In this document: piece by piece, positions 1 to 64,000 of the stretch
Position numbering within the stretch: the stretch's first letter is position 1
Layout: every line of letters begins with the position of its first letter
Origin: Candidatus Omnitrophota bacterium
GTDB lineage: Bacteria > Omnitrophota > Gorgyraeia > Gygaellales > Profunditerraquicolaceae
DNA length: 64,000 nt
Direction of reading: 5' to 3'
NCBI GenBank assembly: GCA_041650835.1
Contig: JBAZKL010000001.1
Location: 637,617-701,616 of the forward strand
The notes under the pieces: model-generated
Told to the model about the DNA's origin: nothing
Seen by the model: the letters and a program-made list of their open reading frames with translations, nothing else
Databases searched by the model: none
Made by a program: the position numbers and the translations under genes

Positions 1-599
1 ATATCATCATGGTTAAGGTCGACAAAATGCTCCATCGATTCCGGGGGGATACCCAACTGAAGGTAATTGATCAATACCCCTTTAGGCTTGCCGGTCGTGC
101 CTGACGTATAAAAAATAATGGCGTAATCGTTTTCATGCATATCAGTCGGCGGCGGCTCTTTAATGCCGCGGTGTATCAACTCCTCTAACGACAGGCACCC
201 CCGTATCTTCTCATGGCAGACCACGATCTGCTTCAGGCGCGGGCATTTATCCTTGATCTCGTGAAACGAGACGGAATCCTTGGTCTTGGCGATCAAGAAC
301 TTTGCTTCGGAATGCGCCAGGCATGAAATGACCTCTTCTTGCGTCAACATAAAATCCAAAGGCACCGCAGTTGCCCCGCAGCACCAGATCGCCAGATAAC
401 TATACACATATTCCGGCATATTAGGCAGGTAGATCGCGACCTTATCGCCTCTCTTGATCTCAAACTGCTCCATCCCATACAAACTCTGAGCGATCCTGAA
501 GACAAAATCGCGCAACTGCAGGAAGGTGACAGCCTTATCCCTGAAAATAAACGCGGGCTTTTCAGGATATGTTTTTGCCTTAGCCTCTAAGATCTTGAT
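1..599 (-). CDS. AMP-dependent synthetase/ligase (acyl-CoA synthetase family), N-terminal part; 3' end cut by window edge
   Basis: The track did not list this ORF because it runs off the window. The minus-strand translation starts with ATG at 599-597 (MNVIKILEAKAKTYPEKPAFIFRDK...) and contains the AMP-binding motif YTSGTTGKPKGV encoded around 85-120. Confidence 0.8.
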   Translation of the reverse strand, partial: MKILEAKAKTYPEKPAFIFRDKAVTFLQLRDFVFRIAQSLYGMEQFEIKRGDKVAIYLPNMPEYVYSYLAIWCCGATAVPLDFMLTQEEVISCLAHSEAKFLIAKTKDSVSFHEIKDKCPRLKQIVVCHEKIRGCLSLEELIHRGIKEPPPTDMHENDYAIIFYTSGTTGKPKGVLINYLQLGIPPESMEHFVDLNHDD

Positions 600-731
600 A
601 ACATTCATATTTTTTACTCACTTGACCTAAGCCTGGATGGATACAAAAAAGCAAAAATTACCATGAAATTATTGTAACAAAGGAAAGAGTGCTTTTCAAG
701 GGTTTTATGAACAGTTTCATTCGCGGGAGGA

Positions 732-1412
732 TCACTGGCGATTCGCCTGAGATTCTTTGCGGTCAAGGGCGCGCCTAATCTTAATATTCCAGAACACACC
801 CGCCATCAGAACAAGCGTTATTACCATCAAGATCACATGGCGCGCCCCCAAGGGGCGTTTTGCCATCAGGAATTCATCTCTAAAATAAATCATCGCAAGC
901 AATATCAATATGCCATATACCCTGATCCACTCCCCGTTCTTCACGGAAAACTTAAAGTTAAATTGCTTCGCCTGGGCGTGGCGATAAGGCTTTAAACGGA
1001 ATAAAAAGGCGGGGACTTCTTTTTTATACTGCTTGAAATCGTCGCCGAATTTCTCTAAAAGGACAGCTTCTTCCTTTTTGACCGTAAAATAATACACGAA
1101 CCAGAACGCGCCGATATAGTAGCTTAAAAGAAAAGGATTATAGGCGAACAAGGTAAAACCCAGCCCCAAAAGGAAATTACCGACATAAAGGGGATTACGC
1201 ACAAAAGCGTACGGCCCGCAAATGGCCAGTTTACGCGATTTCTCGATATAGCCTGAAGCCCATAACCTGATAACCAGCCCCAGGATGATAGCGGGGATCC
1301 CGTACTGCAGGTACAAATCCTTCGTTGCCGCGAAAAAGATAAAAATAACGCAATAAGGCCAGAAGATCCACAAACGCAGCTTTTTAAACCGGACATTATC
1401 AAATAACTTCAC
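732..1412 (-). CDS. membrane methyltransferase of the ICMT/PEMT family (isoprenylcysteine carboxyl / phospholipid methyltransferase-like)
   Basis: 226 aa with multiple TM segments and the family motif GPYAFVRNPLYVG. Confidence 0.65.
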   Translation of the reverse strand: MKLFDNVRFKKLRLWIFWPYCVIFIFFAATKDLYLQYGIPAIILGLVIRLWASGYIEKSRKLAICGPYAFVRNPLYVGNFLLGLGFTLFAYNPFLLSYYIGAFWFVYYFTVKKEEAVLLEKFGDDFKQYKKEVPAFLFRLKPYRHAQAKQFNFKFSVKNGEWIRVYGILILLAMIYFRDEFLMAKRPLGARHVILMVITLVLMAGVFWNIKIRRALDRKESQANRQ

Positions 1413-1560
1413 AGGGATTCTCCTTTTTTATGGTAAGGATTATACCTTAATTATCGCTCGGATGAAAGTATTATTATAGAAAGCTGACTGAGCATAGTGG
1501 CTCTTTAAGGGGAAAAATGGCATACTTATTATATATGGCATTATGCCGTACAAGGAGCCT

Positions 1561-2322
1561 ATGATGATGGGATTAAAACCTAAGATCCTCGTTGTTGACG
1601 ATGAAATCGATATCAGGGAAACGCTCACTCATTACCTGGCGAAACAAGGCTATGAGGTAAATAGCGCGGCTAACGGCAAAGACGCGTTAACCTATCTCGC
1701 TCATAAAAGCGTTGAAGCGGTCCTTTTGGATATTGTTATGCCGCAGATGAAAGGGTCGGAACTCACCGCGCTAATAAAGAACCGTTATCCCAAAACCAAG
1801 GTCATGATCATTACCGCCTACCCGCACGAAGGAGAAACCCTGGAAAACGAGTTAACGGTGGACGCCTTACTGATAAAACCGCTTACACCGGATGAAGTCT
1901 ATGCTTCATTATTCAAACTACTCGGGAAAAAGCCTGATACCACCGCGCGCGTAATGCCGCGGGACAGGAGACCCCCGCGCTTAAATAACAGCGCCAAACT
2001 TCTTTTTGTCGGGATATCGACAGAAATATTCGAAGCGCTCAAGATCCATTTATGCTCCTTAACGCTCAACGGGCAATTATACGAACTTGAGAACGCCCCC
2101 GACACCAGAGAATTCTTTCAGAGGACAAAAACCAATACCCCCGATATCATCATCATCGACACCGCCTATCTCAACAACCTCAACCCGCGGTTATCGGCGC
2201 TGATACGCGCTACTTCACCGCGCACCCTGGCGCTGGAGCTGACATCGCTCGCATACACATCTTTTAGCCGGGAAGATTTTACCGAGAAGATCCGTATGGT
2301 GAGCTTCATGAAGAAAAACTGA
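1561..2322 (+). CDS. response regulator with an N-terminal CheY-like receiver and a C-terminal degenerate receiver-like domain
   Basis: KILVVDDEIDIRE...LLDIVMPQMKGSEL...KVMIITAY receiver signature. The start is placed at the ATG 6 nt after an AAGGAG RBS (1549-1554). Confidence 0.75.
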   Translation: MMMGLKPKILVVDDEIDIRETLTHYLAKQGYEVNSAANGKDALTYLAHKSVEAVLLDIVMPQMKGSELTALIKNRYPKTKVMIITAYPHEGETLENELTVDALLIKPLTPDEVYASLFKLLGKKPDTTARVMPRDRRPPRLNNSAKLLFVGISTEIFEALKIHLCSLTLNGQLYELENAPDTREFFQRTKTNTPDIIIIDTAYLNNLNPRLSALIRATSPRTLALELTSLAYTSFSREDFTEKIRMVSFMKKN

Positions 2323-2325
2323 CCG

Positions 2326-2664
2326 TTACCGCGCCAAATAATGAACTGCCAGCCAGACGGTCTTTTTCTTCGTATCCGTCCAGGTGACGCGATGCCGCCT
2401 TCCGCAAGGGATAAGCATATAATCCCCCCGGCGCAGTAAACGGGCACGTTTCTCTCCGGATAAAAGTAATTTGGCCGCACCCGACAATACCATGACCCAT
2501 TCCAGGCCTTCCTGCTCGAGCCACTCACCGGGAGGCGTCAGCTGCCCCCGCGAAACAATGCGTTCGATCCTTAAACCTTTATGTTCAAGAAGGCATGAAA
2601 ATATTTCTTCTGCCGCCCCTCGAGGAAGAGAGGCGAATATATTGCCCGGGGTCTTTTTTCGCAT
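2326..2664 (-). CDS. cupin domain protein
   Basis: Small beta-barrel protein with a cupin_2-like core (GEWLEQEGLEWVMVLSGAAKLLLSGE...GDYMLIPCGRRHRV). The start is uncertain. Confidence 0.55.
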   Translation of the reverse strand: MRKKTPGNIFASLPRGAAEEIFSCLLEHKGLRIERIVSRGQLTPPGEWLEQEGLEWVMVLSGAAKLLLSGEKRARLLRRGDYMLIPCGRRHRVTWTDTKKKTVWLAVHYLAR

Positions 2665-2678
2665 AGTATTCTTTACCC

Positions 2679-3134
2679 TTACCAAAAAACCATACCGCCC
2701 GAAGGCTTGAACCCTTCAAGTAACTTCAGCGCTTTTTTCACCGCCTGCTCCTCAACGATCAGCGAAACAGGGAAATCAGCTCCCGTAAGGCTCAATTTCT
2801 CGAAAGAATAAAGGAAATCCGCCTTCCGCAGGAGCGCATCGACATATTCGTAATCTTTATACTCCACAATGACCGCTAAAGCGACATACTGCTGCGACGG
2901 GCTTTTTTCAAATGAGCCCTCATCCTCTCCCCCTTGAGAGGGCGCGGGCGGCTCTACCAGCTGCCCCTCGGCGATCCCTCTTTTCTCCTTCTCTTCCAAA
3001 AGCAGTTCAAACGCTCCCGGAGAATACGCGCCTTGCCCTTCGGCGATCATATCCAGCAGCGCGGCATCAGGAAGCTCTTCATAGCGCTTCTTTAATTTTA
3101 ACCGTTCCTGCGTATCCATACCTTCTCCTTCCAT
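2679..3134 (-). CDS. hypothetical acidic protein
   Basis: ORF with no motif I recognise. An internal Met start was chosen to avoid overlap with the upstream TPR gene. Confidence 0.35.
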   Translation of the reverse strand: MEGEGMDTQERLKLKKRYEELPDAALLDMIAEGQGAYSPGAFELLLEEKEKRGIAEGQLVEPPAPSQGGEDEGSFEKSPSQQYVALAVIVEYKDYEYVDALLRKADFLYSFEKLSLTGADFPVSLIVEEQAVKKALKLLEGFKPSGGMVFW

Positions 3135-3159
3135 GAACTTGCCCGCACCGTTTGCTTCT

Positions 3160-4023
3160 TTACCGGGAAGCGCCCCACGTATCCTCAAATTGCTTTAATT
3201 TCTCAAGATAGGCGCCGGCGACCTCAACGTTCTCAAGATCATTCTTTTGCTGGAATATTTCTTTCGCCGACGCCAGGCTTTCCCGCGCGCGGGTGAAGTC
3301 ATCAATCATAAAATAAGCCAATCCCAGGTTATAATACGCGTGCCCGTTAAGAGAATTAAGGGCGATCAATTTCCGGTAATAGGAGATACTCTGCGGGTAT
3401 TGATCGAGCGCGGCGTATACGCCGGCTATATCGGCGTAGGCATCGCCGGAGTCGGGCTCAAGCGCAATGACTATCTGGTAACATTCAAGCGCCTGCTGAT
3501 AATTTCCCAGCGATGATTGATACGAGGCCAGGTTAAAGAGCGCCTCGGTATACGAGGGGTTTATTTTTAAGGCTTTTTTGAAATGGGCGATCGCCTGAGC
3601 GGTATCACCGCTGGAGGCGTAAGCCATACCCAGGATATTATATACTTTGGCATAATCTTCTTTGATCAAAAGCGCTTTCTGTAATTCAACGATAGCTTCC
3701 CGGGGCTGATTGCCCACTAAGAACGCGATCCCTTTAAAGAACAAGAGCGTGAATTCCTGGCTGAGAGATCCTTCCTCAAAGTCGCGCAGGACCTTTAATG
3801 AGCTCAAAGACGTTGAATCTGTTTTTGAGGCTTCCAGGACTTTTTTGAATTCTTCGCGCGCTTCCTTCCACCTGCCCTCTGCCGCGAAATTAACCCCTTT
3901 TTGGTACAACGCCTCTTTTTGCGGCAGAGGCACTTCGGCATTGCCGCAGGCAAAAATAAGAAAGGCAGCAAGAACAGCGCTGCCGAAGATGTTTAATCTA
4001 TTTTTCTTCATACATACCTTCAC
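3160..4023 (-). CDS. TPR-repeat lipoprotein
   Basis: Signal peptide plus lipobox (LIFAC|GNA) and several tetratricopeptide repeats (AYYNLGLAYF..., ALFNLASYQ...). Confidence 0.7.
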   Translation of the reverse strand: MKVCMKKNRLNIFGSAVLAAFLIFACGNAEVPLPQKEALYQKGVNFAAEGRWKEAREEFKKVLEASKTDSTSLSSLKVLRDFEEGSLSQEFTLLFFKGIAFLVGNQPREAIVELQKALLIKEDYAKVYNILGMAYASSGDTAQAIAHFKKALKINPSYTEALFNLASYQSSLGNYQQALECYQIVIALEPDSGDAYADIAGVYAALDQYPQSISYYRKLIALNSLNGHAYYNLGLAYFMIDDFTRARESLASAKEIFQQKNDLENVEVAGAYLEKLKQFEDTWGASR

Positions 4024-4164
4024 TGCCGGTTATCATCGGGCCACCAACCGGCAACCTACAGAGACGGATCACAGGGGATTTCCGGCAAAAAACGGAGGTT
4101 GCGTTAGTGGCAAAAGAAGGAAAGACCAAAAACAGGTATTGCGGCCCTGATAATACGTATACCC

Positions 4165-4671
4165 TCATTTAACCGCGAGCACTTTAACCTTAAAATACAA
4201 TGTTTTACTTGCCAGGGGGTGATTATAATCCAAGATCACGAAATCATCCTTTATATCCGCGATCCGGGCGGAAACGACCTTCCCGTCAGATCTTTTGATC
4301 TGGATATATTTATTAAGCTTCAGTTCGAGCGTTTTAGGCATATTCTTGCGCTCGATCTGTTTAAATGCTTTCGGGTTTATTTCCCCGTAACCTTCCTGAG
4401 GCGCTACGACAATGGTTTTAGTATTTCCGGCGCGTAAACCCTTAAGCTGCCGCGCCAGGCCGGGGACGATCCCGGCTTTTTTCCCGTGGGTATAGCGTAA
4501 CGGGCCGTGCTTCTTAGAGCTATCGACGACCTTCCCCTCCACGGAAACCGTATATTCGAGGGTAACCGCCTTTCCGTCCTGGATCGCCGTGTCATCGGAC
4601 TTCCCCGAAGAAACACCCATACCGGCAACTAAAGAAAACACTAACAGGACAATAATACGTTTTGTTTTCAT
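4165..4671 (-). CDS. FKBP-type peptidyl-prolyl cis-trans isomerase, secreted
   Basis: Signal peptide and FKBP core (VTLEYTVSVEGKVVDSS...GKKAGIVPGLARQLKGLRAGNTKTIVVAPQEGYGEINPKA). The start is set at MKTKR, preceded by a GGGAGG RBS. Confidence 0.8.
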   Translation of the reverse strand: MKTKRIIVLLVFSLVAGMGVSSGKSDDTAIQDGKAVTLEYTVSVEGKVVDSSKKHGPLRYTHGKKAGIVPGLARQLKGLRAGNTKTIVVAPQEGYGEINPKAFKQIERKNMPKTLELKLNKYIQIKRSDGKVVSARIADIKDDFVILDYNHPLASKTLYFKVKVLAVK

Positions 4672-4744
4672 TCTCGCCTCCCTATTTTCATTATAAACCA
4701 AAAAAGCCTTTACCGGTACTAAAATTACAGGCCGCGGAGAACGG

Positions 4745-6907
4745 CTATGCTTTTACTATCCGCTCAAGGCCGATGCGTTTTAATTCCTTATCTATCGCGA
4801 TCACCTTGACCTTGACCGCGTCCCCGACCGATACAACATCGTACGGGCTCTTCACATAGGTATTGCTTAGCCGGGAAATATGGATCAGGCCGTCCTGATG
4901 CACCCCGATATCCACAAACGCGCCGAAATTAGTCACATTCGTCACGGTCCCCTCAAGCACCATATCGATGCTTAAGTCATCGATCTCGTTTATCCGCGTA
5001 TTAAAAGAAACACAGGAGAATTCTTTTCGAGGGTCAAGACCCGGCTTACAAAGCTCCTTAACGATATCATTGAGCGTCAGGAGCCCCAGGTCATCGCGGA
5101 CATACCCCCGGCAGTCGATCTTTGCGGCCTCTCTTTCATTGCCGATCAACTCCCGGATATCGATCCCCCGGTCGCGCGCCATTTGTTCAACGCAGGAATA
5201 GCGCTCCGGATGGATCGCGGAATTATCTAAAGGGTTATTCCCGCCGGGTATCCTCAAGAAACCGGCGCATTGCTCAAAAACCTTATTTCCCAAACGCGCG
5301 ACCTTCAACAGGTCATTCTTATCGTTAAACGAACCGTACTGCGCCCGGTAGGAAACGATATTCGAAGCGATGGTTTTTCCGATCCCCGAAACATAAGACA
5401 AAAGCGCTTCTGAAGCGGTATTTAAGTTCACTCCGACATGATTAACGCAAGATTCAACCACATAATCCAAGGTATCCTGTAATTCCGCCTGGTTGACGTC
5501 GTGCTGGTATTGCCCTACCCCGATCGCCTTGGGCTCGATCTTTACCAATTCTGCCAGAGGGTCCTGCAGCCTTCGGGCGATACTGATCGCCCCCCTGACG
5601 GTCACATCAAGACCGGGAAACTCTTTAACAGCCGTTTCAGACGCCGAATAAACCGACGCCCCCGCTTCACTGACAACAATACACAAAACCGGCGCTTGCT
5701 CCTGTTTAAGCAGCTCAATAAAGAACGCGTTGGTCTCTTTTGAAGCGGTGCCGTTACCTATCGCGATAATATCCACGCCGTGTTTTTTGATCAATCCCGC
5801 GACAGCCTGCTGAGCGAGCTTTCTCTGCTGCTCTGACGAATGGGGAAAGATCTGCGCGTATTCTTTATAATTTGAGTTGCGGTCTATGACCACCACCTTA
5901 ACGCCGGTCCTAAAACCCGGGTCAACGCCCATGATCACCTTATGCCCCGCCGGCGAAGCTAAAAGCAGGTTTTCCAGGTTCTTGGAAAATACGCTTATTG
6001 CCTCTTTTTCAGCTTCAGCGAGCTTCATTAAAAACACCTCTGTTTCTATGGAAAGTGAGAGCAGCCGTTTGTAACTGTCGGTTATCGCGGCGCATAATTC
6101 AGGATAGAACAAAGCTTCTTTATCGACGATCACTGCCTCTTCAATTAATCCCCGCGCGCCCTCCGGGTCAACTTCGATCTTCCAGATCAAAACATTTTCC
6201 GCCGCCCCGCGCCTGATCGCCAGGATCCGGTGCGAAGGCGATTTCTTGAGAGGCTCCGAAAAATTATAATAGGTTTCGAATTTTGATTTTTTGCCCGCCC
6301 AATCCTTATGCGGCCGCGCGATAATGACCCCCTCGCCCCAGGCGTATTCCCGGAGCCTGCTACGGACCCGGGCGTTATCAGCGATCATTTCAGCGACAAT
6401 ATCACCGGCCCCTAACAAGGCATCTTCATAGGTATTAACCCCCTTATCGGGGTTCAAGAACCTTAAAACGATCTCCTGCTTTCGGCCTTCGCGGAGCTGT
6501 TCCATCATGATATCCGCCAACGGCTGCAGCCCCTTCTCTTTCGCGATCGTGGCGCGGGTCCTTTTCTTAGGCTTGAACGGGAGGTAAAGGTCTTCGAGCT
6601 TTTGCTTTTCCCGGCAGGCGGCGATCTCTTTTTCCAATGCCGGCGTCAAAAGCCCCAGGCCATCGATCGTCTTGATGACAGTTTCTTTCCTTTTTTCAAG
6701 CTCGGTATAATAATTCAGCTTAACCTGTATCGCGCGCACCCGGGTTTCATCCAAACCGCCTGTTTTTTCTTTTCGATACCGCGAGATAAAAGGCACGGTC
6801 GCTCCTGATGAAAAAAGCTCGACGGTACTCTTCACCGCGGGTAACGCGATAGAGAGATCTTCAGCGATATACAAAGCGATCAAATTATTTTCCATATCAG
6901 AGGGCAC
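4745..6907 (-). CDS. tex: transcription accessory protein Tex (YqgF/HhH/S1 domains)
   Basis: 720 aa with the Tex N-terminal signature (VPFISRYRKE..TGGLDE) and a C-terminal S1 domain (GTVTNVTNFGAFVDIGVHQDGLIHISRLS). Confidence 0.9.
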   Translation of the reverse strand: MPSDMENNLIALYIAEDLSIALPAVKSTVELFSSGATVPFISRYRKEKTGGLDETRVRAIQVKLNYYTELEKRKETVIKTIDGLGLLTPALEKEIAACREKQKLEDLYLPFKPKKRTRATIAKEKGLQPLADIMMEQLREGRKQEIVLRFLNPDKGVNTYEDALLGAGDIVAEMIADNARVRSRLREYAWGEGVIIARPHKDWAGKKSKFETYYNFSEPLKKSPSHRILAIRRGAAENVLIWKIEVDPEGARGLIEEAVIVDKEALFYPELCAAITDSYKRLLSLSIETEVFLMKLAEAEKEAISVFSKNLENLLLASPAGHKVIMGVDPGFRTGVKVVVIDRNSNYKEYAQIFPHSSEQQRKLAQQAVAGLIKKHGVDIIAIGNGTASKETNAFFIELLKQEQAPVLCIVVSEAGASVYSASETAVKEFPGLDVTVRGAISIARRLQDPLAELVKIEPKAIGVGQYQHDVNQAELQDTLDYVVESCVNHVGVNLNTASEALLSYVSGIGKTIASNIVSYRAQYGSFNDKNDLLKVARLGNKVFEQCAGFLRIPGGNNPLDNSAIHPERYSCVEQMARDRGIDIRELIGNEREAAKIDCRGYVRDDLGLLTLNDIVKELCKPGLDPRKEFSCVSFNTRINEIDDLSIDMVLEGTVTNVTNFGAFVDIGVHQDGLIHISRLSNTYVKSPYDVVSVGDAVKVKVIAIDKELKRIGLERIVKA

Positions 6908-7020
6908 CTGTGTATTTAAAAAATTTCCGCCTGTGATTATTTTCGGGCTATTGTAACATTAAACGGCAGGGTATTCAAATACAAATATAAAAGGAGGGAA
7001 AGCGTTTATTGCTAAATATT

Positions 7021-7395
7021 TTATTTGTTCAAAACGCGCGCGATCAGGCTTTTTAGCTCCGCATCATTAATGGGCTTGCAAAGATACCCGCAGCATTTAA
7101 CCTGTTTGATCCGCGCGACCGTTCTTTCATCCGCGAACGCGGTCAAGCATATAATGGGGGAATCGCAAAAACGATTAATGCTCCGCGCGGCCGCGATCCC
7201 GTCAATCGCGCCCTTCAAGCGCACGTCCATCAGTATCAGGTCAGGCCGCGCGCTTTGAACCGCCTTAAGCGCTTCTTCACCGCTGGAGGCCGGTTCCGGG
7301 ACTTGATAGCCTTGCGCCTCTAAAAAACATTGCAGGCTTTTGGCGACAATAATTTCATCTTCAACGATCAATATTCTTTTTTTAGAGGAAGCCAT
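7021..7395 (-). CDS. single-domain CheY-like response regulator receiver
   Basis: KRILIVEDEIIVAKSL...DLILMDVRLKGAIDGIAAARSI. It is 124 aa and a close paralogue of the 51082-51456 protein. Confidence 0.8.
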   Translation of the reverse strand: MASSKKRILIVEDEIIVAKSLQCFLEAQGYQVPEPASSGEEALKAVQSARPDLILMDVRLKGAIDGIAAARSINRFCDSPIICLTAFADERTVARIKQVKCCGYLCKPINDAELKSLIARVLNK

Positions 7396-7522
7396 AGCAG
7401 CCCGAACCAGGGAAAATATTTTTTTGATCAGCCCTTAATTTCACGGTTTTTACGCGCTCCACGCAAAAACTATTTATTTAGAATGGAATATTTACAAGAT
7501 ATCCAACTATGTTATAATATGC

Positions 7523-8061
7523 CTATGAACGCCAAACTCATATCATTGCTGTGGCATATCCCCTTAAAAGACTGGTTTATTCTCCTGACACTTTCAATAC
7601 TGATGGTCTCATTGCTGGAGATCCGTAAGCTCAAAAAGATCATCGCTCAGGAAGCGCAAAAAAGGCTGATCCCGCAATTAACGCTGGAATTGATCTTAGA
7701 CTCCAACATCAAGAAATCGGGCTTTTACCTTAAGAACGACGGGTTTTTCCTGGCGCGGGAGATCAAGATCGAAGACCTGAACTTAACTCTCGACGATTAC
7801 GGGTTCAAGCTCAACTATATCCTTACCTTTGGAACGCTCGACAGCCTTAAACCGCAGGAACGCGTCAAGCTTGATTTTAAAACATTTGATAAAAAACTTA
7901 CCCCGCTTCCCGAAGTGACCGAAATGCTCATCCCGCACCTGATCAACCCTGCTTTCAAAGTGACTATTTTCTACACGAACATCGAAAATATCAAATTCCG
8001 GCTGGCCTTTTCTAAAAAGCGGGAAAAATTCTTCGTTGAATCTCTTGAGATCTGCAAATAA
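7523..8061 (+). CDS. hypothetical membrane protein
   Basis: The ORF has an N-terminal TM helix. The track ORF starts at 7330 and would overlap the receiver gene, so an internal ATG (MPMNAK) was chosen. Confidence 0.4.
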
Positions 8062-8108
8062 CGTTCAATCTGTTTACCCTGCGCCTTTTCATAGGAGCGC
8101 AGATATTA

Positions 8109-9599
8109 CTAAAACCCATACCAGTAATTTACCAGCGGCTTTGAACCTTTCGAGGCATCGACGATCACATTCTTAAGGCGGCAATACTCATAGAATCCAT
8201 CCTTACCCAATTCCTTGCCGAAGCCGCTTTGTTTAAAGCCTCCATAGGGGACTTCATTATAGAACATACCGTAGGTATTGATCCAGATAGTGCCGGCATT
8301 GATCTTTTGGGCCGTTTCTTTCGCCAAGTCAATATCCTGTGTCCATAAAGAACAGGCGAGCGCGAACTCACTTTCGTTGGCCAATACAACCGCCCCATTG
8401 AGGCTGGAGAATTTATCGATACAAGCTACCGGGCCGAAAACCTCCTCTTTAAAGATCGTCATTGCCGAAGAAACCTCGCTCAAGACGGCAGGCTCCAGAA
8501 AAAATCCTTTATGAAACGCCTCCGCGGCGGGAATAACACCTCCGCAGAGAAGGCGCGAGCCTTCTTTTTTCGCTTTCTCAATATACATAAGGACTTTCTT
8601 GCGCTGTAAATCAGAGACCAGCGGCCCCATTTGAGTCTGGAAATCTTCCGCGCTGCCTAATTTGATCCTTTTCGCTTTCGCGCAGAATTCAGAAATGAAC
8701 GCGTCGTATATCTCTTCAGCCACGAGGATGCGCGACATTGCCGTGCACATCTGCCCCTGGTTCAGGAATATTGAACACAATAAACCGTTAACCGCCAGTT
8801 CCAGGTCCGCGTCCTTAAAAACTATTCCCGCGGACTTACCTCCTAATTCCACGACCAATTTCTTAACGTGCTCGGCGGAATCATTGATGATACGTTTTCC
8901 CACTTCATTACTGCCGGTAAAAGACACCATATCCACGCGCTTATCCTTGCACAAAACTTCTCCCAGAACGGCTCCCGGGCCGTTAAGGATATTTACCGCT
9001 CCCTGGGGCAGGCCGGCATCATAAATGATCCTGCCTAATGCCAAGGCGGTCAAAGGAGTCAAGCTCGAGGGTTTCAGGATCACCGTATTGCCCGCTGCCA
9101 GCGCTTGCGCCATTTTCCAACAAGCGATCAACAAGGGATAATTCCACGGCACGATCAAAACAACCACCCCATGCGGTTCGCGCATAAGCACGCTTTCGGC
9201 ATCGCCGGTTTGCGCGGAGATCTTTATCGTTTCGGGGCGTAAATAATTTTCCAGGTTGTTGGCGAAATACTCGAACGTTTTAGCGGCGCTGGGAATATCC
9301 ATAAAAGTGGATTCTTTAATAGGCTTGCCGGTATTGGCTGACTCAAGCTGCGCTAATTCCTCCGCCCGGTCCAATATTCCCTGCGCGATCTTTAAAATAA
9401 AGGCTTTGCGTTCAGGTAAAGTCAGCCTTGGCCAGGGACCCTGGTCAAAAGCGGAACGCGCGGCCGCTAAAGCTACTTCAACGTCCCTCACAGATGCAAC
9501 CGAAACTTCGGCGATAACCTGCCCGTTGGAAGGGTTGATGACCTTATGCTTCTCTTTAGTATCCTTTAATTCACCGTCAATAAGTAGTTGAGTATCCAT
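8109..9599 (-). CDS. NAD(P)-dependent aldehyde dehydrogenase
   Basis: 496 aa with ELGGKSAGIV (glutamate active site) and FLNQGQMCTAMSR (catalytic Cys) motifs. Confidence 0.9.
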   Translation of the reverse strand: MDTQLLIDGELKDTKEKHKVINPSNGQVIAEVSVASVRDVEVALAAARSAFDQGPWPRLTLPERKAFILKIAQGILDRAEELAQLESANTGKPIKESTFMDIPSAAKTFEYFANNLENYLRPETIKISAQTGDAESVLMREPHGVVVLIVPWNYPLLIACWKMAQALAAGNTVILKPSSLTPLTALALGRIIYDAGLPQGAVNILNGPGAVLGEVLCKDKRVDMVSFTGSNEVGKRIINDSAEHVKKLVVELGGKSAGIVFKDADLELAVNGLLCSIFLNQGQMCTAMSRILVAEEIYDAFISEFCAKAKRIKLGSAEDFQTQMGPLVSDLQRKKVLMYIEKAKKEGSRLLCGGVIPAAEAFHKGFFLEPAVLSEVSSAMTIFKEEVFGPVACIDKFSSLNGAVVLANESEFALACSLWTQDIDLAKETAQKINAGTIWINTYGMFYNEVPYGGFKQSGFGKELGKDGFYEYCRLKNVIVDASKGSKPLVNYWYGF

Positions 9600-10095
9600 A
9601 AGAGCCTCCAGTCACAGGTCGCATGACACAAGACACAAGTCAAAAGTAGTCCATGGTCCACAGTCCATGGTCGATAGTAAATGAACATCCGGAAAATTGG
9701 AAATCCGGGACTAGGGAAACCGGAAATCAGAGGATCCGGGATATTACATAAAGCCTAATGAGCACGAGTACCAATTGTCATGCCGCGAAAGCGGGCATCT
9801 AAAAAGATTGCTTCGTCGCCCGCCATAGAAACTTTGGCGGGCTCCTCGCAATGGGCATAATGGTTATTTTGTGTTGTTATTTGAGCTCTATTATCTTTTG
9901 AATTCGACAAATGTCGACGGAAACTTTATATTAAATACTCATTACACTATTTCAATTATTGAACCGGTTTAATATATGATAGTAATATTTGTTCTATCTT
10001 ATAGTAAAATCAACATGTTGTAAATATGGGCAGCAACACTTTTTAACCATTATGCCCGCAATGACACGAATTAATCTACATTGCTTAGAATACTG

Positions 10096-10306
10096 CTAAC
10101 GGATGGCTGCGACTGCACCTTGCCTTTATCGGATTGGCAAGTGCGTCCTTCTGGACTGATTTTGAGCGGGGCATAAAGGCAAGGAGCGGGCATGGTGTCC
10201 CGACGTTATACGTCGGGACGAGCGACGCAGCCGACCTGAGCGAAGTTTTGCCACGCTGGGGCAAAACGAGCGTCCCCGCGAGAAACAGTCGCAGCCATCC
10301 GTAATC
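10096..10306. repeat. 211 bp structured element bounded by 17-20 bp perfect terminal inverted repeats, with nested internal hairpins
   Basis: acggatggctgcgactg at 10099-10115 is the exact reverse complement of 10287-10303. Internal stems are ccttgcctttat/ataaaggcaagg, gtcccgacg/cgtcgggac and gttttgcc/ggcaaaac. Confidence 0.5.
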
Positions 10307-10334
10307 TAAAAAAAACAAGGGACTGACAGTTTCA

Positions 10335-11339
10335 TTAAATTTTAATCTTAACTTCTTTAAAGAGCGAAAAAAGGCGCGTAAACGGGACATACCAGCGGGA
10401 CAACTGCCCCAATTGGCCTGTCAGCTTCATCTTGCCTTGCGTGACCGCCACAAATGAATCAAGCTTCCCTAAAAAAACCTGCTTCCAGGCCTCTGCCGGC
10501 GCGGAGATCACGAACGGCGCGTTACTATCGCAATCTAAACTCGTGATCCTTCCTTTTTCAAAGCTGAATTTATACACCTTATCGCTGGCATCGAGTTTGA
10601 TCGCCAATTGCAGCGTTAGATCAAGCTCCTCGCCTTTTTGCGCGATAAACTCATCCTTATTCACCAGGTCCACGATCGCCTGCACATGCTCTTTTGAAAA
10701 CATCTCATAGGCTATTTCTTTACGGGTTAACGTATTTTTAAGCGGGCTATCCAGTTCATCTAAAGCGTCTTTCTTGAACAAGCGCGCGACCGCGGCAACC
10801 CGCACCGCTTCTTCCAAAGCTTCGATCAGCGCCAGGGCGTCTTCAAAGGTATCCCCGAGAGCCACAACACCATGGTTCTTCAACACCACCAGGTTATTGT
10901 TTTTCAAAGCCTCAACGACCAGCTCGGGCTTTGTCACCGTCGGGGTGTCCTGCTCGACGACCGGCACTTCTCCAAGATAAAATTTAGTTTCGAAGGTCAA
11001 TGCCTTTAACGATGAATTCACGGCAAAATACCCATTGATCAAAGGGGCATGGCAATGGATAACTACTTTCGCCGGAAAATTCTTATAGGCCAGGCTGTGT
11101 AACGGCAATTCAGAGCTCGGCTTCTTATCCGCACGCGTTTTCCCTGTTGTAATATCAACCGGCACAATATCTTCCCGCCCCAAACCGCCTAAAAACGTTC
11201 CCGTAGCCGTAATAAGGATTGTCGCGTCATCCAACCGGGCGCTGATATTGCCGCTCTTAGCGACAGCAAGGCCGGTAGCATAGATCCTCCCGCCTACTTT
11301 AATCATCCGGTCTTTAACTATTTCTTCATTATCAAGCAT
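10335..11339 (-). CDS. class II aldolase/adducin-family enzyme (MtnB/Ald2-like) with a C-terminal SCP2-like extension
   Basis: N-terminal class II aldolase signature (SGNISARL...VIHCHAP). The C-terminal roughly 120 aa resemble an SCP2 sterol-carrier fold. It is in an operon with mtnA and a nucleoside phosphorylase. Confidence 0.7.
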   Translation of the reverse strand: MLDNEEIVKDRMIKVGGRIYATGLAVAKSGNISARLDDATILITATGTFLGGLGREDIVPVDITTGKTRADKKPSSELPLHSLAYKNFPAKVVIHCHAPLINGYFAVNSSLKALTFETKFYLGEVPVVEQDTPTVTKPELVVEALKNNNLVVLKNHGVVALGDTFEDALALIEALEEAVRVAAVARLFKKDALDELDSPLKNTLTRKEIAYEMFSKEHVQAIVDLVNKDEFIAQKGEELDLTLQLAIKLDASDKVYKFSFEKGRITSLDCDSNAPFVISAPAEAWKQVFLGKLDSFVAVTQGKMKLTGQLGQLSRWYVPFTRLFSLFKEVKIKI

Positions 11340-11342
11340 CTC

Positions 11343-12278
11343 TTAAACTCCCAGGTAAATATGCTTTGTGATCAACTCTTTGGGGGTAACATCAAAAGCG
11401 GGATAATACCCCTTCACCCCGGCAGGGGCAAAACGAACGCCCTGATATTCCAGCAATTCCTTATCGGGCCTTATTTCAATGGGTATATCTTTACCGCTTG
11501 CTGCCTTTGAAGGAGGAGGACAAACCACATAAAAAGGGACCTTAAAATGTTCTGCTAAAAGGGCGATCTGATAGGTCCCGATCTTGTTGGCGATATCCCC
11601 GTTTTGAGCCAAATGGTCCGCTCCCACGATCACCTTAGTGACCTTATTTTCATGCATCAGTTGAGCCACCATATTATCAGCGATAACCGTAACATCAAAG
11701 CCCGCGCGGTTGAGCTCCCAGGCAGTTAAACGCGCGCCCTGCAGATACGGACGGGTCTCAGTCGTGAAAAAACGGATATGCTTATCCTGTTTTAAACAAA
11801 GCGAACCGATGAGCGGCATCAGGCCGCTGATATTACAATGCGTCAGGATAACATCCCCGTCATTGATCAAAAGGCTTACCTCTTCTGCCTGCTGTACGCG
11901 CTTGTTCTTTAACATTTCAAGAAAACCAAGGATACTTTTTTCCAGGTCTTTGCCTGCCTGCGCCCACCCCAGTACCATACCGGTCAAGATCTTAAAAGAA
12001 AGCGTCGGACGGCTCGAGTTTATGGCAGCGGCCACTTTTTCCAAGCGGGGAAGAATATCCTTACCCTGCTTTTTCTTCTTGATCTCCAGCAAGAAAGTAT
12101 ACATGACCAGGAGGACCTGGCCGACAGCCCTGGTCTTCATTTCCTTGATCGCGCGGCACGCCCCCTGATAATCCCTTACCTTCAGGTACACTTTTTTCCG
12201 CGGCAATCGCGTCTCATCAAGGATAAAGATAGTATCCCCTTTTAACTCGATAGGCCAAAACAACGGCGAGAACTTCAT
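11343..12278 (-). CDS. mtnA: S-methyl-5-thioribose-1-phosphate isomerase (eIF-2B alpha/beta/delta family)
   Basis: Family motif VIVGADHLAQNGDIANKIGTYQIALLA. Confidence 0.75.
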   Translation of the reverse strand: MKFSPLFWPIELKGDTIFILDETRLPRKKVYLKVRDYQGACRAIKEMKTRAVGQVLLVMYTFLLEIKKKKQGKDILPRLEKVAAAINSSRPTLSFKILTGMVLGWAQAGKDLEKSILGFLEMLKNKRVQQAEEVSLLINDGDVILTHCNISGLMPLIGSLCLKQDKHIRFFTTETRPYLQGARLTAWELNRAGFDVTVIADNMVAQLMHENKVTKVIVGADHLAQNGDIANKIGTYQIALLAEHFKVPFYVVCPPPSKAASGKDIPIEIRPDKELLEYQGVRFAPAGVKGYYPAFDVTPKELITKHIYLGV

Positions 12279-12279
12279 T

Positions 12280-13050
12280 CTATTTGCCTTCCAATTTCTT
12301 CACGGCCGCCAAAGCGATCTCGATCAACTTCGATTCCGCCATATAATACATCGGATTCATAAACCCCATCTCACCGGTAATCACGTTATCGCTGACCGCC
12401 AGGATCGCTGCGGCCTTAACCTTATAGGTTTGCGCGATCGTAAGCAGTGTTGAAGAAACCATATCCACCGCGATCGCCCCTTCAAGGCGCTTTGACTCCA
12501 CCAACTCCCTGGTTTCGCGCAAAAGCGCGTCCGTCGTCCAGGCGCACCCCCGATGGACCGTCGCCCCCAGATCAGCGGCAACAGCAAAGAGGGTATCGGT
12601 AATCTTCTTGTCGGCAACCGTCTTAAAATCCTTATCGACGTAATACGGAGTTACTCCGTCTCCGCGAATGACCGTATCGACCACTATCAGGTCGCCGACT
12701 TTAATGTTTTCATCCAGCGCCCCGCAGGTGCCGATACGGATGATATTCTCTATCTCGGCATTGCACATAACCTCGGAGGTGATCGCGGTATCAGTGGAAA
12801 ACCTGCCGCCGTTGATAGCCGTAAGCTTGATACCCTGATACATCCCGGTATACATGGTATATTCCATAAAAGAAAAATTCTTCACCGGGTTCTCTATCTT
12901 CTTCATCAACACATCAAGCCTGTCTCTGGGCCCCGGCACGATCGCGTATTTGCCGACATCCTGAGGCCGCAGCTGCACCATCGCCGTAAGGTCCTTACCT
13001 GTCAAATGAACATCTTTTTGCATTTTCATATCGATCTCCTCACCAGTCAC
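12280..13050 (-). CDS. PNP/UDP family nucleoside phosphorylase, probable 5'-methylthioadenosine phosphorylase
   Basis: IRIGTCGALD motif of phosphorylase family 1. Operon context with mtnA and the aldolase. Confidence 0.65.
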   Translation of the reverse strand: MTGEEIDMKMQKDVHLTGKDLTAMVQLRPQDVGKYAIVPGPRDRLDVLMKKIENPVKNFSFMEYTMYTGMYQGIKLTAINGGRFSTDTAITSEVMCNAEIENIIRIGTCGALDENIKVGDLIVVDTVIRGDGVTPYYVDKDFKTVADKKITDTLFAVAADLGATVHRGCAWTTDALLRETRELVESKRLEGAIAVDMVSSTLLTIAQTYKVKAAAILAVSDNVITGEMGFMNPMYYMAESKLIEIALAAVKKLEGK

Positions 13051-13071
13051 CGGGCTCCCCCGGGGCTGACA

Positions 13072-13506
13072 TTATACTTGTATATTTAATTTCTTAACTA
13101 ACGGGAAAAACCGGGAATCCTCTTTACGGGCATGCGCGAGTGAAAGCTTGATTATTTCCTGCGCGGTGACGGCAATCTGCTTCATCCGCGCGGCATCCGG
13201 CTTGCCTTTCGAGGACGAAAAAAGCGACTTAAACAGATCGAGCTTCGCGTAGATCTGAATATGTTCGATTTGCAGCTCGCGCACGACCTGCTGCGCTTCA
13301 AGCAGCCCGCTCTTGAGCACTAAAGGAAATATCTTGCTTTCTTCATAGTGAAAATGCCCCGCGACATATTCCTGGAACAAGGTATTGAATTCACTTAGCC
13401 GCTTCGGCTCCTCGGCGATACGCGCCACAGACATAGCTTCCTTAAAAAAAGCTATACTTTCGAAGATCTCTCCGTGCTCCTGCGAAAGCTTTAACAATTT
13501 ATCCAT
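13072..13506 (-). CDS. hemerythrin-like metal-binding protein
   Basis: H...HxxxE...H...HxxxxD spacing (QEH, HFHYEE, IEH, LAHARKED). Confidence 0.5.
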   Translation of the reverse strand: MDKLLKLSQEHGEIFESIAFFKEAMSVARIAEEPKRLSEFNTLFQEYVAGHFHYEESKIFPLVLKSGLLEAQQVVRELQIEHIQIYAKLDLFKSLFSSSKGKPDAARMKQIAVTAQEIIKLSLAHARKEDSRFFPLVKKLNIQV

Positions 13507-13542
13507 TTTTATTCCCTCCCGTATGCCAATAAATACTTTTAC

Positions 13543-14448
13543 CTAAAACAAACCTTGAATATTCTCTCCCAGGATCCCGTCTTTCTCCTTTTGGGTCAAG
13601 GGCAAAGCGCCTACCGCCTTTAATGAAACGGCAGGGTCCTTTTTCGCCGGCCAATCGCTTCCCCAAAGGATACGCTTGGCGCCTACCAGGGAAAGCGCCG
13701 CCTGAAAATTAGCGGCGGATGTATCCCCGCTTGTATCGACATATATATTCTTTAAATATTCCGAAGGGTTCGCGCGCAGGTCTTTTACAAGATCGATCCC
13801 CCGCAGCATCTGATAGGTTGAGTCAAAGCGGGAGGGCAAGTGGCAGATCACTCCGCCAAAGTAGGCAAAAACAAATTTTACCCCCGGATACTCGCGAAAA
13901 ATATCCGCCATAAGGAGCTTGCCGATACAGATCGTTGTGTCAAAAACATATTCGATGACCGGCGTCAATAACGCGTCCTGCACGCGGTCATAGCCGATAG
14001 GGTTGACGATCTGGGGGTGGACAAAGATCGGGATATCCTTCTTTTGAGATTCGGCATAAACAGGGATAAAAAGCTTGTCGTCAAGGTATCTTCCGTTATA
14101 GCTGCTTGCTAATGAGAGCGCCTGGAATCCCAGTTCCTCTGTCGCGCGCTTGAATTCATCAAGCATATCGGAAGCGTTGTCGATAGGCAAAACCGCGGCT
14201 CCGATAAAACGCCCCGGGAAGCGTTTCATGACCTTCGCGACATTGTCGTTAAAAGCGTACGTAACCTCGCTGATACTGCCTAATTTCAGGTGGGCGTCGG
14301 TAGTCGGATAACTCAAAACAGCTTTATCGATCCCGCGGGCGTCCATCATCGCTACCTGCGCGTCAATATCGCCCCAGGCTTTCGAGAAAAAATGCGCGTT
14401 ATTAATGATCTCAGCGGGCAACCAATGGCTATGGCTGTCGATTATCAT
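13543..14448 (-). CDS. amidohydrolase-2 family metal-dependent hydrolase (TIM barrel)
   Basis: N-terminal MIIDSHSHW metal-binding motif, 301 aa. Confidence 0.7.
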   Translation of the reverse strand: MIIDSHSHWLPAEIINNAHFFSKAWGDIDAQVAMMDARGIDKAVLSYPTTDAHLKLGSISEVTYAFNDNVAKVMKRFPGRFIGAAVLPIDNASDMLDEFKRATEELGFQALSLASSYNGRYLDDKLFIPVYAESQKKDIPIFVHPQIVNPIGYDRVQDALLTPVIEYVFDTTICIGKLLMADIFREYPGVKFVFAYFGGVICHLPSRFDSTYQMLRGIDLVKDLRANPSEYLKNIYVDTSGDTSAANFQAALSLVGAKRILWGSDWPAKKDPAVSLKAVGALPLTQKEKDGILGENIQGLF

Positions 14449-14484
14449 AAACGTTTCCCCGGGCTTATAGGAGCAACAGTCGCC

Positions 14485-14901
14485 TTACTTTTGATCAGCG
14501 CTCTTTAAGATCCGCCCTATCATCTCATTTTCATAAAGGCCCTTGAACTCATCGAGGGTTTCTTTACCCAGCTCTTTTACGATCGCCTTCTCTATCGCCT
14601 CTAATTTCACATCCAGAAAAATGAACTCCGGGTTGACTTTCTTTCCCTTATATTTAAGTTCAAGCGAGGCTTTTTCTTTTTCCGCTATATAATCCCTGAA
14701 ATCATTGACAAATTGCTCAAGGGGCTTTTTCTCCCGGGGAAGATACGTCCCCTTAAGGATACCCTCTATTGACTCCAGGATGAACTCATCGATCTCAAGC
14801 TGGGTGAACTTGCGCTCATATTTGTCAAAGGATTCCTTGGTCGTTTTATACAACCAGAGTAAATACCGTTTCTTTAAATTGCGCATATCCTGCTTATCCA
14901 T
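14485..14901 (-). CDS. hypothetical Lys/Glu-rich protein
   Basis: ORF with no motif I recognise. Confidence 0.35.
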   Translation of the reverse strand: MDKQDMRNLKKRYLLWLYKTTKESFDKYERKFTQLEIDEFILESIEGILKGTYLPREKKPLEQFVNDFRDYIAEKEKASLELKYKGKKVNPEFIFLDVKLEAIEKAIVKELGKETLDEFKGLYENEMIGRILKSADQK

Positions 14902-14918
14902 ACGTTCGCCCCTCGCTT

Positions 14919-15527
14919 TTATTTCTTGACCAATTCGACATCATCGATGTACAAAACGCCTTTAGCCTCAGCCTTAGGCTCAAACTGGTAACTCTTTATC
15001 GGAAAATCCAACGTGTCGTTCTTGTCGGCGGCGTCAGGCTGCCAGTCTTTTCTCGGGTAGAAATCAGCGAGGGGGCAGACCATCTGCTGCCATCCGGTAA
15101 AATCATCGCTGACCATGGTGCGCCAGACTTCTTTCCCGTTATCTTTTATATCAAAGCATATATAGGCGCCTGAATTACTGCCGTACATATAAAAGGCTAT
15201 CGCGTTATATTTTGTCCAGTCGATATCCTGCAGGGGCACCAGCCACGCGGTGTTCTTCGAATCTAATTCAAAGCCGCGCGCCGCCCACATATAGCCGCCG
15301 GGGACCGCCTCATAGGCCAACTTGAGCGACTGCTTGCCGCCATGTTTGATATCTGTCGCGGCGCTGACCTCTAATTTCGAATCCCCTCCCGTCCCGAAAT
15401 CAACCGACCCGTCAGGGCCTCCTGAAAGAGCGCCTTCAAAATCATCGATCAATAAACCCTTGTCCTCTGCGAAACATACTGAAACCACACAAAGAGCAAA
15501 CACTAAACTTAACGTCAGCGCCTTCAT
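14919..15527 (-). CDS. secreted hypothetical protein, possible carbohydrate-binding beta-sandwich; paralogue of 43200-43850
   Basis: Signal peptide MKALTLSLVFALCVVSVCFA. Weak similarity to the 43200-43850 product. Confidence 0.45.
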   Translation of the reverse strand: MKALTLSLVFALCVVSVCFAEDKGLLIDDFEGALSGGPDGSVDFGTGGDSKLEVSAATDIKHGGKQSLKLAYEAVPGGYMWAARGFELDSKNTAWLVPLQDIDWTKYNAIAFYMYGSNSGAYICFDIKDNGKEVWRTMVSDDFTGWQQMVCPLADFYPRKDWQPDAADKNDTLDFPIKSYQFEPKAEAKGVLYIDDVELVKK

Positions 15528-15609
15528 GTTATTCCTCCTTATTTGTTTTACCGGTTAATCCTGTTTATCTGATAAACGTATCGCCTGATATTTTCACGGC
15601 CGCTGGAAA

Positions 15610-16386
15610 TTACTTGCCCGGATGCTGCTGCTTAAATGGTATCACCGGCTTAGTCCACGGCGTTTGCTGATTGATCACCGCGATCTCCAAAGGACAGACA
15701 TTCGCCGGCACGGTTAACGCAAAGCGCACCGCGCTCTCGATGGCTTCCGTTGTCATAAGCCGGGAGGTATCAGCGGTTATCTCCTGTAACTTTCCGGTCA
15801 GGTCGGTGTCCGTAACACCGGGGAGAAGAGAAGTGACCTTGATCCCATGATCACGCATCTCCCAAAACAACCCTTTTAAGAAAGCCTTTAATCCGACCTT
15901 AAGCGAACTATAGACCAGGAAATTCCGGGGCAGCGGGTCGCAGAGCGTTGAGCCTGAAACCATATTAATAATTGCCCCTTCCTTATTCTTAATCATATCA
16001 TTGATTACCAGCCGAATCAAGCGCACATACCCCAGATAATTAGTATGCACTAATCTTTCGAAATCGTCAAATGGCTGTTTCTCAAAAGGCGACTGGCTGG
16101 AAACCCCGGCATTATTGATCAGGATATTGATAGCGCCGAACTTTTCTTTCGCCTTATTCACCAGGTTCTCTAAATCTTCAAGTTTGGTAACATCGCAGAC
16201 AACCGGTAAAACCTCGACCTTATACTTCTTCCTGATCTCATCCGCGGTTTCTTTAAGCGGCCCTTCAGTACGCGCGGCAATGACAACATTAGCCCCTAAA
16301 TCAGCGCAGGTTGCAGCTAAAGCTTTACCGATACCGCGGCTGGCTCCCGTCACTATCGCGGTCTTCCCTCTAACCTTAGACATCAT
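15610..16386 (-). CDS. short-chain dehydrogenase/reductase (probable ketoreductase of the PKS-like cluster)
   Basis: TGASRGIGKA Rossmann motif, NNAG, and the YxxxK catalytic pair (YSSLK). Confidence 0.85.
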   Translation of the reverse strand: MMSKVRGKTAIVTGASRGIGKALAATCADLGANVVIAARTEGPLKETADEIRKKYKVEVLPVVCDVTKLEDLENLVNKAKEKFGAINILINNAGVSSQSPFEKQPFDDFERLVHTNYLGYVRLIRLVINDMIKNKEGAIINMVSGSTLCDPLPRNFLVYSSLKVGLKAFLKGLFWEMRDHGIKVTSLLPGVTDTDLTGKLQEITADTSRLMTTEAIESAVRFALTVPANVCPLEIAVINQQTPWTKPVIPFKQQHPGK

Positions 16387-17519
16387 ATGCCCCCCTTTAA
16401 GTTCCCTGGCAGGAATTTATTACTCAGTAACAACAACAGGAGTAATCCTCCCGCAAACACGCCATAATGCAGCAAAAAACTTTTCTGTAAAAGTATGCTG
16501 CCTATGGTAACGCCGATCCCGGCGGAAATAAAACGGATGCTGCTGTTTAAGCCGGCAGATTCGTTTATGAATTCTTTCGGTAAATCGGTCAATAATGTTG
16601 AAAGCCCGGCATGGTTCAACGTCCAACCGAATCCCCAAACAAGCATTACTATCGCTATCGCCGGAAACGGCAATTTCACGCAGAGCGTCAACACGCTCAA
16701 TATCATTAAGGCAATTCCCAGGTTAACCACCTTAAGCCTTCCCAGGGAATCCGAGAAACATCCTCCCGCTACTTCTCCTATGATGCCGCTTAAGCTGGTC
16801 AAGGTGATCAGGGTACTGATCAGGAATTGATCAAAGCCATAGGCTTTTGAAAAAAATACCGCGAGCCACTGCTGCACGCCATGATAAAAGAAACTAACAA
16901 GAAAGATATAACTCAACACTAAAACTACTGTTTTATTACGGAATACCTTATTATAATGCGCCGCGAAACTGCCCGTGGTTGCCTTAAAATCCTGAAGATA
17001 CCAATACATGTGTACCCAGACCAGAAAACCGAACACCGCGGGAAGAAAATAGATCATTCTCCACGGGAGTACCGCGCTTAAACTTAAGCCCAAGAGCGAG
17101 GCGACAAATGTGGCGCTAAAAAAGATCCCGGTCAACTTCCCCTTATTCTCCGGTTCGCCGTACTGGCTGATCAGGATCAACACCAGAGGGACAACCGATG
17201 CCCCGAATACACCCATCAGGACGCGCGACGCGTACAATATTCTTATATTCGCGGCAAAAGCCGCGAACAGGTTTGCCGCGCAAAAAAGGAAGAAACAAAC
17301 CAATTCAACTTTCTTCGCGTTGAACTTCCTTACCAGGGGGCCGTAAAAGAGCGCCGCGACGCCATAGGCAAGCATATACAACCACATGATCCTTCCCGCG
17401 ACAAACTCAGAGACGTTGAATTCCCTTGCGATCGAAGGGACCAACGCGGAACTCGCAGCCACGTTAAAAGACAACACCGCGCCTTCAAGGCAAAGCAAAG
17501 AAAATGTGGTTTTTCTCAC
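16383..17519 (-). CDS. MFS transporter
   Basis: 378 aa with about 12 TM helices. It overlaps the SDR start by 4 bp. Confidence 0.8.
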   Translation of the reverse strand: MRKTTFSLLCLEGAVLSFNVAASSALVPSIAREFNVSEFVAGRIMWLYMLAYGVAALFYGPLVRKFNAKKVELVCFFLFCAANLFAAFAANIRILYASRVLMGVFGASVVPLVLILISQYGEPENKGKLTGIFFSATFVASLLGLSLSAVLPWRMIYFLPAVFGFLVWVHMYWYLQDFKATTGSFAAHYNKVFRNKTVVLVLSYIFLVSFFYHGVQQWLAVFFSKAYGFDQFLISTLITLTSLSGIIGEVAGGCFSDSLGRLKVVNLGIALMILSVLTLCVKLPFPAIAIVMLVWGFGWTLNHAGLSTLLTDLPKEFINESAGLNSSIRFISAGIGVTIGSILLQKSFLLHYGVFAGGLLLLLLLSNKFLPGNLKGGI

Positions 17520-17522
17520 TAC

Positions 17523-17966
17523 TCAAACCTTCGCGGCAGCACGTTCTATCACGTCCTTAAAGATCAAAAGGTTTTCCTTCGAATGTTTATTGATAAACCC
17601 TTCCACCTGCTCATCGTTGAACTTCGCCTTATCATCCATCTGGAAATGCTGGATCCAGGACAATTCCACACCTTCCGGCTTTTGCGTGTAAAGCCAGACG
17701 ATCTTCATATATTTAAAAGGGAATTTCGGCTCTTCTCTTTCAGAATAGGTAAAGCATTTTTCTTTAAATAAAAGCCTCCAGGACTGCCAGGATTTCCCTT
17801 CGTCATCAGTCAGGCGGAAGGTGATCTTGTTGCCCTCTTTCTTTACTATTTCGGCTTTCCGGTATTCGCCGCCGAACAGTTCGGTCCAGCGGGGAATATC
17901 GTTTGAGATATCGAACACCTTATCATACGGAGCATTGATGATTATAGAATTACATGTATGTCCCAT
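17523..17966 (-). CDS. SRPBCC (polyketide cyclase/dehydrase, Bet v1-like) family protein
   Basis: 147 aa with a fold-family resemblance to TcmN-type aromatase/cyclase. Supported by PKS context. Confidence 0.55.
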   Translation of the reverse strand: MGHTCNSIIINAPYDKVFDISNDIPRWTELFGGEYRKAEIVKKEGNKITFRLTDDEGKSWQSWRLLFKEKCFTYSEREEPKFPFKYMKIVWLYTQKPEGVELSWIQHFQMDDKAKFNDEQVEGFINKHSKENLLIFKDVIERAAAKV

Positions 17967-18003
17967 AGGTTACCTCCTTGCGGCCTGAGACTTATGACAT
18001 TTA

Positions 18004-18318
18004 CTATTTCCCGAATAAACTCAACAGGATCGCCAGGTCCTCAGACGCGCTTAACGAATGCGGCGCGTTCTTGGGCATAAAGATAAATACACCCGGAGCC
18101 ATTTTGATCTTTTTACCGTTTAATATAAAAGTACCCTTCCCCTTTAAAACCGTCACTGCAGCTTCCCGGCTGGAGGTATGCTCGGAAATATCGCTCCCCT
18201 TTGCCAGGCACATGAGCGTATAGTTGGAAGTATTCGTCTTTACCAACACCTTACTAAAGACACCGTCTTTGGGGAATTCCATCATCGCTTCCAGATCTAG
18301 TATCGCTGATTTAATCAT
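18004..18318 (-). CDS. cupin domain protein (possible TcmJ-like polyketide cyclase)
   Basis: 104 aa small cupin barrel (GSDISEHTSSREAAVTVLKGKGTFILNGKKIKMAPGVFIFMPKNAPHSL). Confidence 0.55.
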   Translation of the reverse strand: MIKSAILDLEAMMEFPKDGVFSKVLVKTNTSNYTLMCLAKGSDISEHTSSREAAVTVLKGKGTFILNGKKIKMAPGVFIFMPKNAPHSLSASEDLAILLSLFGK

Positions 18319-18423
18319 ATTCTCCTTTTATTAAAAGCAATAGACACAAAGTCACCAGACACACGACACAAGTTTCAAGAGATATAGCACAAAAGCCTAA
18401 CCTGTGTCTGGTATCTTGAGACT

Positions 18424-19239
18424 TTACAATACCGCAACCACCCGCGCCCAGGCGGCACCCGTGCATTTGATCTTGATCGGAAAACAAATAATCTTAAACC
18501 CGGAATCCGGCAGTTTCCCTAATCCGCAGAGCCGCTCTATATGAATGAATTCCCTTTTCCGGCCGTGAAAATGCGCCGGATACAAAGGATGCTTTTTCTT
18601 GTCCTCCAGGAATTCCTTAAGCATGAATTTATACGGCCGGTCGATCCCCATAGTATCGACACCAAAGATCTTGATGCCCCTATCAAGCAGATAATCGATC
18701 GCCGTTACATCCACCCCCGGGTATTCCGAAAAATACTTCGGGCCGCCGTAGAATTTATCCGCGCCGGTATAAAAAAGGACAATATCAAAAGGTTTAAGGG
18801 TATAATTGATCTTTTTAAGGCTATCTTCCACGTCCGTGGCAGTAATACAATCCGCGGGTTTCTTACGCGTCAGGTCCAGGCGCACACCGTCGCAATAACA
18901 CCATTCTAAAGGGATTTCTTCGGCAGTTTTCGCGGGGCGCCCCTCAGAGCGGGAGCCGTAGTGGAAAGAATAATCCAGATGCGTGCCGATATGGACAGGT
19001 GAATGGACAATTTCTAAAGATAAGAATTCTCCGTCAGGCAGATCATCCGGGCTAACCATACGATTACCCAGAAAATACTTGAGCCTGCCTAAAAGGGTCT
19101 TGCCCATGATCACGCGGTTAAACTTCTCAACCCCAGCCTTATGCCCCACCCGCTCAATATCCACCGGGTGGACTTCAAAGGCTTTTTCATCGATAGGAAG
19201 GCTTAAGTCTATGATCTGCATAACGTTTTGGGCTTGCAA
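18424..19239 (-). CDS. cyclase family protein (kynurenine formamidase-like fold)
   Basis: HxGTHxDxxxH motif (HSPVHIGTHLDYSFHYG). Confidence 0.75.
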   Translation of the reverse strand: MQAQNVMQIIDLSLPIDEKAFEVHPVDIERVGHKAGVEKFNRVIMGKTLLGRLKYFLGNRMVSPDDLPDGEFLSLEIVHSPVHIGTHLDYSFHYGSRSEGRPAKTAEEIPLEWCYCDGVRLDLTRKKPADCITATDVEDSLKKINYTLKPFDIVLFYTGADKFYGGPKYFSEYPGVDVTAIDYLLDRGIKIFGVDTMGIDRPYKFMLKEFLEDKKKHPLYPAHFHGRKREFIHIERLCGLGKLPDSGFKIICFPIKIKCTGAAWARVVAVL

Positions 19240-19294
19240 AAAAAAATACGCGAGAAAAACGCCGACTCATCCGATAAGTCAGCGCGATAAAACG

Positions 19295-19534
19295 TTAAAC
19301 TTTTGCCAGCTTTGACTGAATGACCTTAACGATCTCATCGATCGTAGAAAGCTTAGAGATCTCTTTGGTGCTTATTTTCGTATTAAAGGTTTTTTCTAAA
19401 GCAATAACTGCTTCGACCATTTCAGTAGAATCAACCCCGATACTTTCCTGCAAAGTCACGCTGTCTTTAAGTTCTTCCGGTTTTACGCGTAACAACTTGA
19501 CTAAAACATCCTTGATCTGAGCTTTTATATCCAT
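19295..19534 (-). CDS. acyl carrier protein
   Basis: 79 aa with the 4'-phosphopantetheine attachment region GVDSTEMVEAV. Confidence 0.75.
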   Translation of the reverse strand: MDIKAQIKDVLVKLLRVKPEELKDSVTLQESIGVDSTEMVEAVIALEKTFNTKISTKEISKLSTIDEIVKVIQSKLAKV

Positions 19535-19928
19535 ACTTATCCCCCTTTAGAGATTACTTATAACAAATGCAGGCCGTATAACACAACTAATTTATAATTT
19601 TAGGTTATGGCTCAGGTTAAGATATTTGTTTGGTTGTTGGGTTTGGTAGTTAGGTTATATAACGTTAATGATAAAGTTTAAAGGCCCTGCCTCACCGGCA
19701 GGTAAATAACAAAGGAAGGTTTAAGACTCAAGGTTTAATCTTAAAATTTATCCTTTATTCTTTGGATTTCCTTTGTTCTTTGAGCTTTAACCTTTGATCT
19801 TAACTTGCTCTACTTGTTTTTAACCAAACCGCTTTACCCAACTACTAAACTAAAATCATTACCCTTGCCTAACTACCCTCTATGGACTATTTGCCTGCCC
19901 CGAGCTTGTCGAGCGGTGTCTTGCAACT

Positions 19929-21389
19929 TTAAATATGAACCTCTCCCTTAGTAGCTCCAGCCTCCCACTTCCCTACTCCTGCCATAACATCCTGGAAACA
20001 GAGCTTTGCCAACGGATCAAAATTGCTCTCCATGATGCGGTTGATGCGGCCGGGTTTTGAGAAAAATTCCCGCATACACCATGAACCCAAACGGCCGAGG
20101 TCATCAATGGTCAAATGATCCGTGGGAATAACAGGATGCAAGAAATCCCACTGGCTGAAATCAACTTTCTTAGGGTCAATCCAGTTCTTCTTTAAAGAGA
20201 TCCGCCACATAGGTGAATTCGGGGCAGGCGTGACGTAACCAACCCAGAGGATATCCGGGTCGACCTGATCTGTGAACTCAAAGCGCTGCTTAATAATAGC
20301 TTCCGTATCATAATCAAAACCCATCATGATATCCGCGACAATGGCAATATCGTTCTTGCGCAGGATCTCAATGGTCTTTTTGATCTGATCAAGGGTGATC
20401 CCCTTGGCGATCCTTTTAAGCTCTGACTGCGTGGTTACTTCAATACCGAAAACTCCCATAAACAGGCCTGTTTCCTTCATCAGCGGCAAGATTGACTCGC
20501 AATTGACCCAATCAATAGCCCGGCCAAGAGAAACCCATTTAATGTCAATTTTCTTTTGTTTCTTTAAATTACAGAATCTTTTCACGCGTTCAGGATCAAC
20601 ATTGAAATTATCATCCTGAATGACCACGACCTTGACCCCGTACTTATTCTGCAGCAAGGCCATTTCTTCAATGACCCGCTCAGGGCTTTTGGCGCGCCAC
20701 TTCAGGAAGTCTGACGGAGAACGCGGGTCAAACTGGTCCCATTCGTAGCAAAAGGTGCACGCTGAAGGGCAGCCCCGTGAAGTAACCATATCCACGAACG
20801 GCTTCCAATACGTATGGCCAACATACTTATCCATCGGGAACAGATCGTATGCCGGCAAAGGCAGTTTATCGAGGTCCTCTAAAAGCGGTTTATGCGGCCC
20901 CATCACGATCTCGCCATCGATCCGCGAAGTAACGCCGCCCACGTCTTTTAAGTCTTTCTTTTTATCGATAGCTTCGATTAAATCCCCGAATGATTCTTCT
21001 TCACCCATGACCACAAAATCAACTGCCGGATTTTCTTCCAGCGTCGGCACCGGCATGGCTGAATACCACAATCCGCCCAAAATTATTTTTGTCCGGGGCA
21101 ATGCCTTTTTGATCCCTGCCGCTGCCTCTTTAAAATGACGCAACACTCCATAGCCTCCGTAGCCATGCAGCTGTTCACCCATCACCACAATATCAGGCTT
21201 CTTGGCCTTGACCTGCTCGATCAGCTGGTCCATAGGGAGCTGGTCTGCTTTCCCGTCGATAACCGAGACATCCTCATATCCTCGTTCCCGCGCGTACGCT
21301 GCCCAGTGCGCGTACAATTGATTCGGCGAACGATGTATCCCATGGGTTGCCCAGGCGCCTACTTTAGGCATGACAAACAGAATTTTCAT
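19929..21389 (-). CDS. B12-binding domain radical SAM protein (class B, probable C-methyltransferase or rearrangement enzyme)
   Basis: N-terminal cobalamin-binding-like domain and the radical SAM CxxxCxxC motif (SRGCPSACTFC). Confidence 0.85.
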   Translation of the reverse strand: MKILFVMPKVGAWATHGIHRSPNQLYAHWAAYARERGYEDVSVIDGKADQLPMDQLIEQVKAKKPDIVVMGEQLHGYGGYGVLRHFKEAAAGIKKALPRTKIILGGLWYSAMPVPTLEENPAVDFVVMGEEESFGDLIEAIDKKKDLKDVGGVTSRIDGEIVMGPHKPLLEDLDKLPLPAYDLFPMDKYVGHTYWKPFVDMVTSRGCPSACTFCYEWDQFDPRSPSDFLKWRAKSPERVIEEMALLQNKYGVKVVVIQDDNFNVDPERVKRFCNLKKQKKIDIKWVSLGRAIDWVNCESILPLMKETGLFMGVFGIEVTTQSELKRIAKGITLDQIKKTIEILRKNDIAIVADIMMGFDYDTEAIIKQRFEFTDQVDPDILWVGYVTPAPNSPMWRISLKKNWIDPKKVDFSQWDFLHPVIPTDHLTIDDLGRLGSWCMREFFSKPGRINRIMESNFDPLAKLCFQDVMAGVGKWEAGATKGEVHI

Positions 21390-21510
21390 AAAACCCCCCT
21401 TTGAAAATGATAATTAAAAACTTGTTCCGGCCACAAGTCACATGACACAAGTAAAAAGAATCAAAACCTGCGGCTGGTGTCTTGTGTCGGGTGTCTATTG
21501 GAGCTTTACA

Positions 21511-22740
21511 CTATGATTTCTCTACTACCAGCGCCGAATTGATACCGCCCCTGCCGCGGGAGATGATCAAGGCTTTCTTGATCTTATGCGGGAGCGCCTT
21601 ACCGGTGACAAAATTCAAGCCATTGTAAAAAGGCTCATCCAAATTGATGGTCGGAGGAACAAGGTCATGCTCCATGCTCAAGAGCGTGATGATCAGGTCA
21701 ACCGCCCCCGACGCGCCCAAAAGATTCCCAAACATCGATTTCGGACAACTCAGCGGGATATCTTTCGCCTTTTTGCCGAAAACTTCCTTTATTGCCGCTA
21801 TTTCGGTATTATCCCACTCATCGACCGCCAGGCCGTCTAAACTGATATAATCTATTTCTTCAGGCAATGCCCCGGCGTCAGTAAGCGCCAGAGTGATCGC
21901 CCTGGCTAATTGTTTCCCGTTGGAATCCGGATGGATCCTGTCTTTTCCGTCGCAGGTCGTGCCAAAACCGGAAATATACCCCGCGATCGCGGCGCGACGC
22001 GCTTGGGCGTGGTCAAAATCTTCCATGACCACGATACCCGCTCCTTCACCGATCACAAAGCCGGAGCGTTTTTTATCAAACGGCCGGTAGGCGCTTTCCG
22101 GTTTCTCATTACGAGTAGAAAGCGAGCCATAGGTATTACAACACAATAAAGCGTAAGGAGTGACCGGGGCCTCCATCCCTCCCGCCAGGATAAGATCAAG
22201 TTTTTTCTTCGCTAAGGTAGTGCGCGCGTAGCCGAGCGCCATTAAAGAACTCGCCCGGTCCGATACGACTGTTTTACTAAAGCCCTTGATGCCGTAATAG
22301 ATCGACACCTGCCCTTGAGGCGCGGCAGGGAACCACGCCGAAGCCATATAAGGAGAAACTCCTTCGCGCCCTTCGATATAAAGGTCGCGCAATTCCGTTT
22401 CCGCGTATAACCATCCGCCTAAAGCATTTCCCAGGAATATCCCCACCAGGTTCGGGTCCTCATTCTTAATATCAATACCGGCATCCTGCAAAGCCATTTC
22501 AGAGGCGATCAAGGCCATATGAGAAAAAACATCTATTTTCTTTAAAAGCCGTTCGGAGACATGCGAATATTTTTCCAGGTCATCGATCTGGCCGGCAACG
22601 CGCGACGGATATAACGAAGCGTCAAAACGCGTGATCGCCTTGACAAAAGGCCTGCCTGATTTTATATTCGCCCAGAACTGGCGTTTTCCGATGCCGGAAG
22701 GAGCGACAATGCCTGATCCGGTAATAGCTATTTTTTTCAT
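21511..22740 (-). CDS. ketosynthase beta / chain-length-factor-like, catalytically inactive
   Basis: KAS fold, but the active-site Cys is absent (TVVSDRASS where KS-alpha has STGCTAG) and both catalytic His are replaced (SLDGLAV, KSMFGNLLG). Its start overlaps the stop of the upstream KS-alpha (ATGA), suggesting translational coupling. Confidence 0.8.
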   Translation of the reverse strand: MKKIAITGSGIVAPSGIGKRQFWANIKSGRPFVKAITRFDASLYPSRVAGQIDDLEKYSHVSERLLKKIDVFSHMALIASEMALQDAGIDIKNEDPNLVGIFLGNALGGWLYAETELRDLYIEGREGVSPYMASAWFPAAPQGQVSIYYGIKGFSKTVVSDRASSLMALGYARTTLAKKKLDLILAGGMEAPVTPYALLCCNTYGSLSTRNEKPESAYRPFDKKRSGFVIGEGAGIVVMEDFDHAQARRAAIAGYISGFGTTCDGKDRIHPDSNGKQLARAITLALTDAGALPEEIDYISLDGLAVDEWDNTEIAAIKEVFGKKAKDIPLSCPKSMFGNLLGASGAVDLIITLLSMEHDLVPPTINLDEPFYNGLNFVTGKALPHKIKKALIISRGRGGINSALVVEKS

Positions 22741-23996
22741 TCCAGCCGCCTCATGACTAAAGAAGAATGTATCCCCGAAAAACCGCTGCTTGTTTTAATG
22801 ATGGTTTTGACTTTTTTCCGGCGCGCGACATTGGGGATATAATCGAGGTCGCACAGAGGGTCTTTTTCCTCCTGGTTTATCGTCGGAGGAAGGACATCAT
22901 TCTGAAAGATCATCGAGCAGATGGTAAGTTCGACCGCGTTTGCCGCTGCCAGGGGGTGTCCGAACATCGACTTAAGAGAACTGATAGGCAGTTTATAGGC
23001 GTAATCGCCGAAGATCATTTTATAGGCGCTTGTCTCGAATATATCATTCATGCGCGTCGATGAACCATGCGCGTTAATATAATCTATCTGCTCAGGCTCA
23101 ACCCCGGCATCAAGGAGCGCTAATTTAATGCACTTAGCCATCGCCGTCCCGTCGCCCGGCAGGTCAGTCATATGAAAAGCGTTACAACTGGTGCCGAAGC
23201 CAAGGACCTCACAATAGATGGTCGCGTTGCGCTTCAAGGCGTGCTCAAGTTCCTCCAGGATCAAGATCCCCGCTCCTTCCGACAAAACAAAGCCGTTACG
23301 CTTATTATCAAAGGGGCGGCTGGCAGCCTCAGGGTCATCATTAAGCGTCGATAAAACATTCACCACATCAAAGGCGCCGAAGGTGATCGGGGTTAAAGGC
23401 GCTTCCGCGGCGCCTGCGACCATAATATCATGCTGGCCGTCCTGTATCGTCTCTAAAGCAAACCCTAACGAATCGGTCCCGGCGGTACAGCCGGTAGACA
23501 AGGTATCGCAAATGCCGCGCAAACCGTATTTCGTGGAAATCTCTATCGAAGGGGTATTGAACATCGCCGCGTCATAAAGGTCGGGCCTCGCCAAAGCGGG
23601 ATTGATCGGCGACTTACCGTTATCCGTCACCAGCGCGAATTCTTCTTCCATATACTTGGTGCCGCAGATCGCGTTTGCCAGGCAAACCCCCACCCGTTCA
23701 GGGTCCTCTTTTGAAAAATCAAGCTTACTATCCTTGATCGCCATGTTTGCCGCGACCACTCCGAATTGCACATAGCGGTCCATACGCACGGCCTCATCAT
23801 GGGTCAACCCTAAGGCAAAGGGGTCAAAATCCTTTACCTGCGCGGCGATCTTGGTATTAAAAACCGAAACATCAAAATCTTCAACTTTCTTAATACCTGA
23901 TTTTCCGGAAACAAACGCCTTCCAGGCATTTTCTTTTCCGATACCGTTGGGCGAGATCACACCGATCCCTGTTATCACGACTCTTCGTTTCTTCAT
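22737..23996 (-). CDS. beta-ketoacyl synthase (KS-alpha type, catalytically active)
   Basis: Catalytic triad is present: Cys in LSTGCTAGTDSLG, His in INAHGSSTRMND and His in KSMFGHPLAA. The track ORF begins with TTG at 24026, but the ATG at 23996 (MKKRRVVITGIG) is the likely start. Confidence 0.85.
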   Translation of the reverse strand: MKKRRVVITGIGVISPNGIGKENAWKAFVSGKSGIKKVEDFDVSVFNTKIAAQVKDFDPFALGLTHDEAVRMDRYVQFGVVAANMAIKDSKLDFSKEDPERVGVCLANAICGTKYMEEEFALVTDNGKSPINPALARPDLYDAAMFNTPSIEISTKYGLRGICDTLSTGCTAGTDSLGFALETIQDGQHDIMVAGAAEAPLTPITFGAFDVVNVLSTLNDDPEAASRPFDNKRNGFVLSEGAGILILEELEHALKRNATIYCEVLGFGTSCNAFHMTDLPGDGTAMAKCIKLALLDAGVEPEQIDYINAHGSSTRMNDIFETSAYKMIFGDYAYKLPISSLKSMFGHPLAAANAVELTICSMIFQNDVLPPTINQEEKDPLCDLDYIPNVARRKKVKTIIKTSSGFSGIHSSLVMRRLE

Positions 23997-24042
23997 ATTT
24001 TTATCGCAATACAATAGTAGTTTCAAGACACAAGTTTAACCG

Positions 24043-24666
24043 CTACTCTGGTGACCTGGCGTCTTTGTGCTCTGGTGACTTTGTTCCCTCGACTCTCCTG
24101 ACCTCAAAAACGATACTGCCTCCGTCAGGACAGGTGACCGTGTTGATCGAGTCAGGATCCTTCATGAATGAGAACTTGGCGCCGAAATTAAGCGCGAAAA
24201 GCGCGGGGAACGCCGTGTGAAACGCGGCCCCGCAAAATCCCGGGATACATTTTAATCCGACCGTTTCCCAGGTATCCCCTACTTTATAACCAAACGTACA
24301 TTTCCCCGGAGCTTTCACTACTTCAATAACCATCTTCTTCGGATCCGGCCCTTTATGCCGCACATCTCTCGGGACCGATTCGACTTTGCCTTCTTTATCC
24401 AGGACCTCCGCTTTGAATTCCAGCTTTCCCCCGTCAGGGCAGGTCACCATCAGCGAACGTTGATTTTCCCTGAACGGGAACTTCGCGCCAAAGCTTAAAG
24501 CGTAGATCACCGGAAAAAGAGCGTGCGCTAATCCCAGGCAAAAATGCTTCGGAGGATGAGTAAAATCCTCTAAAATAAGTTCATCGCCGGCCTTATACCC
24601 GTGATAGCATTCTCCATAAACGTTGGAAACAGTCAATTTCAGCTTAGGGAACGGTGATTGTATCAT
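24043..24666 (-). CDS. hypothetical protein with two tandem ~95 aa Cys-rich repeats (CPDGG motif); possibly TIGR04076-like
   Basis: Internal duplication: CYHGYKAGDEL...FCLGLAHALFPVIYALSFGAKFPF...VTCPDGGKLEF and CTFGYKVGDTW...FCGAAFHTAFPALFALNFGAKFSF...VTCPDGGSIVF. Confidence 0.5.
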   Translation of the reverse strand: MIQSPFPKLKLTVSNVYGECYHGYKAGDELILEDFTHPPKHFCLGLAHALFPVIYALSFGAKFPFRENQRSLMVTCPDGGKLEFKAEVLDKEGKVESVPRDVRHKGPDPKKMVIEVVKAPGKCTFGYKVGDTWETVGLKCIPGFCGAAFHTAFPALFALNFGAKFSFMKDPDSINTVTCPDGGSIVFEVRRVEGTKSPEHKDARSPE

Positions 24667-24671
24667 TGGGT

Positions 24672-25682
24672 TCAGGGGGCTTTGATAAATTTTTTGGTTT
24701 CCGCTATCAAATGATGTTTGCTGAAGAATTTTCCGGTGCGCTCAACCAAATGCACCATCTCAACCAGCTTTTCGTTAAGCGGAGCTTGCAGCTTTTTATC
24801 CCTGGCAACACGCACGTACTCACCGTTGATATAATCGATCTCCGAAGGCCGTTTCCTTTTTATGCTCTGCAGAATAGACCCATACAACGGCTCCTTGCTC
24901 AAATTGATCATGATCTCCGACATGATCCGTGAAGATTCAACCAGCGGCATCGAAGCCAGGCTCACCAGGCGCTCCACCGGAAAATCAGGCAAACCCGCCA
25001 TCTTGACGCCGGCCCGGGTAAAAACCTCCAGGCCTTCACGCCAGATAGTGACCGCCACCCGGCTTATTTCCATATCGGCAAACGCCTCCTGAATACTCAT
25101 CCCTAATACGGCCGGAAGGCAATTGTTCGCGTTAAGAAAGATCTTTAAATATTTCATGGCAGTCACGTCGTCGCTTAAAACCATGGGGAACATTTTTTTC
25201 ATCAGGAGAAAAACCTCTTTAAGCGTATTGTCCTGCCTGCCGTTAAGCCTGCCGATAACCCAGGGTCCTTCAAAATTCTGCACGATATGAGCGGGGGTAA
25301 CGTAGGTCGCCCCGAACATGACGATACTTGAAATAATATGCTCCCGCGGTATATGCTCCGCGATAATATGGTCGGCCTGCACGCCGTTCTGGATGGTCAG
25401 GATGGTTGAGTTCTTCAGGAATTTCAAATTCTGTTTAATGGTGCTCTCGCAATCCTGCGTTTTTACCGTCAGGATCACTAAATCGAAGCTTTCCTGTAAA
25501 CTCCCGGAAACATCAACTGGGACATTTATATTGCCCCTGGTGCCGTTGACCGTTAACCCGTTCTTTCGTATTACTTCAACATATTCGGGACGGACAAATA
25601 AAGAAACCGCCTCACCTCTGAATTTTAAATATGCCGCGACCAATCCGCCGATCGCCCCGCCCCCGATGATTGCTATTTTCAT
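24672..25682 (-). CDS. ketopantoate reductase (ApbA/PanE) family NAD(P)-dependent oxidoreductase
   Basis: N-terminal MKIAIIGGGAIGG Rossmann motif, 336 aa, two-domain KPR architecture. Confidence 0.65.
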   Translation of the reverse strand: MKIAIIGGGAIGGLVAAYLKFRGEAVSLFVRPEYVEVIRKNGLTVNGTRGNINVPVDVSGSLQESFDLVILTVKTQDCESTIKQNLKFLKNSTILTIQNGVQADHIIAEHIPREHIISSIVMFGATYVTPAHIVQNFEGPWVIGRLNGRQDNTLKEVFLLMKKMFPMVLSDDVTAMKYLKIFLNANNCLPAVLGMSIQEAFADMEISRVAVTIWREGLEVFTRAGVKMAGLPDFPVERLVSLASMPLVESSRIMSEIMINLSKEPLYGSILQSIKRKRPSEIDYINGEYVRVARDKKLQAPLNEKLVEMVHLVERTGKFFSKHHLIAETKKFIKAP

Positions 25683-25688
25683 ATACCC

Positions 25689-25967
25689 TTACCCGTTTGT
25701 CCTGTTGCCTTTCTTAGGAAAGCCGTATTTTTTATAATCAATACCTGATTGCTCCAACAAACGCACCATCATGCTGTAAAAAGGCACCGGGACATCGGAA
25801 AAGAAAGCGCTGATGACGTCTAGCTCCTGCACCGCGGCGCCATGACGCGCGGCGGCATTCTCCTCCGCTTTTTTTCTTACCGCGCTCTCAGCGATGTGCC
25901 GGTGAAAAACAGGCAATTTCGCGATAATACCGGTAAACTTCTCCTGGATATCAGCTTCCCATTCCAT
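25689..25967 (-). CDS. hypothetical small protein
   Basis: ORF with no motif I recognise. Confidence 0.3.
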   Translation of the reverse strand: MEWEADIQEKFTGIIAKLPVFHRHIAESAVRKKAEENAAARHGAAVQELDVISAFFSDVPVPFYSMMVRLLEQSGIDYKKYGFPKKGNRTNG

Positions 25968-26119
25968 AGCTTATAAAACCTCCCGAGCCTTACGCTTATA
26001 GTAAAATTTTACTATATTATTTCCCAATATTTTATAATTAAATTATTTTTTGTCAAGCCTAAAAACTAACATCTCATCAAACAAGGGATTACCGCGGGAT
26101 AACAAAGACACGAAAGGAC

Positions 26120-26404
26120 TTAATACCCCCTGAGGATCGATTCAATCTTCGTCTTAATTGACGCGGCTTCAATCCTGCCGGCCAATTCGACATTGCCGTT
26201 AATAAGGACTACCGGCACCTGCGCGGGGCTTAAACTATACCGCTGCATGGCTTTTAAATTCTCCGTATGTTTAAACTCGAAGAATATCTTTGTTTTATAT
26301 TGTATTTCCAGGCCTTTAACGACTTCCCGTATCTTTTTTTCAATGAATTCGCATTTAGGGCAGGGTCTGCATATGACTTCAATCGTTTTAATGGCCATGA
26401 TCAT
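26120..26404 (-). CDS. small thioredoxin-fold protein with a CPKC redox motif
   Basis: 94 aa with a CxxC (CPKC) motif. Confidence 0.55.
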   Translation of the reverse strand: MIMAIKTIEVICRPCPKCEFIEKKIREVVKGLEIQYKTKIFFEFKHTENLKAMQRYSLSPAQVPVVLINGNVELAGRIEAASIKTKIESILRGY

Positions 26405-26476
26405 TACTCCTTTTTACGCGCGCCGATACGTTTGATTTGAAAAGGATCTTTATAATAAAACTGGCGATCACACCCG

Positions 26477-26899
26477 TTATGTATTAGCTGTCTTTAGATT
26501 ACGCAGGTACATAAGGTCCCTGCTTGAAACCATACCGATCACCTTATCGCCCTTACGCACCGGAAGGTGGCGGAAAGGGACTTTTTTCATCATATCATAG
26601 ATCTTATCGATGCCGTCATCCAGGTCAACGGAGATCACGTCGCTGGTCATAATATCCCTGGCTTTTGTCTCATCCAGGGACTTATCCTCGGCAACAACCC
26701 TCCAAACCACGTCCCGCTCCGATATGATACCGGCGAGATTTCCGTCTTTTTCCACGATTATCGCGCCGATCTTATTTTGTTTTAAGATCTTGGCGATCTC
26801 CCGCACCGAAGCATTTTCCGAAGTTTTAATGATGGAATCATTGATCTTTAAAGCGAAAGGCGTATTGGCTTTTTGTTGGACCTTAACAAGCTTTTTCAT
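26477..26899 (-). CDS. CBS domain pair protein
   Basis: Two CBS motifs (IIVEKDGNLAGIISERDVV and VIGMVSSRDLM). Confidence 0.7.
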   Translation of the reverse strand: MKKLVKVQQKANTPFALKINDSIIKTSENASVREIAKILKQNKIGAIIVEKDGNLAGIISERDVVWRVVAEDKSLDETKARDIMTSDVISVDLDDGIDKIYDMMKKVPFRHLPVRKGDKVIGMVSSRDLMYLRNLKTANT

Positions 26900-27024
26900 T
26901 ACTACCCCTCTAAAATTCTATTCGCCGGCTCAGTAAAAACACAGGTATATTTTACTGCTAAACAACGGCATATTCAATGAAAAACTTAATAATTTTATGC
27001 GCGGGGCTTTTAAAAAGGGGTTTT

Positions 27025-27315
27025 TCAGGTCATCTCTTCCAGGGGCAGGACAAACGCTTTAACGCCTTCATTGCTGAGGGTTTTCCTGAGTTCTTTCACG
27101 CAGGAGGCTATTTGCTTGGCCTGCTTATCATCACAGGCGACATAAAGTATATTATTCCTTCCGGGCCAAATATCGTCCCCGCCATGCGTCCCCGAAGCGC
27201 TGCCTTTGCCGAAAACACCCATGACTTTAGTGTAATTCTTCACCGCGCACCCCGACAGGACTTCCATGACCTCGGCATCGATTGCCTCATTATAAACCAC
27301 CATGACCATCTTCAT
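27025..27315 (-). CDS. P-II-like (GlnB fold) small protein adjacent to the RND pump
   Basis: 96 aa, beta-alpha-beta P-II-like composition. This is the usual position for such proteins next to RND permease genes. Confidence 0.45.
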   Translation of the reverse strand: MKMVMVVYNEAIDAEVMEVLSGCAVKNYTKVMGVFGKGSASGTHGGDDIWPGRNNILYVACDDKQAKQIASCVKELRKTLSNEGVKAFVLPLEEMT

Positions 27316-27337
27316 AAAGGCCTCTCCTTACTTGCCC

Positions 27338-30300
27338 CTAAACACCGGTTTTCGGCGGGTGAGCCTGGGCGATAGTGTTTGTGTTTTGTCTGTCCTTTTT
27401 CTCAAAAGTATCTTTCCGGTGAAATATCGCGTAGAGCGTCGGGACAAAAAGCAGCGTGATCAACGTGGAAACCGTAAGCCCTCCGAACATGGTAATGCCG
27501 AGCGGCCGCCAGGTCTCCGATCCCACGCCGCTTGATATTGCCAAAGGCAACAATCCCGCCAGCGTCGTAATGGTAGTCATAAGCACCGGGCGCAGCCTGT
27601 CCCTGCCGGCATTGGTCACCGCGTCATGCATCGATTCGCCGCGGGCGCGTAAAATAATTATATAACTGATCAATACGATAGCGTTGTTAACGACGATCCC
27701 GATAAGCATGATCGCGCCCAGGAAGCTCACGATATTCAACGTGGTCCCCGTGAGCACAAAACCCAAAACAACGCCGATAAAGGTAAACGGAATGGAGAAC
27801 ATGATGATAAACGGGTCCAGCAGCGACTCGAATTGAGCGGCCATGACCATGTACACAAGTGAGACACCCAGCAATAAAAGCAGGGTAAGGTCGCGGAAGG
27901 CTTTTTTCTGTTCTTCCGCCTCGCCTCCGACATTGATCGTCATATCGGAAGGCAGGACTATCGCCTGCATCGCGTCCTTGAGGTCTTCAACGACCTTGCC
28001 GCTGGAGCGGTTATAGGTATTACATTCCACCCTCACCACCCGTTCGCGGTTCTGGCGTTCAATTTCGCGCGGGACAAACCCCTCGCGGATCGCCGCTATG
28101 CTCGAAAGCCTCACCTGGCTTTGCGTCACGGGAGAAATAATCGTTAAATTCTCAATATCTTCTATACTCTGGCGCGAAGATTCCTCCAGCCGCACATAAA
28201 TATCATAGGTATCCCCTTTTTCCCGGTACTTACTTGCAGTCGAGCCTTCGATACAGGTCTTAAGCGTACTGGAAATAATATTCATGTTCAACCCCACGCT
28301 CGCCGCCTTCTGACGGTCAACCTCTATCATTAACTCAGGAAGCTGCAATTCCCGGGAGATCGACGCATCGACCGTGCCGGGGATCTCCTCCATCATGCCC
28401 TTTATTTTCTGCGCGATCTCTTCGGTTTGCGAAAACGAATTACCGACGATCTCTATCTGCACGGCCTTGCCTCCCAGCCCGGTAAGCATCCTGCCGATCG
28501 GATTGCCGGTCTGGATATCGATCTTCAGGACGCCGGGGATCTTCTTGATCTTATTACGCAGGTCCTGGGCTATTTCCCAGACTAAACGCTTGCGCTTTGT
28601 CTTAGCCACCAGCTTTGCCCCCGCGGTAACGATATTTGAACCGGAGACCTGCCCCATGCCCCGGCCCCTGCCCTCAACCGTCCCTGTGCGGGCATAATAA
28701 AACCGTGCTTCAGGGATATCGTTTTTTAGTATTCCTTCAATTCTCTTGGCAACTTTTTCGCTCTCTTCAAGGCGCGTTCCCAGGGGAAGGTTAATAGTCA
28801 AACGAACGTCCCCGGTATCTTCTTCAGGAGAAAATTCATTACCCACAAAAGGCACCAGGAGCATCGTGGCAAAGAAAGCCGCGGCAAAGCCGATAATGAC
28901 CGTCTTTTTATGGCGCAGGCACCAATCCAAAAGGTTTGAATAGAAAGACTCCCAGGACCTGAACATGTTCTCGGAGAATTCATAGAAGCGGTCAAAGAAC
29001 CGTTTATCTTTCCCGGCATGATAAACAGTTTTCATCCATTGAGAACAAAGCATGGGGCTGAAAGTAGCCGCGGTAAAAAGCGACCCCAGAAGGGTCACGG
29101 TAACGATCACCGCCAGCTCCGAGAAAAAAATACCGATGACCCCGGGAATAAAAAGCATGGGCATAAAAACAACCACGGTCGTCAAAGTTGAAGCCGCGAT
29201 AGCTAAAAACATTTCCTGCGTGCCGAATATCGCCGCCTCTGTCGGCCTATTGCCCCTCTCCAGCTTGCGGTATATATTATCGACAACGACGATAGCGTTA
29301 TCGACGACCATTCCCGCGGCAATAGCCAAAGATGAGAGGCTTATCGTATTGATGGTCTTGCCGCTTAAGAAAAGATAAATGAACGCGATCAAAAGAGAGA
29401 ATGGTATGGTAAGGGCAATGATCAGGCTGGGCAGGAACTGGCGCAGGAAGAACCAGACTACGACAACGACCAGGATGATCCCCAAATAGACCGAAGACTT
29501 CAAAGAGTCCAACGAATCAATGATATCCTGCGAGGTGTCGAAAATTGTATACATCGAAACATCGGCAGGCAGCGTTTTCTCTAAGTCCTTAAGCTTCTTT
29601 TTAATACGATTGGCGACCTCAACCGTATTGGTATCCGTCTGCTTTTGGATCATTAACATTAACCCGGAACGCCCGTTAATACGGACATTAAGCGTGACTT
29701 CTTTAAAACCGTCCTCTATAGTCGCGACATCCTTTAAATACACGATCTTTCCGTCGCGCTTGCCCAGGATGACCGTGTTTATTTCCTCCGGCTCAATGAA
29801 CTCCCCCGGCAGGCGGATCAGGTAATCGGTCAACCCTGTTTTAAGCTTTCCTAACGGCTGCGAGACATTTTCCTGTTTTAAGATATCCTGGATATCCAGG
29901 ATAGAAAGCCCGTACCCTTCCAAACGGCTCTTATCCAGCGAGACATTAACCTGGCGCTCCAGACCTCCGAGAAGCTCTACCGTCCCTACTCCGGGCAGCT
30001 GGCGGATAGCGTCTCCTACCCTTTTATCGATAAGATCATTTAATTGCGCGTATGACTGCTGCGCGGTGATCCCCATGAAAAGAATGGGGATATTCGCGGT
30101 ATTGAATTTATAGATGAACGGATTATCCATTTCATCGGGGATATCGGGCAAGAAGCGCTTAGCTAATTCAAGGCGGTCGCGCACGTCATTGGTGGCGGCA
30201 TCAAGGTTTGTCCCCCAAATGAACTTCATGGTGATCAAAGAAGCGCCTTCGGAAGACTTGGAGGTCAATTTTTCAAGGCCGGGAGTTGTCGCCAGCTGGT

Positions 30301-30505
30301 TTTCCAGGGGTTCGGAAACTTTCGCCTCTACGTCTTCGGGGCTGGCTCCCGGATAAACCGAGATCACCGTGATGACCGGCGGTTCGATCTTAGGCATGCT
30401 GTCAATACCGATACGGGAAAGGCTATACATGGCGAGGATAATGATCGCGGAAAAGATCATCAGGTTCGTAACGGGTTTTTTTACGCCAAATTCCGGCAAT
30501 TTCAT
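27338..30505 (-). CDS. RND efflux transporter permease (AcrB/CzcA family)
   Basis: 1055 aa, 12 TM helices plus two large periplasmic loops. It overlaps the upstream MFP gene by 4 bp. Confidence 0.9.
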   Translation of the reverse strand: MKLPEFGVKKPVTNLMIFSAIIILAMYSLSRIGIDSMPKIEPPVITVISVYPGASPEDVEAKVSEPLENQLATTPGLEKLTSKSSEGASLITMKFIWGTNLDAATNDVRDRLELAKRFLPDIPDEMDNPFIYKFNTANIPILFMGITAQQSYAQLNDLIDKRVGDAIRQLPGVGTVELLGGLERQVNVSLDKSRLEGYGLSILDIQDILKQENVSQPLGKLKTGLTDYLIRLPGEFIEPEEINTVILGKRDGKIVYLKDVATIEDGFKEVTLNVRINGRSGLMLMIQKQTDTNTVEVANRIKKKLKDLEKTLPADVSMYTIFDTSQDIIDSLDSLKSSVYLGIILVVVVVWFFLRQFLPSLIIALTIPFSLLIAFIYLFLSGKTINTISLSSLAIAAGMVVDNAIVVVDNIYRKLERGNRPTEAAIFGTQEMFLAIAASTLTTVVVFMPMLFIPGVIGIFFSELAVIVTVTLLGSLFTAATFSPMLCSQWMKTVYHAGKDKRFFDRFYEFSENMFRSWESFYSNLLDWCLRHKKTVIIGFAAAFFATMLLVPFVGNEFSPEEDTGDVRLTINLPLGTRLEESEKVAKRIEGILKNDIPEARFYYARTGTVEGRGRGMGQVSGSNIVTAGAKLVAKTKRKRLVWEIAQDLRNKIKKIPGVLKIDIQTGNPIGRMLTGLGGKAVQIEIVGNSFSQTEEIAQKIKGMMEEIPGTVDASISRELQLPELMIEVDRQKAASVGLNMNIISSTLKTCIEGSTASKYREKGDTYDIYVRLEESSRQSIEDIENLTIISPVTQSQVRLSSIAAIREGFVPREIERQNRERVVRVECNTYNRSSGKVVEDLKDAMQAIVLPSDMTINVGGEAEEQKKAFRDLTLLLLLGVSLVYMVMAAQFESLLDPFIIMFSIPFTFIGVVLGFVLTGTTLNIVSFLGAIMLIGIVVNNAIVLISYIIILRARGESMHDAVTNAGRDRLRPVLMTTITTLAGLLPLAISSGVGSETWRPLGITMFGGLTVSTLITLLFVPTLYAIFHRKDTFEKKDRQNTNTIAQAHPPKTGV

Positions 30506-31407
30506 TTTATTTCCCCTTTCCCGGAACCATTTCCGTTATCGATGCTCACCAGGGCGTTTTCATAGAGACGCTGCTGCCCGACAACCACAACCAGATCTCC
30601 TTCTTTTAATCCGCTGGTAACCTCATATAACGACCCCTTACGTATCCCGAAAGAAACCTGATGCATGCGCGCGGTGTTATTTTCTACCGTATACACATAC
30701 GCCTGCGGTTCTTTACCGATGATCGACTCCTTCAGGATCACCGGCACGCCGGTATGTTTTTCAAGCGTCAAAGAGACCTTCACGAACATCCCCGATTTCA
30801 GCAAATACCCCGGATTATCGACGGTGATCTCTACCGGCGCGGCGCGATTCTCTAAATTTACCATCGGGCTTATCTTGGTTATTTTACCCTGGAATTGCCG
30901 CAGAGGATAAGCGTCAACGGACACGCGGGCTTCCTGCCCCAGGGATATCTTCGGCAGATATATTTCAGGGATATCCAGGACAACCTGCACTCTTTCCAAA
31001 GTAACCAGCAAGGCGACCGCGTCCTGAGGCCTAACATGGGCTCCGATATCAACGAAGACCTTGCCCACAACTGCGTCGAGCGGACTTACCACGGGAGCCT
31101 TCTCGTACTTTAAGCCTGTTTCATCCCGGTCTATATAAAAAACGGTCTCACCCTTGGCGACGCTGCTGCCGACTTCATAAATTTGTTCGATTATCTTGCC
31201 GCTGACCTTAGGGTAGACTAAAACCTCCTCATTTGCCTTGATACTCCCCACGTAATCGATGGTCTTCTCTATGTCAGACAAGGAAAGTAAACGGGTCTTA
31301 ACCGGAATGATATCAGGAGCGGCCGCTTTTTTAACCTCACTCCCGCACCCCCCCAAAAAGACAAACAATAAAAGATAAGCCCAAATTCTCTTACTATGCA
31401 TTTTCAA
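30502..31407 (-). CDS. RND efflux periplasmic adaptor (membrane fusion protein), lipoprotein
   Basis: Lipobox LGGC and HlyD-like barrel-sandwich and beta-barrel regions. Confidence 0.85.
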   Translation of the reverse strand: MKMHSKRIWAYLLLFVFLGGCGSEVKKAAAPDIIPVKTRLLSLSDIEKTIDYVGSIKANEEVLVYPKVSGKIIEQIYEVGSSVAKGETVFYIDRDETGLKYEKAPVVSPLDAVVGKVFVDIGAHVRPQDAVALLVTLERVQVVLDIPEIYLPKISLGQEARVSVDAYPLRQFQGKITKISPMVNLENRAAPVEITVDNPGYLLKSGMFVKVSLTLEKHTGVPVILKESIIGKEPQAYVYTVENNTARMHQVSFGIRKGSLYEVTSGLKEGDLVVVVGQQRLYENALVSIDNGNGSGKGEIK

Positions 31408-32666
31408 CCTCCGGCAGCCTTTTCAAACCGCGATTTAGCAATAATATAATCATATATTGATTGTTCCTGATTAAACAAAGAGACCTGATAGCTCAACGAA
31501 GCGTCATTGAGGTCCAATATACTGGCGATCCCGGCCGAAGATTTATCCTGAACGGTTAATAGAGCATCTTGATACACGGCGACCTGCGACCGCATAAGCT
31601 GCAGGAACGAAAGGGCGCTCTTTAATTCCAGATAGGTGGACTTAACCTCTAAAGCGATGTCTTTGATTATTTTTTCTTTCGTCAACCGGGATTGCTTTAA
31701 ATCCGCCAGGGCCCCTTGGACCTTCGCTTTCACCAACCATCCGTCAAATACCGGCCAGGAAACCGTAACTCCTAATATATTATAATCATTGTTATTCCTG
31801 GCGGCGCTGACGTTTGCGCGTGTGGAGCTATAATAATCCCAGGACGCGTACACACTGGGACGGCTATCGGCCTTGGCTACCTCAACGGCTTTCTCTGATT
31901 GTTTCTCCTGCGCCTCATACTGCTTGATCTCCGGCCTCAGGCGCATTGCTTGCAAGAAAGCCTCGTCATAGGCGAGGACTTGCGGCTCATAACTGAACTC
32001 TCCGCGAAGGGTTATCGCGACATTGTCCTGTACATACAGGACATTATTCAAGACCGCCCTGCCCGAATCCAGGTCGTTTAACGAGCTGTCGTAGGCGTCC
32101 TGGACGCTGAGCAAGGACTGCTCCATGCTCAAAACTTCAGATTCCGAAGCCTCGCCAAAAGCATACCGCTCTTTAACCGCCGCCTGATGCGCCCGGGTGT
32201 TCTCAAGGATACTTTTATTAAGCGCGGCAAATTTCTCGGCTAAAAGAAGCGTATAAAATGCTCTTTTAACATTCAAGGCTGTCTCTTGCTTTGCCGCGTC
32301 TAATCCGGCCTCGGTAGCCGCCAAGAAGAATTCATTTTGTTTTATCGTATTGCTGATAGCTGCGCCTTTATACAGGTATTGCCTGACTGAAAGCTGCGAG
32401 GACGCCTGAGAAGCATCCTTCCCATACAGGCCGCGGGTATCAGTCAAACTTGCTTTCGCCGTCAAAGCAGGCAGGCGCGCGGCGCGAGACTCAGCTATCA
32501 GTGCTTTTGCTTTTTGCACATCTTCCTGCTTTAAAAGCACCGCCGCGTTATTACGCAGGGCAAGGGAAAGCGCTTCATCCAGCGTTAAAGAAAGCTCTTC
32601 GGCGCGCAAAAAACCCAGCGGCAGCAGGACAAAGATCATAATAAGAATGTTATTACGCAGCTTCAT
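31404..32666 (-). CDS. TolC-family outer-membrane efflux protein
   Basis: 420 aa with a signal peptide and tandem coiled-coil OEP repeats. Confidence 0.8.
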   Translation of the reverse strand: MKLRNNILIMIFVLLPLGFLRAEELSLTLDEALSLALRNNAAVLLKQEDVQKAKALIAESRAARLPALTAKASLTDTRGLYGKDASQASSQLSVRQYLYKGAAISNTIKQNEFFLAATEAGLDAAKQETALNVKRAFYTLLLAEKFAALNKSILENTRAHQAAVKERYAFGEASESEVLSMEQSLLSVQDAYDSSLNDLDSGRAVLNNVLYVQDNVAITLRGEFSYEPQVLAYDEAFLQAMRLRPEIKQYEAQEKQSEKAVEVAKADSRPSVYASWDYYSSTRANVSAARNNNDYNILGVTVSWPVFDGWLVKAKVQGALADLKQSRLTKEKIIKDIALEVKSTYLELKSALSFLQLMRSQVAVYQDALLTVQDKSSAGIASILDLNDASLSYQVSLFNQEQSIYDYIIAKSRFEKAAGG

Positions 32667-33119
32667 TTAACCCTCTTTTTCATGCAGCAGGATATCGCGT
32701 ATCTGCCCGAGTATCCGCAGATGGTCCCGCCGGTCAGCTTCCGATATCTTTCCGAATATTTTAATAGACATTTGCCGGCGCTGCTGCGAAGTCTTCTTTA
32801 CCAATTCATTGCCTTTAGGGCTTAAGATCACTTTTATAATGCGGCGGTCACGGGAATCATACTTACGCAGGATATAGCCGCCTTTAACTAAACGGTTAAC
32901 GATCCCCGTCATTGCCGCGGTAGAAACATCCATGAGATGAGCCAGGTCGGTCATCTTGGATTCACCCTCCTTATGGATAATATCGAGAACGAGGAATTGC
33001 GGCAGGGTGATCTTTCCTTTATATAATTCATTAGCCTGCCGTTTAGCGAATTCCCGCATAATAACCGGCATAAGAGCGTTTAACTCATCGGCAAATTCCA
33101 ATAAAGAGACCTCGATCAT
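32667..33119 (-). CDS. MarR family transcriptional regulator
   Basis: 150 aa winged HTH (LPQFLVLDIIHKEGESKMTDLAHLMDVSTAAMTGIVNRLVKGGYI). Confidence 0.8.
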   Translation of the reverse strand: MIEVSLLEFADELNALMPVIMREFAKRQANELYKGKITLPQFLVLDIIHKEGESKMTDLAHLMDVSTAAMTGIVNRLVKGGYILRKYDSRDRRIIKVILSPKGNELVKKTSQQRRQMSIKIFGKISEADRRDHLRILGQIRDILLHEKEG

Positions 33120-33226
33120 ATTTAACCCTATAAATATTTAACCATATTAAATGTTAACTACATTAATATAATACCACAGAAAAAACCCCTTGTCAAGCAA
33201 AACAGCTCTAAAGGGATTAAGGTTTT

Positions 33227-33613
33227 TTAGTCTTTTATATTCAAGATCGATTTTACCTGGCTTACCAACTCTTGCGGGGCTACCGGTTTAGGGATAAACC
33301 TGCGGCCGCCGATCTTGCCGGTGCCGGCGCCTACTTCATTTTCCTTGACCAGGGCAGTCAAAAATACTATCGGTATTTTACTGGTTGCCTCTTCCTTGAG
33401 CAGCTGTTCAGCAACTTTGGAGCCGTCCATTTCAGGCATGAAAACATCCAAAAGGACCAGATCAGGCTGGTGCGCCTTTGCCAGATTGATCCCCTGCAGA
33501 GGGCTCATCGAAGTAAGCACTTCAAACTTTCCCGTTTTTTCCAGGATAGACTTGGAAAAATGGCAAATATCCTCTTCATCATCAATGACCAGTATTTTAA
33601 ATTTTCTTTCCAT
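33227..33613 (-). CDS. single-domain CheY-like response regulator receiver
   Basis: KILVIDDEEDI...DLVLLDVFMPEMDGSKV. The start is set at MERKFK. Confidence 0.75.
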   Translation of the reverse strand: MERKFKILVIDDEEDICHFSKSILEKTGKFEVLTSMSPLQGINLAKAHQPDLVLLDVFMPEMDGSKVAEQLLKEEATSKIPIVFLTALVKENEVGAGTGKIGGRRFIPKPVAPQELVSQVKSILNIKD

Positions 33614-33687
33614 AACGCCCCCTTTCGCAGAAAGCCTGACCGCCGTCAGGCAGTCGCACACGCCCGCCGGGCTTACGCGTGCCTTAT

Positions 33688-34203
33688 TTAAAGTGTTTTC
33701 GTAAGGTTCTCCAAGAACAAACTTTCCGCTTCAACCATCTGCCGGTTATGATTTAAAATCCTTACCAATGAACCCGGCCTCTTTTTATCTATAGACTTGA
33801 CCATCTGCCCTAAACCGGCAGAAAGCTTGCGTAAAAGGAAGATCCTCGCCTGCAGCCGGCGCTTGACCATGCCCGGCTTTAAATAATTAAGGAAATACAA
33901 ACTTAAATCTATGCTGAATTGCGGCCTTTTAAAATCAAGGAAACTTTTAGTAAGAAGCGCGGTAAAACGGCTTTGGCCTTTGGAGGTAAGTTCATAAACA
34001 TACCGCGCGGGGCGCCTGCCTGTTTTAACGGTCGTCTTCGCGATAAATCCTTTTTTTTCCAGAACGCGTAACGGATAATAAATAGAACTCAGGTCGATCC
34101 CTGCGAATAAAGCGAATATCTCACGGATCTCTTTCTTGATCTCGTATCCGTGCTTCGGGCTTTCTTTCAGTAAACCCAATAATATCAATTCATGCGCTAT
34201 CAT
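33688..34203 (-). CDS. PadR family transcriptional regulator
   Basis: N-terminal PadR wHTH ([21 protein letters not shown]). Confidence 0.65.
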
Positions 34204-35147
34204 CCGAAACTACCGATATTCCTGAACTTTTGATACCGAAGCTTAAGCAATTCATCCTTCTTAAGGCTTAAAAGCTCCTTCAAATTCTTCTCTATTCTTT
34301 CTTTTAAGACCGCCGCCATCTTTTGAGGGTCACGATGCGCCCCTCCCAGCGGCTCAGGGATCACCTCATCAATAATACCCATTTTTAACAGGTCTTCACC
34401 CGTCAATTTTAACGCGGCCGCGGCTTCAGGGGCTTTTGAACTGCTCTTCCAAAGGATAGCCGCGCAGCCTTCCGGAGAAATGACCGAGTAATAAGCATTT
34501 TCCAGCACACAGACCTTATCGGCGACCCCTACTCCTAACGCGCCTCCCGAACCGCCCTCTCCGATGACAATAGTAATAATAGGGACTGCCAAAACGGTCA
34601 TTTCCCGCAAGTTAAGCGCGATAGCCTGCGCCTGCCCGCGCTCTTCAGCGCCTATCCCCGGATAAGCGCCGGGAGTATCGACTAAGACCACAATGGGAAG
34701 ATTGAACTTATCCGCTATTTGCATCAAACGCAGCGCCTTACGATACCCTTCCGGATGGGCGCAGCCAAAATTCCTTTTCAGGTTTTCTTTAGTATCCCTG
34801 CCCTTTTGATGCCCCATAACCATGACCTTCTGCTTATTGATCGTCGCGAAACCGCCGATCAGGGCTTTATCGTCAGCGAAGCTTCTATCGCCGTGCAACT
34901 CGATAAAATCAGTCATCATCAAAGCGATATAATCAAGCGTATACGGACGATGAGGATGACGGGCAAGCTGTACCCGCTGCCAGGGAGTCAAATGGCTGTA
35001 CGTTTCTTTACGCAGCGATTCCAGTTTTTCTTCCAAACGCTTTACTTCAGAGGATAGATCGATCTTTTTATCTGAAACAAAACTTTTTAATTCCTGTATC
35101 TTTTTCTCGAGTTCTACGATCGGTTTTTCAAAATCCAGTCGGGTCAT
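34200..35147 (-). CDS. accA: acetyl-CoA carboxylase carboxyltransferase alpha subunit
   Basis: 315 aa with the AccA core ([54 protein letters not shown]). Confidence 0.9.
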
Positions 35148-35192
35148 TGCATTATAAGGTTAGGCGGGCAGTTCATTTTTGCCCGCGCGATG

Positions 35193-36013
35193 TTAATCAA
35201 CAATAGTTACTTCGGTATCCACAGGCACGATCGCGTAAAGCTCTTCAACATCCGCGTTCAACATCCGCACGCACCCCTGGGTCACCTGCTGCCCCAGCTT
35301 CTCCGGTTCAACAGTGCCATGGATACCATAACCGGCCATATTAAACCCGAGCCATCGGGTACCCAGGACATTCTCGGGGCTCCCCGGGGCAACCACCGCT
35401 CCCGCCTTAAACCATGTCGGGTTCGGTAATTTATTGATGATCTTAAATGTCCCTACGGGAGTGGAATTATTAAGGCCGGTAGAAACAACATAAGACTTAA
35501 TGATCTCATCTTCGGTTTTAAGCAAAAGGATATTCTGGGATTTATCCACGAATATCGTGAACGGGACGGTCCATACTTTAAGCTTTTTCCCGGGGATGAT
35601 CTTATCGCTGGTTAAATTATTGCTCCTCATGATCAACTCGGTCGTTGTCTTAAATTCTTTAGCGATCTTGATCAAGGCGTCTCCCGGCTTTATTTCATAG
35701 GTAGCCGTCCGCTCCGGGATAAGCGTGGGAGAAAAAAGCAGTTTAATATTCAGTTCTTCGAGCTTCTTCTGCCAGGAAAACATATCGCGTGAACTGGAGA
35801 ATTCTTCGGTCAATTTCGCGTACGCGCTCTTCGCCTCAAGGAGCTTTCCTTGAGCCTCAAACTCTTTTGCCTGAGCGACTAACGATGAAACAGACCCCCC
35901 AGCCCCTCCCGCCATCTGCTGAGGCATGTTACGCCCGTTCATTTTGAGCAGCAAAAAAAACACCGATACTATAAAAATCAAGGGGATCACGATCAAAAGA
36001 ATTTTTTTCACTC
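35193..36013 (-). CDS. L,D-transpeptidase (YkuD) with a LysM domain, membrane anchored
   Basis: LysM (IKPGDALIKIAKEFKTTTELIMRSNNL) and the YkuD catalytic region (HGT...TQGCVRM). The start is proposed at GTG 36013, preceded by a GGAGA RBS. The longer track ORF to 36164 runs into the hairpin array. Confidence 0.7.
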
Positions 36014-36016
36014 TAG

Positions 36017-36360
36017 TCTCCTTTCGCAGAAAGCGAAACACCAACGCAATTCCTCTTAAGCGTTGGGTGTAACAGAAAGGCGCATACCCACACAATTCCA
36101 ATTTGTGTGGGGTGTTCGCAGAAAGCGAAACACGCCGCAGTAAGCGGCGTACTTGCCTATCCAATTAAGGCAAGTGCCAACGCAATTCTGCCGCAGTAAG
36201 CGGCATACCCAGCCACACCAATTAGGCTGGGTGCGATCTGCGTTGGGTGTAACAGAAAGCCGCGTACCGGCGCAATTCCAATCTGCGCCGGGTGCAGGCA
36301 GAAAGCCACACACCCCGCTACACCTATAAAGCGGGGTGCCAATTTGCGCGGGATATTACA
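36017..36360. ncRNA. array of at least 8 tandem stem-loops with variable stems and conserved loop motifs; candidate CsrB/RsmZ-like sRNA on the minus strand, or a structured leader/repeat array
   Basis: Hairpins are caccaacgc/gcgttgggtg, cccacaca/tgtgtggg, cgccgc/gcggcg, cttgcc/ggcaag, gccgc/gcggc, cccagcc/ggctggg, ccggcgc/gcgccgg and ccccgct/agcgggg. Loops are AATTCCAAT-like (AUUGGAAUU on the minus strand). Units recur as taCC[stem]-loop-[stem]GGgtg. The strand is unresolved. Confidence 0.55.
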
Positions 36361-36364
36361 ACAT

Positions 36365-36817
36365 TTAAATCGCTTGCGCGGTGATCGCGATAGCAACTCC
36401 CAGCAAAAATCCGCCGATAACTTCAATAGGGGTGTGGCCGACCAATTCCCGCAGCCGCCCCTCCTGGATCTTGCCTTGCCAATATATATCTTCCATGATC
36501 TTATTTAAGATCTGGGCCTGTTTACCTGCAGAGCGCCTGACCCCCTGCGCGTCAAACATGACCACGATCGCGAATGACGCGGCGAGCGCGAAATCGACAC
36601 TGTCAAAACCTTTCGACAGGCCGATCGCCGTTGCTAAACAAGAGGCCCCGGCAGTATGGCTCGAAGGCATCCCGCCCGTGCCGATAAACCAGCGAAAATC
36701 GAACTTTTTCTCTTTAATAACACCGATGATCACTTTGACGGTCTGAGCGGCTATCCAGCTCAATAAGGTGACCATCAAGATCTTGTTGTGGTAAAACTGG
36801 GTAAAAATATTGTCCAT
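36365..36817 (-). CDS. divergent PAP2 family protein (YuiD/DUF212-like)
   Basis: GGMPSSHTA motif and TM helices. The start is set at MDNIF. Confidence 0.65.
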   Translation of the reverse strand: MDNIFTQFYHNKILMVTLLSWIAAQTVKVIIGVIKEKKFDFRWFIGTGGMPSSHTAGASCLATAIGLSKGFDSVDFALAASFAIVVMFDAQGVRRSAGKQAQILNKIMEDIYWQGKIQEGRLRELVGHTPIEVIGGFLLGVAIAITAQAI

Positions 36818-36827
36818 ACGTATTGCT

Positions 36828-37463
36828 TTATTGTGAGATCGGCTCGACCTGTATCTTGATCCGGGGATAAAACGTCGGCTTCCCATCTTTGATAATATAA
36901 CCGCCGTTTCCTATCATCTCTCGCAGTTGGGCTGTTTTTACTTTTTCTATCTTAACCAATGTTTTAACCTCTTTATTGGTTTTACGCACGTGCTTCTTCA
37001 AATCCCGTATCATCTGCTTGAGCTCGACGACTGAATCCATTTTTTCTTCCAGGTCTTTTTTTTCCTGGGCAGCTTGAGCCAACTGGAGGGTCATTGTTTC
37101 TTTCTGGTTCGCCAAAGACACATTTTCGGCTTTTAAGGCGACAACCTCATTATTCAGCGTTTCTATATCGTTAAGCGCCGCCTGGAACTCCTCGCCGAGC
37201 TGAGCGAGCTTCTCTTCGCCGGCTTTCAACTCCTCCTTGAGCGCTGTATTCTCCGCGGATAAAGAATTACTGACCGCTTTTTCACTTCCCAGGGAAGTTA
37301 ACAACGACTGATTCTCATTTTTCAAAGAAAGAACTTCAGCCTTCATTTTTTCAAGCGCAGCAAGCATGCCATATTTTTCCTGCAGTGAAGCAATATACAT
37401 GTAAACGGTAAATATGGTTATACCCGCTAAAAAAACAACAAATATAATTTTCAAATGCTTCAT
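36828..37463 (-). CDS. membrane-anchored coiled-coil protein
   Basis: N-terminal TM helix followed by about 150 aa of heptad-rich sequence. Confidence 0.5.
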   Translation of the reverse strand: MKHLKIIFVVFLAGITIFTVYMYIASLQEKYGMLAALEKMKAEVLSLKNENQSLLTSLGSEKAVSNSLSAENTALKEELKAGEEKLAQLGEEFQAALNDIETLNNEVVALKAENVSLANQKETMTLQLAQAAQEKKDLEEKMDSVVELKQMIRDLKKHVRKTNKEVKTLVKIEKVKTAQLREMIGNGGYIIKDGKPTFYPRIKIQVEPISQ

Positions 37464-37728
37464 TGAAGCTCCTTGAATACTTTAACAGATTCTATAATTA
37501 TATACCAGAGCCCGGAAAAAGCAAGGTTTTTCCCTATCCCTAAGCGTGGAAAGGCCTTCTTGAGCAAAAGATCTCTTAACTGATCAATGAAGCGTATGGT
37601 GAGATTTTCAATAAATTTTCGTTAGATTTAGCGTTCTAAGACGTCTATTATTAGTGAGGGGATAGATTAGCGGGCAAGGTGACCTTGCTTCTCAGTCTGT
37701 TCACCGATAACCGCAAAACGGAGGCTAC

Positions 37729-39255
37729 ATGGTAGCAAAAATATTCAGCTTCAGCTTATGGGGTTTAGAAGCTTATCCCATTGATATAGAGATAGATATA
37801 TCAAACGGACTGCCCGCGTTAACTATAGTCGGGCTGGCGGATACCGCGGTAAAAGAAAGCAAAGAACGCGTAAAATCAGCCATCAAGAATTCCGGGTTCA
37901 ACTGGCCGGCAGAAAGAATAACCATAAGCCTGGCACCTTCAGATATCAAAAAAGAAGGGACCGGCTTTGACCTGGCGATCGCTTTAGGGATACTATCCGC
38001 CTCAGAGCAGCTTAACAGCGTTAACCTGGAAAGTTTTTGCGTGTTAGGAGAACTTTCCTTAGACGGCTCTATCAGGCCGACCAAAGGTATCTTACCTATC
38101 AGCATATCTTTAGCAAAAACTAAAATAAAAAACCTTATTCTCCCCTGCTGGAACGCGAAAGAAGCAGCGGTCATTTCCGATATCAATGCCTATCCTTTAA
38201 GGACACTGCGGGAAACAGTGGAATTTTTAAGCAATCCGGAAACGATCCAGCCGCTTAAAGTCGATATTAAAGACCTTTTCCAAATCCAGGCGCGTTATCA
38301 AGAGGATTTCTCGGAAGTAAAAGGGCAGTATTTCGCCAAACGCGCCCTCGAAGTCGCGGTCGCGGGAGGCCACAACATCCTCTTCATCGGCCCGCCGGGA
38401 AGCGGAAAGACCATGCTTGCCCAAAGGATACCCACGATCATTCCCGATCTAACGCTCCCGGAAGCCTTAGAAATAACTAAAATACATTCTATAGCCGGTA
38501 TCCTGCCGATAAAAGACGGGATCATTACCCGGCGGCCCTTCCGCCTGCCGCATCATACGATCTCAGGGGCCGCGCTGGTCGGCGGAGGCTCGACTCCGCA
38601 AGCTGGCGAAATAAGCCTGGCGCATCAAGGCGTATTATTCCTGGATGAATTGCCGGAATTTAACCGGAACTGCCTTGAATCGTTGCGCCAGCCTCTCGAA
38701 GACGGGACGATCTCCATATCCCGGGTCAACCGGTCATTTGTTTTCCCGGCTTCTTTCATGCTTGCCTGCGCGATGAACCCCTGCCCCTGCGGGTATTACA
38801 CCGACCCCCATAAAACCTGCAAATGCAACTCCATAAAAATAGACCATTACATGGGAAAGATATCCGGCCCGCTCCTGGACAGGATCGATATCCATATTGA
38901 AATACCCGCCATTCACTATAAAGAATTGACCGATCCCCAAGAAGCCGAACCTTCAGCAGTGATCAAAGCGCGCGTTGAAAAAGCGCGGGTGATACAGCGA
39001 GAACGCTTACGCCATGACCGTATCTTTCATAACGCCCGCATGAGCACAAGGCTGATCAAAAAATACTGCACGCTGGAAGATGAAGCAAAAGAAATACTCC
39101 GGCTGGCAATGACCGAGCTGGGATTATCCGCGCGGGCCTATGATAAGGTCATCCGCGTCAGCCGCACTATCGCTGACCTCGCCGGCTCGGATATAATACG
39201 CGCCGGGCACATCGCCGAAGCCGTGCAATACCGCAGCCTTGACCGGAAATTATGA
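37729..39255 (+). CDS. comM: YifB/ComM family Mg-chelatase-like AAA+ ATPase
   Basis: 508 aa with Walker A GPPGSGKTM, Walker B LFLDELPEF, and N-terminal Lon-like and C-terminal ChlI domains. Confidence 0.9.
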   Translation: MVAKIFSFSLWGLEAYPIDIEIDISNGLPALTIVGLADTAVKESKERVKSAIKNSGFNWPAERITISLAPSDIKKEGTGFDLAIALGILSASEQLNSVNLESFCVLGELSLDGSIRPTKGILPISISLAKTKIKNLILPCWNAKEAAVISDINAYPLRTLRETVEFLSNPETIQPLKVDIKDLFQIQARYQEDFSEVKGQYFAKRALEVAVAGGHNILFIGPPGSGKTMLAQRIPTIIPDLTLPEALEITKIHSIAGILPIKDGIITRRPFRLPHHTISGAALVGGGSTPQAGEISLAHQGVLFLDELPEFNRNCLESLRQPLEDGTISISRVNRSFVFPASFMLACAMNPCPCGYYTDPHKTCKCNSIKIDHYMGKISGPLLDRIDIHIEIPAIHYKELTDPQEAEPSAVIKARVEKARVIQRERLRHDRIFHNARMSTRLIKKYCTLEDEAKEILRLAMTELGLSARAYDKVIRVSRTIADLAGSDIIRAGHIAEAVQYRSLDRKL

Positions 39256-39345
39256 CGACAGGGACCTGTCAAAAGGTGGCTGTCACCCTTTGACTTGATT
39301 AAAGACAAAACCATGAAAAAAACACAACGCTTGAATCTTGCAATT

Positions 39346-39396
39346 GAAGAAGCTTGGTGACTGTCACGTTTTGCGTGACTGTCACCAAGCTTCTCG
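39346..39396. repeat. inverted pair of REP-like palindromes (GTGACTGTCACC core)
   Basis: gaagaagcttggtgactgtcacg tttt gcgtgactgtcaccaagcttctc forms a near-perfect 51 nt palindrome immediately upstream of the RAYT gene. A related copy ggtggctgtcaccc lies at 39276-39289. Confidence 0.6.
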
Positions 39397-39411
39397 GTTT
39401 AAAGCATACTT

Positions 39412-40032
39412 ATGCCGCGCACCTCACGTTTTATTGCAACAAACGCTTTCTACCATATCATATCCCGCTCACTAAATGATACCCATATACTACGAGACAA
39501 CGATGATTTTACGCGTTTCTTTATGCTTGTTGATACAGCAAAACAAAAATATCCCATCCTGATATTTCATTATGTCGCAATGAATACTCATTTTCATTTA
39601 GTAGTACAAGCGCCTAATCATGAGATTCTTTCTAAGAATATTTCGCATCTAAAATGGCATTACACATTGTGGATGAGAAAAAAATACGGATGGAAAGGCC
39701 CCCTATGGAAGGAACGATACAAAAGTTTACCTATCGAAAACGAAAATTATCTTTATGCCTGCGGAATGTATATCGCCTATAACCCTGTCCGGGCGGGGGT
39801 ATGCAAAGACCCCGGTGATTACCCTTACAGCAGCTTCCGAAAATACCATAGAGGAATAAATGATCCGTTGATCGATCTCCAAGAAAGCCAGAAAGGTGAC
39901 AGTCACCTTTCTGAACAATGGGATTTCCGTTCGAATTTGCTAAAAAATATTTTCAGCCACTCTTCAGCTATCGGCTCAACCCTTTTTATCGAAAAACTTA
40001 AACAACCCCGAAATGCCTGTCCCCAAAAGTGA
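39412..40032 (+). CDS. REP-associated tyrosine transposase (RAYT; IS200/IS605 Y1 transposase-like)
   Basis: Y1 transposase motifs are present: HTH-like N-terminus, HFHLVV (HuH) and the C-terminal YIAYNPVRAGVCKDPGDYPYSSF. The gene is flanked by REP palindromes. Confidence 0.8.
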   Translation: MPRTSRFIATNAFYHIISRSLNDTHILRDNDDFTRFFMLVDTAKQKYPILIFHYVAMNTHFHLVVQAPNHEILSKNISHLKWHYTLWMRKKYGWKGPLWKERYKSLPIENENYLYACGMYIAYNPVRAGVCKDPGDYPYSSFRKYHRGINDPLIDLQESQKGDSHLSEQWDFRSNLLKNIFSHSSAIGSTLFIEKLKQPRNACPQK

Positions 40033-40060
40033 CTGTCACCAAAAGTGACTGTCACCGTTG
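40028..40060. repeat. two direct REP copies (aaaagtgactgtcacc x2)
   Basis: Tandem 16-mers immediately after the RAYT stop codon. Confidence 0.6.
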
Positions 40061-40065
40061 CCGGG

Positions 40066-41010
40066 CTACTTATTGCGCGCGCAGCGGAAGCCCGTGTATT
40101 CATTGATATAACCCGGGGCGTCCGCTGTGCGTTCTGTAGTACGTAATTGCCCGCTATCGCTAAACCAGAATCCGCCCCGGATAACACGCGAGCCCCCCTT
40201 CAGAGGGCCGACGGGATCTTTATACGCGGCAGCCTGATAATAGCCGGCATCATACCAATCGTTACACCATTCTTGAACGTTACCGGCCATACCTACCGCG
40301 CCATACGGGCTCTTATATTCCTGGAACTTCCAAACCGCCACCGTATAATAAAAACCATCTTTTTTCCGGCTGTAATTTGCCCTGATAATTCCATTGGCAT
40401 GCGGTTCAGCGTTACCCCAGGGGTAGGTGCGGCGGTCAGTCCCCCGCGCGCATTTTTCCCATTCCGCTTCGCTCGGCAGTCGATAGCCATCCCGGGAAAA
40501 ATCGCATATCCCGCTATCCTCGTCATAACACGGCTGCAAGCCCTCCACGCGGCTGCGCCAATTGCAATAATGGATCGCGTCCCACCAGCTGACATTGACT
40601 ACCGGATGGTTATCGAATTGTTTAAAGCTCGGATCATCCCACTCCCCCAGGGGCTTATACCCTGACGCCTTAACAAATTGACGGAACTCACCCACGGTCA
40701 CTTCACAGCGGTCAATTAAGAACGCGCTCAAGAAGACCTCATGCTCCGGCTTTTCATCCCGGTTAACACGGCTATCATTCCGCGGCCCGCCCATGATAAA
40801 CGCGCCCGCCGGCACGCTCACCATGCCTAAACCGGTATTAGGGCAGACATTAACGAAAGGGGGCGAAAAACCCTTGAACGCGAACCATGCGGTCAACAGT
40901 ACCCCGGAGATGGCCGTAAATATAACAATTAAATTTATGAATAATTTACGGGAGACAGTCCTCATCTTATAAGCGCTCTCATATGCCCTTAATTGAATAC
41001 TCCTCAACAA
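40066..41010 (-). CDS. formylglycine-generating enzyme (SUMF1/FGE-sulfatase domain) family protein, membrane anchored
   Basis: FGE-sulfatase signatures (RCEVTVGEFRQFV, GNVQEWCNDWYD, RVIRGGFW) after an N-terminal TM helix. Confidence 0.8.
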   Translation of the reverse strand: MLRSIQLRAYESAYKMRTVSRKLFINLIVIFTAISGVLLTAWFAFKGFSPPFVNVCPNTGLGMVSVPAGAFIMGGPRNDSRVNRDEKPEHEVFLSAFLIDRCEVTVGEFRQFVKASGYKPLGEWDDPSFKQFDNHPVVNVSWWDAIHYCNWRSRVEGLQPCYDEDSGICDFSRDGYRLPSEAEWEKCARGTDRRTYPWGNAEPHANGIIRANYSRKKDGFYYTVAVWKFQEYKSPYGAVGMAGNVQEWCNDWYDAGYYQAAAYKDPVGPLKGGSRVIRGGFWFSDSGQLRTTERTADAPGYINEYTGFRCARNK

Positions 41011-41156
41011 AACACCTCAAAGGCGAAGCGGCGAATGCTCTTTTGATTGATAAGTTCTGTTTTTCGGCTATAATTTAGAAAGGAAAACGATAAGGCTACG
41101 CTTAATTATATCAACATTTACCCCTGAGTAAACAAGAAACTTCCGCGGGCATACGC

Positions 41157-43196
41157 ATGATCAAAAAAAACACCATTATTATCCCGGCCCTCTATTTACT
41201 CCTCCTGCCCCTGCTCCTGGAAATAGATCTCAGGGCCCTGGATCACTTGTTTTATAAAGAACCGCCCCCGCAAAAAGAATACATCATCTATTGCTTCGGC
41301 GATTCATTTACCTTCGGAGACGGAGCTCAGCCTAAAGACAGTTATCCGCGCCATCTCCAGAGAAAATTAAACGCCCGCCTCCGCAGGCGGGTAAGAGTTT
41401 TTAATCTCGGGGTACCAGGCGCGAACTCATCACAGGTATCAAATTTCATGCGCGCTATATTCGCGCGGTACCAAAGCCCCGACCTGGTATTACTGCGGGC
41501 AGGGACCAATGACGGATGGAATTTTGCCGATAATACGTTTCCCGGCTTGCAAAATAAAAAAGCGACAGGAAATGACCGCGCCCAAACGCTTCTGCGCGAC
41601 TCAAAGCTCCACCGCGCCCTGTTAACGCTCTCAGAGATAAAGGAATCCCCCCTCTCGTATGACCCCACGGGAAGAGACAAAGACAACCCCCTTTTCCTTG
41701 CCAAAAAATCAGATGATTTCAGCAGGCTCGCTCAATTTAATCTTGAGGCAATGGCAGCAACCGCGCGAGCAGGCGGCAGCAAAATATTTTTATTGAATTA
41801 CCCGCGCGGCGATATTTACGGCCCGCGCACCATCGCAAGCGTCGCTGAAAAGCTCTCCCTGCCCCTGGTGGATATCCGGGCCGCCTTTAATAAAAAGCTT
41901 CAAGGACACGATGAAAAAGAGTTGTTCGCGCCCTGGTGGGAGTGGAGCCACCCTAACGGCCGGGGATATGAACTTATGGCCCAAGCGATATACGACAAGA
42001 TGCTCAGCGAAGGGATTATCGTTGAAGACAAGGATAAAATATCCCTCATGACTTTTCGCGCGCACAAACGAGATAACGCTAAACTCGACAACTGCACAAT
42101 CGAGGTCAGCGATATCCAAAGAAGGCTCGACACAGAGAACCAACGCGTAGAGATCACCTATTCGCTCAAACCAAAAGCTTCAGGGACACTCTCTCAAAAG
42201 AACCCCGCGTATATATTCCTGTCTTATTCCCCCGGCGGCGCTCACCCCGGCGCCCCCTGGCAGCGCCCCTCGCCTGTTGCCGTCGATATAAACGGGAACG
42301 GACAGACGGATAAACCAAAAGACGCCTTAGTGGCCCAGTCCGGCAAACAACGCAGTTTTTTTTATTATGCCCGCGCGGGGCTCTCCGACAAAGACGTTAC
42401 CGCTGACAACTTTGCTATCCATATCCACGCGCTGGAAATGGTTTACGCACCCGCGGGGATTTACCGTATCGGCAACTGCCAAGCGCCTTTTGAGACGGAT
42501 GGTGAAGCGCAAACACAGGGGTTTTATATCATGAAATACCCTGCCACTATCGCGGAATACGCGGCATACCTCAATGAAACGGAAAAACAAGATACCGGCT
42601 TATACCCTTATCTTTTTAAGTATAACCATAAAATGGCGCAACAGGCTTGCGGAATTACACGCATAGGGACAGACGGTAATTATTCCTATATTATCCGCAA
42701 AGATAAAGCGGATTTCCCCGTCGTGTTTGTTACCTGGTTTAACGCCTTTGATTTCGCCCGATGGGCCGGCATGCGCCTGCCGAGTGAAGCGGAATGGGAA
42801 ATAACCGCCCGCGGATGCGACCAAAGGATGTACCCGTGGGGAAATTCTCCCGAACCAAAGGAGAGCATCTGCAATATGTTCGATGACGGGGTGTCTTACG
42901 CATCGGATGTATTGCGTTATGAACAGGCATGGGAACAACAAGGGCTGTCTTCGCCATTCGGGGCAAGAGAACTCACCGGCAATGTATGGGAATGGGTAGA
43001 CACCTATTGGTATGATACCGGCTTCTATGATGAACGTCAAAGCAGGACTGATTATAAAAATACCGCTAACAGGGTCCTGCGGGGAGGAGATTGGGGAACT
43101 GCTTCCTCATGGCAGAAAGCCGCGGCGCGCAACAATGACATAACTTCCCTGGCACGCAAGAACGGCATCGGATTTCGCTGCGCAATTGATGACTAA
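41157..43196 (+). CDS. fusion protein: N-terminal SGNH/GDSL hydrolase domain plus C-terminal FGE-sulfatase domain
   Basis: GDSL block (YCFGDSFTFGDG) near the N-terminus and FGE-sulfatase blocks (YRIGNCQ, GNVWEWVDTYWYD, RVLRGGDWG) in the C-terminal half. Signal peptide or TM at the N-terminus. Confidence 0.75.
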   Translation: MIKKNTIIIPALYLLLLPLLLEIDLRALDHLFYKEPPPQKEYIIYCFGDSFTFGDGAQPKDSYPRHLQRKLNARLRRRVRVFNLGVPGANSSQVSNFMRAIFARYQSPDLVLLRAGTNDGWNFADNTFPGLQNKKATGNDRAQTLLRDSKLHRALLTLSEIKESPLSYDPTGRDKDNPLFLAKKSDDFSRLAQFNLEAMAATARAGGSKIFLLNYPRGDIYGPRTIASVAEKLSLPLVDIRAAFNKKLQGHDEKELFAPWWEWSHPNGRGYELMAQAIYDKMLSEGIIVEDKDKISLMTFRAHKRDNAKLDNCTIEVSDIQRRLDTENQRVEITYSLKPKASGTLSQKNPAYIFLSYSPGGAHPGAPWQRPSPVAVDINGNGQTDKPKDALVAQSGKQRSFFYYARAGLSDKDVTADNFAIHIHALEMVYAPAGIYRIGNCQAPFETDGEAQTQGFYIMKYPATIAEYAAYLNETEKQDTGLYPYLFKYNHKMAQQACGITRIGTDGNYSYIIRKDKADFPVVFVTWFNAFDFARWAGMRLPSEAEWEITARGCDQRMYPWGNSPEPKESICNMFDDGVSYASDVLRYEQAWEQQGLSSPFGARELTGNVWEWVDTYWYDTGFYDERQSRTDYKNTANRVLRGGDWGTASSWQKAAARNNDITSLARKNGIGFRCAIDD

Positions 43197-43199
43197 AGC

Positions 43200-43850
43200 A
43201 TGAAAACACTCTTAAAGCATTTCTTAATAATAGTTACCCTCAGCATCTGCGTATCGGCACTGCTCGCAGGAGTACGGCACACGAGAAAACGCGGACTGCC
43301 GGTGGACATAGAAGCAGAGCTCCTGAACAGGTTTGCCGCTGAGAATACCAGGCTCTCCCTATCCTCCCACCCGCGCGATAACTATATCCACTGGAACAGG
43401 GATGACCGCTATTCGGGAGAAATGTCGCTGAAAATATCCATTGATCAGGCGGAAAAAGAAGTAACGTATTGCAGCGATATTACCCTGCGCGAAGCCCTTG
43501 ACCTGCAGGCAGCGTATCAAGAAGGACGGATAGAATTCCGGGTAAAAACAATGGCCTTATTCCCGGCGAACACGAAATTCGAGGTACTCCTGGTTGATGA
43601 GCGCAACACCCGCCTCAATTCGGAAGTTTCATTCAACAGCCCAGAAAACGCCTGGCAGCTTATCAGCCTGCCCTTGCGTGATTTTTCCCAGCCGCCGCTT
43701 CCCGGCTCTTTTAATTGGAAGACGATCACAAGAATAGAATTTGCCGTTCGCTGCCCTGAAAGCTCAAAGGGCCTCACCCTGCTCATCGACGAGCTTAAAG
43801 TTAAGGACGCGCAAACAGTGCTCCTTGATATCGGCGCCCATTTTGAATAA
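43200..43850 (+). CDS. secreted hypothetical protein; paralogue of 14919-15527
   Basis: Signal peptide. No motif I recognise. Confidence 0.4.
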   Translation: MKTLLKHFLIIVTLSICVSALLAGVRHTRKRGLPVDIEAELLNRFAAENTRLSLSSHPRDNYIHWNRDDRYSGEMSLKISIDQAEKEVTYCSDITLREALDLQAAYQEGRIEFRVKTMALFPANTKFEVLLVDERNTRLNSEVSFNSPENAWQLISLPLRDFSQPPLPGSFNWKTITRIEFAVRCPESSKGLTLLIDELKVKDAQTVLLDIGAHFE

Positions 43851-43867
43851 CGCAGGTGACATAAGCT

Positions 43868-44659
43868 TCATCGCCTCAAGAATGCTATAAGATACCATAT
43901 CCCGAACAGCATACCTGTTATTTTAAAATATTTCCTGAGTTCCCGCGCTTTATCAACCGAAAAATCCATCCAGATCCTTGATTTAAAAAAGTACCAAAGA
44001 AAAACAGCCCATAAAAAATGGCCGCATATAAAAAACATCCCCAGAGACAATCGGATCTTCAACACCAGTGAAAAAATAAAGATAAAACAGACAGACGCCA
44101 AGACCGCCGCGGAATATCTCTGCCGGTTCTTGATAACAAAGAGGGACCTCTTATCCGCTTCGGCGTGCGCAAGCTCATGGCATAATTGTCCGGGTATAAA
44201 AAAAGCGGCCATATACGAACTCATCGCGATGACCGGCAGGGAATAAGCTGCGTTTCCCGCGTAGGAACCGATCAAAAAAAGGCATCCGAAAAGATAAACG
44301 TTGATCACGATACCGGCAAGAGTATTCTTTTTCCAAAGGATCGACGGTAAAGAATACGCGGTGTTCAAGGCAACCGCGATACCCAAAGGAAGCATAAGCC
44401 GGGGCAAACGCATTGCCGCAAGAATAAACCCCAGGAGAATAGGCGCAAATACCAGGAACAGCTCGCGGGTTATCCAATCCCGGGGTTCTTTATCACAGAG
44501 CCGGTTAAAAGAATAGCCGTAGGAAAGATAGCTTGAGCCGATAAAAAGGCTTATCCATAAATCGGGGCACAGGCAAAAACCGCCTCTGGTAAAAATAAAG
44601 CCCAGGACTGTCAGGCCTAAAAGATAATACCAGTCCCTCACCCGGTACAAATTGATCAT
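43868..44659 (-). CDS. UbiA-like membrane prenyltransferase family protein (tentative)
   Basis: Polytopic membrane protein with an NxxxDxxxxD-like motif (NRLCDKEPRD). The start is uncertain because the longer ORF overlaps the upstream gene. Confidence 0.4.
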   Translation of the reverse strand: MINLYRVRDWYYLLGLTVLGFIFTRGGFCLCPDLWISLFIGSSYLSYGYSFNRLCDKEPRDWITRELFLVFAPILLGFILAAMRLPRLMLPLGIAVALNTAYSLPSILWKKNTLAGIVINVYLFGCLFLIGSYAGNAAYSLPVIAMSSYMAAFFIPGQLCHELAHAEADKRSLFVIKNRQRYSAAVLASVCFIFIFSLVLKIRLSLGMFFICGHFLWAVFLWYFFKSRIWMDFSVDKARELRKYFKITGMLFGIWYLIAFLRR

Positions 44660-45933
44660 CTGCCGAATAAAACATTGAAGCGGGAGATTCTCATAAGGTA
44701 AAACAGTTTTTTCACTGACCATGTCGCTCCATAACATACAATTAAATAAAAATAAGGGAGTAAAACAAGCACGTAACGAAGAAAAGCTACCTCCATATAT
44801 TTCAAGAGGGACGCCAGTTCAACTAAAAAAGCGATTCCCAAAAGATATTCGATCCCCAAGGACCCGTTTTTTCTGAAAGAACTCACTCCTTTTACCCCTA
44901 AAGCGGCCAAGCCGATCAAAAACAGCGGTGCCGTGACAGGCGTGGGATGTACTATTTTAATGATAAATTTCAGCCGGCTGAGCATGTCAGGCAGGAAAGC
45001 CGAGGGTAAATCGGCGATTTGCCAGGCGAAATAACGAAAACGCATGAGTATTATTTTCTTAATGCCTGCCAGCGGGTTCACATAAAGCGCCGGGTTAAAA
45101 AGCACGAACACAAGAAAACAGGCAAGTAAAACGATGCTTACCTGGAGCAGGCCTCTCAGGATCATCCTTCTTGTGATCTCCCTGAACAATATCTGCTTTC
45201 CCAGGACAGAAAGAAAGCAAATAAAGAAAATAACGATATTTAACGCCCCGTTGATCTTCGTACCTGTTAGAAAACCCGCGCTCAAGCCTACCAACAACGC
45301 CGGCAGGAACAACCAATCCTCCCCCTTTTCCTTATTTTGCCACCGGGACAAATACGCGTTTATTAAAAGGATGTTTAAGAAATGCTGCAATAACCAAACA
45401 GATTCCAGGAGGACCATGTTTGAAAAAACGACAAAATGCTTATGAGCCAGGAGCAGCCATACCGCGGGGAGAGCGCAATAGTACCAGCCCAAACGCCATC
45501 CCAGGGCGAATACCGACACCACGCAAAGCGTCATAAAGATCAGCATCCCGGACCTCACCTTATAGACCAGGTCGGCGGCATAAGGCCACGGATGCTTTTC
45601 TATTGCTCCGTCGGATATCTTGACAAAACGCACGAGAGTGTCCGGCTCCCGCAGCATCGGCCGCCACGGGCTGTAATGGATACTTAAACCGATCAAATAG
45701 ACCCCCACAGGGACCGCTGAATACCTTAGGTCGGAATGCCAATACGGATTATCCATATTATGAGTAATGAAGAACGATTTAAATAAACCGGCGTAATAAA
45801 CATAGATCAATTCATCATTATTCAACTCATTGCTTAAAGTTTTGCCGCGGGCATGAAGGGATACCATCACGCAAAGAATAATACATAAGGAAAATATCGC
45901 TATTTCAAATATTGATCGCTGGGTTTTCTTCAT
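44656..45933 (-). CDS. polytopic membrane protein, GT-C (ArnT/PMT-like) glycosyltransferase fold (tentative)
   Basis: 425 aa with more than 10 TM helices and a periplasmic loop after the first helices. No soluble domain. Confidence 0.4.
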   Translation of the reverse strand: MKKTQRSIFEIAIFSLCIILCVMVSLHARGKTLSNELNNDELIYVYYAGLFKSFFITHNMDNPYWHSDLRYSAVPVGVYLIGLSIHYSPWRPMLREPDTLVRFVKISDGAIEKHPWPYAADLVYKVRSGMLIFMTLCVVSVFALGWRLGWYYCALPAVWLLLAHKHFVVFSNMVLLESVWLLQHFLNILLINAYLSRWQNKEKGEDWLFLPALLVGLSAGFLTGTKINGALNIVIFFICFLSVLGKQILFREITRRMILRGLLQVSIVLLACFLVFVLFNPALYVNPLAGIKKIILMRFRYFAWQIADLPSAFLPDMLSRLKFIIKIVHPTPVTAPLFLIGLAALGVKGVSSFRKNGSLGIEYLLGIAFLVELASLLKYMEVAFLRYVLVLLPYFYLIVCYGATWSVKKLFYLMRISRFNVLFGR

Positions 45934-45992
45934 AACAAACAGTTAATTATTTTTGCCCGTGCCCGGCAGGTCGCGATTGAATGATCAAACCT

Positions 45993-47813
45993 TTAACGCT
46001 CGGTGAAAAGATCCCGGATCTTGCCCCAAACGGCCGCCGGTTTATAGATGACCGCCTTTTGAGAAGGTTCATACGTTCCTGTTTCTTTCCAGGAACCCGC
46101 CAACCAGCTGAATCCCGAAATGCTGTATTCGGTCATCACCGGTAAATAATCTTCCTTTATCTTTTGCTCGTTCCAACTATAGGCATAAAATTTTCTGGCG
46201 CGCTCCTCGGATGCTCCCTCATCAAACATAGACACGCCGGGAAAATCATCTTTTAAATGAAGCTCCGACATGATTGTCCTGGGGATATCCGACAACGAAA
46301 CCGCTGCGTCTGAAACACGCATACGGCCGCTTGCGTCAAATGGTTTAATAAGGACGAGCGGCAGCCCCCCGCCCCGCCCCGGATAATACAGCTGCCCGGC
46401 ATTCCCGCGTTTCTCTTGAGGAAGGTAAACATCCCCCAGGGCCCCATGGTCGCCCATAATAACGATCAAAGAATTATCATAAATACCGGCTTCTTTTAAC
46501 CCGCTCAGGAACATTGAAACTAATTTCAAAAGCCCCCGGGCTTGTTTTTTATACCCCTGCCGGTCCGACGGCAGAAGTTCAGGCTCGAGAGCTTCATTGA
46601 ACATCAAAGGAAAATGCATCCCCGGAAGGTGGATGTATTTAAAGAGTTTCATATTCTCACTCAAGGAGAGCCCCGCGGAAGTCTCCCGGAAAAACCTGAC
46701 CGTTTCCCGGAATTCATGCCGTTGTGAAGGCGGCAGTTGGTCCTGCCTGAACCTGCCGGATCTTTTACCGCTTCCCCGGGAGAAGAGCCTTCTTATAAAC
46801 CATCGTTGATCGCGGTAAAGGGCCTTTTTTAATTGCTGCGGGCAAGAACGAAACAACGCGATATCATAAATGTGTGCAATATCCTTGGCCCTCAAGCGTT
46901 TTTTTGCCACAACAAGGTTCGATGCCAGGGCAGGATCGCAATAAATCGAGTAGGGGTTAAAATAAGGGTACAATTCAACGGTGAAGCCGCGGTCCCGCAG
47001 GACCGACGGCAGTGAACGGCGGGTAAATTCATCCTTAATGAACCTTTGGATCTCAACCGTGTTATCGTAATAGCGGCCCGTCATGATCGTAACAATAGCA
47101 GGATACGTGCATTGAAACGGGGCCACGGCGTTACGAAAATAGGTAAATCCCTGAAAAGGCCCGCCCTCCGCAGGGTCCTCATCAATGATCTCCTGAAAAA
47201 CATCCGTTTCAAAGGCATCCAATAAAAGAATGATAACGTTTTTCTCTGAAGAATAACGAGTGAGATTTTTGTTGTCTATCACTACCTTCTCGGCGCTCGG
47301 CAGTTGCGAAGCCTGTATCATCGTCCACAAAGCTGAAATGAATTGTATCAATAAAAGCCCGGCAGCTAATTTTCTCAGGCCTGCGCGGGCCTGCTGCGCC
47401 TTAAAAACAACTAAAGCCGCCCCTGACAACCAGGCAAGCGCGTCAATAATACCCCTCCCCCGGAATTGATCCCACTCGATCTGCCTGCCGTCAAACACGC
47501 CGTAGCTCCAGACAAAAACATTTCCCTGCAGCCATATCAATACGGACGCCCCGGCTATAGCTGCCACGCATGCCTTACGCGACGAAACAGGCAAAACCAG
47601 GAGGACCGCGCTCAAGAGCACAGCGGCGGCAAAAGAGATCATAACAAAAACAGGCGTAACAAGAGAAAAGACGTAGGGGAATTCCAGCCGGTTGGTTAAA
47701 TATATTTGAAGCGGAGTGAAGAAAAAAAGCGTCAGTGAAAACAAAACAGCGGCAATACAGGCATCAGCCTTCTTTATACCGGCGCAGCCCGAAAGAGGAG
47801 CGGGACGATTCAT
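45993..47813 (-). CDS. sulfatase-like (alkaline phosphatase superfamily) membrane hydrolase/transferase, LTA-synthase/phosphoglycerol-transferase-like
   Basis: N-terminal multi-TM region followed by a sulfatase-type domain (NVIILLLDAFETD ... IVIMGDHGA). Confidence 0.65.
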   Translation of the reverse strand: MNRPAPLSGCAGIKKADACIAAVLFSLTLFFFTPLQIYLTNRLEFPYVFSLVTPVFVMISFAAAVLLSAVLLVLPVSSRKACVAAIAGASVLIWLQGNVFVWSYGVFDGRQIEWDQFRGRGIIDALAWLSGAALVVFKAQQARAGLRKLAAGLLLIQFISALWTMIQASQLPSAEKVVIDNKNLTRYSSEKNVIILLLDAFETDVFQEIIDEDPAEGGPFQGFTYFRNAVAPFQCTYPAIVTIMTGRYYDNTVEIQRFIKDEFTRRSLPSVLRDRGFTVELYPYFNPYSIYCDPALASNLVVAKKRLRAKDIAHIYDIALFRSCPQQLKKALYRDQRWFIRRLFSRGSGKRSGRFRQDQLPPSQRHEFRETVRFFRETSAGLSLSENMKLFKYIHLPGMHFPLMFNEALEPELLPSDRQGYKKQARGLLKLVSMFLSGLKEAGIYDNSLIVIMGDHGALGDVYLPQEKRGNAGQLYYPGRGGGLPLVLIKPFDASGRMRVSDAAVSLSDIPRTIMSELHLKDDFPGVSMFDEGASEERARKFYAYSWNEQKIKEDYLPVMTEYSISGFSWLAGSWKETGTYEPSQKAVIYKPAAVWGKIRDLFTER

Positions 47814-49201
47814 CTTTGTTTTCGTTTAAGGAAATACACGGACCTTGACGATCCCGGCACCTGCCGGCAGCCCTCGATCTCAAAGTACCGCCCAAATTCC
47901 TCTTCAAAGCTTTCACGGGAGTATTCCGTAAAAATGTCTTCCCGGTTAACTAAGAGCCTGCGCACAGAAGGATCGCTTTTAGGGATGAATTCAACAAGCG
48001 CGCACCGGCAGATCTTCTGCAACAAATAGGCTATCTTCCCTAACGGGATCCCGCAGGTGAACGCCAAATGATGGATCAAGGCCAAAGCCATAACGGCATC
48101 CGCGGGGCCGCGCTCGAAAAACGAGCTTCTCTCCTCTAAAGCCCACCCCGCGGCAGGGCTGGGATTGGCAACATCGATCACCAAGGGTAAAACAGAAGAC
48201 AGCTTTTCCTCACAACAGGCCCGGTAATTCTCCTCTACCACGGCATGATCATTATCAAAAGATACTACCGGTATATTCAGGCGGCCGGCAATACGGCTGA
48301 AAACCCCCGTGTTAGAACCTATATCATAAATGAAGCGCGGGTTGTATCGCTGCAGGAATTCAGAGACTAATGCCTGTTTTGCCGTTATCATACAGTGAGG
48401 GTAACCGGTATCCGAATAATACCTCAGCCAATGCGACCGGCGCGAACGCAATTTCATTCCCGCCACCGCGGATTCCAAATTATCGATAAGCGCCTCAAGG
48501 GCTAAACGGCTGAGGCGGCAGGAGCGCTGCCCTACTGCCGCAGCTTCATAATGCTTCTGGAATTTAGAATGGCTATACAGGTGAAAAAATAATGCCGGCC
48601 TCAAACGGCTCCAAAGCGGTAAGAGCGAACTCGCCAGGTCCAACGGTATACCGTCAAGATAAGTCCGGGACAACTGATTCAATCTCACGTCGACACAGCT
48701 CATTAAAGCCAACGGCGCCAGAAAATGCCGGCAAAACTGCCGGTAAGCAGCCCAGGGCTCGCCGGGACGATATATTTCAAAAGAAAGCGTATCGATCAAG
48801 AGCGGCTTAGCGTTAAGGAATTGAATATTGCAGGCGCTGGCGTCTTTTAAGGTCATGCCCTCTTTAAGGGCCATTTTCTGGATTTGGAGCGTCGTTAAAG
48901 CAGCCTGCCTTAACTGGCTGAAGCACCATTCGCAGGGATAGGAAACAAACGGGATCGTCTCAGGCTTAATGACCTTATACGCTAACCGGCTGTCCGCAGC
49001 GGGGACATCCGATTGCGTATGCGGAACAAGTTTCCCCGCGGACACCAATGATTCATAAAGGCCGCAACGCGTAAGGTGGTCAAAGTGCCCCTGATACACC
49101 TTATTGACTTGCCTGAAGATCCGGCCGTCTCTCTCGAAAAGAAAACCGCTTGGGTCACGAAACGAAGCTAAAACAGGAAAACGGCTTTCAGGAATTGGCA
49201 T
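47810..49201 (-). CDS. hypothetical protein with a class I SAM-dependent methyltransferase-like region
   Basis: IYDIGSNTGVFS (motif I-like GxGxG) in the C-terminal half. The N-terminal ~270 aa are unassigned. Confidence 0.4.
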   Translation of the reverse strand: MPIPESRFPVLASFRDPSGFLFERDGRIFRQVNKVYQGHFDHLTRCGLYESLVSAGKLVPHTQSDVPAADSRLAYKVIKPETIPFVSYPCEWCFSQLRQAALTTLQIQKMALKEGMTLKDASACNIQFLNAKPLLIDTLSFEIYRPGEPWAAYRQFCRHFLAPLALMSCVDVRLNQLSRTYLDGIPLDLASSLLPLWSRLRPALFFHLYSHSKFQKHYEAAAVGQRSCRLSRLALEALIDNLESAVAGMKLRSRRSHWLRYYSDTGYPHCMITAKQALVSEFLQRYNPRFIYDIGSNTGVFSRIAGRLNIPVVSFDNDHAVVEENYRACCEEKLSSVLPLVIDVANPSPAAGWALEERSSFFERGPADAVMALALIHHLAFTCGIPLGKIAYLLQKICRCALVEFIPKSDPSVRRLLVNREDIFTEYSRESFEEEFGRYFEIEGCRQVPGSSRSVYFLKRKQR

Positions 49202-49204
49202 GGA

Positions 49205-49438
49205 TCAGTTCTTTTTTTGCTTTTTCCTGATAATAATACGGCCCAGATACATTTTGATCTTTCCCCAAGCTGTCTTAGCCACAAAAAACCCGACGACCAA
49301 AGACGCTACCACGGATTGAAAGATACTGCTCCCCGCCCCGGGATCGATGTAAGCATAGCCATACGCAGGAAAAAAAAATAAAAACATACTTGCGGGCAAA
49401 AGAACATGTTTACTGAATTTCATAACCGCCCCCCGCAC
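49205..49438 (-). CDS. small hydrophobic protein
   Basis: 77 aa, two hydrophobic segments. Confidence 0.3.
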   Translation of the reverse strand: MRGAVMKFSKHVLLPASMFLFFFPAYGYAYIDPGAGSSIFQSVVASLVVGFFVAKTAWGKIKMYLGRIIIRKKQKKN

Positions 49439-49614
49439 TATTACAGCTTTTCACCCAACGATCAATAAACAAAAACCCCCACCGCCGCAAACCCGGCTTT
49501 TGAAAATAGTGTAACATTTTCACCCGGTCTTGTAAAACAGATTTCTCGATCCCCCCCCCGAAAACTAAAAGCTATCCCCGTTTTAGCTTGCCGCGGATAG
49601 CGCAAGAGGCGCTC

Positions 49615-51012
49615 TTAAAAATCGGCAAATAACATATCCAGGTCGTGCTGGTAATCTTTATCTTTCCTATACCGGGGACGAGCGGCCTGAAGGATAGCGG
49701 AGAGCCTCACCTTGCTGTAAAATACCTTGGAATAAATAAGGTATTCTTTCCTGTTCTTTATGCGGGAGATGATCCGGTCATTTTCAATCTTGATCTTTCC
49801 TGAATTTTCCAGCTCCTGAAACTCTTTCCTAAATGCCTCTACGGGATCTTTTTTAAAAAGAGCGGCAAATGAACTTCTCAGGAAGCCTTCGAAAATATTA
49901 ATTATAATGAATTTACGCATCTCTTCATCGAGGCAAACCTTTACCCCGGTAAAACAAGGGACCCTTTTGAAAGCAGGTTTATGCTTGCTTCCCACCAGAT
50001 GCGGATGGCCATACCAAGCCTCACCGAACGGATGGGAATGAGAGCTGTATCCGATACCCAAAAGAGACGAATTCTCTTTACGCAGATCGGTTTCCTGGGC
50101 ATTGGCGGCAAAATCATTATCGGATAAGCCAAATCCATCCTCAACAGAGATGTTGCGGGACAATGATTGCAGGATCTTACGCCCCTCAATGAGCATGATC
50201 GCGCGCCGCTGTTTTTCTAAAGCCGAAAGCTCCTTATGAGCCAAAGAAAACGGCGTATGCGGCAGCGGACTAAAGGGCGTGATATGGACCATATCAGCCC
50301 CCAAAGCGATGATATCTTTAAGATCTCGGATAAAAGAAGCGGTCGATTGCCCCTCCAAACCGGCGATCAGGTCGACATTGATAAAGGGAATGCCCGCTTT
50401 GCGCGCGTCCTTAAAGACCCGGATAAATTTACTTCTGGTTTGAGGACGATTGATCAACCGGATAACCTTCGCATCCAATGACTGGACGCCGATCGTTAAA
50501 CGATTAACGTTATAGCGCGCCAAAACAGATATGAGGCCTTTGTTTAGATCGGTCGGGGTCCCTTCAAAAACGACCTTACAATCGCTGCTTGTGTTGAAAT
50601 TACGGTAAATATGCTCAAACAAACCTTGAATATCGCCGAGCTTCAAGAACGAAGGGCTTCCCCCCCCGAAATAAATAGAGGTGAAAGAAACCGGACGGAA
50701 GATCTTTTTAAAAAGGTCGAGCTCCCTGCGCAAAAGTCCGACATACCGGAGGACTTCCTGGTACTCGCCGGGCACATATGAATCGCAAAAACAATAGGAG
50801 CAGCGGAACCGGCAAAAAGGTATATGGATATAAAGGCCGAGCTTGCGCGGCGCTTTGCCATCCAATATCATCTTAACCGACCTGCGCCAAAAATATTGCA
50901 CTTCCTGCAAAGAAAATTTTTTTCCGTAACTATAATGCGGATAGATATCGTCATCTGCCAGCCGCACACTCAAGAATTTAAATATATCGACCATCTTTGG
51001 AGTCAAGATCAT
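49615..51012 (-). CDS. HemN-like radical SAM protein (oxygen-independent coproporphyrinogen III oxidase family)
   Basis: LGLYIHIPFCRFRCSYCFC: CxxxCxxC with the HemN/HemW-type preceding block. Confidence 0.8.
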   Translation of the reverse strand: MILTPKMVDIFKFLSVRLADDDIYPHYSYGKKFSLQEVQYFWRRSVKMILDGKAPRKLGLYIHIPFCRFRCSYCFCDSYVPGEYQEVLRYVGLLRRELDLFKKIFRPVSFTSIYFGGGSPSFLKLGDIQGLFEHIYRNFNTSSDCKVVFEGTPTDLNKGLISVLARYNVNRLTIGVQSLDAKVIRLINRPQTRSKFIRVFKDARKAGIPFINVDLIAGLEGQSTASFIRDLKDIIALGADMVHITPFSPLPHTPFSLAHKELSALEKQRRAIMLIEGRKILQSLSRNISVEDGFGLSDNDFAANAQETDLRKENSSLLGIGYSSHSHPFGEAWYGHPHLVGSKHKPAFKRVPCFTGVKVCLDEEMRKFIIINIFEGFLRSSFAALFKKDPVEAFRKEFQELENSGKIKIENDRIISRIKNRKEYLIYSKVFYSKVRLSAILQAARPRYRKDKDYQHDLDMLFADF

Positions 51013-51081
51013 ACACTCATACCTATACGTTTATTGCATCGGCATGCAAAAAAAACCGTACGCCGAGGCTTTTGATATTAT

Positions 51082-51456
51082 TTATGCGGTTTTTCGCAAG
51101 ACTGAGGCGATCATTGCTTTCAAGTCAGCCTCTTCAAAAGGCTTAGGAAGGCAGCCGGAGCTTCCCGTCAGGCGGATCTTCTCTGCGACCTCTTCGTCCT
51201 CATACGCAGTCAGATGAATTATGGGGATATTGAAACGTCCCCGGATGGCCGTCGCGGCTTCCACGCCATCCACGCGGCCGCGAAGTTTAATATCCATCAG
51301 GATCAAATCGGGCTTTTCGGCCTCTGCCTTTTGGATCGCATCTTCGCCGGTGGAAACCAAAGAACCCACCAGATAACCTGAACTCTCTAAAGTATTCTTC
51401 AGGCTTAAAGCAACGATAGGCTCATCCTCAACGATCAGAACGCGTTTTTTCTTCAT
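51082..51456 (-). CDS. single-domain CheY-like response regulator receiver
   Basis: KRVLIVEDEPIVALSL...DLILMDIKLRGRVDGVEAA. Confidence 0.8.
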   Translation of the reverse strand: MKKKRVLIVEDEPIVALSLKNTLESSGYLVGSLVSTGEDAIQKAEAEKPDLILMDIKLRGRVDGVEAATAIRGRFNIPIIHLTAYEDEEVAEKIRLTGSSGCLPKPFEEADLKAMIASVLRKTA

Positions 51457-51481
51457 ATCAAAGCTGTTTTTTTACAGTCCT

Positions 51482-53338
51482 TTACCCCTTATTCAACGTG
51501 ACCTTGAATGCCGTCCCTCCTGTCCGCAACAGCTTGACCTCCCCCAACTGCCGCGCCAATATATTCACTAATTCAAGCCCTAATGTTTGCGAGCTTTTCA
51601 AATCAAAATCTTTCGGCAAACCGACACCGTTATCCCGGACCACAAGCTCATAGGTATTATTTTCCCCCGCCTTCAATTCGACGCAGATCTCGCCTTTTCT
51701 ATTATCCGGGAACGCGTATTTAAACGCGTTAGTCACCAGCTCATTAACGATCAAACCGCAATGGACCACCATATCCATATTAAACCAGATCCCGTCATCA
51801 GCCACGACTTTCAGGGAAACAGTACCCTCAGTAACGTCGAACGAATGAGCAATGCTGCGCAAGAGGCTGTTGAGGTATTCCTTCATATCGATCCGGGAAA
51901 AGTCTGAGGAGCCATATAATTTCTCATGCACCATCGCGATCGATTTGATCCGGGAATGGCTCTCCATCAGGATCTCCCTTACCCCCTCATCCTTGATCTT
52001 ACGCGCCTGCAGATTCAATAAGCTGTTAACAACCTGCAGGTTATTCTTGACGCGATGATTGAGCTCCCGCAGTAAAAGCTCTTTTTCAACAAGCGCCGCT
52101 TTTATTCTTTCCTCAGCACACTTTCGCTCGGTGATATCTTTTACAAATCCCTGCACAATGCCCTTTCCCGAACGGGAGACGATCTTAGCGCTGACCGTCA
52201 CCCATACGCAGCTATGGTCTTTCTTCATATGCTGCCCGTCGAATTCAACCTTTCCGTCGCGCAACAACCGCTGCATATGCTTTTGCATTAACCGCGTGTT
52301 TTCCGGACAGTCGATCTTGGCCAAAGATGCCCCCATGAGATCATCCCGGCTGTATCCCGTCATCTTGCAGGCATTTTCATTAACATCCATGATAGTCCCT
52401 TCGAAATCATGGATATATAAAGCATCATTTGTATTCTCAACTATTGAACGGTACCTGCTTTCGCTTGCCAGCAACGCAGCTTCTGCCTGGGTACGCTCGG
52501 TAATATCCCGGAAGACACCCATGAGATACTTCCGGCCGTTCATCACCATGATACTGGCATTAATATCAACATAAAAAACAGTGCCGTCTTTTTTCTTGAG
52601 CGGGATATTTTGCGCTAAATTGATCTTGCCTTCGCATTGTTGTTTAAAGACCTCTCTGACTTTCGGGAGTTCCTCTTCAGGATGGATATCATTCACCGCT
52701 AAACCGCGCAATGCATCCAGATCATAGCCGAGCATCTTACAAATCGCGCGGTTTCCCAACCGGAACTCCCTTGTTTCGATATCCGCCAGGAGTATTCCGT
52801 CGTTGACGGCATCAAAGATACACTTAAACCGCTCTTCGGATTCTTTAAGTTCAAGAACGGCTTTTTTGCGCGCGGTAACATCGATAAAAATACAATGGGC
52901 CTGTTTAAAACGCCCCTCAAGGTCATAGCTTATCGTGCCGTTAAGCGAAGCAGTAAAGCACGTGCCGTCCTTACGCTTCATTTCAAGTTCAACGCCCCCG
53001 GCCAGACCGCCTGCCTTAAATAACGGAAAACGCTCCTGAAAAAGTTTTTTTGAATCTACGGCCAGAAAATCCCCGACCCGATGGCCGATAACTTCTTTAC
53101 CGGAATATTGCATAACATCCAGCCAGGCCTGGTTGACCTGAATAAGGCATCCTTCGCTGTTGAGCGACTGGTACGGCAGCGGCGATAATTCCAGAGGGCT
53201 TACGGACACACTATCGTTATTTTTGGTTTGCTTATCACTGGAGTGGATAGTTTTTTTGACACGCGGCAGCGCCGGAGATATCCTTTTAAATCTTTTCTTC
53301 TTTGGAAGAAGCGGGGCCTTCTTGGTCTTCATGCTCAA
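51482..53338 (-). CDS. multi-PAS sensor histidine kinase (HisKA_2/HWE-type)
   Basis: Several PAS/PAC blocks, an H-box HRVKNNLQVV and an ATP-lid region GLIVNELVTNAFKYAF ... VRDNGVGLP. Confidence 0.85.
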   Translation of the reverse strand: MSMKTKKAPLLPKKKRFKRISPALPRVKKTIHSSDKQTKNNDSVSVSPLELSPLPYQSLNSEGCLIQVNQAWLDVMQYSGKEVIGHRVGDFLAVDSKKLFQERFPLFKAGGLAGGVELEMKRKDGTCFTASLNGTISYDLEGRFKQAHCIFIDVTARKKAVLELKESEERFKCIFDAVNDGILLADIETREFRLGNRAICKMLGYDLDALRGLAVNDIHPEEELPKVREVFKQQCEGKINLAQNIPLKKKDGTVFYVDINASIMVMNGRKYLMGVFRDITERTQAEAALLASESRYRSIVENTNDALYIHDFEGTIMDVNENACKMTGYSRDDLMGASLAKIDCPENTRLMQKHMQRLLRDGKVEFDGQHMKKDHSCVWVTVSAKIVSRSGKGIVQGFVKDITERKCAEERIKAALVEKELLLRELNHRVKNNLQVVNSLLNLQARKIKDEGVREILMESHSRIKSIAMVHEKLYGSSDFSRIDMKEYLNSLLRSIAHSFDVTEGTVSLKVVADDGIWFNMDMVVHCGLIVNELVTNAFKYAFPDNRKGEICVELKAGENNTYELVVRDNGVGLPKDFDLKSSQTLGLELVNILARQLGEVKLLRTGGTAFKVTLNKG

Positions 53339-53439
53339 CCTTTTAGCTCATAAAAATCTTGGTTTTATGTTAGGCAGGATACTGATTTATTATACACCTA
53401 ATAATACAACAAACACCGTTTTTTTAACTATTTTCCGCG

Positions 53440-54912
53440 TCACGGCTGCGCTTTCTCAATTACCTTTATTATGGCAGACGCGGCATTATCCGCTAAAAGG
53501 CTGTTCCCCTTCTTTGTGCAATGCCCGAAACTTCCGGCGAACATATCGACAAAATAAGCATCAACCCCTTGCTTTGCCACCGCGTCTTTAAAAACCTGTT
53601 CATTATCCACCAAAACAACCTCCGGCTGCCCCCCAAAAACTTTCCGCAGCAAAGCAGCGCTCTCCATAGGATAGGACATACACACCAGTATCCCGGCCCG
53701 CTCATCAACCACGATACTCTTCAGCTTCCGGTAATTAGCGACAGTCAGCGGATTATATCGGGTGAGCTTCTCCCGCGCGCGGGAATATTCCTGCGCTCGC
53801 GAGTTATCTCCCATATTCCCATATAAACCCGACAAGAATTTGTAACACCTATGGTCGTAGGCAGGATTTAAACCCAGCGCCTTCTTAAACAAAGGCTCAG
53901 CCTCCGCGTACAACCCCCGGCGTTCGTATAAATACCCTAACCCGATATACGCTTCCGGATTACGAGGCTCTACTTCAGCGGCTTTTAAGAACATGCGGCG
54001 GGCATTTTCGTAATCACGCATTTCTTCATAACACCAGCCTGAAAATATATACGCCGTTGCTTTATAAGGAGCCAGGACGATCGCCTTCTCCAGCAGCGCG
54101 GCCGCCTGCGGGAACTTATCCTGTTTATTGTAAAATAACGCGTACGCGACATACGCCTCTTCATTGTCCGGGGCAAGCTCGATCATCCTCTTGTATCTTT
54201 GTTCCGCCTGCTCGTAGCGGCCGCCTTCAAAGTCGCTCTTAGCCCTCAGGCATTCCCGCTGAATTACCGCAGCGGACGGTTTACCGATATACTTTCCAAA
54301 TTCCGGGCAGTTCAAATCATTCTTTATAAAAACCGTCCATTTCCCGGGAGAGCCCTGAGATGCGCCTAAGCCCGGAAAACCATATCCTCTCAACTTACGC
54401 GCGCAACCGCTCCCCAGGAGCTTCATCAGCCGATATGTTTTAAAAGACCTGAAAAAACGTTTAACCGCGGAAATATTTTCAGCTTCAAAAAAAACATAAT
54501 CTTCCCCGTCATTGACCCCCATCATCGCGATCACCATATCAGGGTCATAGGTATCGAGGTCTTTATTAAGCTGCGAAAGCAGGCGGGTGGAATTCACCGA
54601 GGGAATACCGCGGTTAATGACGCTAAAGGCCTTTCCCGGGACAAGGCGGCCCAGGGCTGCTTCAAGCAAAGCAGGATACGCGTCGGCTTTCCCGGCCGTG
54701 GTCGATTCTCCTAAACACATGATCCGATACGCGCCATGCTTCCTCAAAGAATCGCCGTTACGCTTTTCCCAGGTTGAGACGATAAACAATCCCGTCAAAC
54801 GTAACCCGGCTTCAAGTGCCAGAAAAAAAAAGAAGATCCCCAGGCAGGCTAAAACAATTCCTTGGGTAAAAGTAGTTTTCGGCTTCGCGTTATGGATAGC
54901 ATCCTGCTTCAT
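53440..54912 (-). CDS. membrane-anchored SGNH-hydrolase-like domain plus TPR repeat protein
   Basis: N-terminal TM, CLGESTTAG and GVNDG SGNH-like blocks, then multiple TPR units (AYIGLGYLYERRGLYAEAEPLFKKAL...). Confidence 0.55.
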   Translation of the reverse strand: MKQDAIHNAKPKTTFTQGIVLACLGIFFFFLALEAGLRLTGLFIVSTWEKRNGDSLRKHGAYRIMCLGESTTAGKADAYPALLEAALGRLVPGKAFSVINRGIPSVNSTRLLSQLNKDLDTYDPDMVIAMMGVNDGEDYVFFEAENISAVKRFFRSFKTYRLMKLLGSGCARKLRGYGFPGLGASQGSPGKWTVFIKNDLNCPEFGKYIGKPSAAVIQRECLRAKSDFEGGRYEQAEQRYKRMIELAPDNEEAYVAYALFYNKQDKFPQAAALLEKAIVLAPYKATAYIFSGWCYEEMRDYENARRMFLKAAEVEPRNPEAYIGLGYLYERRGLYAEAEPLFKKALGLNPAYDHRCYKFLSGLYGNMGDNSRAQEYSRAREKLTRYNPLTVANYRKLKSIVVDERAGILVCMSYPMESAALLRKVFGGQPEVVLVDNEQVFKDAVAKQGVDAYFVDMFAGSFGHCTKKGNSLLADNAASAIIKVIEKAQP

Positions 54913-54985
54913 GAGTCGGTTATTCCTGCATTACGAGGGAGGCTGCCGCTTTTTAAGCGTCGAAAAACGGCATTCTTGAAAGAAC

Positions 54986-55378
54986 CTATGGAATGATCTC
55001 TATTCCCGGAGGCCCTTCTTTTACGATATGTTGCAATAATTTTTCCTGAGCAACGGCTGTTATGGAAACAAACTCAACCCCCAGCTGAAAGGGGAATTCC
55101 GCGGCGCTGACCTCTTTAAGCCAGATCACCTTACCCGTTACTTTGATCGGATCGCTGAAATCAAGCAGTTGAATTTCCAGGTCGATGAATCTTCCCGACT
55201 CCAGCCTCTGAGGGAAAGGAAGGCAGATCCCTGTTACTGAAATGTTCTTACTGCGGGAAGCAGTCTTAAAAACAGTATTCAGCAAACGGTAACTGACCAC
55301 TAAAGACGCATTAATACGTATTTTTCTTCTACGCTCTTGCATGATTATTACTTTATCACAGGATACCCGGAAATTCAA
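54986..55378 (-). CDS. PilZ domain protein
   Basis: RRKIR (RxxxR) and N-S--G (NISVTGICL) c-di-GMP binding motifs. Confidence 0.55.
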   Translation of the reverse strand: MNFRVSCDKVIIMQERRRKIRINASLVVSYRLLNTVFKTASRSKNISVTGICLPFPQRLESGRFIDLEIQLLDFSDPIKVTGKVIWLKEVSAAEFPFQLGVEFVSITAVAQEKLLQHIVKEGPPGIEIIP

Positions 55379-55383
55379 TGTTT

Positions 55384-56061
55384 TTAAAAATCCCCCCCAT
55401 TATCGGGGCTCCCCACATATTCTTGAGCTCTTTTTTCCCGGGAAGCAATAACAGAGACGCCGGCCTTGAATAAACCCGGCCCCAGGAACCAGGCCTTCTG
55501 CAGCACATTAAAGACTTCAGGGGCCGCCATCGCCTCATAATCAATCTTCAAATACCGCCGTAAAAGCAGCTCCGCGTATTTTTGAGCAAATACTTCATAA
55601 ACTTCCCTGTCACTGAAGACATCCTCCAGGCTGAATTTTGATAAAGCAGGATAATGCTGCAGTACGTCCTGCGCGGCGATCCTGCTTAATCCAAGCGCGC
55701 CATAGGCCTTCTTCCCCGGATGCTCGAAATTCGGAGGATAATTCTTACCGGAAGACTCCAGGTAATTCAAGCCTGCCCTTAAATACCTCCAAAGCCCTTC
55801 GTTCATTTCCATTGACGTCAATACCTTACCCGGCCGGGCGGTCAGCGCGGCATCATTGACCGCGGACGCAGCATGAGTGAACTTCACCCGGGATGCGCCA
55901 AGATGCGGAGAATACGCGTACAATAATACCACTAAAGACAGGATAAAGAATTCACTGGCGATGAAGACATTGTTTTTGGTTTTTATTCCGCTCACGCGCG
56001 GGGCAGGGCCCTTAAGAACCGTCAACGATTTGAATAAAAGCATATCTCCCCCCAAAAACAA
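55384..56061 (-). CDS. hypothetical membrane-anchored protein
   Basis: One N-terminal TM. Weak transglycosylase-like block (AYGALGLSRIAAQDV). Confidence 0.3.
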   Translation of the reverse strand: MFLGGDMLLFKSLTVLKGPAPRVSGIKTKNNVFIASEFFILSLVVLLYAYSPHLGASRVKFTHAASAVNDAALTARPGKVLTSMEMNEGLWRYLRAGLNYLESSGKNYPPNFEHPGKKAYGALGLSRIAAQDVLQHYPALSKFSLEDVFSDREVYEVFAQKYAELLLRRYLKIDYEAMAAPEVFNVLQKAWFLGPGLFKAGVSVIASREKRAQEYVGSPDNGGDF

Positions 56062-56143
56062 AACCCCGGCGTAATCACACCGGGGTCATGAGAAAAGAAA
56101 AAGCCCTTAAAAGGCACTTTCAAGGGCTTGCTTTTCCTCTTTG
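56051..56143. terminator. two adjacent GC-rich hairpins with flanking T/A tracts (candidate bidirectional rho-independent terminators)
   Basis: ccccggcg..caccgggg (56064-56085) is followed on the minus strand by a U-tract. aagccctt..aagggctt (56101-56129) has T-tracts on both sides. Confidence 0.45.
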
Positions 56144-56341
56144 GCAACGCAGCCCCCCGATCGAACGATCGGGGCTGTCGCTTTGCGCCCCAGCATTACT
56201 GCTAGTTAGCCTTTTTCAGTAGGTTCAAACTATATTGAACGAACTACCTGTTCTTATTAAACTATAACATACAATCGGACTTTTTTCCAAAAACAAATCG
56301 ATTTACCGCGGTAGGCGCGCCTGGCGGCGGAAAAACAGGGA

Positions 56342-56770
56342 TCAGGACCCAAGGCCGCCCTGCAGAGGGTTTTTTTTGGTGAGGTTGATCGCCATAGCGG
56401 CGAAATTATCTATTTCTTGTTTATCTTTCTCGGAGATACTGATAAATTGTATCCCTAATCGGCATTCATCGATTTCTTTCACGCAATACTTGACTTCTCC
56501 GGTTATTTCAACCGGCCCGTAGAAGCTCACATCATCTTTTTCAACCTTAAACAAGGTAAAACGTATCATTAACACCGTATTGAGCGGAATTTCATAGTCG
56601 GTATAGATCGCCATCCCGCTCTTGCTTAAATCAAGCATGGTTGCCTTGATCTCCTTATTCGCGGTTAACAGGCGTACTGCCAACGGCTCATTGATCCTAT
56701 ACGTAACCGAGAGGCTGACCCTGACGCGCTTGCCCCTTCGCCGCTCCGCCCCCGAATAATCAGCTTCCAT
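56342..56770 (-). CDS. PilZ domain protein
   Basis: RRRGKR (RxxxR) and DLSKSGMAI (DxSxxG). Confidence 0.6.
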   Translation of the reverse strand: MEADYSGAERRRGKRVRVSLSVTYRINEPLAVRLLTANKEIKATMLDLSKSGMAIYTDYEIPLNTVLMIRFTLFKVEKDDVSFYGPVEITGEVKYCVKEIDECRLGIQFISISEKDKQEIDNFAAMAINLTKKNPLQGGLGS

Positions 56771-56831
56771 GCCTGTATCTCCTCTATATACCCCGGAACG
56801 CCTCTCTCAAGTCAGCAAGGGTATCCACGGT

Positions 56832-57197
56832 TTAAACCGTATACTTTTTAACGAACTTCAATAATACCTGGACATCAAACGGCTTGATAATATAATCGAC
56901 CGCGCCTAACTCCTGCCCCTGGAACACCGCCTTTGATTCAGCTTTGGCAGTAAGCATAATAACGGGGATATTTTTTGTTTGATCGTCTAATTGCAACTCA
57001 TGTAGGACGCTAAAGCCGTCGCGGTGAGGCATCACCACATCCAAAAGAATAAGGCCCGGGTTGTCTTCGCGAGCCTTACGCAATCCTTCGTCTCCATCAG
57101 AAGCGGTAATTATTTCATAGCCTTGAGCTTCTAATTGCTTTTTAACAAAAAAGATCACATCCGGCTCGTCATCGACAATAAGTATCTTACATTTCAT
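56832..57197 (-). CDS. single-domain CheY-like response regulator receiver
   Basis: KILIVDDEPDVIFFV...LILLDVVMPHRDGFSVL. Confidence 0.8.
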   Translation of the reverse strand: MKCKILIVDDEPDVIFFVKKQLEAQGYEIITASDGDEGLRKAREDNPGLILLDVVMPHRDGFSVLHELQLDDQTKNIPVIMLTAKAESKAVFQGQELGAVDYIIKPFDVQVLLKFVKKYTV

Positions 57198-57468
57198 ATC
57201 GGACCCCGCGATAATTGTACGTTATTATAACGCGGGAGTTTCGCGGGCGCAAGAAAAAGAATTAGATCGCAGAAAACTCAAGAGATCAGAAAATCTAGAA
57301 TAATAAGTTAATTCTAAAGATTAAAGGCTAAATAACAAAGGAAATTCAAAGATTAAAAGTAAAATTCTAAAATGTAACCTTAAGCCTTTAATCTTCCTTT
57401 GTTATTTGAACTTTAACCTTTAGACTTTAAAATTATATCGTTCTTTGGTATCTGGTTTGAAGAAACCC

Positions 57469-57876
57469 CTACTGATTGTTCTTGGGCGGGACCAACAGCT
57501 TTTCCAGCAGCTTCTTGGAAGTATTCGACACATTTTGCTCCAACTGCCTGATCACTATATCTTTCATCTGCGCTTCGCGCCTGAGCGCTTCAAATTCCTG
57601 CCGCAGCTTCTCCTGCTTCAAAGATGCCGTCTCGATGGTCGCGTTGAGCCGCGCGATATGGCCCTTACTTTCCGACAGCCTGTTCCTGTTATGAACTAAT
57701 TCAAAGACCAGGGCCACGCCGATACATATCATCAATAAAACAAGCCATAAAGCCGACGTTCGCCAAAACGTTACTTTCTTGACCAATTCGGTATATTTTG
57801 TTTTATATGCCAAAACCAACTGCTTATAATCAGCTAACGCGTAAACAATACCGGAAGCCTGTTTTTCTTTTGCCAT
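57469..57876 (-). CDS. membrane-anchored coiled-coil protein (FtsB/DivIC-like topology)
   Basis: Single TM followed by a coiled coil. Confidence 0.35.
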   Translation of the reverse strand: MAKEKQASGIVYALADYKQLVLAYKTKYTELVKKVTFWRTSALWLVLLMICIGVALVFELVHNRNRLSESKGHIARLNATIETASLKQEKLRQEFEALRREAQMKDIVIRQLEQNVSNTSKKLLEKLLVPPKNNQ

Positions 57877-57967
57877 ACCCGCCTTTTCATCCGTAAAAAA
57901 GCTTTTTCCTGTTATTATTATACTATTGTTCAGGGAAATTTAATACTTTTATTAAGTGTTTTGAGTG

Positions 57968-58204
57968 TTACCATGTCACGGTTTTAACAGCATAGGCAAA
58001 TACCAATATCCCTGAACCCATTAACAATAACCCCATACTCCGCGTATTCCTGATCTCTTTATTTAAATCAATAGGCTCGATCCGCCAGTTTATCATCTCA
58101 TAAAACCTCTTTTGGAGGCCCAAAGCGGCTTGCGGCTTTAAAAAAAGAAAATAACCGGTCAAACAACATCCGATACACGCCAGGCTTACGATCAACATAG
58201 TCAA
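57968..58204 (-). CDS. small membrane protein
   Basis: 78 aa, two TM helices. Confidence 0.3.
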   Translation of the reverse strand: MTMLIVSLACIGCCLTGYFLFLKPQAALGLQKRFYEMINWRIEPIDLNKEIRNTRSMGLLLMGSGILVFAYAVKTVTW

Positions 58205-58208
58205 AACG

Positions 58209-58598
58209 TTATGATAAAAACCACCGGATAATTTTTTTTACCACGCTCAAAGGAGAAACCGGGGAGAGCGCGGCAGGGCGCTTTACCAGTTCGATCATAT
58301 TATCCAGCCCGAAATCAAGCCCCGCGCAATACCGGTCATTACCCAGGGCCCTCGACCAGATAACCCTGGCTTTTTTCTCAAAAGGCCCGGAAAAAAAAGA
58401 GGACTGCGCGATCATGACCTCCACGCGGGTATCGATCTTAAACGGCCGGCCGCTGTCAACGCAGGCTCCCCGGGCGCAGATATTCCGCAAGAACGCCTCC
58501 TGCCGTAAATTATCAGCGTCCATGAGCGACACCGGAAAATGAATATTCAAGCGTTCATACGAACGGCGATGGGGTTCACCGGGATGATTCTGGCTCAT
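58209..58598 (-). CDS. PilZ domain protein
   Basis: RRSYER (RxxxR) near the N-terminus. The beta-barrel region is reasonable but the DxSxxG motif is degenerate. Confidence 0.45.
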   Translation of the reverse strand: MSQNHPGEPHRRSYERLNIHFPVSLMDADNLRQEAFLRNICARGACVDSGRPFKIDTRVEVMIAQSSFFSGPFEKKARVIWSRALGNDRYCAGLDFGLDNMIELVKRPAALSPVSPLSVVKKIIRWFLS

Positions 58599-58707
58599 AA
58601 TTTTTATACGGCCGCAAAACGCAAGCCGCTCCTGCTAAAGCATCCAGTAAACTGATGCCCTTAAACAAAGTTCTTTCCAGTTCTTCTTTTTATGTTATAC
58701 TTTTTTT

Positions 58708-59802
58708 ATGGCTGATAAATTACGCAACATCATCGAAGATATAGCGGTCGATTTCCTCAACAGCGCGTTATCCGCGCGCATCGATATATGCACCTGCGCC
58801 AAATGCAAAAACGACATGCTCGCATACGTCTTATCCCGCGTACCGGCCAAGTATGTAACGACTGAATTCGGCGCGCTCCACACGATCATCGAACAAACCA
58901 AACTTGAAAAAGAAGCGGAGGTCGGCAGAGCGACGATCGCCGCCATCGAGATCATCAGCAAAAGCCCCCGCCACGAGGTCAAAGAGAACAAAGAAGCGAC
59001 CTTTCAGCTGCTCCTGGACAAGATTTATCAGGACAGAGGGCTTGATTTCCACCACTACCATTCAGACCTGATCAAGCGCCGCATCGCTATGCGCATGAAC
59101 CTCAACAAAGTCGGTTCACTCTCGGAATACTTAATGTTCCTGATCAACAATCCGCATGAATACGATAAATTGTTCGAAGTCCTCTGCATCAATGTTTCCG
59201 AGTTTTTCCGCGATCCCCCGGTCTGGGAAACAATGACCCCGATCATCAAAAACCTTATTCAGCAGAAAAACGGCAAAAGCGGCGAAAAGCTGATCATTTG
59301 GTCAGCCGCCTGCGCCTACGGCGAAGAACCGTACTCGCTCGCTATCCTGCTTAAAGAACTATTAAAACAAACCGGCTCGACCGTAAACCTGGAAATAAAC
59401 GCTACAGACCTTGACCCTAAGGCGCTGCGCGCCTCGCACAAAGCGGATTACCCTAAAACAGCGGTAAAGAACGTAAAGAGCGAATACCTGAAATCTTATT
59501 TTACCTCGTCTCTGACCAGTTTGAAGCTCAAGGATGAGATCAAGGACATGGTATCATTTAAACCTCTTGACCTCATCGCTTCCGACTATATCAAAAACAC
59601 CGACATTATATTCTGCCGCAACGTTTTCATTTATTTTACCCGCAGCCTCCAGGACCAGCTCCTCATGAAATTTTTCCATTCATTGAACATCGGCGGCTAC
59701 CTGGTCATGGGGATCACGGAAACCATGTGGCCGGAAGCCAAAGAGATCTTTGAAGAAGTCAGCGCCACCTGCAGGATCTACCGCAAACGCGCCGTAGTCT
59801 AA
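58708..59802 (+). CDS. cheR: chemotaxis protein methyltransferase CheR with an N-terminal ComFB-like Cys-cluster domain
   Basis: The C-terminal CheR SAM-binding region (IWSAACAYGEEPYSLAILL ... IFCRNVFIYF) is present. The N-terminal ~90 aa carry the ComFB-like motif DICTCAKCKNDMLAYVLSRVPAKYV. Confidence 0.8.
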   Translation: MADKLRNIIEDIAVDFLNSALSARIDICTCAKCKNDMLAYVLSRVPAKYVTTEFGALHTIIEQTKLEKEAEVGRATIAAIEIISKSPRHEVKENKEATFQLLLDKIYQDRGLDFHHYHSDLIKRRIAMRMNLNKVGSLSEYLMFLINNPHEYDKLFEVLCINVSEFFRDPPVWETMTPIIKNLIQQKNGKSGEKLIIWSAACAYGEEPYSLAILLKELLKQTGSTVNLEINATDLDPKALRASHKADYPKTAVKNVKSEYLKSYFTSSLTSLKLKDEIKDMVSFKPLDLIASDYIKNTDIIFCRNVFIYFTRSLQDQLLMKFFHSLNIGGYLVMGITETMWPEAKEIFEEVSATCRIYRKRAVV

Positions 59803-59831
59803 ACACGCACACTTCTCTTTTTTATCTTTGC

Positions 59832-60389
59832 TTACGATTTCATCAGCATTAACGCTTCTGAACGCGTCTTCTGATTATCCTCGAATATTCCCCGTACCGC
59901 AGACGTAACCGTAAACGTCCCCGGTTTCCTTACTCCCCGCATCGACATGCATAAATGCTCCGCTTCGATCACTACCATCACACCTAAAGGCTTAAGCTTT
60001 CTCATAATGATCTCGGCGACCTGCGTCGTCAAGCGCTCCTGGACCTGCGGCCTGCGGGATAAAATATCAACCACGCGCGCCAGCTTACTCAAACCGGTAA
60101 CCCTGCCGTGTTTCGGGATATACGCGATATGCGCTTTACCCATAAAAGGCAAAAGATGGTGTTCGCAAACGCTATAGAGCGGGATATCCTTAAGCAAAAC
60201 GATCTCACTGTGCTTCTGGTCCAGGATAACTTCCATTTCTTCTTCCGGATCCTGGGTGATCCCGGCAAATATTTCCCCGTACATTTCCGCGACGCGACGG
60301 GGAGTATCCATAAGGTCTTTTCTCCTGGGGTTTTCGCCGATCGCTTCAAGTATATCCCTGACCGCCTTTTCAATTTTTTTTACATCCAT
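59832..60389 (-). CDS. folE: GTP cyclohydrolase I
   Basis: [22 protein letters not shown] motif. The start is at MDVKKIEK, preceded by a GAGGTG RBS. The longer track ORF extends spuriously into mnmE. Confidence 0.9.
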
Positions 60390-60402
60390 ATACACCTCAC
60401 TT

Positions 60403-61854
60403 TTACTTACCGACGCAAAACTCGCTGAAAATCTTTTCCAGGAGGTTTTCCGAGAAGCATTTCCCGAGCAGCTCATCCAGGCGGGATAACGCCTCCTTAA
60501 TATCTTGAGCGACATACTCAAGCGATAAACCTTCACGCGAAGAAGAGAGCGCTCCCTTGATGCTGCGCTGCGCCTGGAGCACTGCCTGCTGGCGACGCGT
60601 ATTAATAAAGGACCCGGATCCACCGGCAGACACCCTTCCGGTCTTAACCAATTCCTCGATCATACGCTCCAAAAGATTTATATTCCGGGACCGCTTCGCG
60701 GAAACAGAAACATGAAAGGGGAATCGCTTTATGACCGCCTGCTCCTGGATACGGGTTTTCAGGTCAATTTTATTAAAGACCGCGATAGCCGTCTTATTTC
60801 TCTTAAGCACGGCGCGCATGAAGGCTTCATCCTCCGCGCGCAATCGCCGAGCCGCGTCAAAAACCGCGATAATCAGGTCGGCATCGTCAATGCTCCGGCG
60901 GCTGCGCTCCACGGCTTTCTTTTCGATCAGGTCACGCGGCTCAATGATCCCGGCAGTATCAACGATCCTTACCGGGATACCCTTAATATCGACGACCTCT
61001 TCGATAACATCCCTGGTAGTTCCGGCGACGGAAGTCACGATAGAACGCTCTTTTCTTAACAGGGCGTTCAAGAGGGAAGATTTGCCGGCATTAGGCATCC
61101 CGCAAATAACCGTATGGATGCCTTCGCGGTAGACCTGTCCGTGCCTTGCTTCTTCAAACATACGGCCGAGGCGCGACGCGCAATCCTCCAGCCCGCGAAG
61201 AATTTCTTTTTTCCCCGGTTCCCCGAGATCTTCTTCCGGGAAATCGATCTGCGCTTCAATAACCGCCAGGACCTTAAACATATCATCCCGGAGAGAATTG
61301 ATCTGCCGGGAGAAAGATCCCTCCAGCTGCCGGAGGCCGAGCTTCAAGGCGGAATCGGTCTTTGCTTTAATAATATCCAGGACAGCCTCTGCCTGAGACA
61401 GGTCAATCCTTCCGTTTAAGAACGCCCGTTTGGTAAATTCCCCGGGTTCCGCTAAACGGCAACTCTTTTCTAAGACAACATCTAAAACTGCCCGCGCGGC
61501 AACATAACCTCCATGACAGCTGATCTCCACGACATCTTCCCTCGTATAGCTTTTCGGGGAACGCATCACGGTGAGGATGGCCTCATCGATAATATTTTCT
61601 TTCAGGGCAGATGGTTTATAAGAAAGGCCCATTCCCTGCGGTGGCTTGGAAACGGGCTTATCCGCGACAACCCATCCATAATGGACCGTGTAACTTTTGC
61701 ATTGCGAAGGCTTAACCGCGCTTTGAGCGACAAAAACACTATCGGCGACCGCCAAGGCCTGCGGGCCGCTTATTTTAATAATACCGATCGCCGATTCGCC
61801 CGCGGCTGTAGCTATCGCGGCTATCGTATCTTTCAGAGAAGACTTCGAAACCAT
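60403..61854 (-). CDS. mnmE: tRNA modification GTPase MnmE (TrmE)
   Basis: G1 [15 protein letters not shown]-domain blocks and a C-terminal ...FCVGK tail. Confidence 0.9.
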
Positions 61855-61992
61855 ATCTCTATGTTCAAATTATAAATCCAATGGAATTAAAATAAAAATT
61901 ATTTATAAAACTCTTTACTATCTTATTAAAATTAATTACCGGGAATTATTTCCCTTCATAAATAAAACCATAGGCCTTCGATATATCCGTCA

Positions 61993-62700
61993 TTATACCG
62001 CCCTCAAGACCCGGGAAACTCCCATTAGATCCGCTTTTTCCAATTCAACGCCCGTCCTGAAATTATCCGGCCCTTCCAAATTCGACCACGCGACAGAGCC
62101 CCGGGTGTAAAGCGGCTGCCCCTGGTCAGGAACAGAAAGCCACATCTCAAGCGGCGTATGCGGAGGGTACCAATCCCTCGTCATTAAACCCAGACCTTTA
62201 GCACTGATGTCCTGCACCTCGGCGCCGTCTTCCTTATTGGAATCCAACGCTAAAAGCTTTAACGATAAATTAACCGAAAACCGCTCAAAAGTCCTTTTAT
62301 CATCGAAACCTTCTTCGCGCATAACAGTACCTCCTCCTTTTTTAACATCATCCCTCCACCACTGCCGGTTAAGCTGGCCGGAATATTGCTTTAGGATAAA
62401 TTGATAGAGACGCTCCTTATCATGATCTTTAAGGGTTTTGAAGCAAAAACCATACACGGTAGAATCAAGGACGCGCTTCTGCCATAAGATCCAGAGTTCC
62501 GCTTCAATAATAAACCCCTCAGAAATCATTATATGCATTTTTAAGAATTTATCCAGCACTAAATGTTTTTTTAGGGCAATACTGCCTCCTTTAAAATTAA
62601 TATCCCTAACCTGCGCATCAGCATATACATAAGCCCCTTCCAATTTTATTTTGCAATCTTTATTGATCTGCCACCTTGTCAGATGCCTGCGCTCTTCCAT
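61993..62700 (-). CDS. tandem PilZ-domain protein (YcgR-like arrangement without a flagellar N-domain)
   Basis: The second PilZ has DKRTFER (RxxxR) and DISAKGLGL (DxSxxG). The first half is PilZ-like but degenerate. Confidence 0.5.
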   Translation of the reverse strand: MEERRHLTRWQINKDCKIKLEGAYVYADAQVRDINFKGGSIALKKHLVLDKFLKMHIMISEGFIIEAELWILWQKRVLDSTVYGFCFKTLKDHDKERLYQFILKQYSGQLNRQWWRDDVKKGGGTVMREEGFDDKRTFERFSVNLSLKLLALDSNKEDGAEVQDISAKGLGLMTRDWYPPHTPLEMWLSVPDQGQPLYTRGSVAWSNLEGPDNFRTGVELEKADLMGVSRVLRAV

Positions 62701-62752
62701 AGTAACCTCACCTCACCTTTCTTTTTAGTTTTGATATTCAACATAAGGAATA

Positions 62753-63982
62753 TCATCGCGCTCCCGCGATAACCGGCAGGGGCTTTTCCACAGCCCTCTG
62801 CCGTGTTATCGTATAAGTTATCGGCCGCATCGGATCACTCCTGAAGTTTAACCGGTCATGCCCGATCGGCGCATAAGCCTTTTTGCTTATAGTGCCGAAA
62901 GAAAATAACGGAAAACTTTTTCCGGTTTGCACCATGTGCTCCTTTTGTTTTGCCAGCGCGGAAGACGCGGTCTCCGGAGGACTTTGAGCCTTAATGGATC
63001 TTATCCTCCAGGCCAATGTTTCAATCTCGGCTAAGAATGCGCTGCGCATAAAAGGCGTAACCAGGATCACCGCGTCAGACGGCAGGTCTTCCATTAATTT
63101 CAGCCGTTTCGCTATTCTTTTTCTTAACAGGATACCGGACGCTTCATCGGTATCCGCGTACGCCGCGTGCGCGCGAAGCTGCTCATAGACCATTTCCGCG
63201 CGCTCCCTGAACTTACGGATGATTTCTTTATCGCGCTCCAAAGAGATCATCTCAACATCCCAATCCCGCATCGCTTCATTCACGCCGCCAAGGAGCGTTT
63301 CGATACCGGTCGACGGGCCGAAGCGCCGCGTAAAATCCCGGGCACTTTCCTGCCACTGCCGGAATAAAGAAGGGACACTGACCAATTCATAATACTCCTC
63401 TTCTTTTATTTCCTGCGGCGCCTTGATCCGGCGTAATGCCTCCTCAAAAACAGCCGAAATATTTTTATGGTCATGCAGCAGGCTCTCCTCAGAGCTGCGG
63501 CGTTCCTTCTCCCGGCAGATAGTATCGATCGCCGGTTCATCCTTAAAACGCCCCTGCCAGGACCGATATATTTCAAAAGGATGGCCGAAGAGCAACCCTT
63601 CAACCCGCTGCTGCAACAAAGGTGTCAACGCGTGGCGTAAACGCCAAAGCCCGCCAAGATAAAGTATCTGTTCCAGCGTCCAATTACGCACGGCTCTCTT
63701 TTGTATAGCCGATAACGCTTTGAACGCGAGCGACGGCATAAGGCAAAGCATCGTATGCAGCTCTTGGCGATGGCGCGTCTGAATATCGACATATTTAAGC
63801 TCATGGCGCAAGCGTTCGTGTTTATTAAGGTAGCGGATATACTCCTCGTGGATAGTCAGAGATGCCGCCATCAAGACCGCGCGGGGATATTCCAGTTCCA
63901 GGCGCTTGCGCGTATCCGGATATTCCTGAAGCGCTATTTTTTCAAGTGTTCTTTTGTCAGCGTTCCCCAAGAGCTGCTGCAT
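62753..63982 (-). CDS. hypothetical protein
   Basis: 409 aa ORF with no motif I recognise. The start is near the window end. Confidence 0.35.
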   Translation of the reverse strand: MQQLLGNADKRTLEKIALQEYPDTRKRLELEYPRAVLMAASLTIHEEYIRYLNKHERLRHELKYVDIQTRHRQELHTMLCLMPSLAFKALSAIQKRAVRNWTLEQILYLGGLWRLRHALTPLLQQRVEGLLFGHPFEIYRSWQGRFKDEPAIDTICREKERRSSEESLLHDHKNISAVFEEALRRIKAPQEIKEEEYYELVSVPSLFRQWQESARDFTRRFGPSTGIETLLGGVNEAMRDWDVEMISLERDKEIIRKFRERAEMVYEQLRAHAAYADTDEASGILLRKRIAKRLKLMEDLPSDAVILVTPFMRSAFLAEIETLAWRIRSIKAQSPPETASSALAKQKEHMVQTGKSFPLFSFGTISKKAYAPIGHDRLNFRSDPMRPITYTITRQRAVEKPLPVIAGAR

Positions 63983-64000
63983 CCAGCTGCGATGATCATC

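Follow-up and report, generated by a model that had tools for sequence, protein, structure and literature searches.

The actinorhodin KS-alpha and AntD, catalytic ketosynthases of type II polyketide synthase (PKS) systems, possess five inserted residues as well as the motifs STGC, HMTDLPxDGxAMA and SSGFSGIHS, which are absent from FabF. The actinorhodin chain length factor (CLF) has an Asp at the first His position of the catalytic triad and a C-terminal RGRxGxNS motif. A gene cluster encoding a ketosynthase pair was analyzed here in a window of 64,000 nucleotides from a Candidatus Omnitrophota bacterium (contig JBAZKL010000001.1). Its KS-alpha shares the insertion and all three motifs, and its KS-beta shares both features of the actinorhodin CLF, but possesses an Arg in place of the Gln that is typical of CLFs.

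The ketosynthase pair

Alignment to FabF and to the actinorhodin KS/CLF structures confirmed the intact Cys-His-His triad predicted for KS-alpha and showed Arg, Asp and Asn at these positions of KS-beta (numbering in Table 1), for which a loss of the triad had been proposed; no catalytic residue was restored. Across 80 related loci and three variant loci, neither the triad nor the substituted residues vary. The stop codon of the KS-alpha gene and the start codon of the KS-beta gene overlap (ATGA). Since the database homologues of KS-alpha comprise 419-420 amino acids, translation probably begins at the ATG at 23996 and not at the TTG at 24026.

KS-alpha remained below the cut-off of the NCBIfam FabF equivalog (468.8 bits; cut-off 493.75), while it passed the FabF-like subfamily model PRK07314 (457.8 bits; cut-off 387). 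Its best relatives of solved structure are the actinorhodin KS-alpha (383 bits) and AntD (376 bits), followed by FabF (about 358 bits). The overall scores of KS-beta were slightly higher with FabFs (284 bits) than with the actinorhodin CLF (269 bits). A neighbor-joining tree (17 sequences, 200 bootstraps) grouped KS-alpha with the actinorhodin KS-alpha and AntD, KS-beta with the actinorhodin CLF, and the FabFs apart, each with 100% support, although this tree is small and long-branch attraction between the two non-catalytic subunits is possible. Score, indel, motifs and tree place the pair outside FabF, as the original prediction had it, and judged from the sequences it is a KS-alpha/CLF-type pair of translationally coupled catalytic and non-catalytic subunits.

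Extent and conservation of the cluster

Eleven genes, and not ten as originally counted, lie in one direction in the predicted interval and on the predicted strand (15610-25682, minus strand; Table 1). Pfam and NCBIfam searches supported every family assigned to them. The proposed limits were too narrow, however, because the conserved block continues on either side. Upstream it includes a gene for a DUF2621-like protein, which is present in 62 of the 80 loci and directly follows the radical SAM gene in the rearranged variants B and C, where Pfam assigns its counterpart to DUF2621. Downstream follow hyp138, for which Pfam and NCBIfam profile searches yielded no family match, a LigW-type protein and, further on, the set of phosphorylase, MtnA-like isomerase, aldolase-SCP2 and aldehyde dehydrogenase. 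A promoter-like site precedes the block, and the region as a whole has no more sites of this kind than shuffled sequences. GC content and skew do not differ from those of the flanks, so that composition gives no signal either way on horizontal acquisition.

Table 1. Features of the conserved block and adjoining genes (positions in the window)
Feature	Position	Strand	Evidence or remark
Promoter-like site TTGACA-16-TAAAAT, 11/12	26029..26056	-	Consensus match only; ~60 nt upstream of first conserved gene
DUF2621-like / weakly PCP_red-like protein, 92 aa	25689..25967	-	First gene of conserved block; weak Pfam matches
KPR-family (ApbA/PanE) NAD(P)H oxidoreductase	24672..25682	-	Pfam ApbA + ApbA_C; TIGR00745
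TIGR04076 protein, tandem-duplicated, CPDGG motif	24043..24666	-	Two TIGR04076 repeats
KS-alpha, catalytic ketosynthase	22737..24026	-	ketoacyl-synthase; Cys180/His320/Lys352/His357
KS-beta, chain-length-factor-type subunit	21511..22740	-	ketoacyl-synthase; Arg162/Asp302/Lys334/Asn339
Class B radical SAM enzyme	19929..21389	-	Pfam B12-binding + Radical_SAM; CxxxCxxC at 207-214
Acyl carrier protein (ACP)	19295..19534	-	Pfam PP-binding; phosphopantetheine Ser36 (DST)
PF04199 metal-dependent cyclase/hydrolase-fold protein	18424..19239	-	Pfam 98.9 bits; HxGTHxD motif
Cupin_2 protein, accessory	18004..18318	-	Pfam; 14/80 loci
SRPBCC mono-domain aromatase/cyclase, TcmN / WhiE-ORFVI type	17523..17966	-	Polyketide_cyc2; PDB phmmer
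MFS transporter (MFS_1), accessory	16383..17519	-	Pfam, NCBIfam; 37/80 loci
Classical SDR oxidoreductase (adh_short), YxxxK	15610..16386	-	Median identity 83%
Secreted CBM11-like protein, accessory	14919..15527	-	28/80 loci
Conserved hypothetical protein, 138 aa (hyp138)	14485..14901	-	44/80 loci
Amidohydro_2, LigW / ACMSD / gamma-resorcylate decarboxylase type	13543..14448	-	HxH...H...D conserved
PNP_UDP_1-family nucleoside phosphorylase	12280..13050	-	Family search + neighbourhood
MtnA-like (eIF-2B family) sugar-1-phosphate isomerase	11343..12278	-	TIGR00524
Class II aldolase fused to C-terminal SCP2	10335..11339	-	Pfam Aldolase_II 123 bits + SCP2 26.5 bits
Non-acylating aldehyde dehydrogenase	8109..9599	-	Family models; aldolase neighbour in relatives
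AMP-binding acyl-CoA/ACP ligase, N-terminal part	1..599	-	Runs off window

KS-alpha is 100% identical to a protein of one Omnitrophota MAG, and more than 120 further clusters showed 81-97% identity (most 81-85%); all homologues with a source name are labelled Omnitrophota/Omnitrophica, except one given only as 'bacterium'. A close KS-beta relative occurs in at least 178 species-representative genomes, with the cluster in synteny. Median identities of the core enzymes range from 75 to 88% (radical SAM enzyme 88.5%, SDR 83%, KS-alpha 80%, KS-beta 78%), and the phosphopantetheine Ser of the ACP is always retained, both in 62 loci and in the variants. According to the presence of each gene in the 80 loci, the cupin, the MFS exporter and the CBM11-like protein are accessory. 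Two rearranged variants with the same gene set, B and C, were found in other lineages, of which at least that of B belongs to Omnitrophota, and KS-alpha/KS-beta, ACP, aromatase/cyclase (ARO/CYC), PF04199 protein, both reductases, decarboxylase and radical SAM enzyme stay together through three gene orders. The cluster, previously regarded as of a kind uncommon outside actinomycetes, is conserved by vertical descent throughout the Omnitrophota lineage. This distribution speaks against an ordinary secondary metabolite confined to single strains.

Tailoring enzymes and putative adenosine-recycling genes

The aromatase/cyclase-like SRPBCC protein proved to be a genuine TcmN/WhiE-type ARO/CYC (phmmer against PDB: WhiE-ORFVI, 3tl1/3tvr/2kf2, 5e-24; TcmN, 2rez, 1e-22). 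It is kept in all variants, as are the PF04199 protein with its conserved motif and the KPR-family reductase (TIGR00745, 176.9 bits; cut-off 141). The proposed SDR ketoreductase is an SDR, but a generic one and not specifically of the actinorhodin C9 ketoreductase type. The Amidohydro_2 protein, likewise encoded in all variants, matches LigW, ACMSD and gamma-resorcylate decarboxylase and is a probable non-oxidative aryl-acid decarboxylase.

The highest conservation within the cluster is that of the radical SAM enzyme, which forms a narrow clade. All NCBIfam models scored below their cut-offs (best BchE, 206 bits, cut-off 481; HpnJ 157 bits, cut-off 577; ladderane-lipid model TIGR04072 71.5 bits, cut-off 360). 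As it fits no curated family, any reaction assigned to it is a guess. The TIGR04076 protein, with conserved Cys, Cys, His and Cys in each repeat, is a probable metal or Fe-S auxiliary protein.

The phosphorylase gene is adjacent in variant A, variant B and the P0242 lineage. The isomerase exceeded the TIGR00524 cut-off (205.6 bits; 185.85), and the SCP2 domain of the aldolase scored above its cut-off. Full-length homologues of this fusion occur in three relatives (L081, L083 and L087), in which the aldehyde dehydrogenase gene is its neighbor. This dehydrogenase is non-acylating, with betaine-, aminobutyr- and phenylacet-aldehyde dehydrogenases as nearest models. The ligase fragment at the window's edge had been considered distant; it is 44-53% identical to a ligase adjoining the module in the same three loci and L088, and the orthologue directly adjoins the cluster in variant B, so that it is probably part of the system. 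These ligases are long-chain FadD-like (440-460 bits; cut-off 476) and not acetate-CoA ligases. A third lineage (L087/L088) has the radical SAM gene beside salvage-like genes with no KS gene in view, which counts against the pathway favored below. Genes for an MMPL/HAE3 exporter and a LolA-like protein are also found there, and the radical SAM gene of L087 overlaps with that of the phosphorylase.

Proposed pathway and alternative readings

We consider it reasonably probable that the cluster encodes an anaerobic, vertically inherited type II PKS pathway characteristic of Candidatus Omnitrophota, which forms an aromatic polyketide with radical SAM tailoring and disposal of 5'-deoxyadenosine by co-localized genes. 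KS-alpha/KS-beta would condense malonyl units into an ACP-bound poly-beta-keto chain, with malonyl transferase and phosphopantetheinyl transferase encoded elsewhere. The ARO/CYC and the PF04199 enzyme would fold and aromatize the chain, in some genomes with help of the cupin, and reductases and decarboxylase would trim keto and carboxyl groups. The radical SAM enzyme may perform an oxygen-independent C-H functionalization of the polyketide, for instance C-methylation or, in the manner of BchE, an oxidation or ring closure, with the Cys3His protein TIGR04076 and the DUF2621-like protein as putative auxiliary partners. Phosphorylase, isomerase, class II aldolase and aldehyde dehydrogenase could use DHAP-shunt chemistry to clear 5'-deoxyadenosine, an inhibitory by-product; the first three fit the published 5-deoxyribose/DHAP-shunt logic (PMC6079011). 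The FadD-like ligase may supply or activate an acyl starter, and MFS or RND transporters would export the product in some lineages.

An unlikely alternative is that the adenosyl unit is not discarded but built into the product. The radical SAM enzyme would add a 5'-deoxyadenosyl radical to a hydrophobic, hypothetical substrate X, the phosphorylase would remove adenine, isomerase and aldolase-SCP2 would split the pentose into DHAP and X-CH2-CHO, and the dehydrogenase would yield X-CH2-COOH, which the ligase would activate as starter for KS-alpha/KS-beta. MqnE and HpnH (adenosyl addition) and MqnB and HpnG (adenine removal) are models for these steps. It counts against this route that the known adenosylating radical SAM enzymes, MqnE and HpnH, do not, to our knowledge, belong to the B12-domain class. 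Fluoroacetate formation from 5'-fluoro-5'-deoxyadenosine follows the same enzyme logic, and a precedent for such an enzyme sequence on a 5'-substituted deoxyadenosine, as cited in PMC6079011, speaks for it. Three features that plain salvage leaves unexplained also point in this direction: the lipid-binding aldolase-SCP2 fusion of conserved length, the type of aldehyde dehydrogenase, and a FadD-like ligase instead of an acetyl-CoA synthetase. This reading is also favored by the association of the radical SAM gene with phosphorylase, isomerase, aldolase, dehydrogenase and ligase genes in three arrangements, the gene overlap in L087, and the MMPL/HAE3 exporter and LolA-like protein of the third lineage. 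However, no tested sequence feature separates adenosyl transfer from H-abstraction, and simple co-localized 5'-deoxyadenosine disposal explains the core trio equally well.

It is quite improbable that KS pair and ACP serve in the extension of an acyl chain, which the B12-radical SAM enzyme then modifies to a lipid as in ladderane-type, aryl-polyene-type or FAS-derived lipid clusters. The PRK07314 match, the higher overall scores of KS-beta with FabFs and ladderane-type antiSMASH calls in Omnitrophota MAGs (PMC9902471) are consistent with a lipid; ligase, SCP2 domain and the relatives' MMPL exporter hint at one, and the very high conservation would suit a structural cell component. Against this, no variant encodes a dehydratase (FabZ/FabA) or enoyl reductase, the ARO/CYC is always kept, KS-alpha misses the FabF equivalog cut-off and sides with its counterparts from type II PKS systems, and the radical SAM enzyme scores far below the TIGR04072 cut-off. 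An ordinary horizontally acquired antibiotic or pigment cluster, implied by the original framing, is very unlikely: minimal PKS, cyclases, reductase and exporter resemble classical aromatic antibiotic clusters, and there are efflux genes in the vicinity, but the synteny and core identities across species representatives, the orthologous versions B and C, the uniform composition and the restriction of dispensable parts to exporter and cupin rather than the core stand against it.

The favored pathway would probably yield an aromatic polyketide, which may resemble a quinone or a pigment. Its role in these bacteria appears to be core physiological rather than strain-specific.

Gene content and limits of the cluster

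The gene block between 15610 and 25682 of the window is best explained as a type II PKS pathway by which an aromatic polyketide is made without oxygenases; for the reaction of its radical SAM protein with B12-binding domain (rSAM), the chain length and the product, we rely on inference from the sequences. ORF calling yielded eleven genes, all co-directional on the minus strand and either overlapping or separated by short gaps. The operon-like block of the original prediction was thereby retained, and its number of ten genes was corrected. All domains named in it were found again with Pfam and NCBIfam (see table). The ACP showed a PP-binding match of 38 bits (Pfam), and Ser36, the site of phosphopantetheine attachment, was invariant in the compared loci and in the rearranged variants of the cluster. 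The TIGR04076 model matched with 98.9 bits over two stretches (NCBIfam, cut-off 33 bits); no function is assigned to this family, and the literature searched yielded two incidental mentions of it. The PF04199 protein retains the HxGTHxD metal motif, and its PDB relatives are distant hydrolases only. The protein predicted as SDR ketoreductase is an SDR, but a generic one with clavaldehyde dehydrogenase and FabG as top matches. The actinorhodin KR was absent from its top 60 matches, and, unlike in type II minimal PKSs, the Omnitrophota SDR is not specifically akin to the actinorhodin-type ketoreductases.

The limits of the cluster had been drawn too narrowly, as the conserved unit runs past the SDR gene into an Amidohydro_2 gene and the salvage-type genes. 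The best solved relatives of the Amidohydro_2 protein are LigW, ACMSD and gamma-resorcylate decarboxylase. LigW is a 5-carboxyvanillate decarboxylase, and the Amidohydro_2 relatives are non-oxidative aryl-acid decarboxylases; by family, the protein would fit the removal of a polyketide carboxylate. It is followed by genes for a PNP_UDP_1 phosphorylase, an MtnA-type isomerase, a class II aldolase-SCP2 fusion and a non-acylating aldehyde dehydrogenase (ALDH). The AMP-ligase at the start of the window, which had been judged distant, is probably also part of this system, because the partial protein is 44-48% identical to the cluster ligase of variant B (loci L081 and L083).

Some neighbouring genes occur in only a part of the related loci (see table). 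The efflux operon just upstream could be the exporter of the cluster product, and the hemerythrin-domain protein, whose gene separates those of decarboxylase and phosphorylase, may be an accessory with a link to oxygen or iron beside Fe-S enzymes. AccA, the carboxyltransferase subunit alpha of acetyl-CoA carboxylase, is encoded 8.5 kb upstream and is probably a housekeeping source of malonyl-CoA. An Rfam scan of positions 10000-28000 gave two sub-threshold chance matches and no riboswitch, and the counts of promoter and terminator scans were not above those of shuffled sequence. The spacer between the rSAM and ACP genes was rejected as a feature of the system, since it is not conserved (7-208 bp in other loci).

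Positions and annotation of features in the window and in related loci
Feature	Sequence	Position	Strand	Remark
AMP-ligase, partial	window	1-599
PNP_UDP_1 phosphorylase	window	12280-13050
Hemerythrin-domain protein	window	13072-13506		in 1 of 80 related loci
CBM11-like protein with signal peptide	window	14919-15527		between SDR and 138-aa hypothetical protein (hyp138); in 28 of 80 loci
Cluster, eleven ORFs	window	15610-25682	minus	ORF calls
ApbA/KPR reductase	window		minus	Pfam/NCBIfam
Two-repeat TIGR04076 protein	window		minus	CPDGG closing each repeat; Pfam/NCBIfam
KS-alpha, ketoacyl synthase	window	start probably 23996	minus	start chosen because homologues have 419-420 aa; Pfam/NCBIfam
KS-beta, ketoacyl synthase	window		minus	Pfam/NCBIfam
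rSAM, B12-binding and radical SAM protein	window	19929-21389	minus	CxxxCxxC at residues 207-214; Pfam/NCBIfam
rSAM-ACP spacer (394 bp)	window	19535-19928		no minus-strand ORF of at least 20 aa, no Rfam match
Strong terminator-like hairpin	window	19285-19259		3' of the ACP gene
ACP, PF04199 'cyclase', cupin, SRPBCC protein, MFS transporter, SDR	window		minus	Pfam/NCBIfam
Efflux operon: MarR, outer-membrane efflux protein, HlyD-type adaptor, RND pump (1055 aa), small P-II-like protein	window	27025-33119	minus	RND and P-II genes adjacent in 12-15 of 80 related loci
AccA	window	34200-35147
440-aa gene without Pfam match and lipoprotein gene	L089	6667-8365		separate cyclase from ARO/CYC
Second related radical SAM gene, then xanthine-dehydrogenase-family Mo enzyme, XdhC and molybdenum-cofactor genes	L089	11446-21446
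Third-lineage genes	L087	1398-11592		no KS gene in the segment covered; adjoin Wood-Ljungdahl genes (MTHFR, CODH/ACS)
Third-lineage genes	L088	1-8748		no KS gene in the segment covered; adjoin Wood-Ljungdahl genes (MTHFR, CODH/ACS)

The ketosynthase pair and the aromatase/cyclase

The predicted pair of an active and a non-catalytic ketosynthase was confirmed, including the ATGA overlap of the KS-alpha stop and the KS-beta start. In HMMER alignments to solved structures of FabF and the actinorhodin KS/CLF, Cys180, His320 and His357 of KS-alpha align with the triads of FabF and actinorhodin KS-alpha, and in KS-beta, Arg162, Asp302 and Asn339 replace Cys, His and His; the catalytic Lys is present in both subunits. 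The KS-alpha triad is kept in 75-76 of 80 loci, the exceptions being loci whose best match was KS-beta, and the three KS-beta substitutions are invariant in these 80 and in 3 variant loci. Likewise, variants B and C (the latter represented by locus L089) agree with the window in the KS-alpha triad, in Arg/Asp/Lys/Asn of KS-beta, in the Ser of the ACP and in the cysteines of the rSAM.

Both proteins remained below the cut-off of the FabF equivalog TIGR03150 (KS-alpha 468.8 bits, KS-beta 362.3 bits; cut-off 493.75; NCBIfam), and KS-alpha exceeded the cut-off of PRK07314, a less strict subfamily model (457.8 bits vs 387). The best solved relatives of KS-alpha are the actinorhodin KS-alpha (383 bits) and AntD, the anthraquinone KS of Photorhabdus (376 bits), with the FabFs at about 358 bits. 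These three proteins have in common an insertion of five residues, together with the motifs STGC, HMTDLPxDGxAMA and SSGFSGIHS, none of which is found in FabF. KS-beta reached 284 bits overall with FabFs and 269 bits with the actinorhodin CLF. Of the features specific to CLFs, it possesses Asp in place of the first His, the pattern (A/G)VxExD further downstream and the C-terminal motif RGRxGxNS, where FabFs carry FGFGGHN. A neighbour-joining tree was built from 17 sequences taken from the alignments, namely the KS pairs of five Omnitrophota loci, both actinorhodin subunits (KS-alpha and CLF), AntD and four FabFs, and was bootstrapped 200 times. In it, the Omnitrophota KS-alpha proteins grouped with actinorhodin KS-alpha and AntD, the KS-beta proteins with the actinorhodin CLF, and the FabFs apart, each with 100%. 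The grouping of KS-beta with the CLF might conceivably be due to long-branch attraction of two non-catalytic subunits in this small sample. Neither a position of the pair inside FabF nor restored residues in KS-beta, the two results named in the original prediction as speaking against it, was observed. In place of the Gln that the actinorhodin CLF has at the KS Cys column, the Omnitrophota KS-beta carries an invariant Arg. In CLFs, this Gln is linked to decarboxylative priming, and the Arg at the chain-length-factor position is a testable clue to the workings of such subunits.

Among the indicators that the type II product is aromatic, the strongest is, as judged from homology, the SRPBCC aromatase/cyclase (ARO/CYC), whose only PDB matches were the mono-domain ARO/CYCs WhiE-ORFVI (5e-24) and TcmN (1e-22; phmmer). 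The nearest minimal-PKS systems are the actinorhodin KS/CLF (1TQY), AntD/E of Photorhabdus (6SMO) and the TcmN/WhiE cyclases. With these, the cluster shares a discrete catalytic KS-alpha (Cys-His-His) coupled to an adjacent non-catalytic KS-beta, a discrete ACP, a TcmN/WhiE-type ARO/CYC, and PF04199-type and cupin-type accessories, without a dedicated malonyl transferase. Unlike type II minimal PKSs, it occurs in uncultured, mostly anaerobic hosts, possesses the Arg instead of Gln in KS-beta, lacks oxygenases, has the B12-domain rSAM as its most conserved gene, and is constantly accompanied by the KPR reductase, a DUF2621-like protein, the LigW-type decarboxylase and DHAP-shunt-type genes.

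A lipid pathway of the fatty-acid, ladderane or aryl-polyene type has to be considered, as antiSMASH 'ladderane' calls were reported in Omnitrophota (PMC9902471), although these calls may well be this type II PKS cluster. Such a pathway is disfavoured: dehydratase and enoyl reductase are absent from all variants and the ARO/CYC is conserved. A primary fatty-acid synthase was rejected on these grounds together with the failed FabF cut-off, and a ladderane cluster since the rSAM is far below the cut-off of the ladderane-lipid model TIGR04072 (71.5 bits, cut-off 360). In the type II PKS pathway, the KS-alpha/KS-beta heterodimer and the ACP would make the chain, which the PF04199 enzyme would fold together with the ARO/CYC of TcmN/WhiE type. 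Trimming of the folded chain would then fall to the two reductases (KPR and SDR) and the LigW-type decarboxylase, and the B12-domain rSAM would perform an oxygen-independent C-H functionalisation.

The radical SAM enzyme and the salvage-type genes

The rSAM has the same B12-binding and radical SAM architecture and the same CxxxCxxC motif as BchE and HpnJ, which were its best curated NCBIfam models. Unlike these, it is far under both equivalog cut-offs (206.5 bits, cut-off 481.35, and 157.5 bits, cut-off 577.6, respectively) and belongs to a narrow clade. Its best solved relative is AprD4 (60 bits). In an exhaustive search of 1.8 billion representatives, just four full-length clusters with 39-46% identity were found (P0241 46%, P0242 44%, P0243 39%, P0244 39%), and the remainder was generic background of about 34% or lower. 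The neighbours of P0241 and P0242 are PKS and/or salvage-type genes, without pigment or hopanoid genes. The relatives of P0243 comprise 35 metagenome loci with rSAM proteins 35-39% identical to that of the window (GC 53-61% in close kin), and no KS, phosphorylase, isomerase or aldolase was detected among their neighbours. One of these loci (L105) encodes a Mo-oxidoreductase and ferredoxins (Pfam), and another (L093) a SPASM radical SAM protein and UbiD. With these unrelated neighbours, the P0243 relatives were dropped as a functional lead. The comparison shows that the linkage of the rSAM to PKS and salvage partners is clade-specific.

P0241 is an Omnitrophota family, and variant B is found in its loci L083 and L081, the latter on a contig of 1.0 Mb. 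The genes of this variant are arranged as PadR, FadD-like AMP-ligase, PNP, MtnA, a short MtnA-like gene, aldolase, ALDH, rSAM, DUF2621, KPR, KS-alpha, KS-beta, ACP, PF04199, SRPBCC, in some cases MFS and methyltransferase, SDR, a PC4-like gene and Amidohydro_2. KS-alpha is 70-72% and KS-beta 61% identical to the window proteins, and TIGR04076, present in variant C and in variant A (the gene order of the window), is absent. P0244 lies inside the PKS cluster of variant C (rSAM, DUF2621, KPR, two-repeat TIGR04076, KS-alpha, KS-beta, ACP, PF04199, SRPBCC, Amidohydro_2, second rSAM). Beside the XdhC gene of this locus (see table), an XdhC-family protein is also the sole fold lead for TIGR04076. P0242 belongs to a third lineage (L087 and L088, GC 38%) with the order FadD-like ligase, methyltransferase, rSAM, PNP, MtnA, aldolase-SCP2, ALDH, MMPL/HAE3 exporter and LolA-like protein. 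Here, the rSAM gene overlaps the PNP gene.

Among the salvage-type proteins, the MtnA-like isomerase (IF-2B/MtnA subfamily) exceeded the TIGR00524 cut-off (205.6 bits, cut-off 185.85), and the aldolase showed an Aldolase_II match of 123 bits (Pfam). No NCBIfam equivalog model for aldolase or phosphorylase matched at cut-off; the nearest models of the phosphorylase were uridine phosphorylase and DeoD, not MTAP. The SCP2 lipid-binding domain of the aldolase is atypical for the DHAP shunt, and its length is kept in all lineages. The ALDH is nearest to models of betaine-, aminobutyr- and phenylacetaldehyde dehydrogenases, and the FadD-like ligase reached 440-460 bits (cut-off 476). In the DHAP shunt, the same enzyme-family trio (a phosphorylase or kinase, with DrdI as isomerase and DrdA as aldolase) disposes of 5'-deoxyadenosine, an inhibitor of radical SAM enzymes (PMC6079011). 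In Streptomyces cattleya, the same enzyme sequence leads from 5'-fluoro-5'-deoxyadenosine to fluoroacetaldehyde (cited in PMC6079011). The adjacent and co-directional trio of the window appears to reproduce the logic published for this 5-deoxyribose/DHAP shunt. In the fluoroacetate branch, fluoroacetaldehyde is then oxidised to fluoroacetate, and an ALDH follows the trio there as in the window. Unlike in the DHAP shunt, the three genes lie within a radical SAM/PKS cluster or directly beside it, and a FadD-like ligase accompanies them. An own route for 5'-deoxyadenosine disposal suggests a high flux through the rSAM step, in keeping with conservation at the level of the phylum and with a product that is core and not strain-specific.

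Instead of salvage, the rSAM, phosphorylase, MtnA-like isomerase, aldolase-SCP2, ALDH and FadD-like ligase might form a module which grafts the 5'-deoxyadenosyl carbons from SAM onto a hydrophobic substrate, trims them to X-CH2-COOH and uses this acid as primer of the type II PKS. In the reactions of MqnE and HpnH, a substrate receives the adenosyl radical, and the PNP-family proteins MqnB and HpnG then strip the base; grafting would combine adenosylation of this type with trimming to a carboxymethyl group as in the fluoroacetate pathway, for which the S. cattleya route is a precedent. Plain salvage is awkward for an aldolase with a lipid-binding domain, a non-acylating ALDH, a FadD-like ligase that is not an acetyl-CoA synthetase, and the lipid-type exporter added in the third lineage. 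However, no adenosylating radical SAM enzyme of the B12-domain class is known to us, and the sequence shows no feature that separates adenosyl grafting from alternative chemistry; we regard grafting as rather improbable. If it were true, one would expect as end product an aromatic polyketide that is lipophilic, e.g. a quinone-like redox carrier, and a core Omnitrophota metabolite.

A radical SAM enzyme in a type II PKS pathway has a precedent in coelulatin, where a radical SAM methylase tailors an anthraquinone (PMC9714029). This enzyme (CoeI) is of the HemN-like class, unlike the B12-domain rSAM, and the coelulatin cluster originates from a soil metagenome, was expressed in Streptomyces and is no phylum-wide trait (PMC9714029).

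Conservation and significance in Omnitrophota

A Candidatus Omnitrophota MAG encodes, on a contig of 838 kb, a protein with 100% identity to KS-alpha, and more than 120 further KS-alpha clusters (90% identity) are 81-97%, mostly 81-85%, identical; those with a named source are labelled Omnitrophota or Omnitrophica, except for one 'bacterium'. When GTDB was scanned with a single genome for each species, a close KS-beta relative was found in at least 178 genomes, and the best 80 of the 178 loci (76-96% identical) are nearly all labelled Omnitrophota. Six MAGs with the cluster at 78-96% identity (L001, L008, L009, L012, L058, L076) carry other labels (Planctomycetales, Pseudomonadota, Patescibacteria, Thermodesulfobacteriota) and are probably mislabelled or mis-binned Omnitrophota contigs.

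Across the best 80 of these 178 loci, synteny is strict (tblastn with the window proteins): DUF2621-like, KPR, two-repeat TIGR04076, KS-alpha, KS-beta, rSAM, ACP, PF04199, cupin (14/80), SRPBCC, MFS (37/80), SDR, CBM11-like protein, hyp138, Amidohydro_2, PNP-family phosphorylase and MtnA-like isomerase. The rSAM is the most constrained protein (median identity 88.5%), followed by the SDR (83%), KS-alpha and TIGR04076 (both 80%), SRPBCC (79%), KS-beta (78%) and PF04199 (74.5%). Since their median identities are close, the 'dead' KS-beta is selected as strongly as KS-alpha. GC content and skew of the cluster are the same as in its flanks. This broad and strong conservation, with the exporter and the cupin as dispensable members, speaks against an ordinary antibiotic cluster gained by horizontal transfer.

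In general, type II PKSs are viewed as sporadic secondary-metabolite machinery, chiefly of actinomycetes; a lineage-conserved example besides the present cluster is WhiE of Streptomyces. Omnitrophota are an uncultured, largely anaerobic phylum with ultra-small cells. In a catalogue of CLFs from 2023, KS-CLF matches are recorded for 14 phyla, one of which is Candidatus Omnitrophica, without further analysis (PMC10132072). In the literature searched, no phylum-conserved type II PKS was found that centres on a radical SAM enzyme of the B12-domain class and has KPR, DUF2621-like, LigW-type and DHAP-shunt-type partners. A term search through the main text of the principal genomic survey of Omnitrophota gave no passage on this cluster. 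According to this survey, ubiquinone and menaquinone genes are patchy in the phylum; a quinone-like product of the cluster is speculative.

The cluster is kept at about 75-88% median identity of the core enzymes in at least 178 species and through rearrangements, which implies a product of physiological importance, e.g. a pigment, a redox carrier or an envelope component. Without oxygenases and with a B12 rSAM of a narrow clade, it could reveal how aromatic polyketides are tailored independently of oxygen. Its constant linkage to genes of DHAP-shunt type would represent either the first clear biosynthetic cluster with its own 5'-deoxyadenosine disposal or a novel role of the adenosyl group as carbon donor.

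Follow-up and report, generated by a model that had tools for sequence, protein, structure and literature searches.

A nested palindromic repeat, probably a MITE/ERIC-like insertion, in the radical SAM-ACP spacer of an Omnitrophota operon

In the 64,000 nt of Candidatus Omnitrophota DNA that we analyzed (hereafter the window), a B12-binding radical SAM (rSAM) gene and an acyl carrier protein (ACP) gene are separated by an odd 394-nt gap within a conserved polyketide/lipid-type operon. Our preferred explanation, to which we assign a probability of about 65%, is that the rSAM-ACP spacer was short ancestrally and received a ~310-nt AT-rich nested palindrome that belongs to a small MITE/ERIC-like family of this Omnitrophota lineage. 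The element is a repeat with a palindromic anatomy, it is absent at orthologous sites, and its copies lack structural covariation. An unusual gap in an operon of an uncultured phylum would thereby be explained as an insertion, and reading it as a repeat guards the region against mis-annotation as a riboswitch or small RNA. In the literature searched we found no description of MITE-like repeats in Omnitrophota.

The rSAM-ACP spacer and the anatomy of copy 1

The first-pass annotation of the window, made from its letters, had described a 394-bp non-coding gap at 19535-19928 between the rSAM and ACP genes. This description was borne out, and both genes lie on the minus strand:

19295-19534 (-): acyl carrier protein (ACP) gene, downstream neighbor of copy 1
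19535-19928 (no strand): rSAM-ACP spacer, 394 nt, of which ~310 nt are repeat element
19929-21389 (-): B12-binding radical SAM gene, upstream neighbor of copy 1

No other intergenic gap between called genes in the 21-kb locus is as long (the runner-up is 152 nt), and the spacer lies in a conserved cluster that includes two FabF-like ketosynthases, a TIGR04076 protein, a cyclase and a cupin, with an SRPBCC cyclase, an MFS transporter and an SDR as further genes. Homologues of the rSAM protein at 73-92% identity carry labels that are nearly all Candidatus Omnitrophota or Omnitrophica. A terminator-like hairpin (19285-19259) comes after the ACP gene, and neither a sigma-70-like nor a terminator-like site was found in the spacer itself. 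We asked whether the GC hairpin at 19686-19702, with CTTTAAACTTTAT behind it, could be an intrinsic terminator, but it fails on the T-run criterion. The element holds no ORF of at least 50 aa; its stop-free stretches reach only 30-48 codons and have no start context.

When the spacer was aligned with its own reverse complement, a match of ~270-280 nt was obtained (19604-19873; 62%, E 5e-13). The individual inverted repeats that had been listed before are all present, namely GGTAGTTAGG/CCTAACTACC (10/10), GTTTGGTAGTTAGGT/ACCCAACTACTAAAC (87%) and the CCTGCC..GGCAGG hairpin at 19686-19702. The boundaries of the element follow from its homology with a second full-length copy on a different contig, L025, which is described below. 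On this basis copy 1 is composed of the following parts:

19571-19877 (no strand): copy 1, full-length nested palindromic element; extent homologous to L025 1240-1530
19604-19663 (no strand): left outer arm, G/T-rich, pairing with the right outer arm; 56/68 identical to its L025 counterpart
19664-19811 (no strand): core, two arms of heptad NNNAAAG units; the part in common with copy 2
19686-19702 (no strand): 17-nt GC-rich mini-hairpin CCTGCC-TCACC-GGCAGG in the left core arm, present in copy 1 only and unique in the window
19703-19782 (no strand): central segment, between the inverted 10-mers AACAAAGGAA (19708-19717) and TTCCTTTGTT (19768-19777), which are 50 nt apart
19812-19877 (no strand): right outer arm, C/A-rich; 61/72 identical to the L025 right outer arm

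The outer arms form an inverted repeat of 43 nt (72%), and GC skew along copy 1 runs from +0.24 to -0.32. The GC content of the element is 34%, versus 48% for the genome, a composition that may be regarded as foreign and that we list in support of an insertion. About 50 nt of the spacer at the rSAM side and ~35 nt at the ACP side are non-homologous to the other full-length copy, and the ribosome-binding site of the ACP gene (AGGGGGA) is located in the latter stretch, outside the homologous element.

A core-only copy in the same window and a full-length copy elsewhere

The second copy in the window is a short form that consists of the core only:

56832-57197 (-): CheY-type receiver gene, downstream neighbor of copy 2
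57299-57440 (no strand): copy 2, core only, with hairpin arms 57310-57366 and 57371-57427
57469-57876 (-): 135-aa coiled-coil/membrane ORF, upstream neighbor of copy 2

Copy 2 is a palindrome with 57-nt arms (75%), and its 10-mers are found at 57334-57343 and 57394-57403. BLASTN matched the two copies at 76% over 118 nt in one orientation (E~1e-20) and at 75% over 102 nt in the opposite one (E~1e-15), because each copy is itself palindromic. The pattern AACAAAGGAA-N{40,60}-TTCCTTTGTT occurs exactly 2 times in the window, versus 0.00 expected.

These comparisons refine what had been noticed earlier. The spacer and the region 57300-57440 do share sequence, but the shared unit is ~120-140 nt rather than ~70 bp; the estimate of ~85 percent identity for the right block was about right. 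The 27-nt insertion formerly proposed for copy 1 is not there: the two copies have an equal 50 nt between the 10-mers in the center, and a 93-nt stretch aligns gap-free. The sole real indel between the copies is the 17-nt GC hairpin at 19686-19702 in the left arm of copy 1. Likewise, the A-B-A'-B' arrangement that made copy 2 seem pseudoknot-like gives way to a simple nested hairpin in the minimum-energy fold; the earlier impression arises because the heptad repeats NNNAAAG within the arms allow alternative registers. Both copies are located immediately 5' of minus-strand genes, as had been stated, yet they are equally 3' of another minus-strand gene. Promoter-like hexamers are present on the gene strand of copy 2, at the right border and inside the left arm, and in DNA this AT-rich they are a weak indication of a promoter. 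Outside the repeat, the CheY leader carries a GC-rich hairpin (CCCGCG...CGCGGGG; 57198-57260, minus strand) just before the start codon, which could occlude the ribosome-binding region.

The third copy was found on L025, an Omnitrophota-like contig from a MAG labeled 'uncultured Planctomycetales', and on the JGI contig L207; these represent one locus and are 99.9% identical. This copy is full length, with 75.6% identity to window positions 19594-19877 over 287 nt, and its homology to copy 1 spans GCAGG (19571) to CCTAACTACC (19877). In the core the identity to copy 1 reaches 90%. The element is found in a 595-nt spacer between a gene for a 1063-aa surface protein and an ATP synthase epsilon/c operon, where a 19-bp terminator-like hairpin that belongs to the upstream gene precedes it and a TG-extended -10 promoter-like site follows. 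Given these two sites, the L025 copy may not be transcribed with either neighbor. In a homology search, the best full-length relatives of the surface protein (57-59% identity) were mostly labeled Omnitrophica, and a comparison of tetranucleotide and GC composition fits L025 in the window genome or in a different genome. A 25-nt direct repeat (L025 1218-1242 and 1546-1570; GTCACATGACACAA(T/A)GACACAAGTC, 24/25) brackets the element, and the left terminus of copy 1 (~19557-19575) has homology with one of the two repeat units; the repeat may be a long duplication made at insertion or a part of the element. Altogether, copy 1 looks like a full-length insertion of some age that has partly decayed, and copy 2 is a core-only member of the family.

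Since assembly errors can make palindromes, we considered whether a metagenome assembler had produced the element as a chimeric or inverted duplication. One short-read contig does end within copy 2: the Logan contig L225, from the same organism, stops at 57350 in the left arm, ~19 nt from the center. A contig break at this position implies that such hairpin repeats fragment assemblies. However, the palindromes are imperfect, with arms that are 72-76% complementary, and they are internal to long contigs. The window is identical to ENA contig ERZ27247363 k141_1328081 and to Logan contigs from SRR8542065, independent assemblies (L001, L227) carry the identical sequence, and the orientation is the same in three assemblies of the window genome. 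With the same bases recovered independently in ENA, Logan, JGI and NCBI assemblies, we find an artefact scarcely credible.

Orthologous sites lack the element

Five relatives, with rSAM proteins that are 88-92% identical, have the same operon and gene order. Their rSAM-ACP spacers measure 84, 117, 92, 86 and 9 nt and are mutually unalignable, and the element is absent from 5/5 of them, with no trace. At the ATP-synthase site it is absent from 2/2 syntenic relatives, in which the spacers are 223 and 372 nt long (595 nt in L025). These presence/absence comparisons apply at the species level or deeper. Because the spacers of relatives are short and free of the element, it looks like an insertion, and its absence from orthologous loci counts against a cis-regulator.

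The MITE-like mobile repeat that the first-pass annotation had offered as one of its explanations is therefore supported by three copies in unrelated contexts, by absence from the relatives at both sites, and by AT-richness. The genes beside the copies, encoding an ACP, a CheY-type receiver and ATP synthase epsilon/c, are unrelated. The annotation had also proposed to give up its reading if only two copies existed and orthologous loci showed no conservation; orthologous loci are indeed without the element, but a third copy exists. Our best reading of the family is a set of low-copy, lineage-restricted palindromic intergenic repeats of the MITE/ERIC-like kind.

A modular family with an inverted center

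The six core arms of the three copies align over a common arm of ~69 nt (nhmmer E 1e-13 to 1e-14). In all six (6/6) the 10-mer AACAAAGGAA is invariant, and the spacing between the two 10-mers is exactly 50 nt in 3/3 copies. AAAG/CTTT recurs in the arms at 7-nt steps, with a density far above the window background of ~8-9 per kb. Two types of arm, alpha and beta, can be distinguished by the 25 nt from the 10-mer to the tip (18-24 of ~25 positions identical within a type versus 14-17 between types), and every copy combines one of each.

In copy 1 and L025 the ~140-nt core is nested in GT-rich/CA-rich outer arms. With the core alone in copy 2 and the core within outer arms in the two long copies, the family is modular. 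The outer arms of copy 1 and L025 are co-oriented, whereas the center matches better when inverted (94/108, versus 80/110 in direct orientation), so that the central ~80 nt is flipped between the two long copies. The inverted arms may have recombined, or template switching may have occurred between them; alternatively, the flip would have resulted from re-insertion of the core. Known MITEs nest in one another, can invert and carry promoter-like sites; Correia elements in particular have been reported to invert, and pneumococcal repeats to insert into one another (MITE review, PMC10969869).

The regularity of the arms could also be explained by protein-binding DNA, in which the 10-mers AACAAAGGAA/TTCCTTTGTT and the AAAG heptads would be operators of a regulator or nucleoid protein, or invertase sites that flip the center. 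Consistent with this are the identical, evenly spaced 10-mers of all six arms, the occurrence of the center in both orientations, the AAAG/CTTT steps well above background density, and the promoter-like hexamers of copy 2. However, a palindrome of 140-310 nt far exceeds the size of an operator, and relatives keep the same genes without these sites. Moreover, the two orientations are seen at different loci and never at one locus, with the three window-genome assemblies in agreement, and no invertase gene was identified next to copy 1 or copy 2 or in the 4.9 kb of L025. We therefore judge this explanation improbable.

Folding without structural covariation

Every copy folds as a long hairpin on either strand. 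A cis-regulatory structured RNA, that is, a riboswitch or attenuator for the downstream gene, had been the other proposal of the first-pass annotation, and an element that is long, stably folding and 5' of same-strand genes would suit such a role. However, Rfam gave no match for the element in the window at the gathering threshold, and a search of both copies at E<=10 gave only miRNA-type, generic hairpin noise (<=25 bits versus cut-offs of 40-211). The palindrome is a DNA-level feature of both strands without a conserved unpaired pocket, the downstream genes are unrelated, and the orthologous leaders do not have the element. The orientation of the center relative to transcription also varies between the copies, and a consensus fold of the three cores contained 0-1 compensatory pairs. 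When we mapped the L025 hairpin onto copy 1, 23 pairs in the outer arms were found to differ, of which 17 were broken, 5 were kept by a one-sided change and 1 was compensatory. With almost no covariation, these pair differences follow the pattern expected if the two arms decay independently, and not that of a conserved RNA structure. A riboswitch or attenuator is thus very improbable, and this reading is close to refuted.

Should transcription of the operon read through copy 1, a long imperfect stem-loop with ~100 predicted pairs would form between rSAM and ACP. Known repeats have such effects, in that transcribed Correia elements are cut by RNase III and ERIC elements by RNase E (PMC10969869). 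By analogy, processing or stabilization of the transcript may take place at the copy 1 stem-loop, as a side effect and not as the reason for the sequence. In a stronger version, the element would be a domesticated RNA, kept for what its stem-loop does in the transcript, for instance as an RNase III/E processing or stabilizing site by which ACP and rSAM expression are uncoupled, or in partial termination. Apart from the precedent of Correia and ERIC elements, this version draws on the co-directional genes that flank 3/3 copies, on folding that is better than that of shuffled sequences (z -2.6, -5.1 and -6.3 for the copy 1 spacer, copy 2 and L025, respectively), and on the better-folding strand being the gene strand in copy 2 and L025. 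For the copy 1 core, however, the better-folding strand is antisense to the operon. In addition, the copy 1 spacer is without a terminator-like site, the L025 copy between its terminator-like and promoter-like sites may be untranscribed with its neighbors, the pair differences between copies are mostly disruptive, and relatives have the same operon without the element. We regard domestication as unlikely, and both this and the protein-binding explanation as less likely than a mobile repeat.

Folding favors the strand on which the beta arm comes first, by 5-9 kcal/mol, in copy 2, in the L025 core and in the two full-length elements, because on this strand the alpha/beta transitions yield G-U pairs; for the copy 1 core by itself the two strands do not differ. 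A conserved asymmetry of this kind in three related copies is only suggestive. A further possibility, which we consider distinctly improbable, is that the element is a strand-specific hairpin module. A dedicated protein, for instance a nuclease or a transposase of the HUH type, would recognize the invariant 14-bp stem AAAUAACAAAGGAA/UUCCUUUGUUAUUU and the conserved alpha/beta G-U/G-T asymmetry in single-stranded DNA or in RNA, and the 50-nt center would be flippable. If true, the element would establish a new class in Omnitrophota, palindromic, modular and invertible, by which the expression of operons is rewired.

Further copies and candidate mobilizing enzymes

The pattern AACAAAGGAA-N{40,60}-TTCCTTTGTT was also scanned over public genome and metagenome contigs, and the loci obtained were screened with BLAST. 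Among the matches listed there were >200 loci, of which only L025 and L207, representing one locus, were homologous to the element; the remaining loci were chance matches or unrelated repeats. At least 3 distinct copies are thus known, two in the 64 kb of the window and one on the other contig. A six-arm nhmmer profile was run over the window and ~110 kb of related Omnitrophota loci, where it detected neither isolated arms nor additional copies. In viral contigs the pattern gave 3 matches, all by chance, and blastn against plasmid and phage collections gave no match to the element. The conserved pseudo-peptide NNKGRFK..GLILKF.LYSLDFLCSL found nothing among 5.8 billion proteins.

Returning to the mobile-repeat reading, the element would spread, or once have spread, as a non-autonomous unit moved in trans by a transposase or recombinase, an enzyme that would recognize the hairpin or the invariant 10-mers. 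With the copies 76-90% identical, there is no sign of recent activity. Neither copy 1 nor copy 2 shows a target-site duplication, and the spacers of the relatives are too diverged to fix the ends. Among the window ORFs examined, none was recognized as part of a parent insertion sequence whose ends match the element. An 82-nt inverted repeat at 40412/42763 was considered as a pair of insertion-sequence ends and rejected, since it represents two divergent paralogous genes (SUMF1/FGE-like, a label given by eye from the translations).

The only transposase-like gene among the window ORFs examined is a RAYT-like Y1 (IS200-type) gene at 39412-40032 (+), with 42.7 bits for Pfam PF01797 (cut-off 23) and 70.7 for the NCBIfam REP-associated tyrosine transposase, just below the cut-off of 80. 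Seven copies of the palindrome GGTGACAGTCACC bracket this ORF within 39275-40056 (14 strand matches versus 0.44 expected), which is a classic RAYT-plus-REP arrangement. The palindrome GGTGACAGTCACC that flanks the RAYT-like gene has no sequence in common with the element, which counts against this gene as its parent. The same palindrome as at the RAYT-like gene is also found in the rSAM-ACP spacer of one relative (L217 1671-1787), as a REPIN-like doublet of GTGACAGTCAC (GGTGACAGTCACAAAAAGCGTGACAGTCACC). Different repeat families have thus colonized one operon gap across Omnitrophota lineages.

Comparison with known repeat families

The element has several of the features by which MITEs are characterized: it is small (~140 or ~310 nt) and non-coding, it has terminal inverted repeats, and it is present or absent at orthologous sites. 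Its closest architectural likeness includes the ERIC/IRU elements of Enterobacteriaceae, 127-bp imperfect palindromes that are likewise non-coding, ~130 nt in size and intergenic, including inside operons. ERIC elements also share with it short and long forms, a low to moderate copy number and variable presence among related genomes, and they can change mRNA fate when transcribed (PMC10969869). The likeness is architectural only, since there is no similarity by eye and the host phylum (Candidatus Omnitrophota) differs. Moreover, the long form of ERIC arises from internal insertions, whereas that of the present element consists of outer arms around the core; the element also has 7-nt AAAG arm units and is far more AT-rich than its host genome.

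Correia elements (CREE/NEMIS) of Neisseria and other MITEs are similarly small, apparently non-autonomous and hairpin-forming, with inverted-repeat ends; they resemble the element in their intergenic position near gene starts and in internal promoter-like hexamers, and they have been reported inverting and nested in other repeats (PMC10969869). Correia elements have, however, defined 26-bp terminal repeats, a TA duplication, an IHF site and >100 copies, whereas no target-site duplication, IHF site or high copy number was demonstrated here. Like the element, REP/REPIN sequences, which are mobilized by RAYT (Y1 HUH) enzymes, are hairpin-forming intergenic repeats, and the window encodes a RAYT-like gene. 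The strand-specific fold advantage that comes from G-T/G-U pairs would be expected of elements handled single-stranded. REP sequences are, however, GC-rich, 20-40 nt long and often GTAG/CGTC-tagged, with a REPIN comprising two REPs, whereas the element is 34% GC and 140-310 nt long. Finally, invertons such as fimS also have a center that is bounded by invariant inverted repeats and occurs in both orientations relative to its surroundings. In contrast to invertons, the orientations of the element are at separate loci, the segment is only 50-80 nt and itself palindromic, and no recombinase was called beside copy 1, beside copy 2 or in the 4.9 kb of L025.

The element thus represents an ordinary type of small repeat, and no major biological question is opened by it. 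Once catalogued, the family may be of use as a strain marker, as an explanation for some assembly breaks and as a small example for studying how palindromes nest and flip.

Other features of the window

Two further repeats were noted. At 36060-36138 and 36240-36318 the window carries a 79-nt direct repeat, 81% identical and 180 nt apart, with internal hairpins, and a 33-nt family ending TTTCGCAGAAAGC occupies three sites (33603, 36002 and 39020); neither gave an Rfam match at the gathering threshold. A c-di-GMP-I riboswitch (Rfam RF01051, 64 bits versus a gathering cut-off of 35) is located at 56140-56221 (-), upstream of the ORF 55384-56061, in a neighborhood with many PilZ and CheY-type receiver genes. 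The window ends in a giant called gene, 39,426 residues long, whose 3' end occupies 62753-64000 (-) and continues into L224 1-4445, and which takes up most of what is left of the 171-kb contig; such giant genes have been reported for Omnitrophota (bioRxiv 10.1101/2023.11.21.568195).

Follow-up and report, generated by a model that had tools for sequence, protein, structure and literature searches.

Tandem repeats built from seven-nucleotide units are known from several bacterial groups, including the STRR sequences of Calothrix and Nostoc, the TAACTGA repeats of Beggiatoaceae and long simple-sequence repeats (PMC4679880), the GGGAATC repeats of Xanthomonas, for which inverted pairs able to form stem-loops were reported (PMC4692102), and the GGACCGG and MTYCTGA heptamer families of Geobacter metallireducens (PMC2700814). 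Slipped-strand mispairing was proposed for heptanucleotide simple-sequence repeats in general by Mrazek et al. (2007), as cited in a review (PMC4679880), and a regulatory network has been proposed for the heptamer repeats of Beggiatoaceae (PMC4679880; bioRxiv 10.1101/2022.06.06.494920). REP elements are defined in part by a GTAG or CGTC tag that stays unpaired at one of their ends, and REP/BIME hairpins are established to act as decay barriers or partial attenuators (PMC3733652).

The 64-kb stretch of Omnitrophota DNA analysed here (hereinafter the window) contains a PKS-like operon with a motif repeated in its spacers. We consider it probable, though by no means assured, that this motif represents a local group of copies from a dispersed repeat family, tandem arrays of the unit NTGTGWC present in some Omnitrophota, and not a set of cluster-specific operators. 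The arrays were found in spacers and on multiple contigs, were absent from the spacers of orthologous clusters, and differed in length by steps of 7 nt. The family is new in the tandem-heptanucleotide class and REP-like in behaviour, but lacks the features by which membership of the REP/RAYT system is recognised. The motif in the operon is a sample of an ordinary kind of bacterial repeat in a little-studied phylum, and the family is hereby documented in Omnitrophota, an uncultured phylum known mainly from MAGs.

Heptamer runs in the spacers of the PKS-like operon

The genes of the motif-bearing region are all encoded on the minus strand. The parts of the motif, with sequences in minus-strand reading, are as follows.

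9611..9645, minus strand: array of five units, TTTTGAC TTGTGTC TTGTGTC ATGCGAC CTGTGAC
9649..9672, minus strand: second heptamer array, GACCATG GACTGTG GACCATG (TRF period 7; GWC-phase run)
9689..9745, minus strand: CCGGAT-type short repeats, CCCGGATCC, TTCCGG, CCCGGATTTCC and TTCCGGAT (from the sequence)
18343..18371, minus strand: 3' arm of the 18.3-kb copy, TTGTGTC GTGTGTC TGGTGAC (T) TTGTGTC (from the sequence, a 20-mer match with three mismatches, and the array)
18402..18425, minus strand: 5' arm of the 18.3-kb copy, GATACCA GACACAG and the outer stem TAAAGTC (inverted repeat)
21430..21450, minus strand: 3' arm of the 21.4-kb copy, TTGTGTC ATGTGAC TTGTGGC (from the sequence, a 20-mer match without mismatch, and its place as an inverted-repeat arm)
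21451..21474, minus strand: loop between the heptamer arms of the 21.4-kb copy
21475..21495, minus strand: 5' arm of the 21.4-kb copy, complementary GACACCC GACACAA GACACCA (inverted-repeat arm)
24020..24035, minus strand: solitary unit ACTTGTGTC, followed by degenerate TTGAAAC

The first-pass annotation had described a conserved element of about 85 bp, repeated within the operon. The repetition was real and non-random. The 20-mer CTTGTGTCATGTGACTTGTG (minus-strand reading) was found at 21432-21451 with no mismatch, at 9613-9632 with two and at 18353-18372 with three; these three sites in the window compared with zero expected, and none was matched in 100 shuffles. The shorter motif GACACAAG was observed six times in the window against 0.69 expected, at 9625, 9632, 18365, 21444, 21481(-) and 24027 with no others, and was confined to four minus-strand spacers. 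The repeating unit, however, was 7 nt long, not an element of 85 bp: GWC runs in 7-nt phase were seen four times in the window (0.33 expected), three arrays of at least three units were present against 0.05 in shuffles, and TRF reported period 7 at 9625-9639 and 9649-9672.

The two full copies, at 18.3 and 21.4 kb, had been recognised as same-orientation elements, in agreement with our alignment over ~85 nt and the 20-mer matches. Both contain TGTAAAG at the stop codon of the upstream gene. Identity among the copies within the window was only ~60%. In each, an array faces an inverted run in the layout (GWCACAN)n-loop-(NTGTGWC)n. The inverted repeats were imperfect, spanning 27 nt at 18.3 kb (18348-18374/18399-18425, 78% complementary) and 21 nt at 21.4 kb (21431-21451/21481-21501, 76% complementary). 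At 18.3 kb, the cyclase stop codon TAA (18424-18426) lies within the outer stem of the 5' arm, and ~24 nt separate the end of the 3' arm from the cupin start codon downstream. At 21.4 kb, the 5' arm, an in-phase three-unit array on the plus strand, starts ~15 nt past the KS-beta stop codon (21511-21513), and the 3' arm lies ~40 nt upstream of the start codon of the B12-radical-SAM gene.

An internal inverted repeat had been noted whose sequence differs between copies while staying complementary. The inverted repeat was present in both full copies, but its behaviour did not amount to covariation of homologous columns. In the aligned register, the two copies differed by a single one-sided A-to-G change leading to a G-U pair. 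Complementarity is retained despite the sequence difference because each arm is a run of heptamers and the two runs point in opposite directions, so that they can pair in several registers. A covariation-supported RNA stem was therefore rejected, two copies also being too few to test for one.

The remaining two sites are of different make-up. The site at 9612-9645, described as a half copy, does carry the motif, but as a five-unit array without an inverted partner, followed by the second heptamer array, which differs from it in sequence, and by the CCGGAT-type repeats. The five-unit array runs directly up to the aldehyde dehydrogenase (ALDH) gene's ribosome-binding site, GGAGG. The partial or inverted copy reported at 24015-24090 dissolved into one canonical and one degenerate unit, located in the 46-nt spacer between a TIGR04076-family gene and KS-alpha and forming neither an array nor an inverted copy; the rest was TIGR04076-family coding sequence, and an inverted-repeat search found no inverted copy at 24015-24090. 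In total, three to four copies lie inside 15 kb and none in the remaining 49 kb of the window, a local crowding that weighs against the dispersed-family reading.

Orthologous clusters and the operator and promoter readings

The first-pass annotation had suggested that a shared regulator of the MarR or PadR type might bind the motifs as operators. In this reading, the product of the MarR gene (32667-33119) or the PadR gene (33688-34203) would coordinate the cupin, rSAM, KS-alpha and ALDH genes of the PKS-like cluster. In its favour, the window's four sites all fall within 15 kb, share one orientation and each precede a gene start, and both regulator genes are nearby. In nine orthologous clusters (129 kb), however, no arrays were found, and the corresponding places were occupied by short spacers; the spacer from KS-beta to rSAM, for example, measures 121 nt in the window and 0-53 nt in L002, L006 and L008. 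The clusters lacking the motif included those with an adjacent PadR gene (L013) or MarR gene (L008). In one relative (L011/L012), GTGACAGTCAC palindromes occupied the same spacers instead. The motif was thus neither conserved at orthologous positions nor confined to a regulon, being scattered across numerous unrelated loci and genomes, where it stands beside unrelated housekeeping genes. MarR and PadR operators are typically dyads, which variable heptamer runs do not resemble. The cluster-specific operator was rejected on the comparison with the nine orthologous clusters, and we regard it as very improbable. The motif does not mark a PKS-like regulon and gives no basis for inferring co-regulation or for choosing a regulator.

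It was also considered that TTGTGW units serve as -35 boxes, in which case the arrays would create internal promoters. TTGTGT and TTGTGA resemble TTGACA, and in L015 and L056 a TATAAT-like hexamer follows a unit at a distance of 17 nt. Nevertheless, no more than 2 of the 64 arrays came with a properly spaced -10 box, and promoter-like sites in the operon were no commoner than in shuffles. A sigma-70 promoter formed by these units was accordingly rejected and is hardly credible. Terminator-like sites in 9400-26500 were likewise at background level, and no GG-N10-GC signature of a sigma-54 promoter was seen by eye. Since neither promoter nor terminator signals rose above background in the operon, co-transcription of its genes is plausible.

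MITEs are marked by fixed terminal inverted repeats, a target-site duplication and a related autonomous transposon. Setting the 21.4-kb copy beside the ancestral-type spacer of L002, 29 nt long, brought no target-site duplication to light, and an unsystematic look revealed no autonomous element matching the arrays.

The NTGTGWC family across genomes

A core scan of 185,579 species genomes yielded 60 stretches, against ~35 chance matches expected over the whole set, and ~41 of the 60 fell in Omnitrophota or in MAGs labelled 'Planctomycetales'. Exact-pattern sites numbered nine on eight contigs in CAZOGI01, nine on seven in CAZPNW01 and four on three in JAKLFA01; these per-MAG counts do not come from complete genomes, and array densities rest on loci chosen for containing the motif. 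Additional arrays that had not been used in choosing the loci were present in the same loci. Presence among lineages was patchy.

The 184 tabulated units comprised TTGTGTC (67), ATGTGTC (25), TTGTGAC (18), ATGTGAC (14) and others, and varied hardly at all at positions 2-5 and 7. Arrays consisted of 2 to 11 units, 9-11 being reached in L017, L022 and L047, and L017 contained higher-order tandem blocks. Copy number and spacing were highly variable among loci. By crude ORF calls, ~37 of 46 arrays were intergenic, and many were situated 5-40 nt from a start codon or 2-19 nt from a stop codon. Downstream genes encoded ThiG, a PyrD-like protein, PurD, H+-PPase, RecG, S20, ATP synthase c, a T2SS ATPase and others, among which no functional theme was found. 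Orientation showed no bias relative to flanking genes (14 arrays co-oriented, 15 opposed) or to GC skew. An inverted partner was present for 15 of the 46 arrays, and all 15 pairs had the polarity (GWCACAN)n-loop-(NTGTGWC)n, none the opposite. A GGACCAT-type array, like the one at 9649-9672 of the window, combined with an NTGTGWC array recurred in the same module order in L029, L041, L045, L048, L053 and L061, and CCGGAT-type repeats precede heptamer arrays in several genomes.

One orthologous pair of array-bearing loci, the sole one among the loci compared, was formed by the ALDH-proximal array of the window and L053 from a sister species (CAZPNW01). L053 lacks the CCGGAT-type repeats; its array has one additional 7-nt GACCTGT unit and is otherwise identical at 75 of 76 positions. 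This single substitution in 76 nt contrasts with 90.95% identity in the adjacent coding sequence (p = 0.006), while the surrounding spacer could not be aligned. Such conservation points to selection or homogenisation and not to neutral junk.

The family resembles the known heptanucleotide repeats in that 7-nt units stand head to tail in a few to about ten copies, in runs exceeding chance, with unit number varying between related genomes (seen in the one orthologous pair). It further resembles them in being mostly intergenic, often a few nt from start codons, at many sites per genome beside functionally unrelated genes, and patchily distributed among lineages. In contrast, the NTGTGWC unit is absent from the papers describing those repeats and belongs to the phylum Omnitrophota, its units are degenerate at positions 1 and 6 instead of identical, about a third of its arrays are hairpin pairs of fixed polarity, and GGACCAT-type and NTGTGWC-type arrays are concatenated in the same GWC phase. 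The arrays may grow and shrink by slipped-strand mispairing, and may spread or persist in the manner of REP-like elements. Neither the single fixed hairpin polarity nor the conservation of the ALDH-proximal array beyond that of coding sequence is predicted by pure slippage, in the former case with random inversion.

These two features bear on another reading, in which the arrays are phased sites of a sequence-specific nucleic-acid-binding protein and form a genome-wide regulatory network. The putative reader would act on DNA as a global regulator, or would recognise GWC at 7-nt intervals on RNA or single-stranded DNA. In RNA sites of the HutP and TRAP types, triplets at fixed short spacing are read by ring-shaped proteins, the HutP site being UAG-N4. 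With GWC, a 4-nt spacer and a 7-nt period, NTGTGWC is similar to UAG-N4, in resemblance only. Unlike the HutP and TRAP systems, it has no transcription strand bias, no associated protein gene was found, and it adjoins unrelated genes. The protein-read interpretation is consistent with the strict hairpin polarity, an ALDH-proximal array that is almost unchanged between species whose coding sequence is ~91% identical, the proximity of many arrays to start or stop codons, and the conservation of the unit sequence over many MAGs, and has precedents in hypotheses on other heptamer repeats (PMC4679880; bioRxiv 10.1101/2022.06.06.494920). On the other hand, the downstream genes share no function, copy number and spacing vary widely, related genomes with the same genes wholly lack arrays, and no candidate binding protein was found. 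A strand-specific RNA site in particular is contradicted by the lack of bias relative to genes or GC skew. We therefore consider protein-read arrays possible but unlikely. The more specific proposal, that the arrays are a selected, protein-read system of certain Omnitrophota lineages instead of passive simple-sequence DNA, is more doubtful still. Its candidate readers are the domesticated, single-copy RAYT-like Y1 transposase, whose flanking palindrome GTGAC-T-GTCAC is built from pentamers also found in the arrays, and some other protein that recognises GWC in 7-nt steps; it would explain the polarity, the placement at start and stop codons and the ALDH-proximal conservation. If the arrays are read by a protein, they would make a tractable system in which to ask how heptanucleotide repeats function in bacteria, a question of long standing.

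Hairpins, REP-type elements and possible effects on RNA

Folding of the RNA, as the first-pass annotation had proposed, distinguished the copies. For the 18.3-kb copy, the sense RNA was predicted to form a single long hairpin with imperfect pairing (-29.3 kcal/mol, z = -3.9), whereas the whole 21.4-kb element (-23.4 kcal/mol, z = -1.6) was only modestly beyond its shuffles. Folding was insignificant for the 9.6-kb array (z = -0.6) and for the solitary unit at 24.0 kb. A separate GC-rich element at 10101-10300 is also structured. No match to Rfam 15 was obtained at the gathering threshold, and a permissive threshold returned only a chance-level hairpin, mir-m107-1 (22.8 bits vs 83).

Of the three roles suggested for the motif, a small REP/MITE family came closest, the arrays being dispersed, mostly intergenic and hairpin-forming. 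As in REP, BIME and REPIN elements (PMC3116915, PMC3733652), short extragenic inverted doublets predicted to form hairpins (the 18.3- and 21.4-kb copies in the window) occur in operon spacers and are missing from the orthologous spacers of relatives, their neighbourhoods are mosaics with other short repeats, and the genome contains a RAYT-like gene. This gene (39412-40032) scored 70.7 bits against NF047646, below the cut-off of 80, and is single-copy and syntenic across Omnitrophota; no relatives of the protein were found in JGI metagenomes.

The hairpin copies could accordingly be REPINs, that is REP doublets, mobilised by this RAYT-like Y1 transposase encoded within the window. The palindrome flanking the RAYT gene, GTGAC-T-GTCAC, contains the pentamers GTGAC/GTCAC that are common to W=A heptamers, and it is a RAYT-type palindrome that fills the same cluster spacers in L011 and L012. 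However, the palindromes flanking the RAYT gene of the window and five orthologues (L074-L079) were of the GGTGACTGTCACC type, and 34.5 kb of RAYT loci contained no NTGTGWC array; the arrays are thus not the repeat that flanks the RAYT gene. In addition, neither a GTAG nor a CGTC tag was seen when the arm ends were inspected, and the arms consist of a variable number of tandem 7-nt units and not of a fixed palindrome of 20-40 nt. Identity between the copies in the window is low, unlike that in a REPIN population, whose members cluster around a master sequence. REPs lie mainly downstream of genes, with a preference for unidirectional and convergent spacers. In a small sample based on crude ORF calls, the 33 classified arrays comprised 29 in unidirectional, 4 in divergent and none in convergent spacers. 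A REPIN of the window's RAYT was rejected because the RAYT flanks carry another palindrome in the window and in all five orthologues, and we judge this origin improbable.

Intercistronic RNA hairpins, as suggested, could plausibly result from the dispersed heptamer family, if only at the 18.3-kb copy. The copies at 18.3 and 21.4 kb would be co-transcribed and could fold into intercistronic stem-loops, acting as a barrier to 3'-to-5' decay or as a partial attenuator that uncouples neighbouring cistrons. The 9.6-kb array, which occupies the 5' leader next to the ribosome-binding site, may modulate translation initiation.

Finally, arrays were found at contig ends and beside scaffold gaps and therefore probably fragment assemblies, and the 7-nt steps in their length could be used to tell strains apart.

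Heptamer repeats in the polyketide-synthase-like gene cluster

All genes around the repeat sites in the window were encoded on the minus strand and formed a type II polyketide-synthase-like cluster.

Genes around the repeat sites (all minus strand)
24672-25682: ApbA-type reductase
24043-24666: TIGR04076-family protein
about 22737-23996: KS-alpha
21511-22740: KS-beta
19929-21389: B12-binding radical SAM enzyme (rSAM)
19295-19534: ACP
18424-19239: cyclase
18004-18318: cupin
between cupin and aldehyde dehydrogenase: polyketide cyclase, MFS transporter, SDR, others
8109-9599: aldehyde dehydrogenase (ALDH)

More than 100 clusters made up the nearest relatives of the rSAM protein, at 73-92% identity, and the named ones belonged to Candidatus Omnitrophota. 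In the cluster (8109-25967) and its orthologues (L002-L013), gene order was kept across many Omnitrophota MAGs and one Thermodesulfobacteriota-labelled MAG, running from KS-alpha/KS-beta, ACP, B12-radical SAM, cyclases, SDR, MFS and amidohydrolase to methylthioribose-type salvage genes and ALDH.

The repeat in the operon spacers is real. GACACAAG was found six times in the window (0.69 expected), exclusively in the four spacers named in the first-pass annotation, and CTTGTGTCATGTGACTTGTG matched the minus strand at 21432-21451, 9613-9632 and 18353-18372 with 0, 2 and 3 mismatches, respectively, with zero matches in shuffled sequence. The two full copies (e18, ~18340-18428; e21, 21425-21513) could be aligned over ~85 nt, and each contained a long, imperfect inverted repeat (27 nt with 78% complementarity in e18; 21 nt with 76% in e21). 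In the context of all matches inspected, the motif was made up of tandem NTGTGWC heptamers, placing GWC every 7 nt; four GWC runs in 7-nt phase were observed in the window against 0.33 expected.

Heptamer units of the three arrays
e21: GACACCC GACACAA GACACCA - loop - TTGTGTC ATGTGAC TTGTGGC
e18: GATACCA GACACAG - loop - TTGTGTC GTGTGTC TGGTGAC (T)TTGTGTC
9.6-kb copy: TTTTGAC TTGTGTC TTGTGTC ATGCGAC CTGTGAC

The 9.6-kb array abutted the GGAGG of the ALDH gene; ahead of it came CCGGAT-type repeats and another heptamer array (GACCATG GACTGTG GACCATG). The partial or inverted copy proposed at 24015-24090 was overcalled: ACTTGTGTC and one degenerate unit were present inside the 46-nt spacer, but the remainder was coding, and an inverted-repeat search found none there.

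Folding of the sense (minus-strand) RNA gave a single long imperfect hairpin for e18 (-29.3 kcal/mol, z = -3.9) and a weaker one for e21 (-23.4 kcal/mol, z = -1.6); neither the region at 9.6 kb nor the spacer at 24.0 kb folded better than shuffles. In their lowest-energy structures, e18 and e21 paired in different registers. Arm sequences had been noted to differ between copies yet stay complementary; the complementarity arises because two heptamer runs oppose each other, with several registers possible, and is therefore no evidence of covariation. Terminator-like and promoter-like sites were at background level across 9400-26500, and a TTGTGW unit with a properly spaced -10 box was found in only 2 of 64 arrays. 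By analogy with REP-type hairpins, the most likely local consequence would be intercistronic RNA hairpins that affect how stable the cupin and rSAM cistrons are or how they are coupled.

Related clusters and distribution across genomes

No NTGTGWC arrays were detected in 129 kb of nine related clusters from L002-L013, and PadR/MarR genes adjoined some of these motif-free clusters (L013, L008). A cluster-specific regulatory element was therefore rejected. Among the roles first suggested, a small REP/MITE family came closest, operators for a shared regulator found no support, and RNA hairpins are a plausible consequence. Judged from sequence comparison, the repeat is best read as a dispersed heptamer-repeat family that is locally concentrated here.

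Between KS-beta and rSAM lay 121 nt in the window, compared with 29 nt in L002 and 53 nt in L006; in L008 the two genes overlapped. Since the 3' part of the window spacer (AAGTTTTTAATTAT...GGGGGG) was similar to the short L002 spacer, e21 seems to have been inserted after the stop codon, ahead of a short spacer of ancestral type. In L011/L012 (rSAM 90% identical), 15 copies of another palindrome, GTGACAGTCAC, were found over 11.7 kb in spacers of the same cluster, and the rSAM spacer of L010 (92% identical) carried a heptamer hairpin of different sequence; the operon spacers have thus been colonised by different short repeats, lineage by lineage.

When CTTGTGTCRTGYGWCYKGTG (35 bits; ~35 chance matches calculated over 596 Gb) was scanned against 185,579 species genomes, 60 stretches were retrieved. 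About 41 of the 60 came from MAGs whose label was Omnitrophota or 'uncultured Planctomycetales', with the sites of a genome spread over many contigs (CAZOGI01, 9 sites on 8 contigs; CAZPNW01, 9 on 7; JAKLFA01, 4 on 3; JAFGGP01, 3 on 3). We infer that such MAGs are a small share of the collection, which would make the enrichment large. CAZPNW01 is a sister species of the window organism; its locus L053 aligned to window 15308-8539 with 86-98% nucleotide identity. Extra arrays, not used for selection, occurred roughly once per 20-50 kb of fetched loci. Arrays had 2-11 units, most commonly four; one adjoined a scaffold gap (L022) and others lay at contig ends (L040, L057). L017 (2174-2403) carried a higher-order tandem repeat of four ~58-nt blocks with 23 heptamers in all, each block consisting of TTTTTTCTGTTTTTAAGGTTTTCG and 4-9 terminal TGTGTCN units.

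Crude ORF calling placed about 37 of 46 arrays in intergenic sequence. Their flanking genes were co-directional 29 times and divergent 4 times, but never convergent. Arrays ran in the direction of the genes in 14 cases and against it in 15, with no orientation bias relative to local GC skew. The immediately downstream genes were unrelated housekeeping genes (ThiG, dihydroorotate dehydrogenase, PurD, anthranilate synthase, a glutamine amidotransferase, ATP synthase c, H+-pyrophosphatase, RecG, S20, T2SS ATPase, TatD, CCA/poly(A) polymerase, MFS transporter).

Relation to known repeat classes

REP/REPIN sequences are defined by features that include their presence on either side of the cognate RAYT gene and GTAG/CGTC tags (PMC3733652, PMC3116915). 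The window encoded a RAYT-like Y1 transposase (39412-40032, +; NF047646, 70.7 bits, just below the cut-off of 80), flanked (39276-39386, 40017-40056) by GTGACTGTCAC palindromes at 39357, 39375, 40029 and 40045. Its orthologues were single-copy, all flanked by the same palindrome type, and lay downstream of a ChlI/ComM-like gene in 4 of 5 distinct loci read. A protein identical to that of the window is recorded at NCBI on an 838-kb contig from an Omnitrophota MAG. NTGTGWC arrays were never seen flanking the RAYT-like gene or its orthologues in the loci read, nor elsewhere in the orthologues' loci. With another palindrome flanking RAYT and GTAG/CGTC tags absent from the heptamer family, REP/REPIN membership was rejected. 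The pentamers GTGAC/GTCAC are common to the RAYT palindrome and the heptamer family, a likeness that serves as a lead only. In a related genome (L011/L012), spacers throughout the polyketide-like cluster were filled by the RAYT-type palindrome.

The closest known relatives of the NTGTGWC arrays are tandem heptanucleotide repeats, a recognised, poorly understood class (PMC4679880, PMC4692102), exemplified by the STRR repeats of Calothrix. According to the summaries in those two papers, Mrazek et al. (2007) found that in many bacteria no long simple-sequence repeats are more abundant than heptanucleotides, and proposed slippage as their origin. Other examples are TAACTGA in Beggiatoaceae, where it closely precedes start codons (PMC4679880), GGGAATC, including inverted pairs, in Xanthomonas (PMC4692102) and families in Geobacter metallireducens (PMC2700814); expression effects have been reported for Nostoc heptamers (bioRxiv 10.1101/2022.06.06.494920). 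Our literature search found no paper linking Omnitrophota to REP, RAYT or tandem repeats.

Simple slippage predicts neither of two features of the family. First, an inverted partner with at least two complementary units lay 5' of the NTGTGWC run in 15 of 46 arrays and downstream in none, and array pairs were ordered '-' then '+' in all cases. The order (GWCACAN)n-loop-(NTGTGWC)n, never reversed, is a genuine hairpin polarity because the arrangement reads identically on both strands. Second, the ALDH-proximal array differed between the window and L053 by one substitution in 76 nt and exactly one extra GACCTGT unit (in L053), against 90.95% identity in adjacent coding sequence (p = 0.006 relative to the coding rate); other spacer sequence was unalignable. 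The fixed polarity and the conserved ALDH-proximal array leave a modest chance that a dedicated protein reads the arrays, although we consider this improbable.

Other repeats and elements

A GC-rich element of ~140-200 nt was located between the class II aldolase and ALDH genes (10101-10300, -). The sister species has a copy with 97.5% identity (L053, 6607-6767), and a second Omnitrophota MAG has one with 77% identity at a locus that is not orthologous (L048); more copies were in JGI metagenome contigs (L081, L085, L089, L090), two of them on one 44-kb contig. RNAalifold gave a multi-stem consensus of 49 pairs, 15 with compensatory changes, and Rfam gave no match; the element is a candidate structured ncRNA or small dispersed element. 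Heptamer arrays followed it by 10-400 nt in 6 of 7 copies. In the L089 copy (2864-3100), a small hairpin, CTGCCGTCAGGCAG, was inserted twice, in two different stems, and looks like a nested mini-element.

An AT-rich 93-nt repeat (19703-19795 and 57329-57421; 76% identical, near-palindromic with 39-nt arms) probably represents a further spacer element of the dispersed kind; one of its copies sits in the 394 nt between rSAM and ACP. A 79-nt direct repeat with internal hairpins (36060-36138 and 36240-36318, 81% identical) and a c-di-GMP-I riboswitch (56140-56221, -; 64.2 bits, gathering score 35) were also identified. Further, a TTTCGCAGAAAGC-type palindrome recurred at 33603-33635, 36002-36034 and 39020-39052, and in L006 and L013 a similar palindrome, CGCTTTCTGCG, immediately preceded the ribosome-binding site of the rSAM gene.

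Follow-up and report, generated by a model that had tools for sequence, protein, structure and literature searches.

MIRU-VNTRs, which Supply et al. are said to have described in 1997, are reportedly direct tandem repeats of 40–100 bp found between the genes of operons, running in the direction of transcription and varying in copy number; they are also said to couple translation through short open reading frames (ORFs) that extend across the neighbouring stop and start codons, and not to be hairpin modules. REP/BIME sequences, which go with RAYT transposases, form clusters of extragenic palindromes; the copies have their stem sequence in common, bear a GTAG-type tetranucleotide at the 5′ side and alternate in orientation. 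The boxB unit of the pneumococcal BOX element is about 45 nt in length. BOX copies (boxA-boxB(n)-boxC) are numerous, share their whole sequence and carry terminal inverted repeats (boxA/boxC), with no rule that they abut a Shine–Dalgarno (SD) sequence; PMC3049150 describes modular elements with variable numbers of tandem boxB units, co-transcribed stem-loops, polymorphism among strains and mutual insertion. Among regulatory RNAs, CsrB, RsmY and RsmZ and the CsrA-repressed leaders of glgC and hag have repeated hairpins with differing stems and a purine loop motif that is often GGA. In the leaders a further GGA lies in the SD just downstream, and the multiplicity of sites could titrate the binder.

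We analysed a 64,000-nt stretch of the genome of a Candidatus Omnitrophota bacterium (the window), a phylum that is uncultivated and in which post-transcriptional gene control is almost unstudied. The window holds a hairpin array with likenesses to each of these systems. As in MIRU-VNTRs, direct tandem repeats lie in the sense orientation between genes and vary in copy number among close relatives, but no conserved ORF crosses them. As with REP/BIME sequences, extragenic palindromes cluster and a RAYT-like gene is near, but the stems differ and the units run head-to-tail. As in BOX, tandem units are variable in number, insertions are polymorphic between close relatives and elements are nested, but only the loop and the base of the stem are conserved here while the stems covary.

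The array fills the entire gap (352 nt) between the stop codon of a DUF212 gene and the SD and start region of an L,D-transpeptidase (LDT) gene, both on the minus strand (Table 1). The LDT start codon is GTG (36011-36009), with the SD 4 nt ahead of it, and the same SD junction is present in two related loci, L001 and L061. Perfect hairpins with a stem of 6 bp or longer number nine in the gap against 1.1 expected from the rest of the window, scaled to length (Poisson P = 2e-6). Relative to dinucleotide shuffles, the minus strand folds with a minimum free energy of -164 kcal/mol (z = -8.4) and the plus strand with -162 kcal/mol (z = -9.1). The array is therefore real and far above chance. It is single-copy in the window, the only other site being one isolated unit. 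The first-pass annotation, made from the letters alone, had noticed this array of hairpins, and we recover what it described: the taCC...GGgtg flanks, the differing yet complementary stems, the AATTCCAAT or CCAATTA loop cores and the direct repeats ttcgcagaaagcgaaaca and gcgttgggtgtaacagaaag, each present twice. It had also dismissed the ORFs called through the array as artefacts, with which the relatives agree: no ORF is kept through the array, L001 and L061 having stops in all three sense frames, and indels of 20 nt and 46 nt break the frame. Readings of the gap as protein-coding sequence, as an N-terminal extension or as a MIRU-like ORF are ruled out, as the frames are unconserved in relatives.

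Table 1. Positions of the array, its units and neighbouring features in the window (B, large hairpin; S, small hairpin).
Feature	Position	Strand	Structure or description	Support
Noncoding hairpin array, intercistronic spacer/leader	36013..36364	-		Folding and hairpin scan
DUF212 (divergent PAP2) gene	36365..36886	-	Upstream neighbour
LDT gene	35193..36011	-	LysM + YkuD, N-terminal signal/TM segment; downstream gene
LDT SD	36016..36021	-	GGAGAC, directly 3′ of last S hairpin
Unit 7	36022..36069	-	B CCAACGC-UUAAGAGGAAUU-GCGUUGG (36041-36066); S UUUCGC-UUUCU-GCGAAA (36022-36038)	59.3 bits
Unit 6	36070..36114	-	B CCCACACAA-AUUGGAA-UUGUGUGGG (36087-36111); degenerate S (UUUCU)	54.7 bits
Extra S hairpin	36115..36131	-	UUCGC-UUUCU-GCGAA	13 bits, partial model
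Unit 5	36133..36176	-	B ACUUGCCU-UAAUUGGAU-AGGCAAGU (36151-36175); S CGCCGC-UUACU-GCGGCG (36132-36150)
Three-way junction	36177..36246	-	Outer B arms CCAACGC (36240-36246) and GCGUUGG (36177-36183)
Unit 4, nested in outer B loop	36189..36233	-	B ACCCAGCC-UAAUUGGUGU-GGCUGGGU (36207-36232); S UGCCGC-UUACU-GCGGCA (36189-36205)
Unit 2	36249..36294	-	B CCGGCGCA-GAUUGGAAU-UGCGCCGG (36267-36291); degenerate S with G-U pairs	54.7 bits
Unit 1	36296..36338	-	B CACCCCGCU-UUAUAGGUGU-AGCGGGGUG (36311-36338); S GGC-UUUCU-GCC (36297-36307)	44.5 bits
Orphan 5′ half of a B hairpin	36339..36352	-	CCCGCGC-AAAUUGG, no 3′ partner
Isolated diverged unit	10116..10158	+	CACCUUGCCU-UUAUCGGAU-UGGCAAGUG, then GUCC-UUCU-GGAC	25.7 bits, E = 7e-5
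RAYT-like Y1 transposase gene	39412-40032			Pfam 7e-11; NCBIfam REP_Tyr_transpos 70.7 bits, below cut-off 80

Read along the minus strand, units of about 45 nt follow one another head-to-tail through the array, each with two hairpins, B then S. Six units are intact (units 1, 2 and 4–7), and the copy number of the module in the spacer is six to seven, about seven. The B hairpin runs, in order, through CACC, a variable GC-rich stem of 4–6 bp, a UUAUUGGAAUU-type loop, the complement of the stem and GGUG or GGUR. Its loop, 7–12 nt in length and A/U-rich with UUGGA at the centre (consensus about UUAU-NGG-AAUU), is conserved across copies whose stems differ. The S hairpin, of which the array has seven, pairs a stem of 5–6 bp with a UUUCU or UUACU loop. 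The last of these reaches to the base next to the SD; because it ends where the SD begins, the SD is left single-stranded. A GGA in every loop, as the first-pass annotation had it, does not hold. Of the six intact B loops in the window, only four have GGA; UAAUUGGUGU and the unit 1 loop UUAUAGGUGU carry GGU instead, and the small loops are UUUCU or UUACU; across the family, GGA is found in 12 of the 17 distinct B loops and the remaining five have GGU or CUGA.

We built a covariance model of the unit from 15 units, which recovers the six in the window, and used it to align 22 units (19 distinct), with column shuffles (500) and slid alignments as controls. Standard pairs occupy 84% of cells compared with 67% after shuffling, a level that none of the 500 shuffles reached, and the covariation score is 0.42 against 0.19 for shuffled columns and a maximum of 0.18 for slid alignments. 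Changes on both sides occur in 10 of 13 pairs. Double compensatory changes separate several orthologous stems: CCCACACAA/UUGUGUGGG versus CCCACGCU/AGCGUGGG, CGCCGC/GCGGCG versus CGCCGU/ACGGCG and UUUCGC/GCGAA versus UUUCAC/GUGAA. Unit 6 shows compensatory changes relative to both L001 and L061, and unit 7 is 100% identical between the window and L001. Among very close paralogues, double compensatory changes could instead reflect template-switch correction of palindromes, not selection on RNA. A larger structure is also kept: the three-way-junction module, in which an outer B hairpin holds a nested unit and is followed by unit 5, occurs in the window, L001, L061 and a further locus, L076, and its outer helix has two positions that swap between AU, CG and GC with no broken pair (four sequences, two loci, three genomes).

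The second of these loci was found by scanning metagenomes with a 23-nt probe that corresponds to the unit 5 hairpin. There, a ShlB/FhaC-type TpsB outer-membrane gene (L075, L073 and L076) has a short array in its 5′ UTR, downstream of a promoter-like site (TTGACA-17-TAAGAT, 10/12 matches); no terminator was found for this array. Its 3′ end reads UUUUGC-AUUCU-GCAAAA|GGAGG...AUG. L076 is on the same 543-kb contig as L061, and the unit 5 B hairpin has one and the same sequence in all five arrays at the two loci. The covariance model additionally matched units outside its training set, namely the diverged one at 10116-10158 in the window and others at three more genes. A secreted FGE-sulfatase-family gene has one ahead of its GGAGGA-AUG (L077 99-146, 43 bits; L085 7099-7146 is the same site), an MFS transporter gene has one ahead of its AGGAGA-AUG (L085 3858-3903, 36 bits) and comM has two in its 5′ UTR (L010 3322-3409). 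A promoter-like motif that is conserved across Omnitrophota comM genes precedes the comM units; the SD-proximal unit scores 39.5 bits, and the second, at 14.2 bits (E about 0.5), was identified mainly by eye.

The module thus occurs in five gene contexts (LDT, TpsB, FGE-sulfatase, MFS and comM), and the genes are unrelated. The unit is in the sense orientation in all five, and in all five the 3′ arm of the last S hairpin directly abuts the SD (GCGAAA|GGAGAC, GCAAAA|GGAGG, AGGGGA|GGAGGA, ACACAA|AGGAGA and GCGCGA|GGAGG). Copies number one to three at the genes other than LDT. In single-unit leaders, the GGA of the loop lies about 30–35 nt 5′ of the GGAG of the SD, as counted from the sequences, and CUGA replaces GGA in the MFS leader and in one comM unit. 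Several genes, including three for envelope or secreted-type proteins, carry the module at their ribosome-binding regions, and the covariance model makes it a concrete element to look for in other genomes.

Folding energy does not decide which strand is functional, as the strands differ by only 0–6 kcal/mol and sense and antisense are nearly equal. The stems are mostly Watson–Crick paired; together with the near-equal energies, this means that the hairpins would form equally well in single-stranded DNA, and the perfect, seemingly covarying stems could also arise from hairpins in single-stranded DNA and from template-switch palindrome correction. On the sense strand, G-U pairs outnumber A-C mismatches by 16 to 5. 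This bias favours an element that acts as RNA on the strand of the genes, as do the unvarying sense orientation, the location of the module after a promoter and before an SD, and the fact that the SD is left exposed. Most probably the minus strand, that of both flanking genes, is the functional one, and the gene context and the G-U bias back the choice of strand made in the first-pass annotation.

The element looks like a cis-acting leader or intercistronic RNA, and not like a free-standing CsrB-like small RNA. We put at about even the chance that it is a new lineage-specific, fast-evolving modular mRNA leader with a putative factor-binding loop that tunes downstream expression. In such a leader, the spacer would be a noncoding stretch of mRNA that is transcribed from the minus strand together with the DUF212 and transpeptidase genes. 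A trans-acting factor, in the simplest case an RNA-binding protein, would recognize the conserved B loop; a binder of GGA or SD-like motifs of the CsrA type is a candidate, although nothing in the data requires one. Bound beside the SD, the factor would tune translation initiation, mRNA stability or both for the downstream gene. A seven-fold array would bind with higher avidity and, as a by-product, might titrate the factor. The arrays turn over quickly: units are gained and lost, they are inserted at G^G of another unit's loop, which gives three-way junctions, and their stems change by compensatory substitution. Binding of a protein to the conserved loop, if it occurs, would make the genes that carry the module a new regulon and let the mRNA leader act as a natural sponge as well.

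Comparison with relatives shows how rapidly the array turns over. The LDT protein assigns the window to Candidatus Omnitrophota. The gene order ComM, coiled-coil protein, DUF212, LDT, AccA and PadR is widely kept but the array is not. At the LDT locus, it is present in L001, L063 and L064 (LDT 90% identical) and in L061 and L062 (82%), whereas relatives at 71% (L065-L072) have a spacer of 34 nt, the site is empty at LDT identities of 71% and below, and the array is absent from about 40 further Omnitrophota loci. Only the closest of 43 LDT loci from other species, L001, has the array. Restriction to the closest relatives at the LDT locus rules out a syntenic element conserved across Omnitrophota. 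The part of the array nearest the SD is strongly conserved among the window, L001 and L061: over its 181 nt, the window and L001 agree at 93% of aligned positions, compared with 89% for the adjacent LDT coding DNA. In the distal array, the differences between the window, L001 and L061 are whole units, including one relocated unit, and L001 has 20-nt mini-hairpins with a GGCA loop inserted inside S hairpins. Orthologous sites, including the MFS and FGE sites, are empty in sister genomes.

Such patchy presence is also typical of selfish interspersed repeats and counts against a leader, as do variation in the loop core (GGA, GGU or CUGA) and the isolated unit at 10116, which has no adjoining SD. 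Nested, boundary-precise insertions of units count against it further, as they point to an insertion process at the DNA level. L075 has the same outer hairpin as L076, uninterrupted and with the perfect consensus loop UUAUUGGAAUU, so that the 45-nt unit nested in L076 was either inserted between the two loop Gs or, in L075, lost from there precisely. Other nested cases have 5′ junctions of ...GAG|CACC, ...AGG|CACC and ...UCG|CACC and a 3′ side of ...|(G)AAUU.

These observations bear on the main rival to the leader, a selfish repeat of the BOX, MITE or REP type: a non-autonomous DNA element of about 45 nt whose effect on expression is incidental. An enzyme of the host or of a transposon would recognize the folded single-stranded DNA hairpin by its CACC/GGTG base and loop, and its targets would be GG in A/U-rich single-stranded contexts, that is, the element's own loops and SD-proximal DNA. 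We think this rather unlikely, but a selfish origin and a regulatory effect may hold together. At each locus, some close relatives have the module and others lack it; genomes with LDT identities of 82–90% differ in the number and order of units, and complete units sit at the G^G of other loops, as in interrupted L076 against uninterrupted L075. A near-identical module of about 85 nt at two distant loci, the mini-hairpins within S hairpins of L001 and the almost entirely Watson–Crick stems also fit such an element, as does the precedent of BOX, for which PMC3049150 reports variable tandem boxB, co-transcription, stem-loops and mutual insertion. By contrast, the copies have no common stem sequence; conservation of loop and base alone is the opposite of what REP, BOX and MITE families show. 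All units are direct, and they lack terminal inverted repeats and target-site duplications; between dispersed copies, identity is confined to unit 5. Only two sites occur in 64 kb, and the viral contigs scanned held no copy. Sense orientation with SD adjacency at five of five gene-associated sites would be unexpected for random intergenic insertion, and the excess of G-U over A-C on the sense strand also speaks against such a repeat. Were the module selfish, it would be a repeat that conserves structure alone and spreads by nesting within its own copies, which is an uncommon way to propagate.

In favour of a selfish element, the array has a RAYT-like Y1 transposase gene 3 kb away, and insertion into a single-stranded loop without target duplication would suit Y1 chemistry. 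This gene, however, is flanked by a different palindrome, GTGACTGTCAC, which occurs nowhere else in the window. The unrelated flanking palindrome rules out the array as the REPs of this neighbouring transposase.

A combination of the two ideas, which we regard as unlikely, is that the B+S unit is a self-propagating translation-control cassette that inserts at exposed A/U-rich GG and so installs factor-binding sites before new genes. Insertion would be specific for single strands, either into the unit's own apical loop, which would yield nested junctions and arrays, or just 5′ of an SD. Were this true, a mobile element conserved as an RNA or single-stranded DNA structure plus loop would be rewiring post-transcriptional regulons in an uncultivated phylum.

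Returning to a cis-acting leader, the conserved loop might have no binding partner and the GC-rich hairpins might act by purely physical means, protecting the mRNA from decay that starts at its 5′ or 3′ end, insulating the SD from structure upstream or uncoupling LDT translation from that of DUF212. A factor-independent leader of this kind would account for the very stable hairpins, which in all contexts immediately precede an exposed SD, and for the intercistronic position, and interspersed hairpin repeats in other bacteria alter the stability of co-transcribed mRNA, according to PMC3049150. Stability alone, however, leaves unexplained why differing stems carry a conserved loop and a CACC/GGUG base, and why a constant, specific small hairpin follows the first; we consider this reading decidedly unlikely.

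The first-pass annotation preferred a discrete, trans-acting small RNA like CsrB, RsmY or RsmZ, the GGA loops of which would sequester a CsrA-family protein. This we judge highly improbable; the alternative that it mentioned, a repeated protein-binding leader of the transpeptidase gene, fits the evidence much better. Many hairpins with variable stems and purine-rich loops, and the GGA counts given above, do recall CsrB. A CsrA dimer can bridge two sites, and the loop-to-SD spacing in single-unit leaders would, by analogy, be compatible with such bridging. The array is not a separate gene, however. It directly adjoins the stop codon on one side and the SD of the next gene on the other, and scans for promoter-like and terminator-like sequences in it were at or below shuffled expectation. 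A search of the window against Rfam at the gathering score gave no match, including to the Csr and Rsm models, and at E values up to 10 the region 35800–36600 gave two miRNA noise matches and nothing else. In relatives, ordinary 5′ UTRs carry one, two or three copies of the module and make short mRNA leaders. The loops (7–12 nt, with a UUAUUGGAAUU core, on GC stems of 7–10 bp) are not short ANGGAN loops, GGU or CUGA replaces GGA in 5 of 17, and each B is followed by an obligatory second hairpin with a UUUCU loop. A tblastn search with three CsrA/RsmA proteins found no csrA match in any of the DNA covered, which includes about 64 kb and some 10 kb more of this genome, a small part of it, and we found no link between Omnitrophota and CsrA in the literature. 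As a caution, GGA-bearing hairpin arrays alone do not count as evidence for Csr/Rsm-type small RNAs.

Several further ideas were set aside. Anticodon-loop mimicry, or binding of the tRNA 3′ CCA by the UGG core, is at odds with the varying loop sizes and the unrelated downstream genes. Kissing or pseudoknot pairing of the B loops (GGAA) with the S loops (UUUC), or of the S loop with the SD, showed no covariation by eye. A scan of viral contigs with GCGCN{2,5}ATTGGAATTGCGC gave 33 matches, 16 of them in two families of near-identical flanks, and the unit model gave three weak matches to the stem-loop core only; a phage origin is ruled out, as the viral-contig matches have neither the CACC/GGUG base nor an S hairpin.

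The isolated unit at 10116-10158 lies within a separate structured element of about 205 nt. The array itself, with its variable copy number among close relatives and textbook covariation, has features that go beyond the first-pass annotation: two hairpin types alternate, one large hairpin encloses a unit, and an orphan half-hairpin (36339-36352) matches the intact outer hairpin CCCGCGC...GCGCGGG of L061.

We compared the upstream regions of comM at about 40 loci (for example, window 37600-37728, 3320-3450 in the Omnitrophota locus L010, and the corresponding regions of loci L021 and L001). The Omnitrophota comM genes have in common a promoter-like motif, GTTAGATT-N(~15-20)-ACGTCTATTA, and the 5′ untranslated region from this motif to the Shine–Dalgarno sequence is a hot spot of varied, lineage-specific hairpin inserts. 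L021 has an S-like hairpin upstream of comM (GUCCCGC-AUUCU-GCGGGAC), and L001, the closest relative, has CGGUG-rich repeats.

Within the L001 array, two mini-hairpins (GCCUGAC-GGCA-GUCAGGC and GCCUACC-GGCA-GGUAGGC) are inserted at the stem/loop boundary of S hairpins. Their loops are identical and their stems are separated by two compensatory pairs; they are a second type of nested hairpin insert within one array.

Elsewhere in the window, a strongly structured element is located between aldehyde dehydrogenase and class II aldolase genes (both on the minus strand). An inverted repeat of 16 bp, CGGATGGCTGCGACTG / CAGTCGCAGCCATCCG, closes the element at its ends, and the element has no match in Rfam. 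Its core, GAGCGGGCAUGGUGUC-hairpin-GGACGAGCGA...UUGCCACGCUGGGGCAA...CGAGCG, in which GAGCG is present about five times, is common to the window and a GC-rich relative, L040 (about 5500-5640, minus strand), and hairpins covary between the two. The window copy also contains one B+S unit, the two-hairpin module of the array. This element may be a novel non-coding RNA or a MITE-like element.

The Y1 transposase scores 70.7 bits against the NCBIfam model for REP-associated tyrosine transposases, under the cut-off of 80. All six copies of the GTGACTGTCAC palindrome in the window occur at this gene, with a 16-bp inverted repeat among those upstream and two direct copies downstream. The sole Rfam match at gathering score in the window is a riboswitch aptamer.

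Structured and repeat-associated features in the window and in L001
Feature	Location	Strand	Remarks
c-di-GMP-I riboswitch aptamer	window 56140-56221	-	Rfam RF01051, 64.2 bits, E = 3e-10
Two 20-nt mini-hairpins	L001 3626-3643 and 3776-3796		
~205-nt structured element	window 10099-10303	+	folding z = -6.4
Y1 (IS200-like) transposase gene, 206 aa	window 39412-40032	+	likeness to REP-associated tyrosine transposases
GTGACTGTCAC palindromes	window 39268-39392 and 40020-40058		flanks of Y1 transposase gene

A tandem hairpin repeat of another kind lies a short way 3′ of accA in L041 (5620-5995, plus strand, partly N-masked), from another Omnitrophota-like MAG; each 66-nt unit contains the hairpins CGAGG-GUUCUUUG-(G)CCUCG and CCGAUGC-AUUGG-GCAUCGG.
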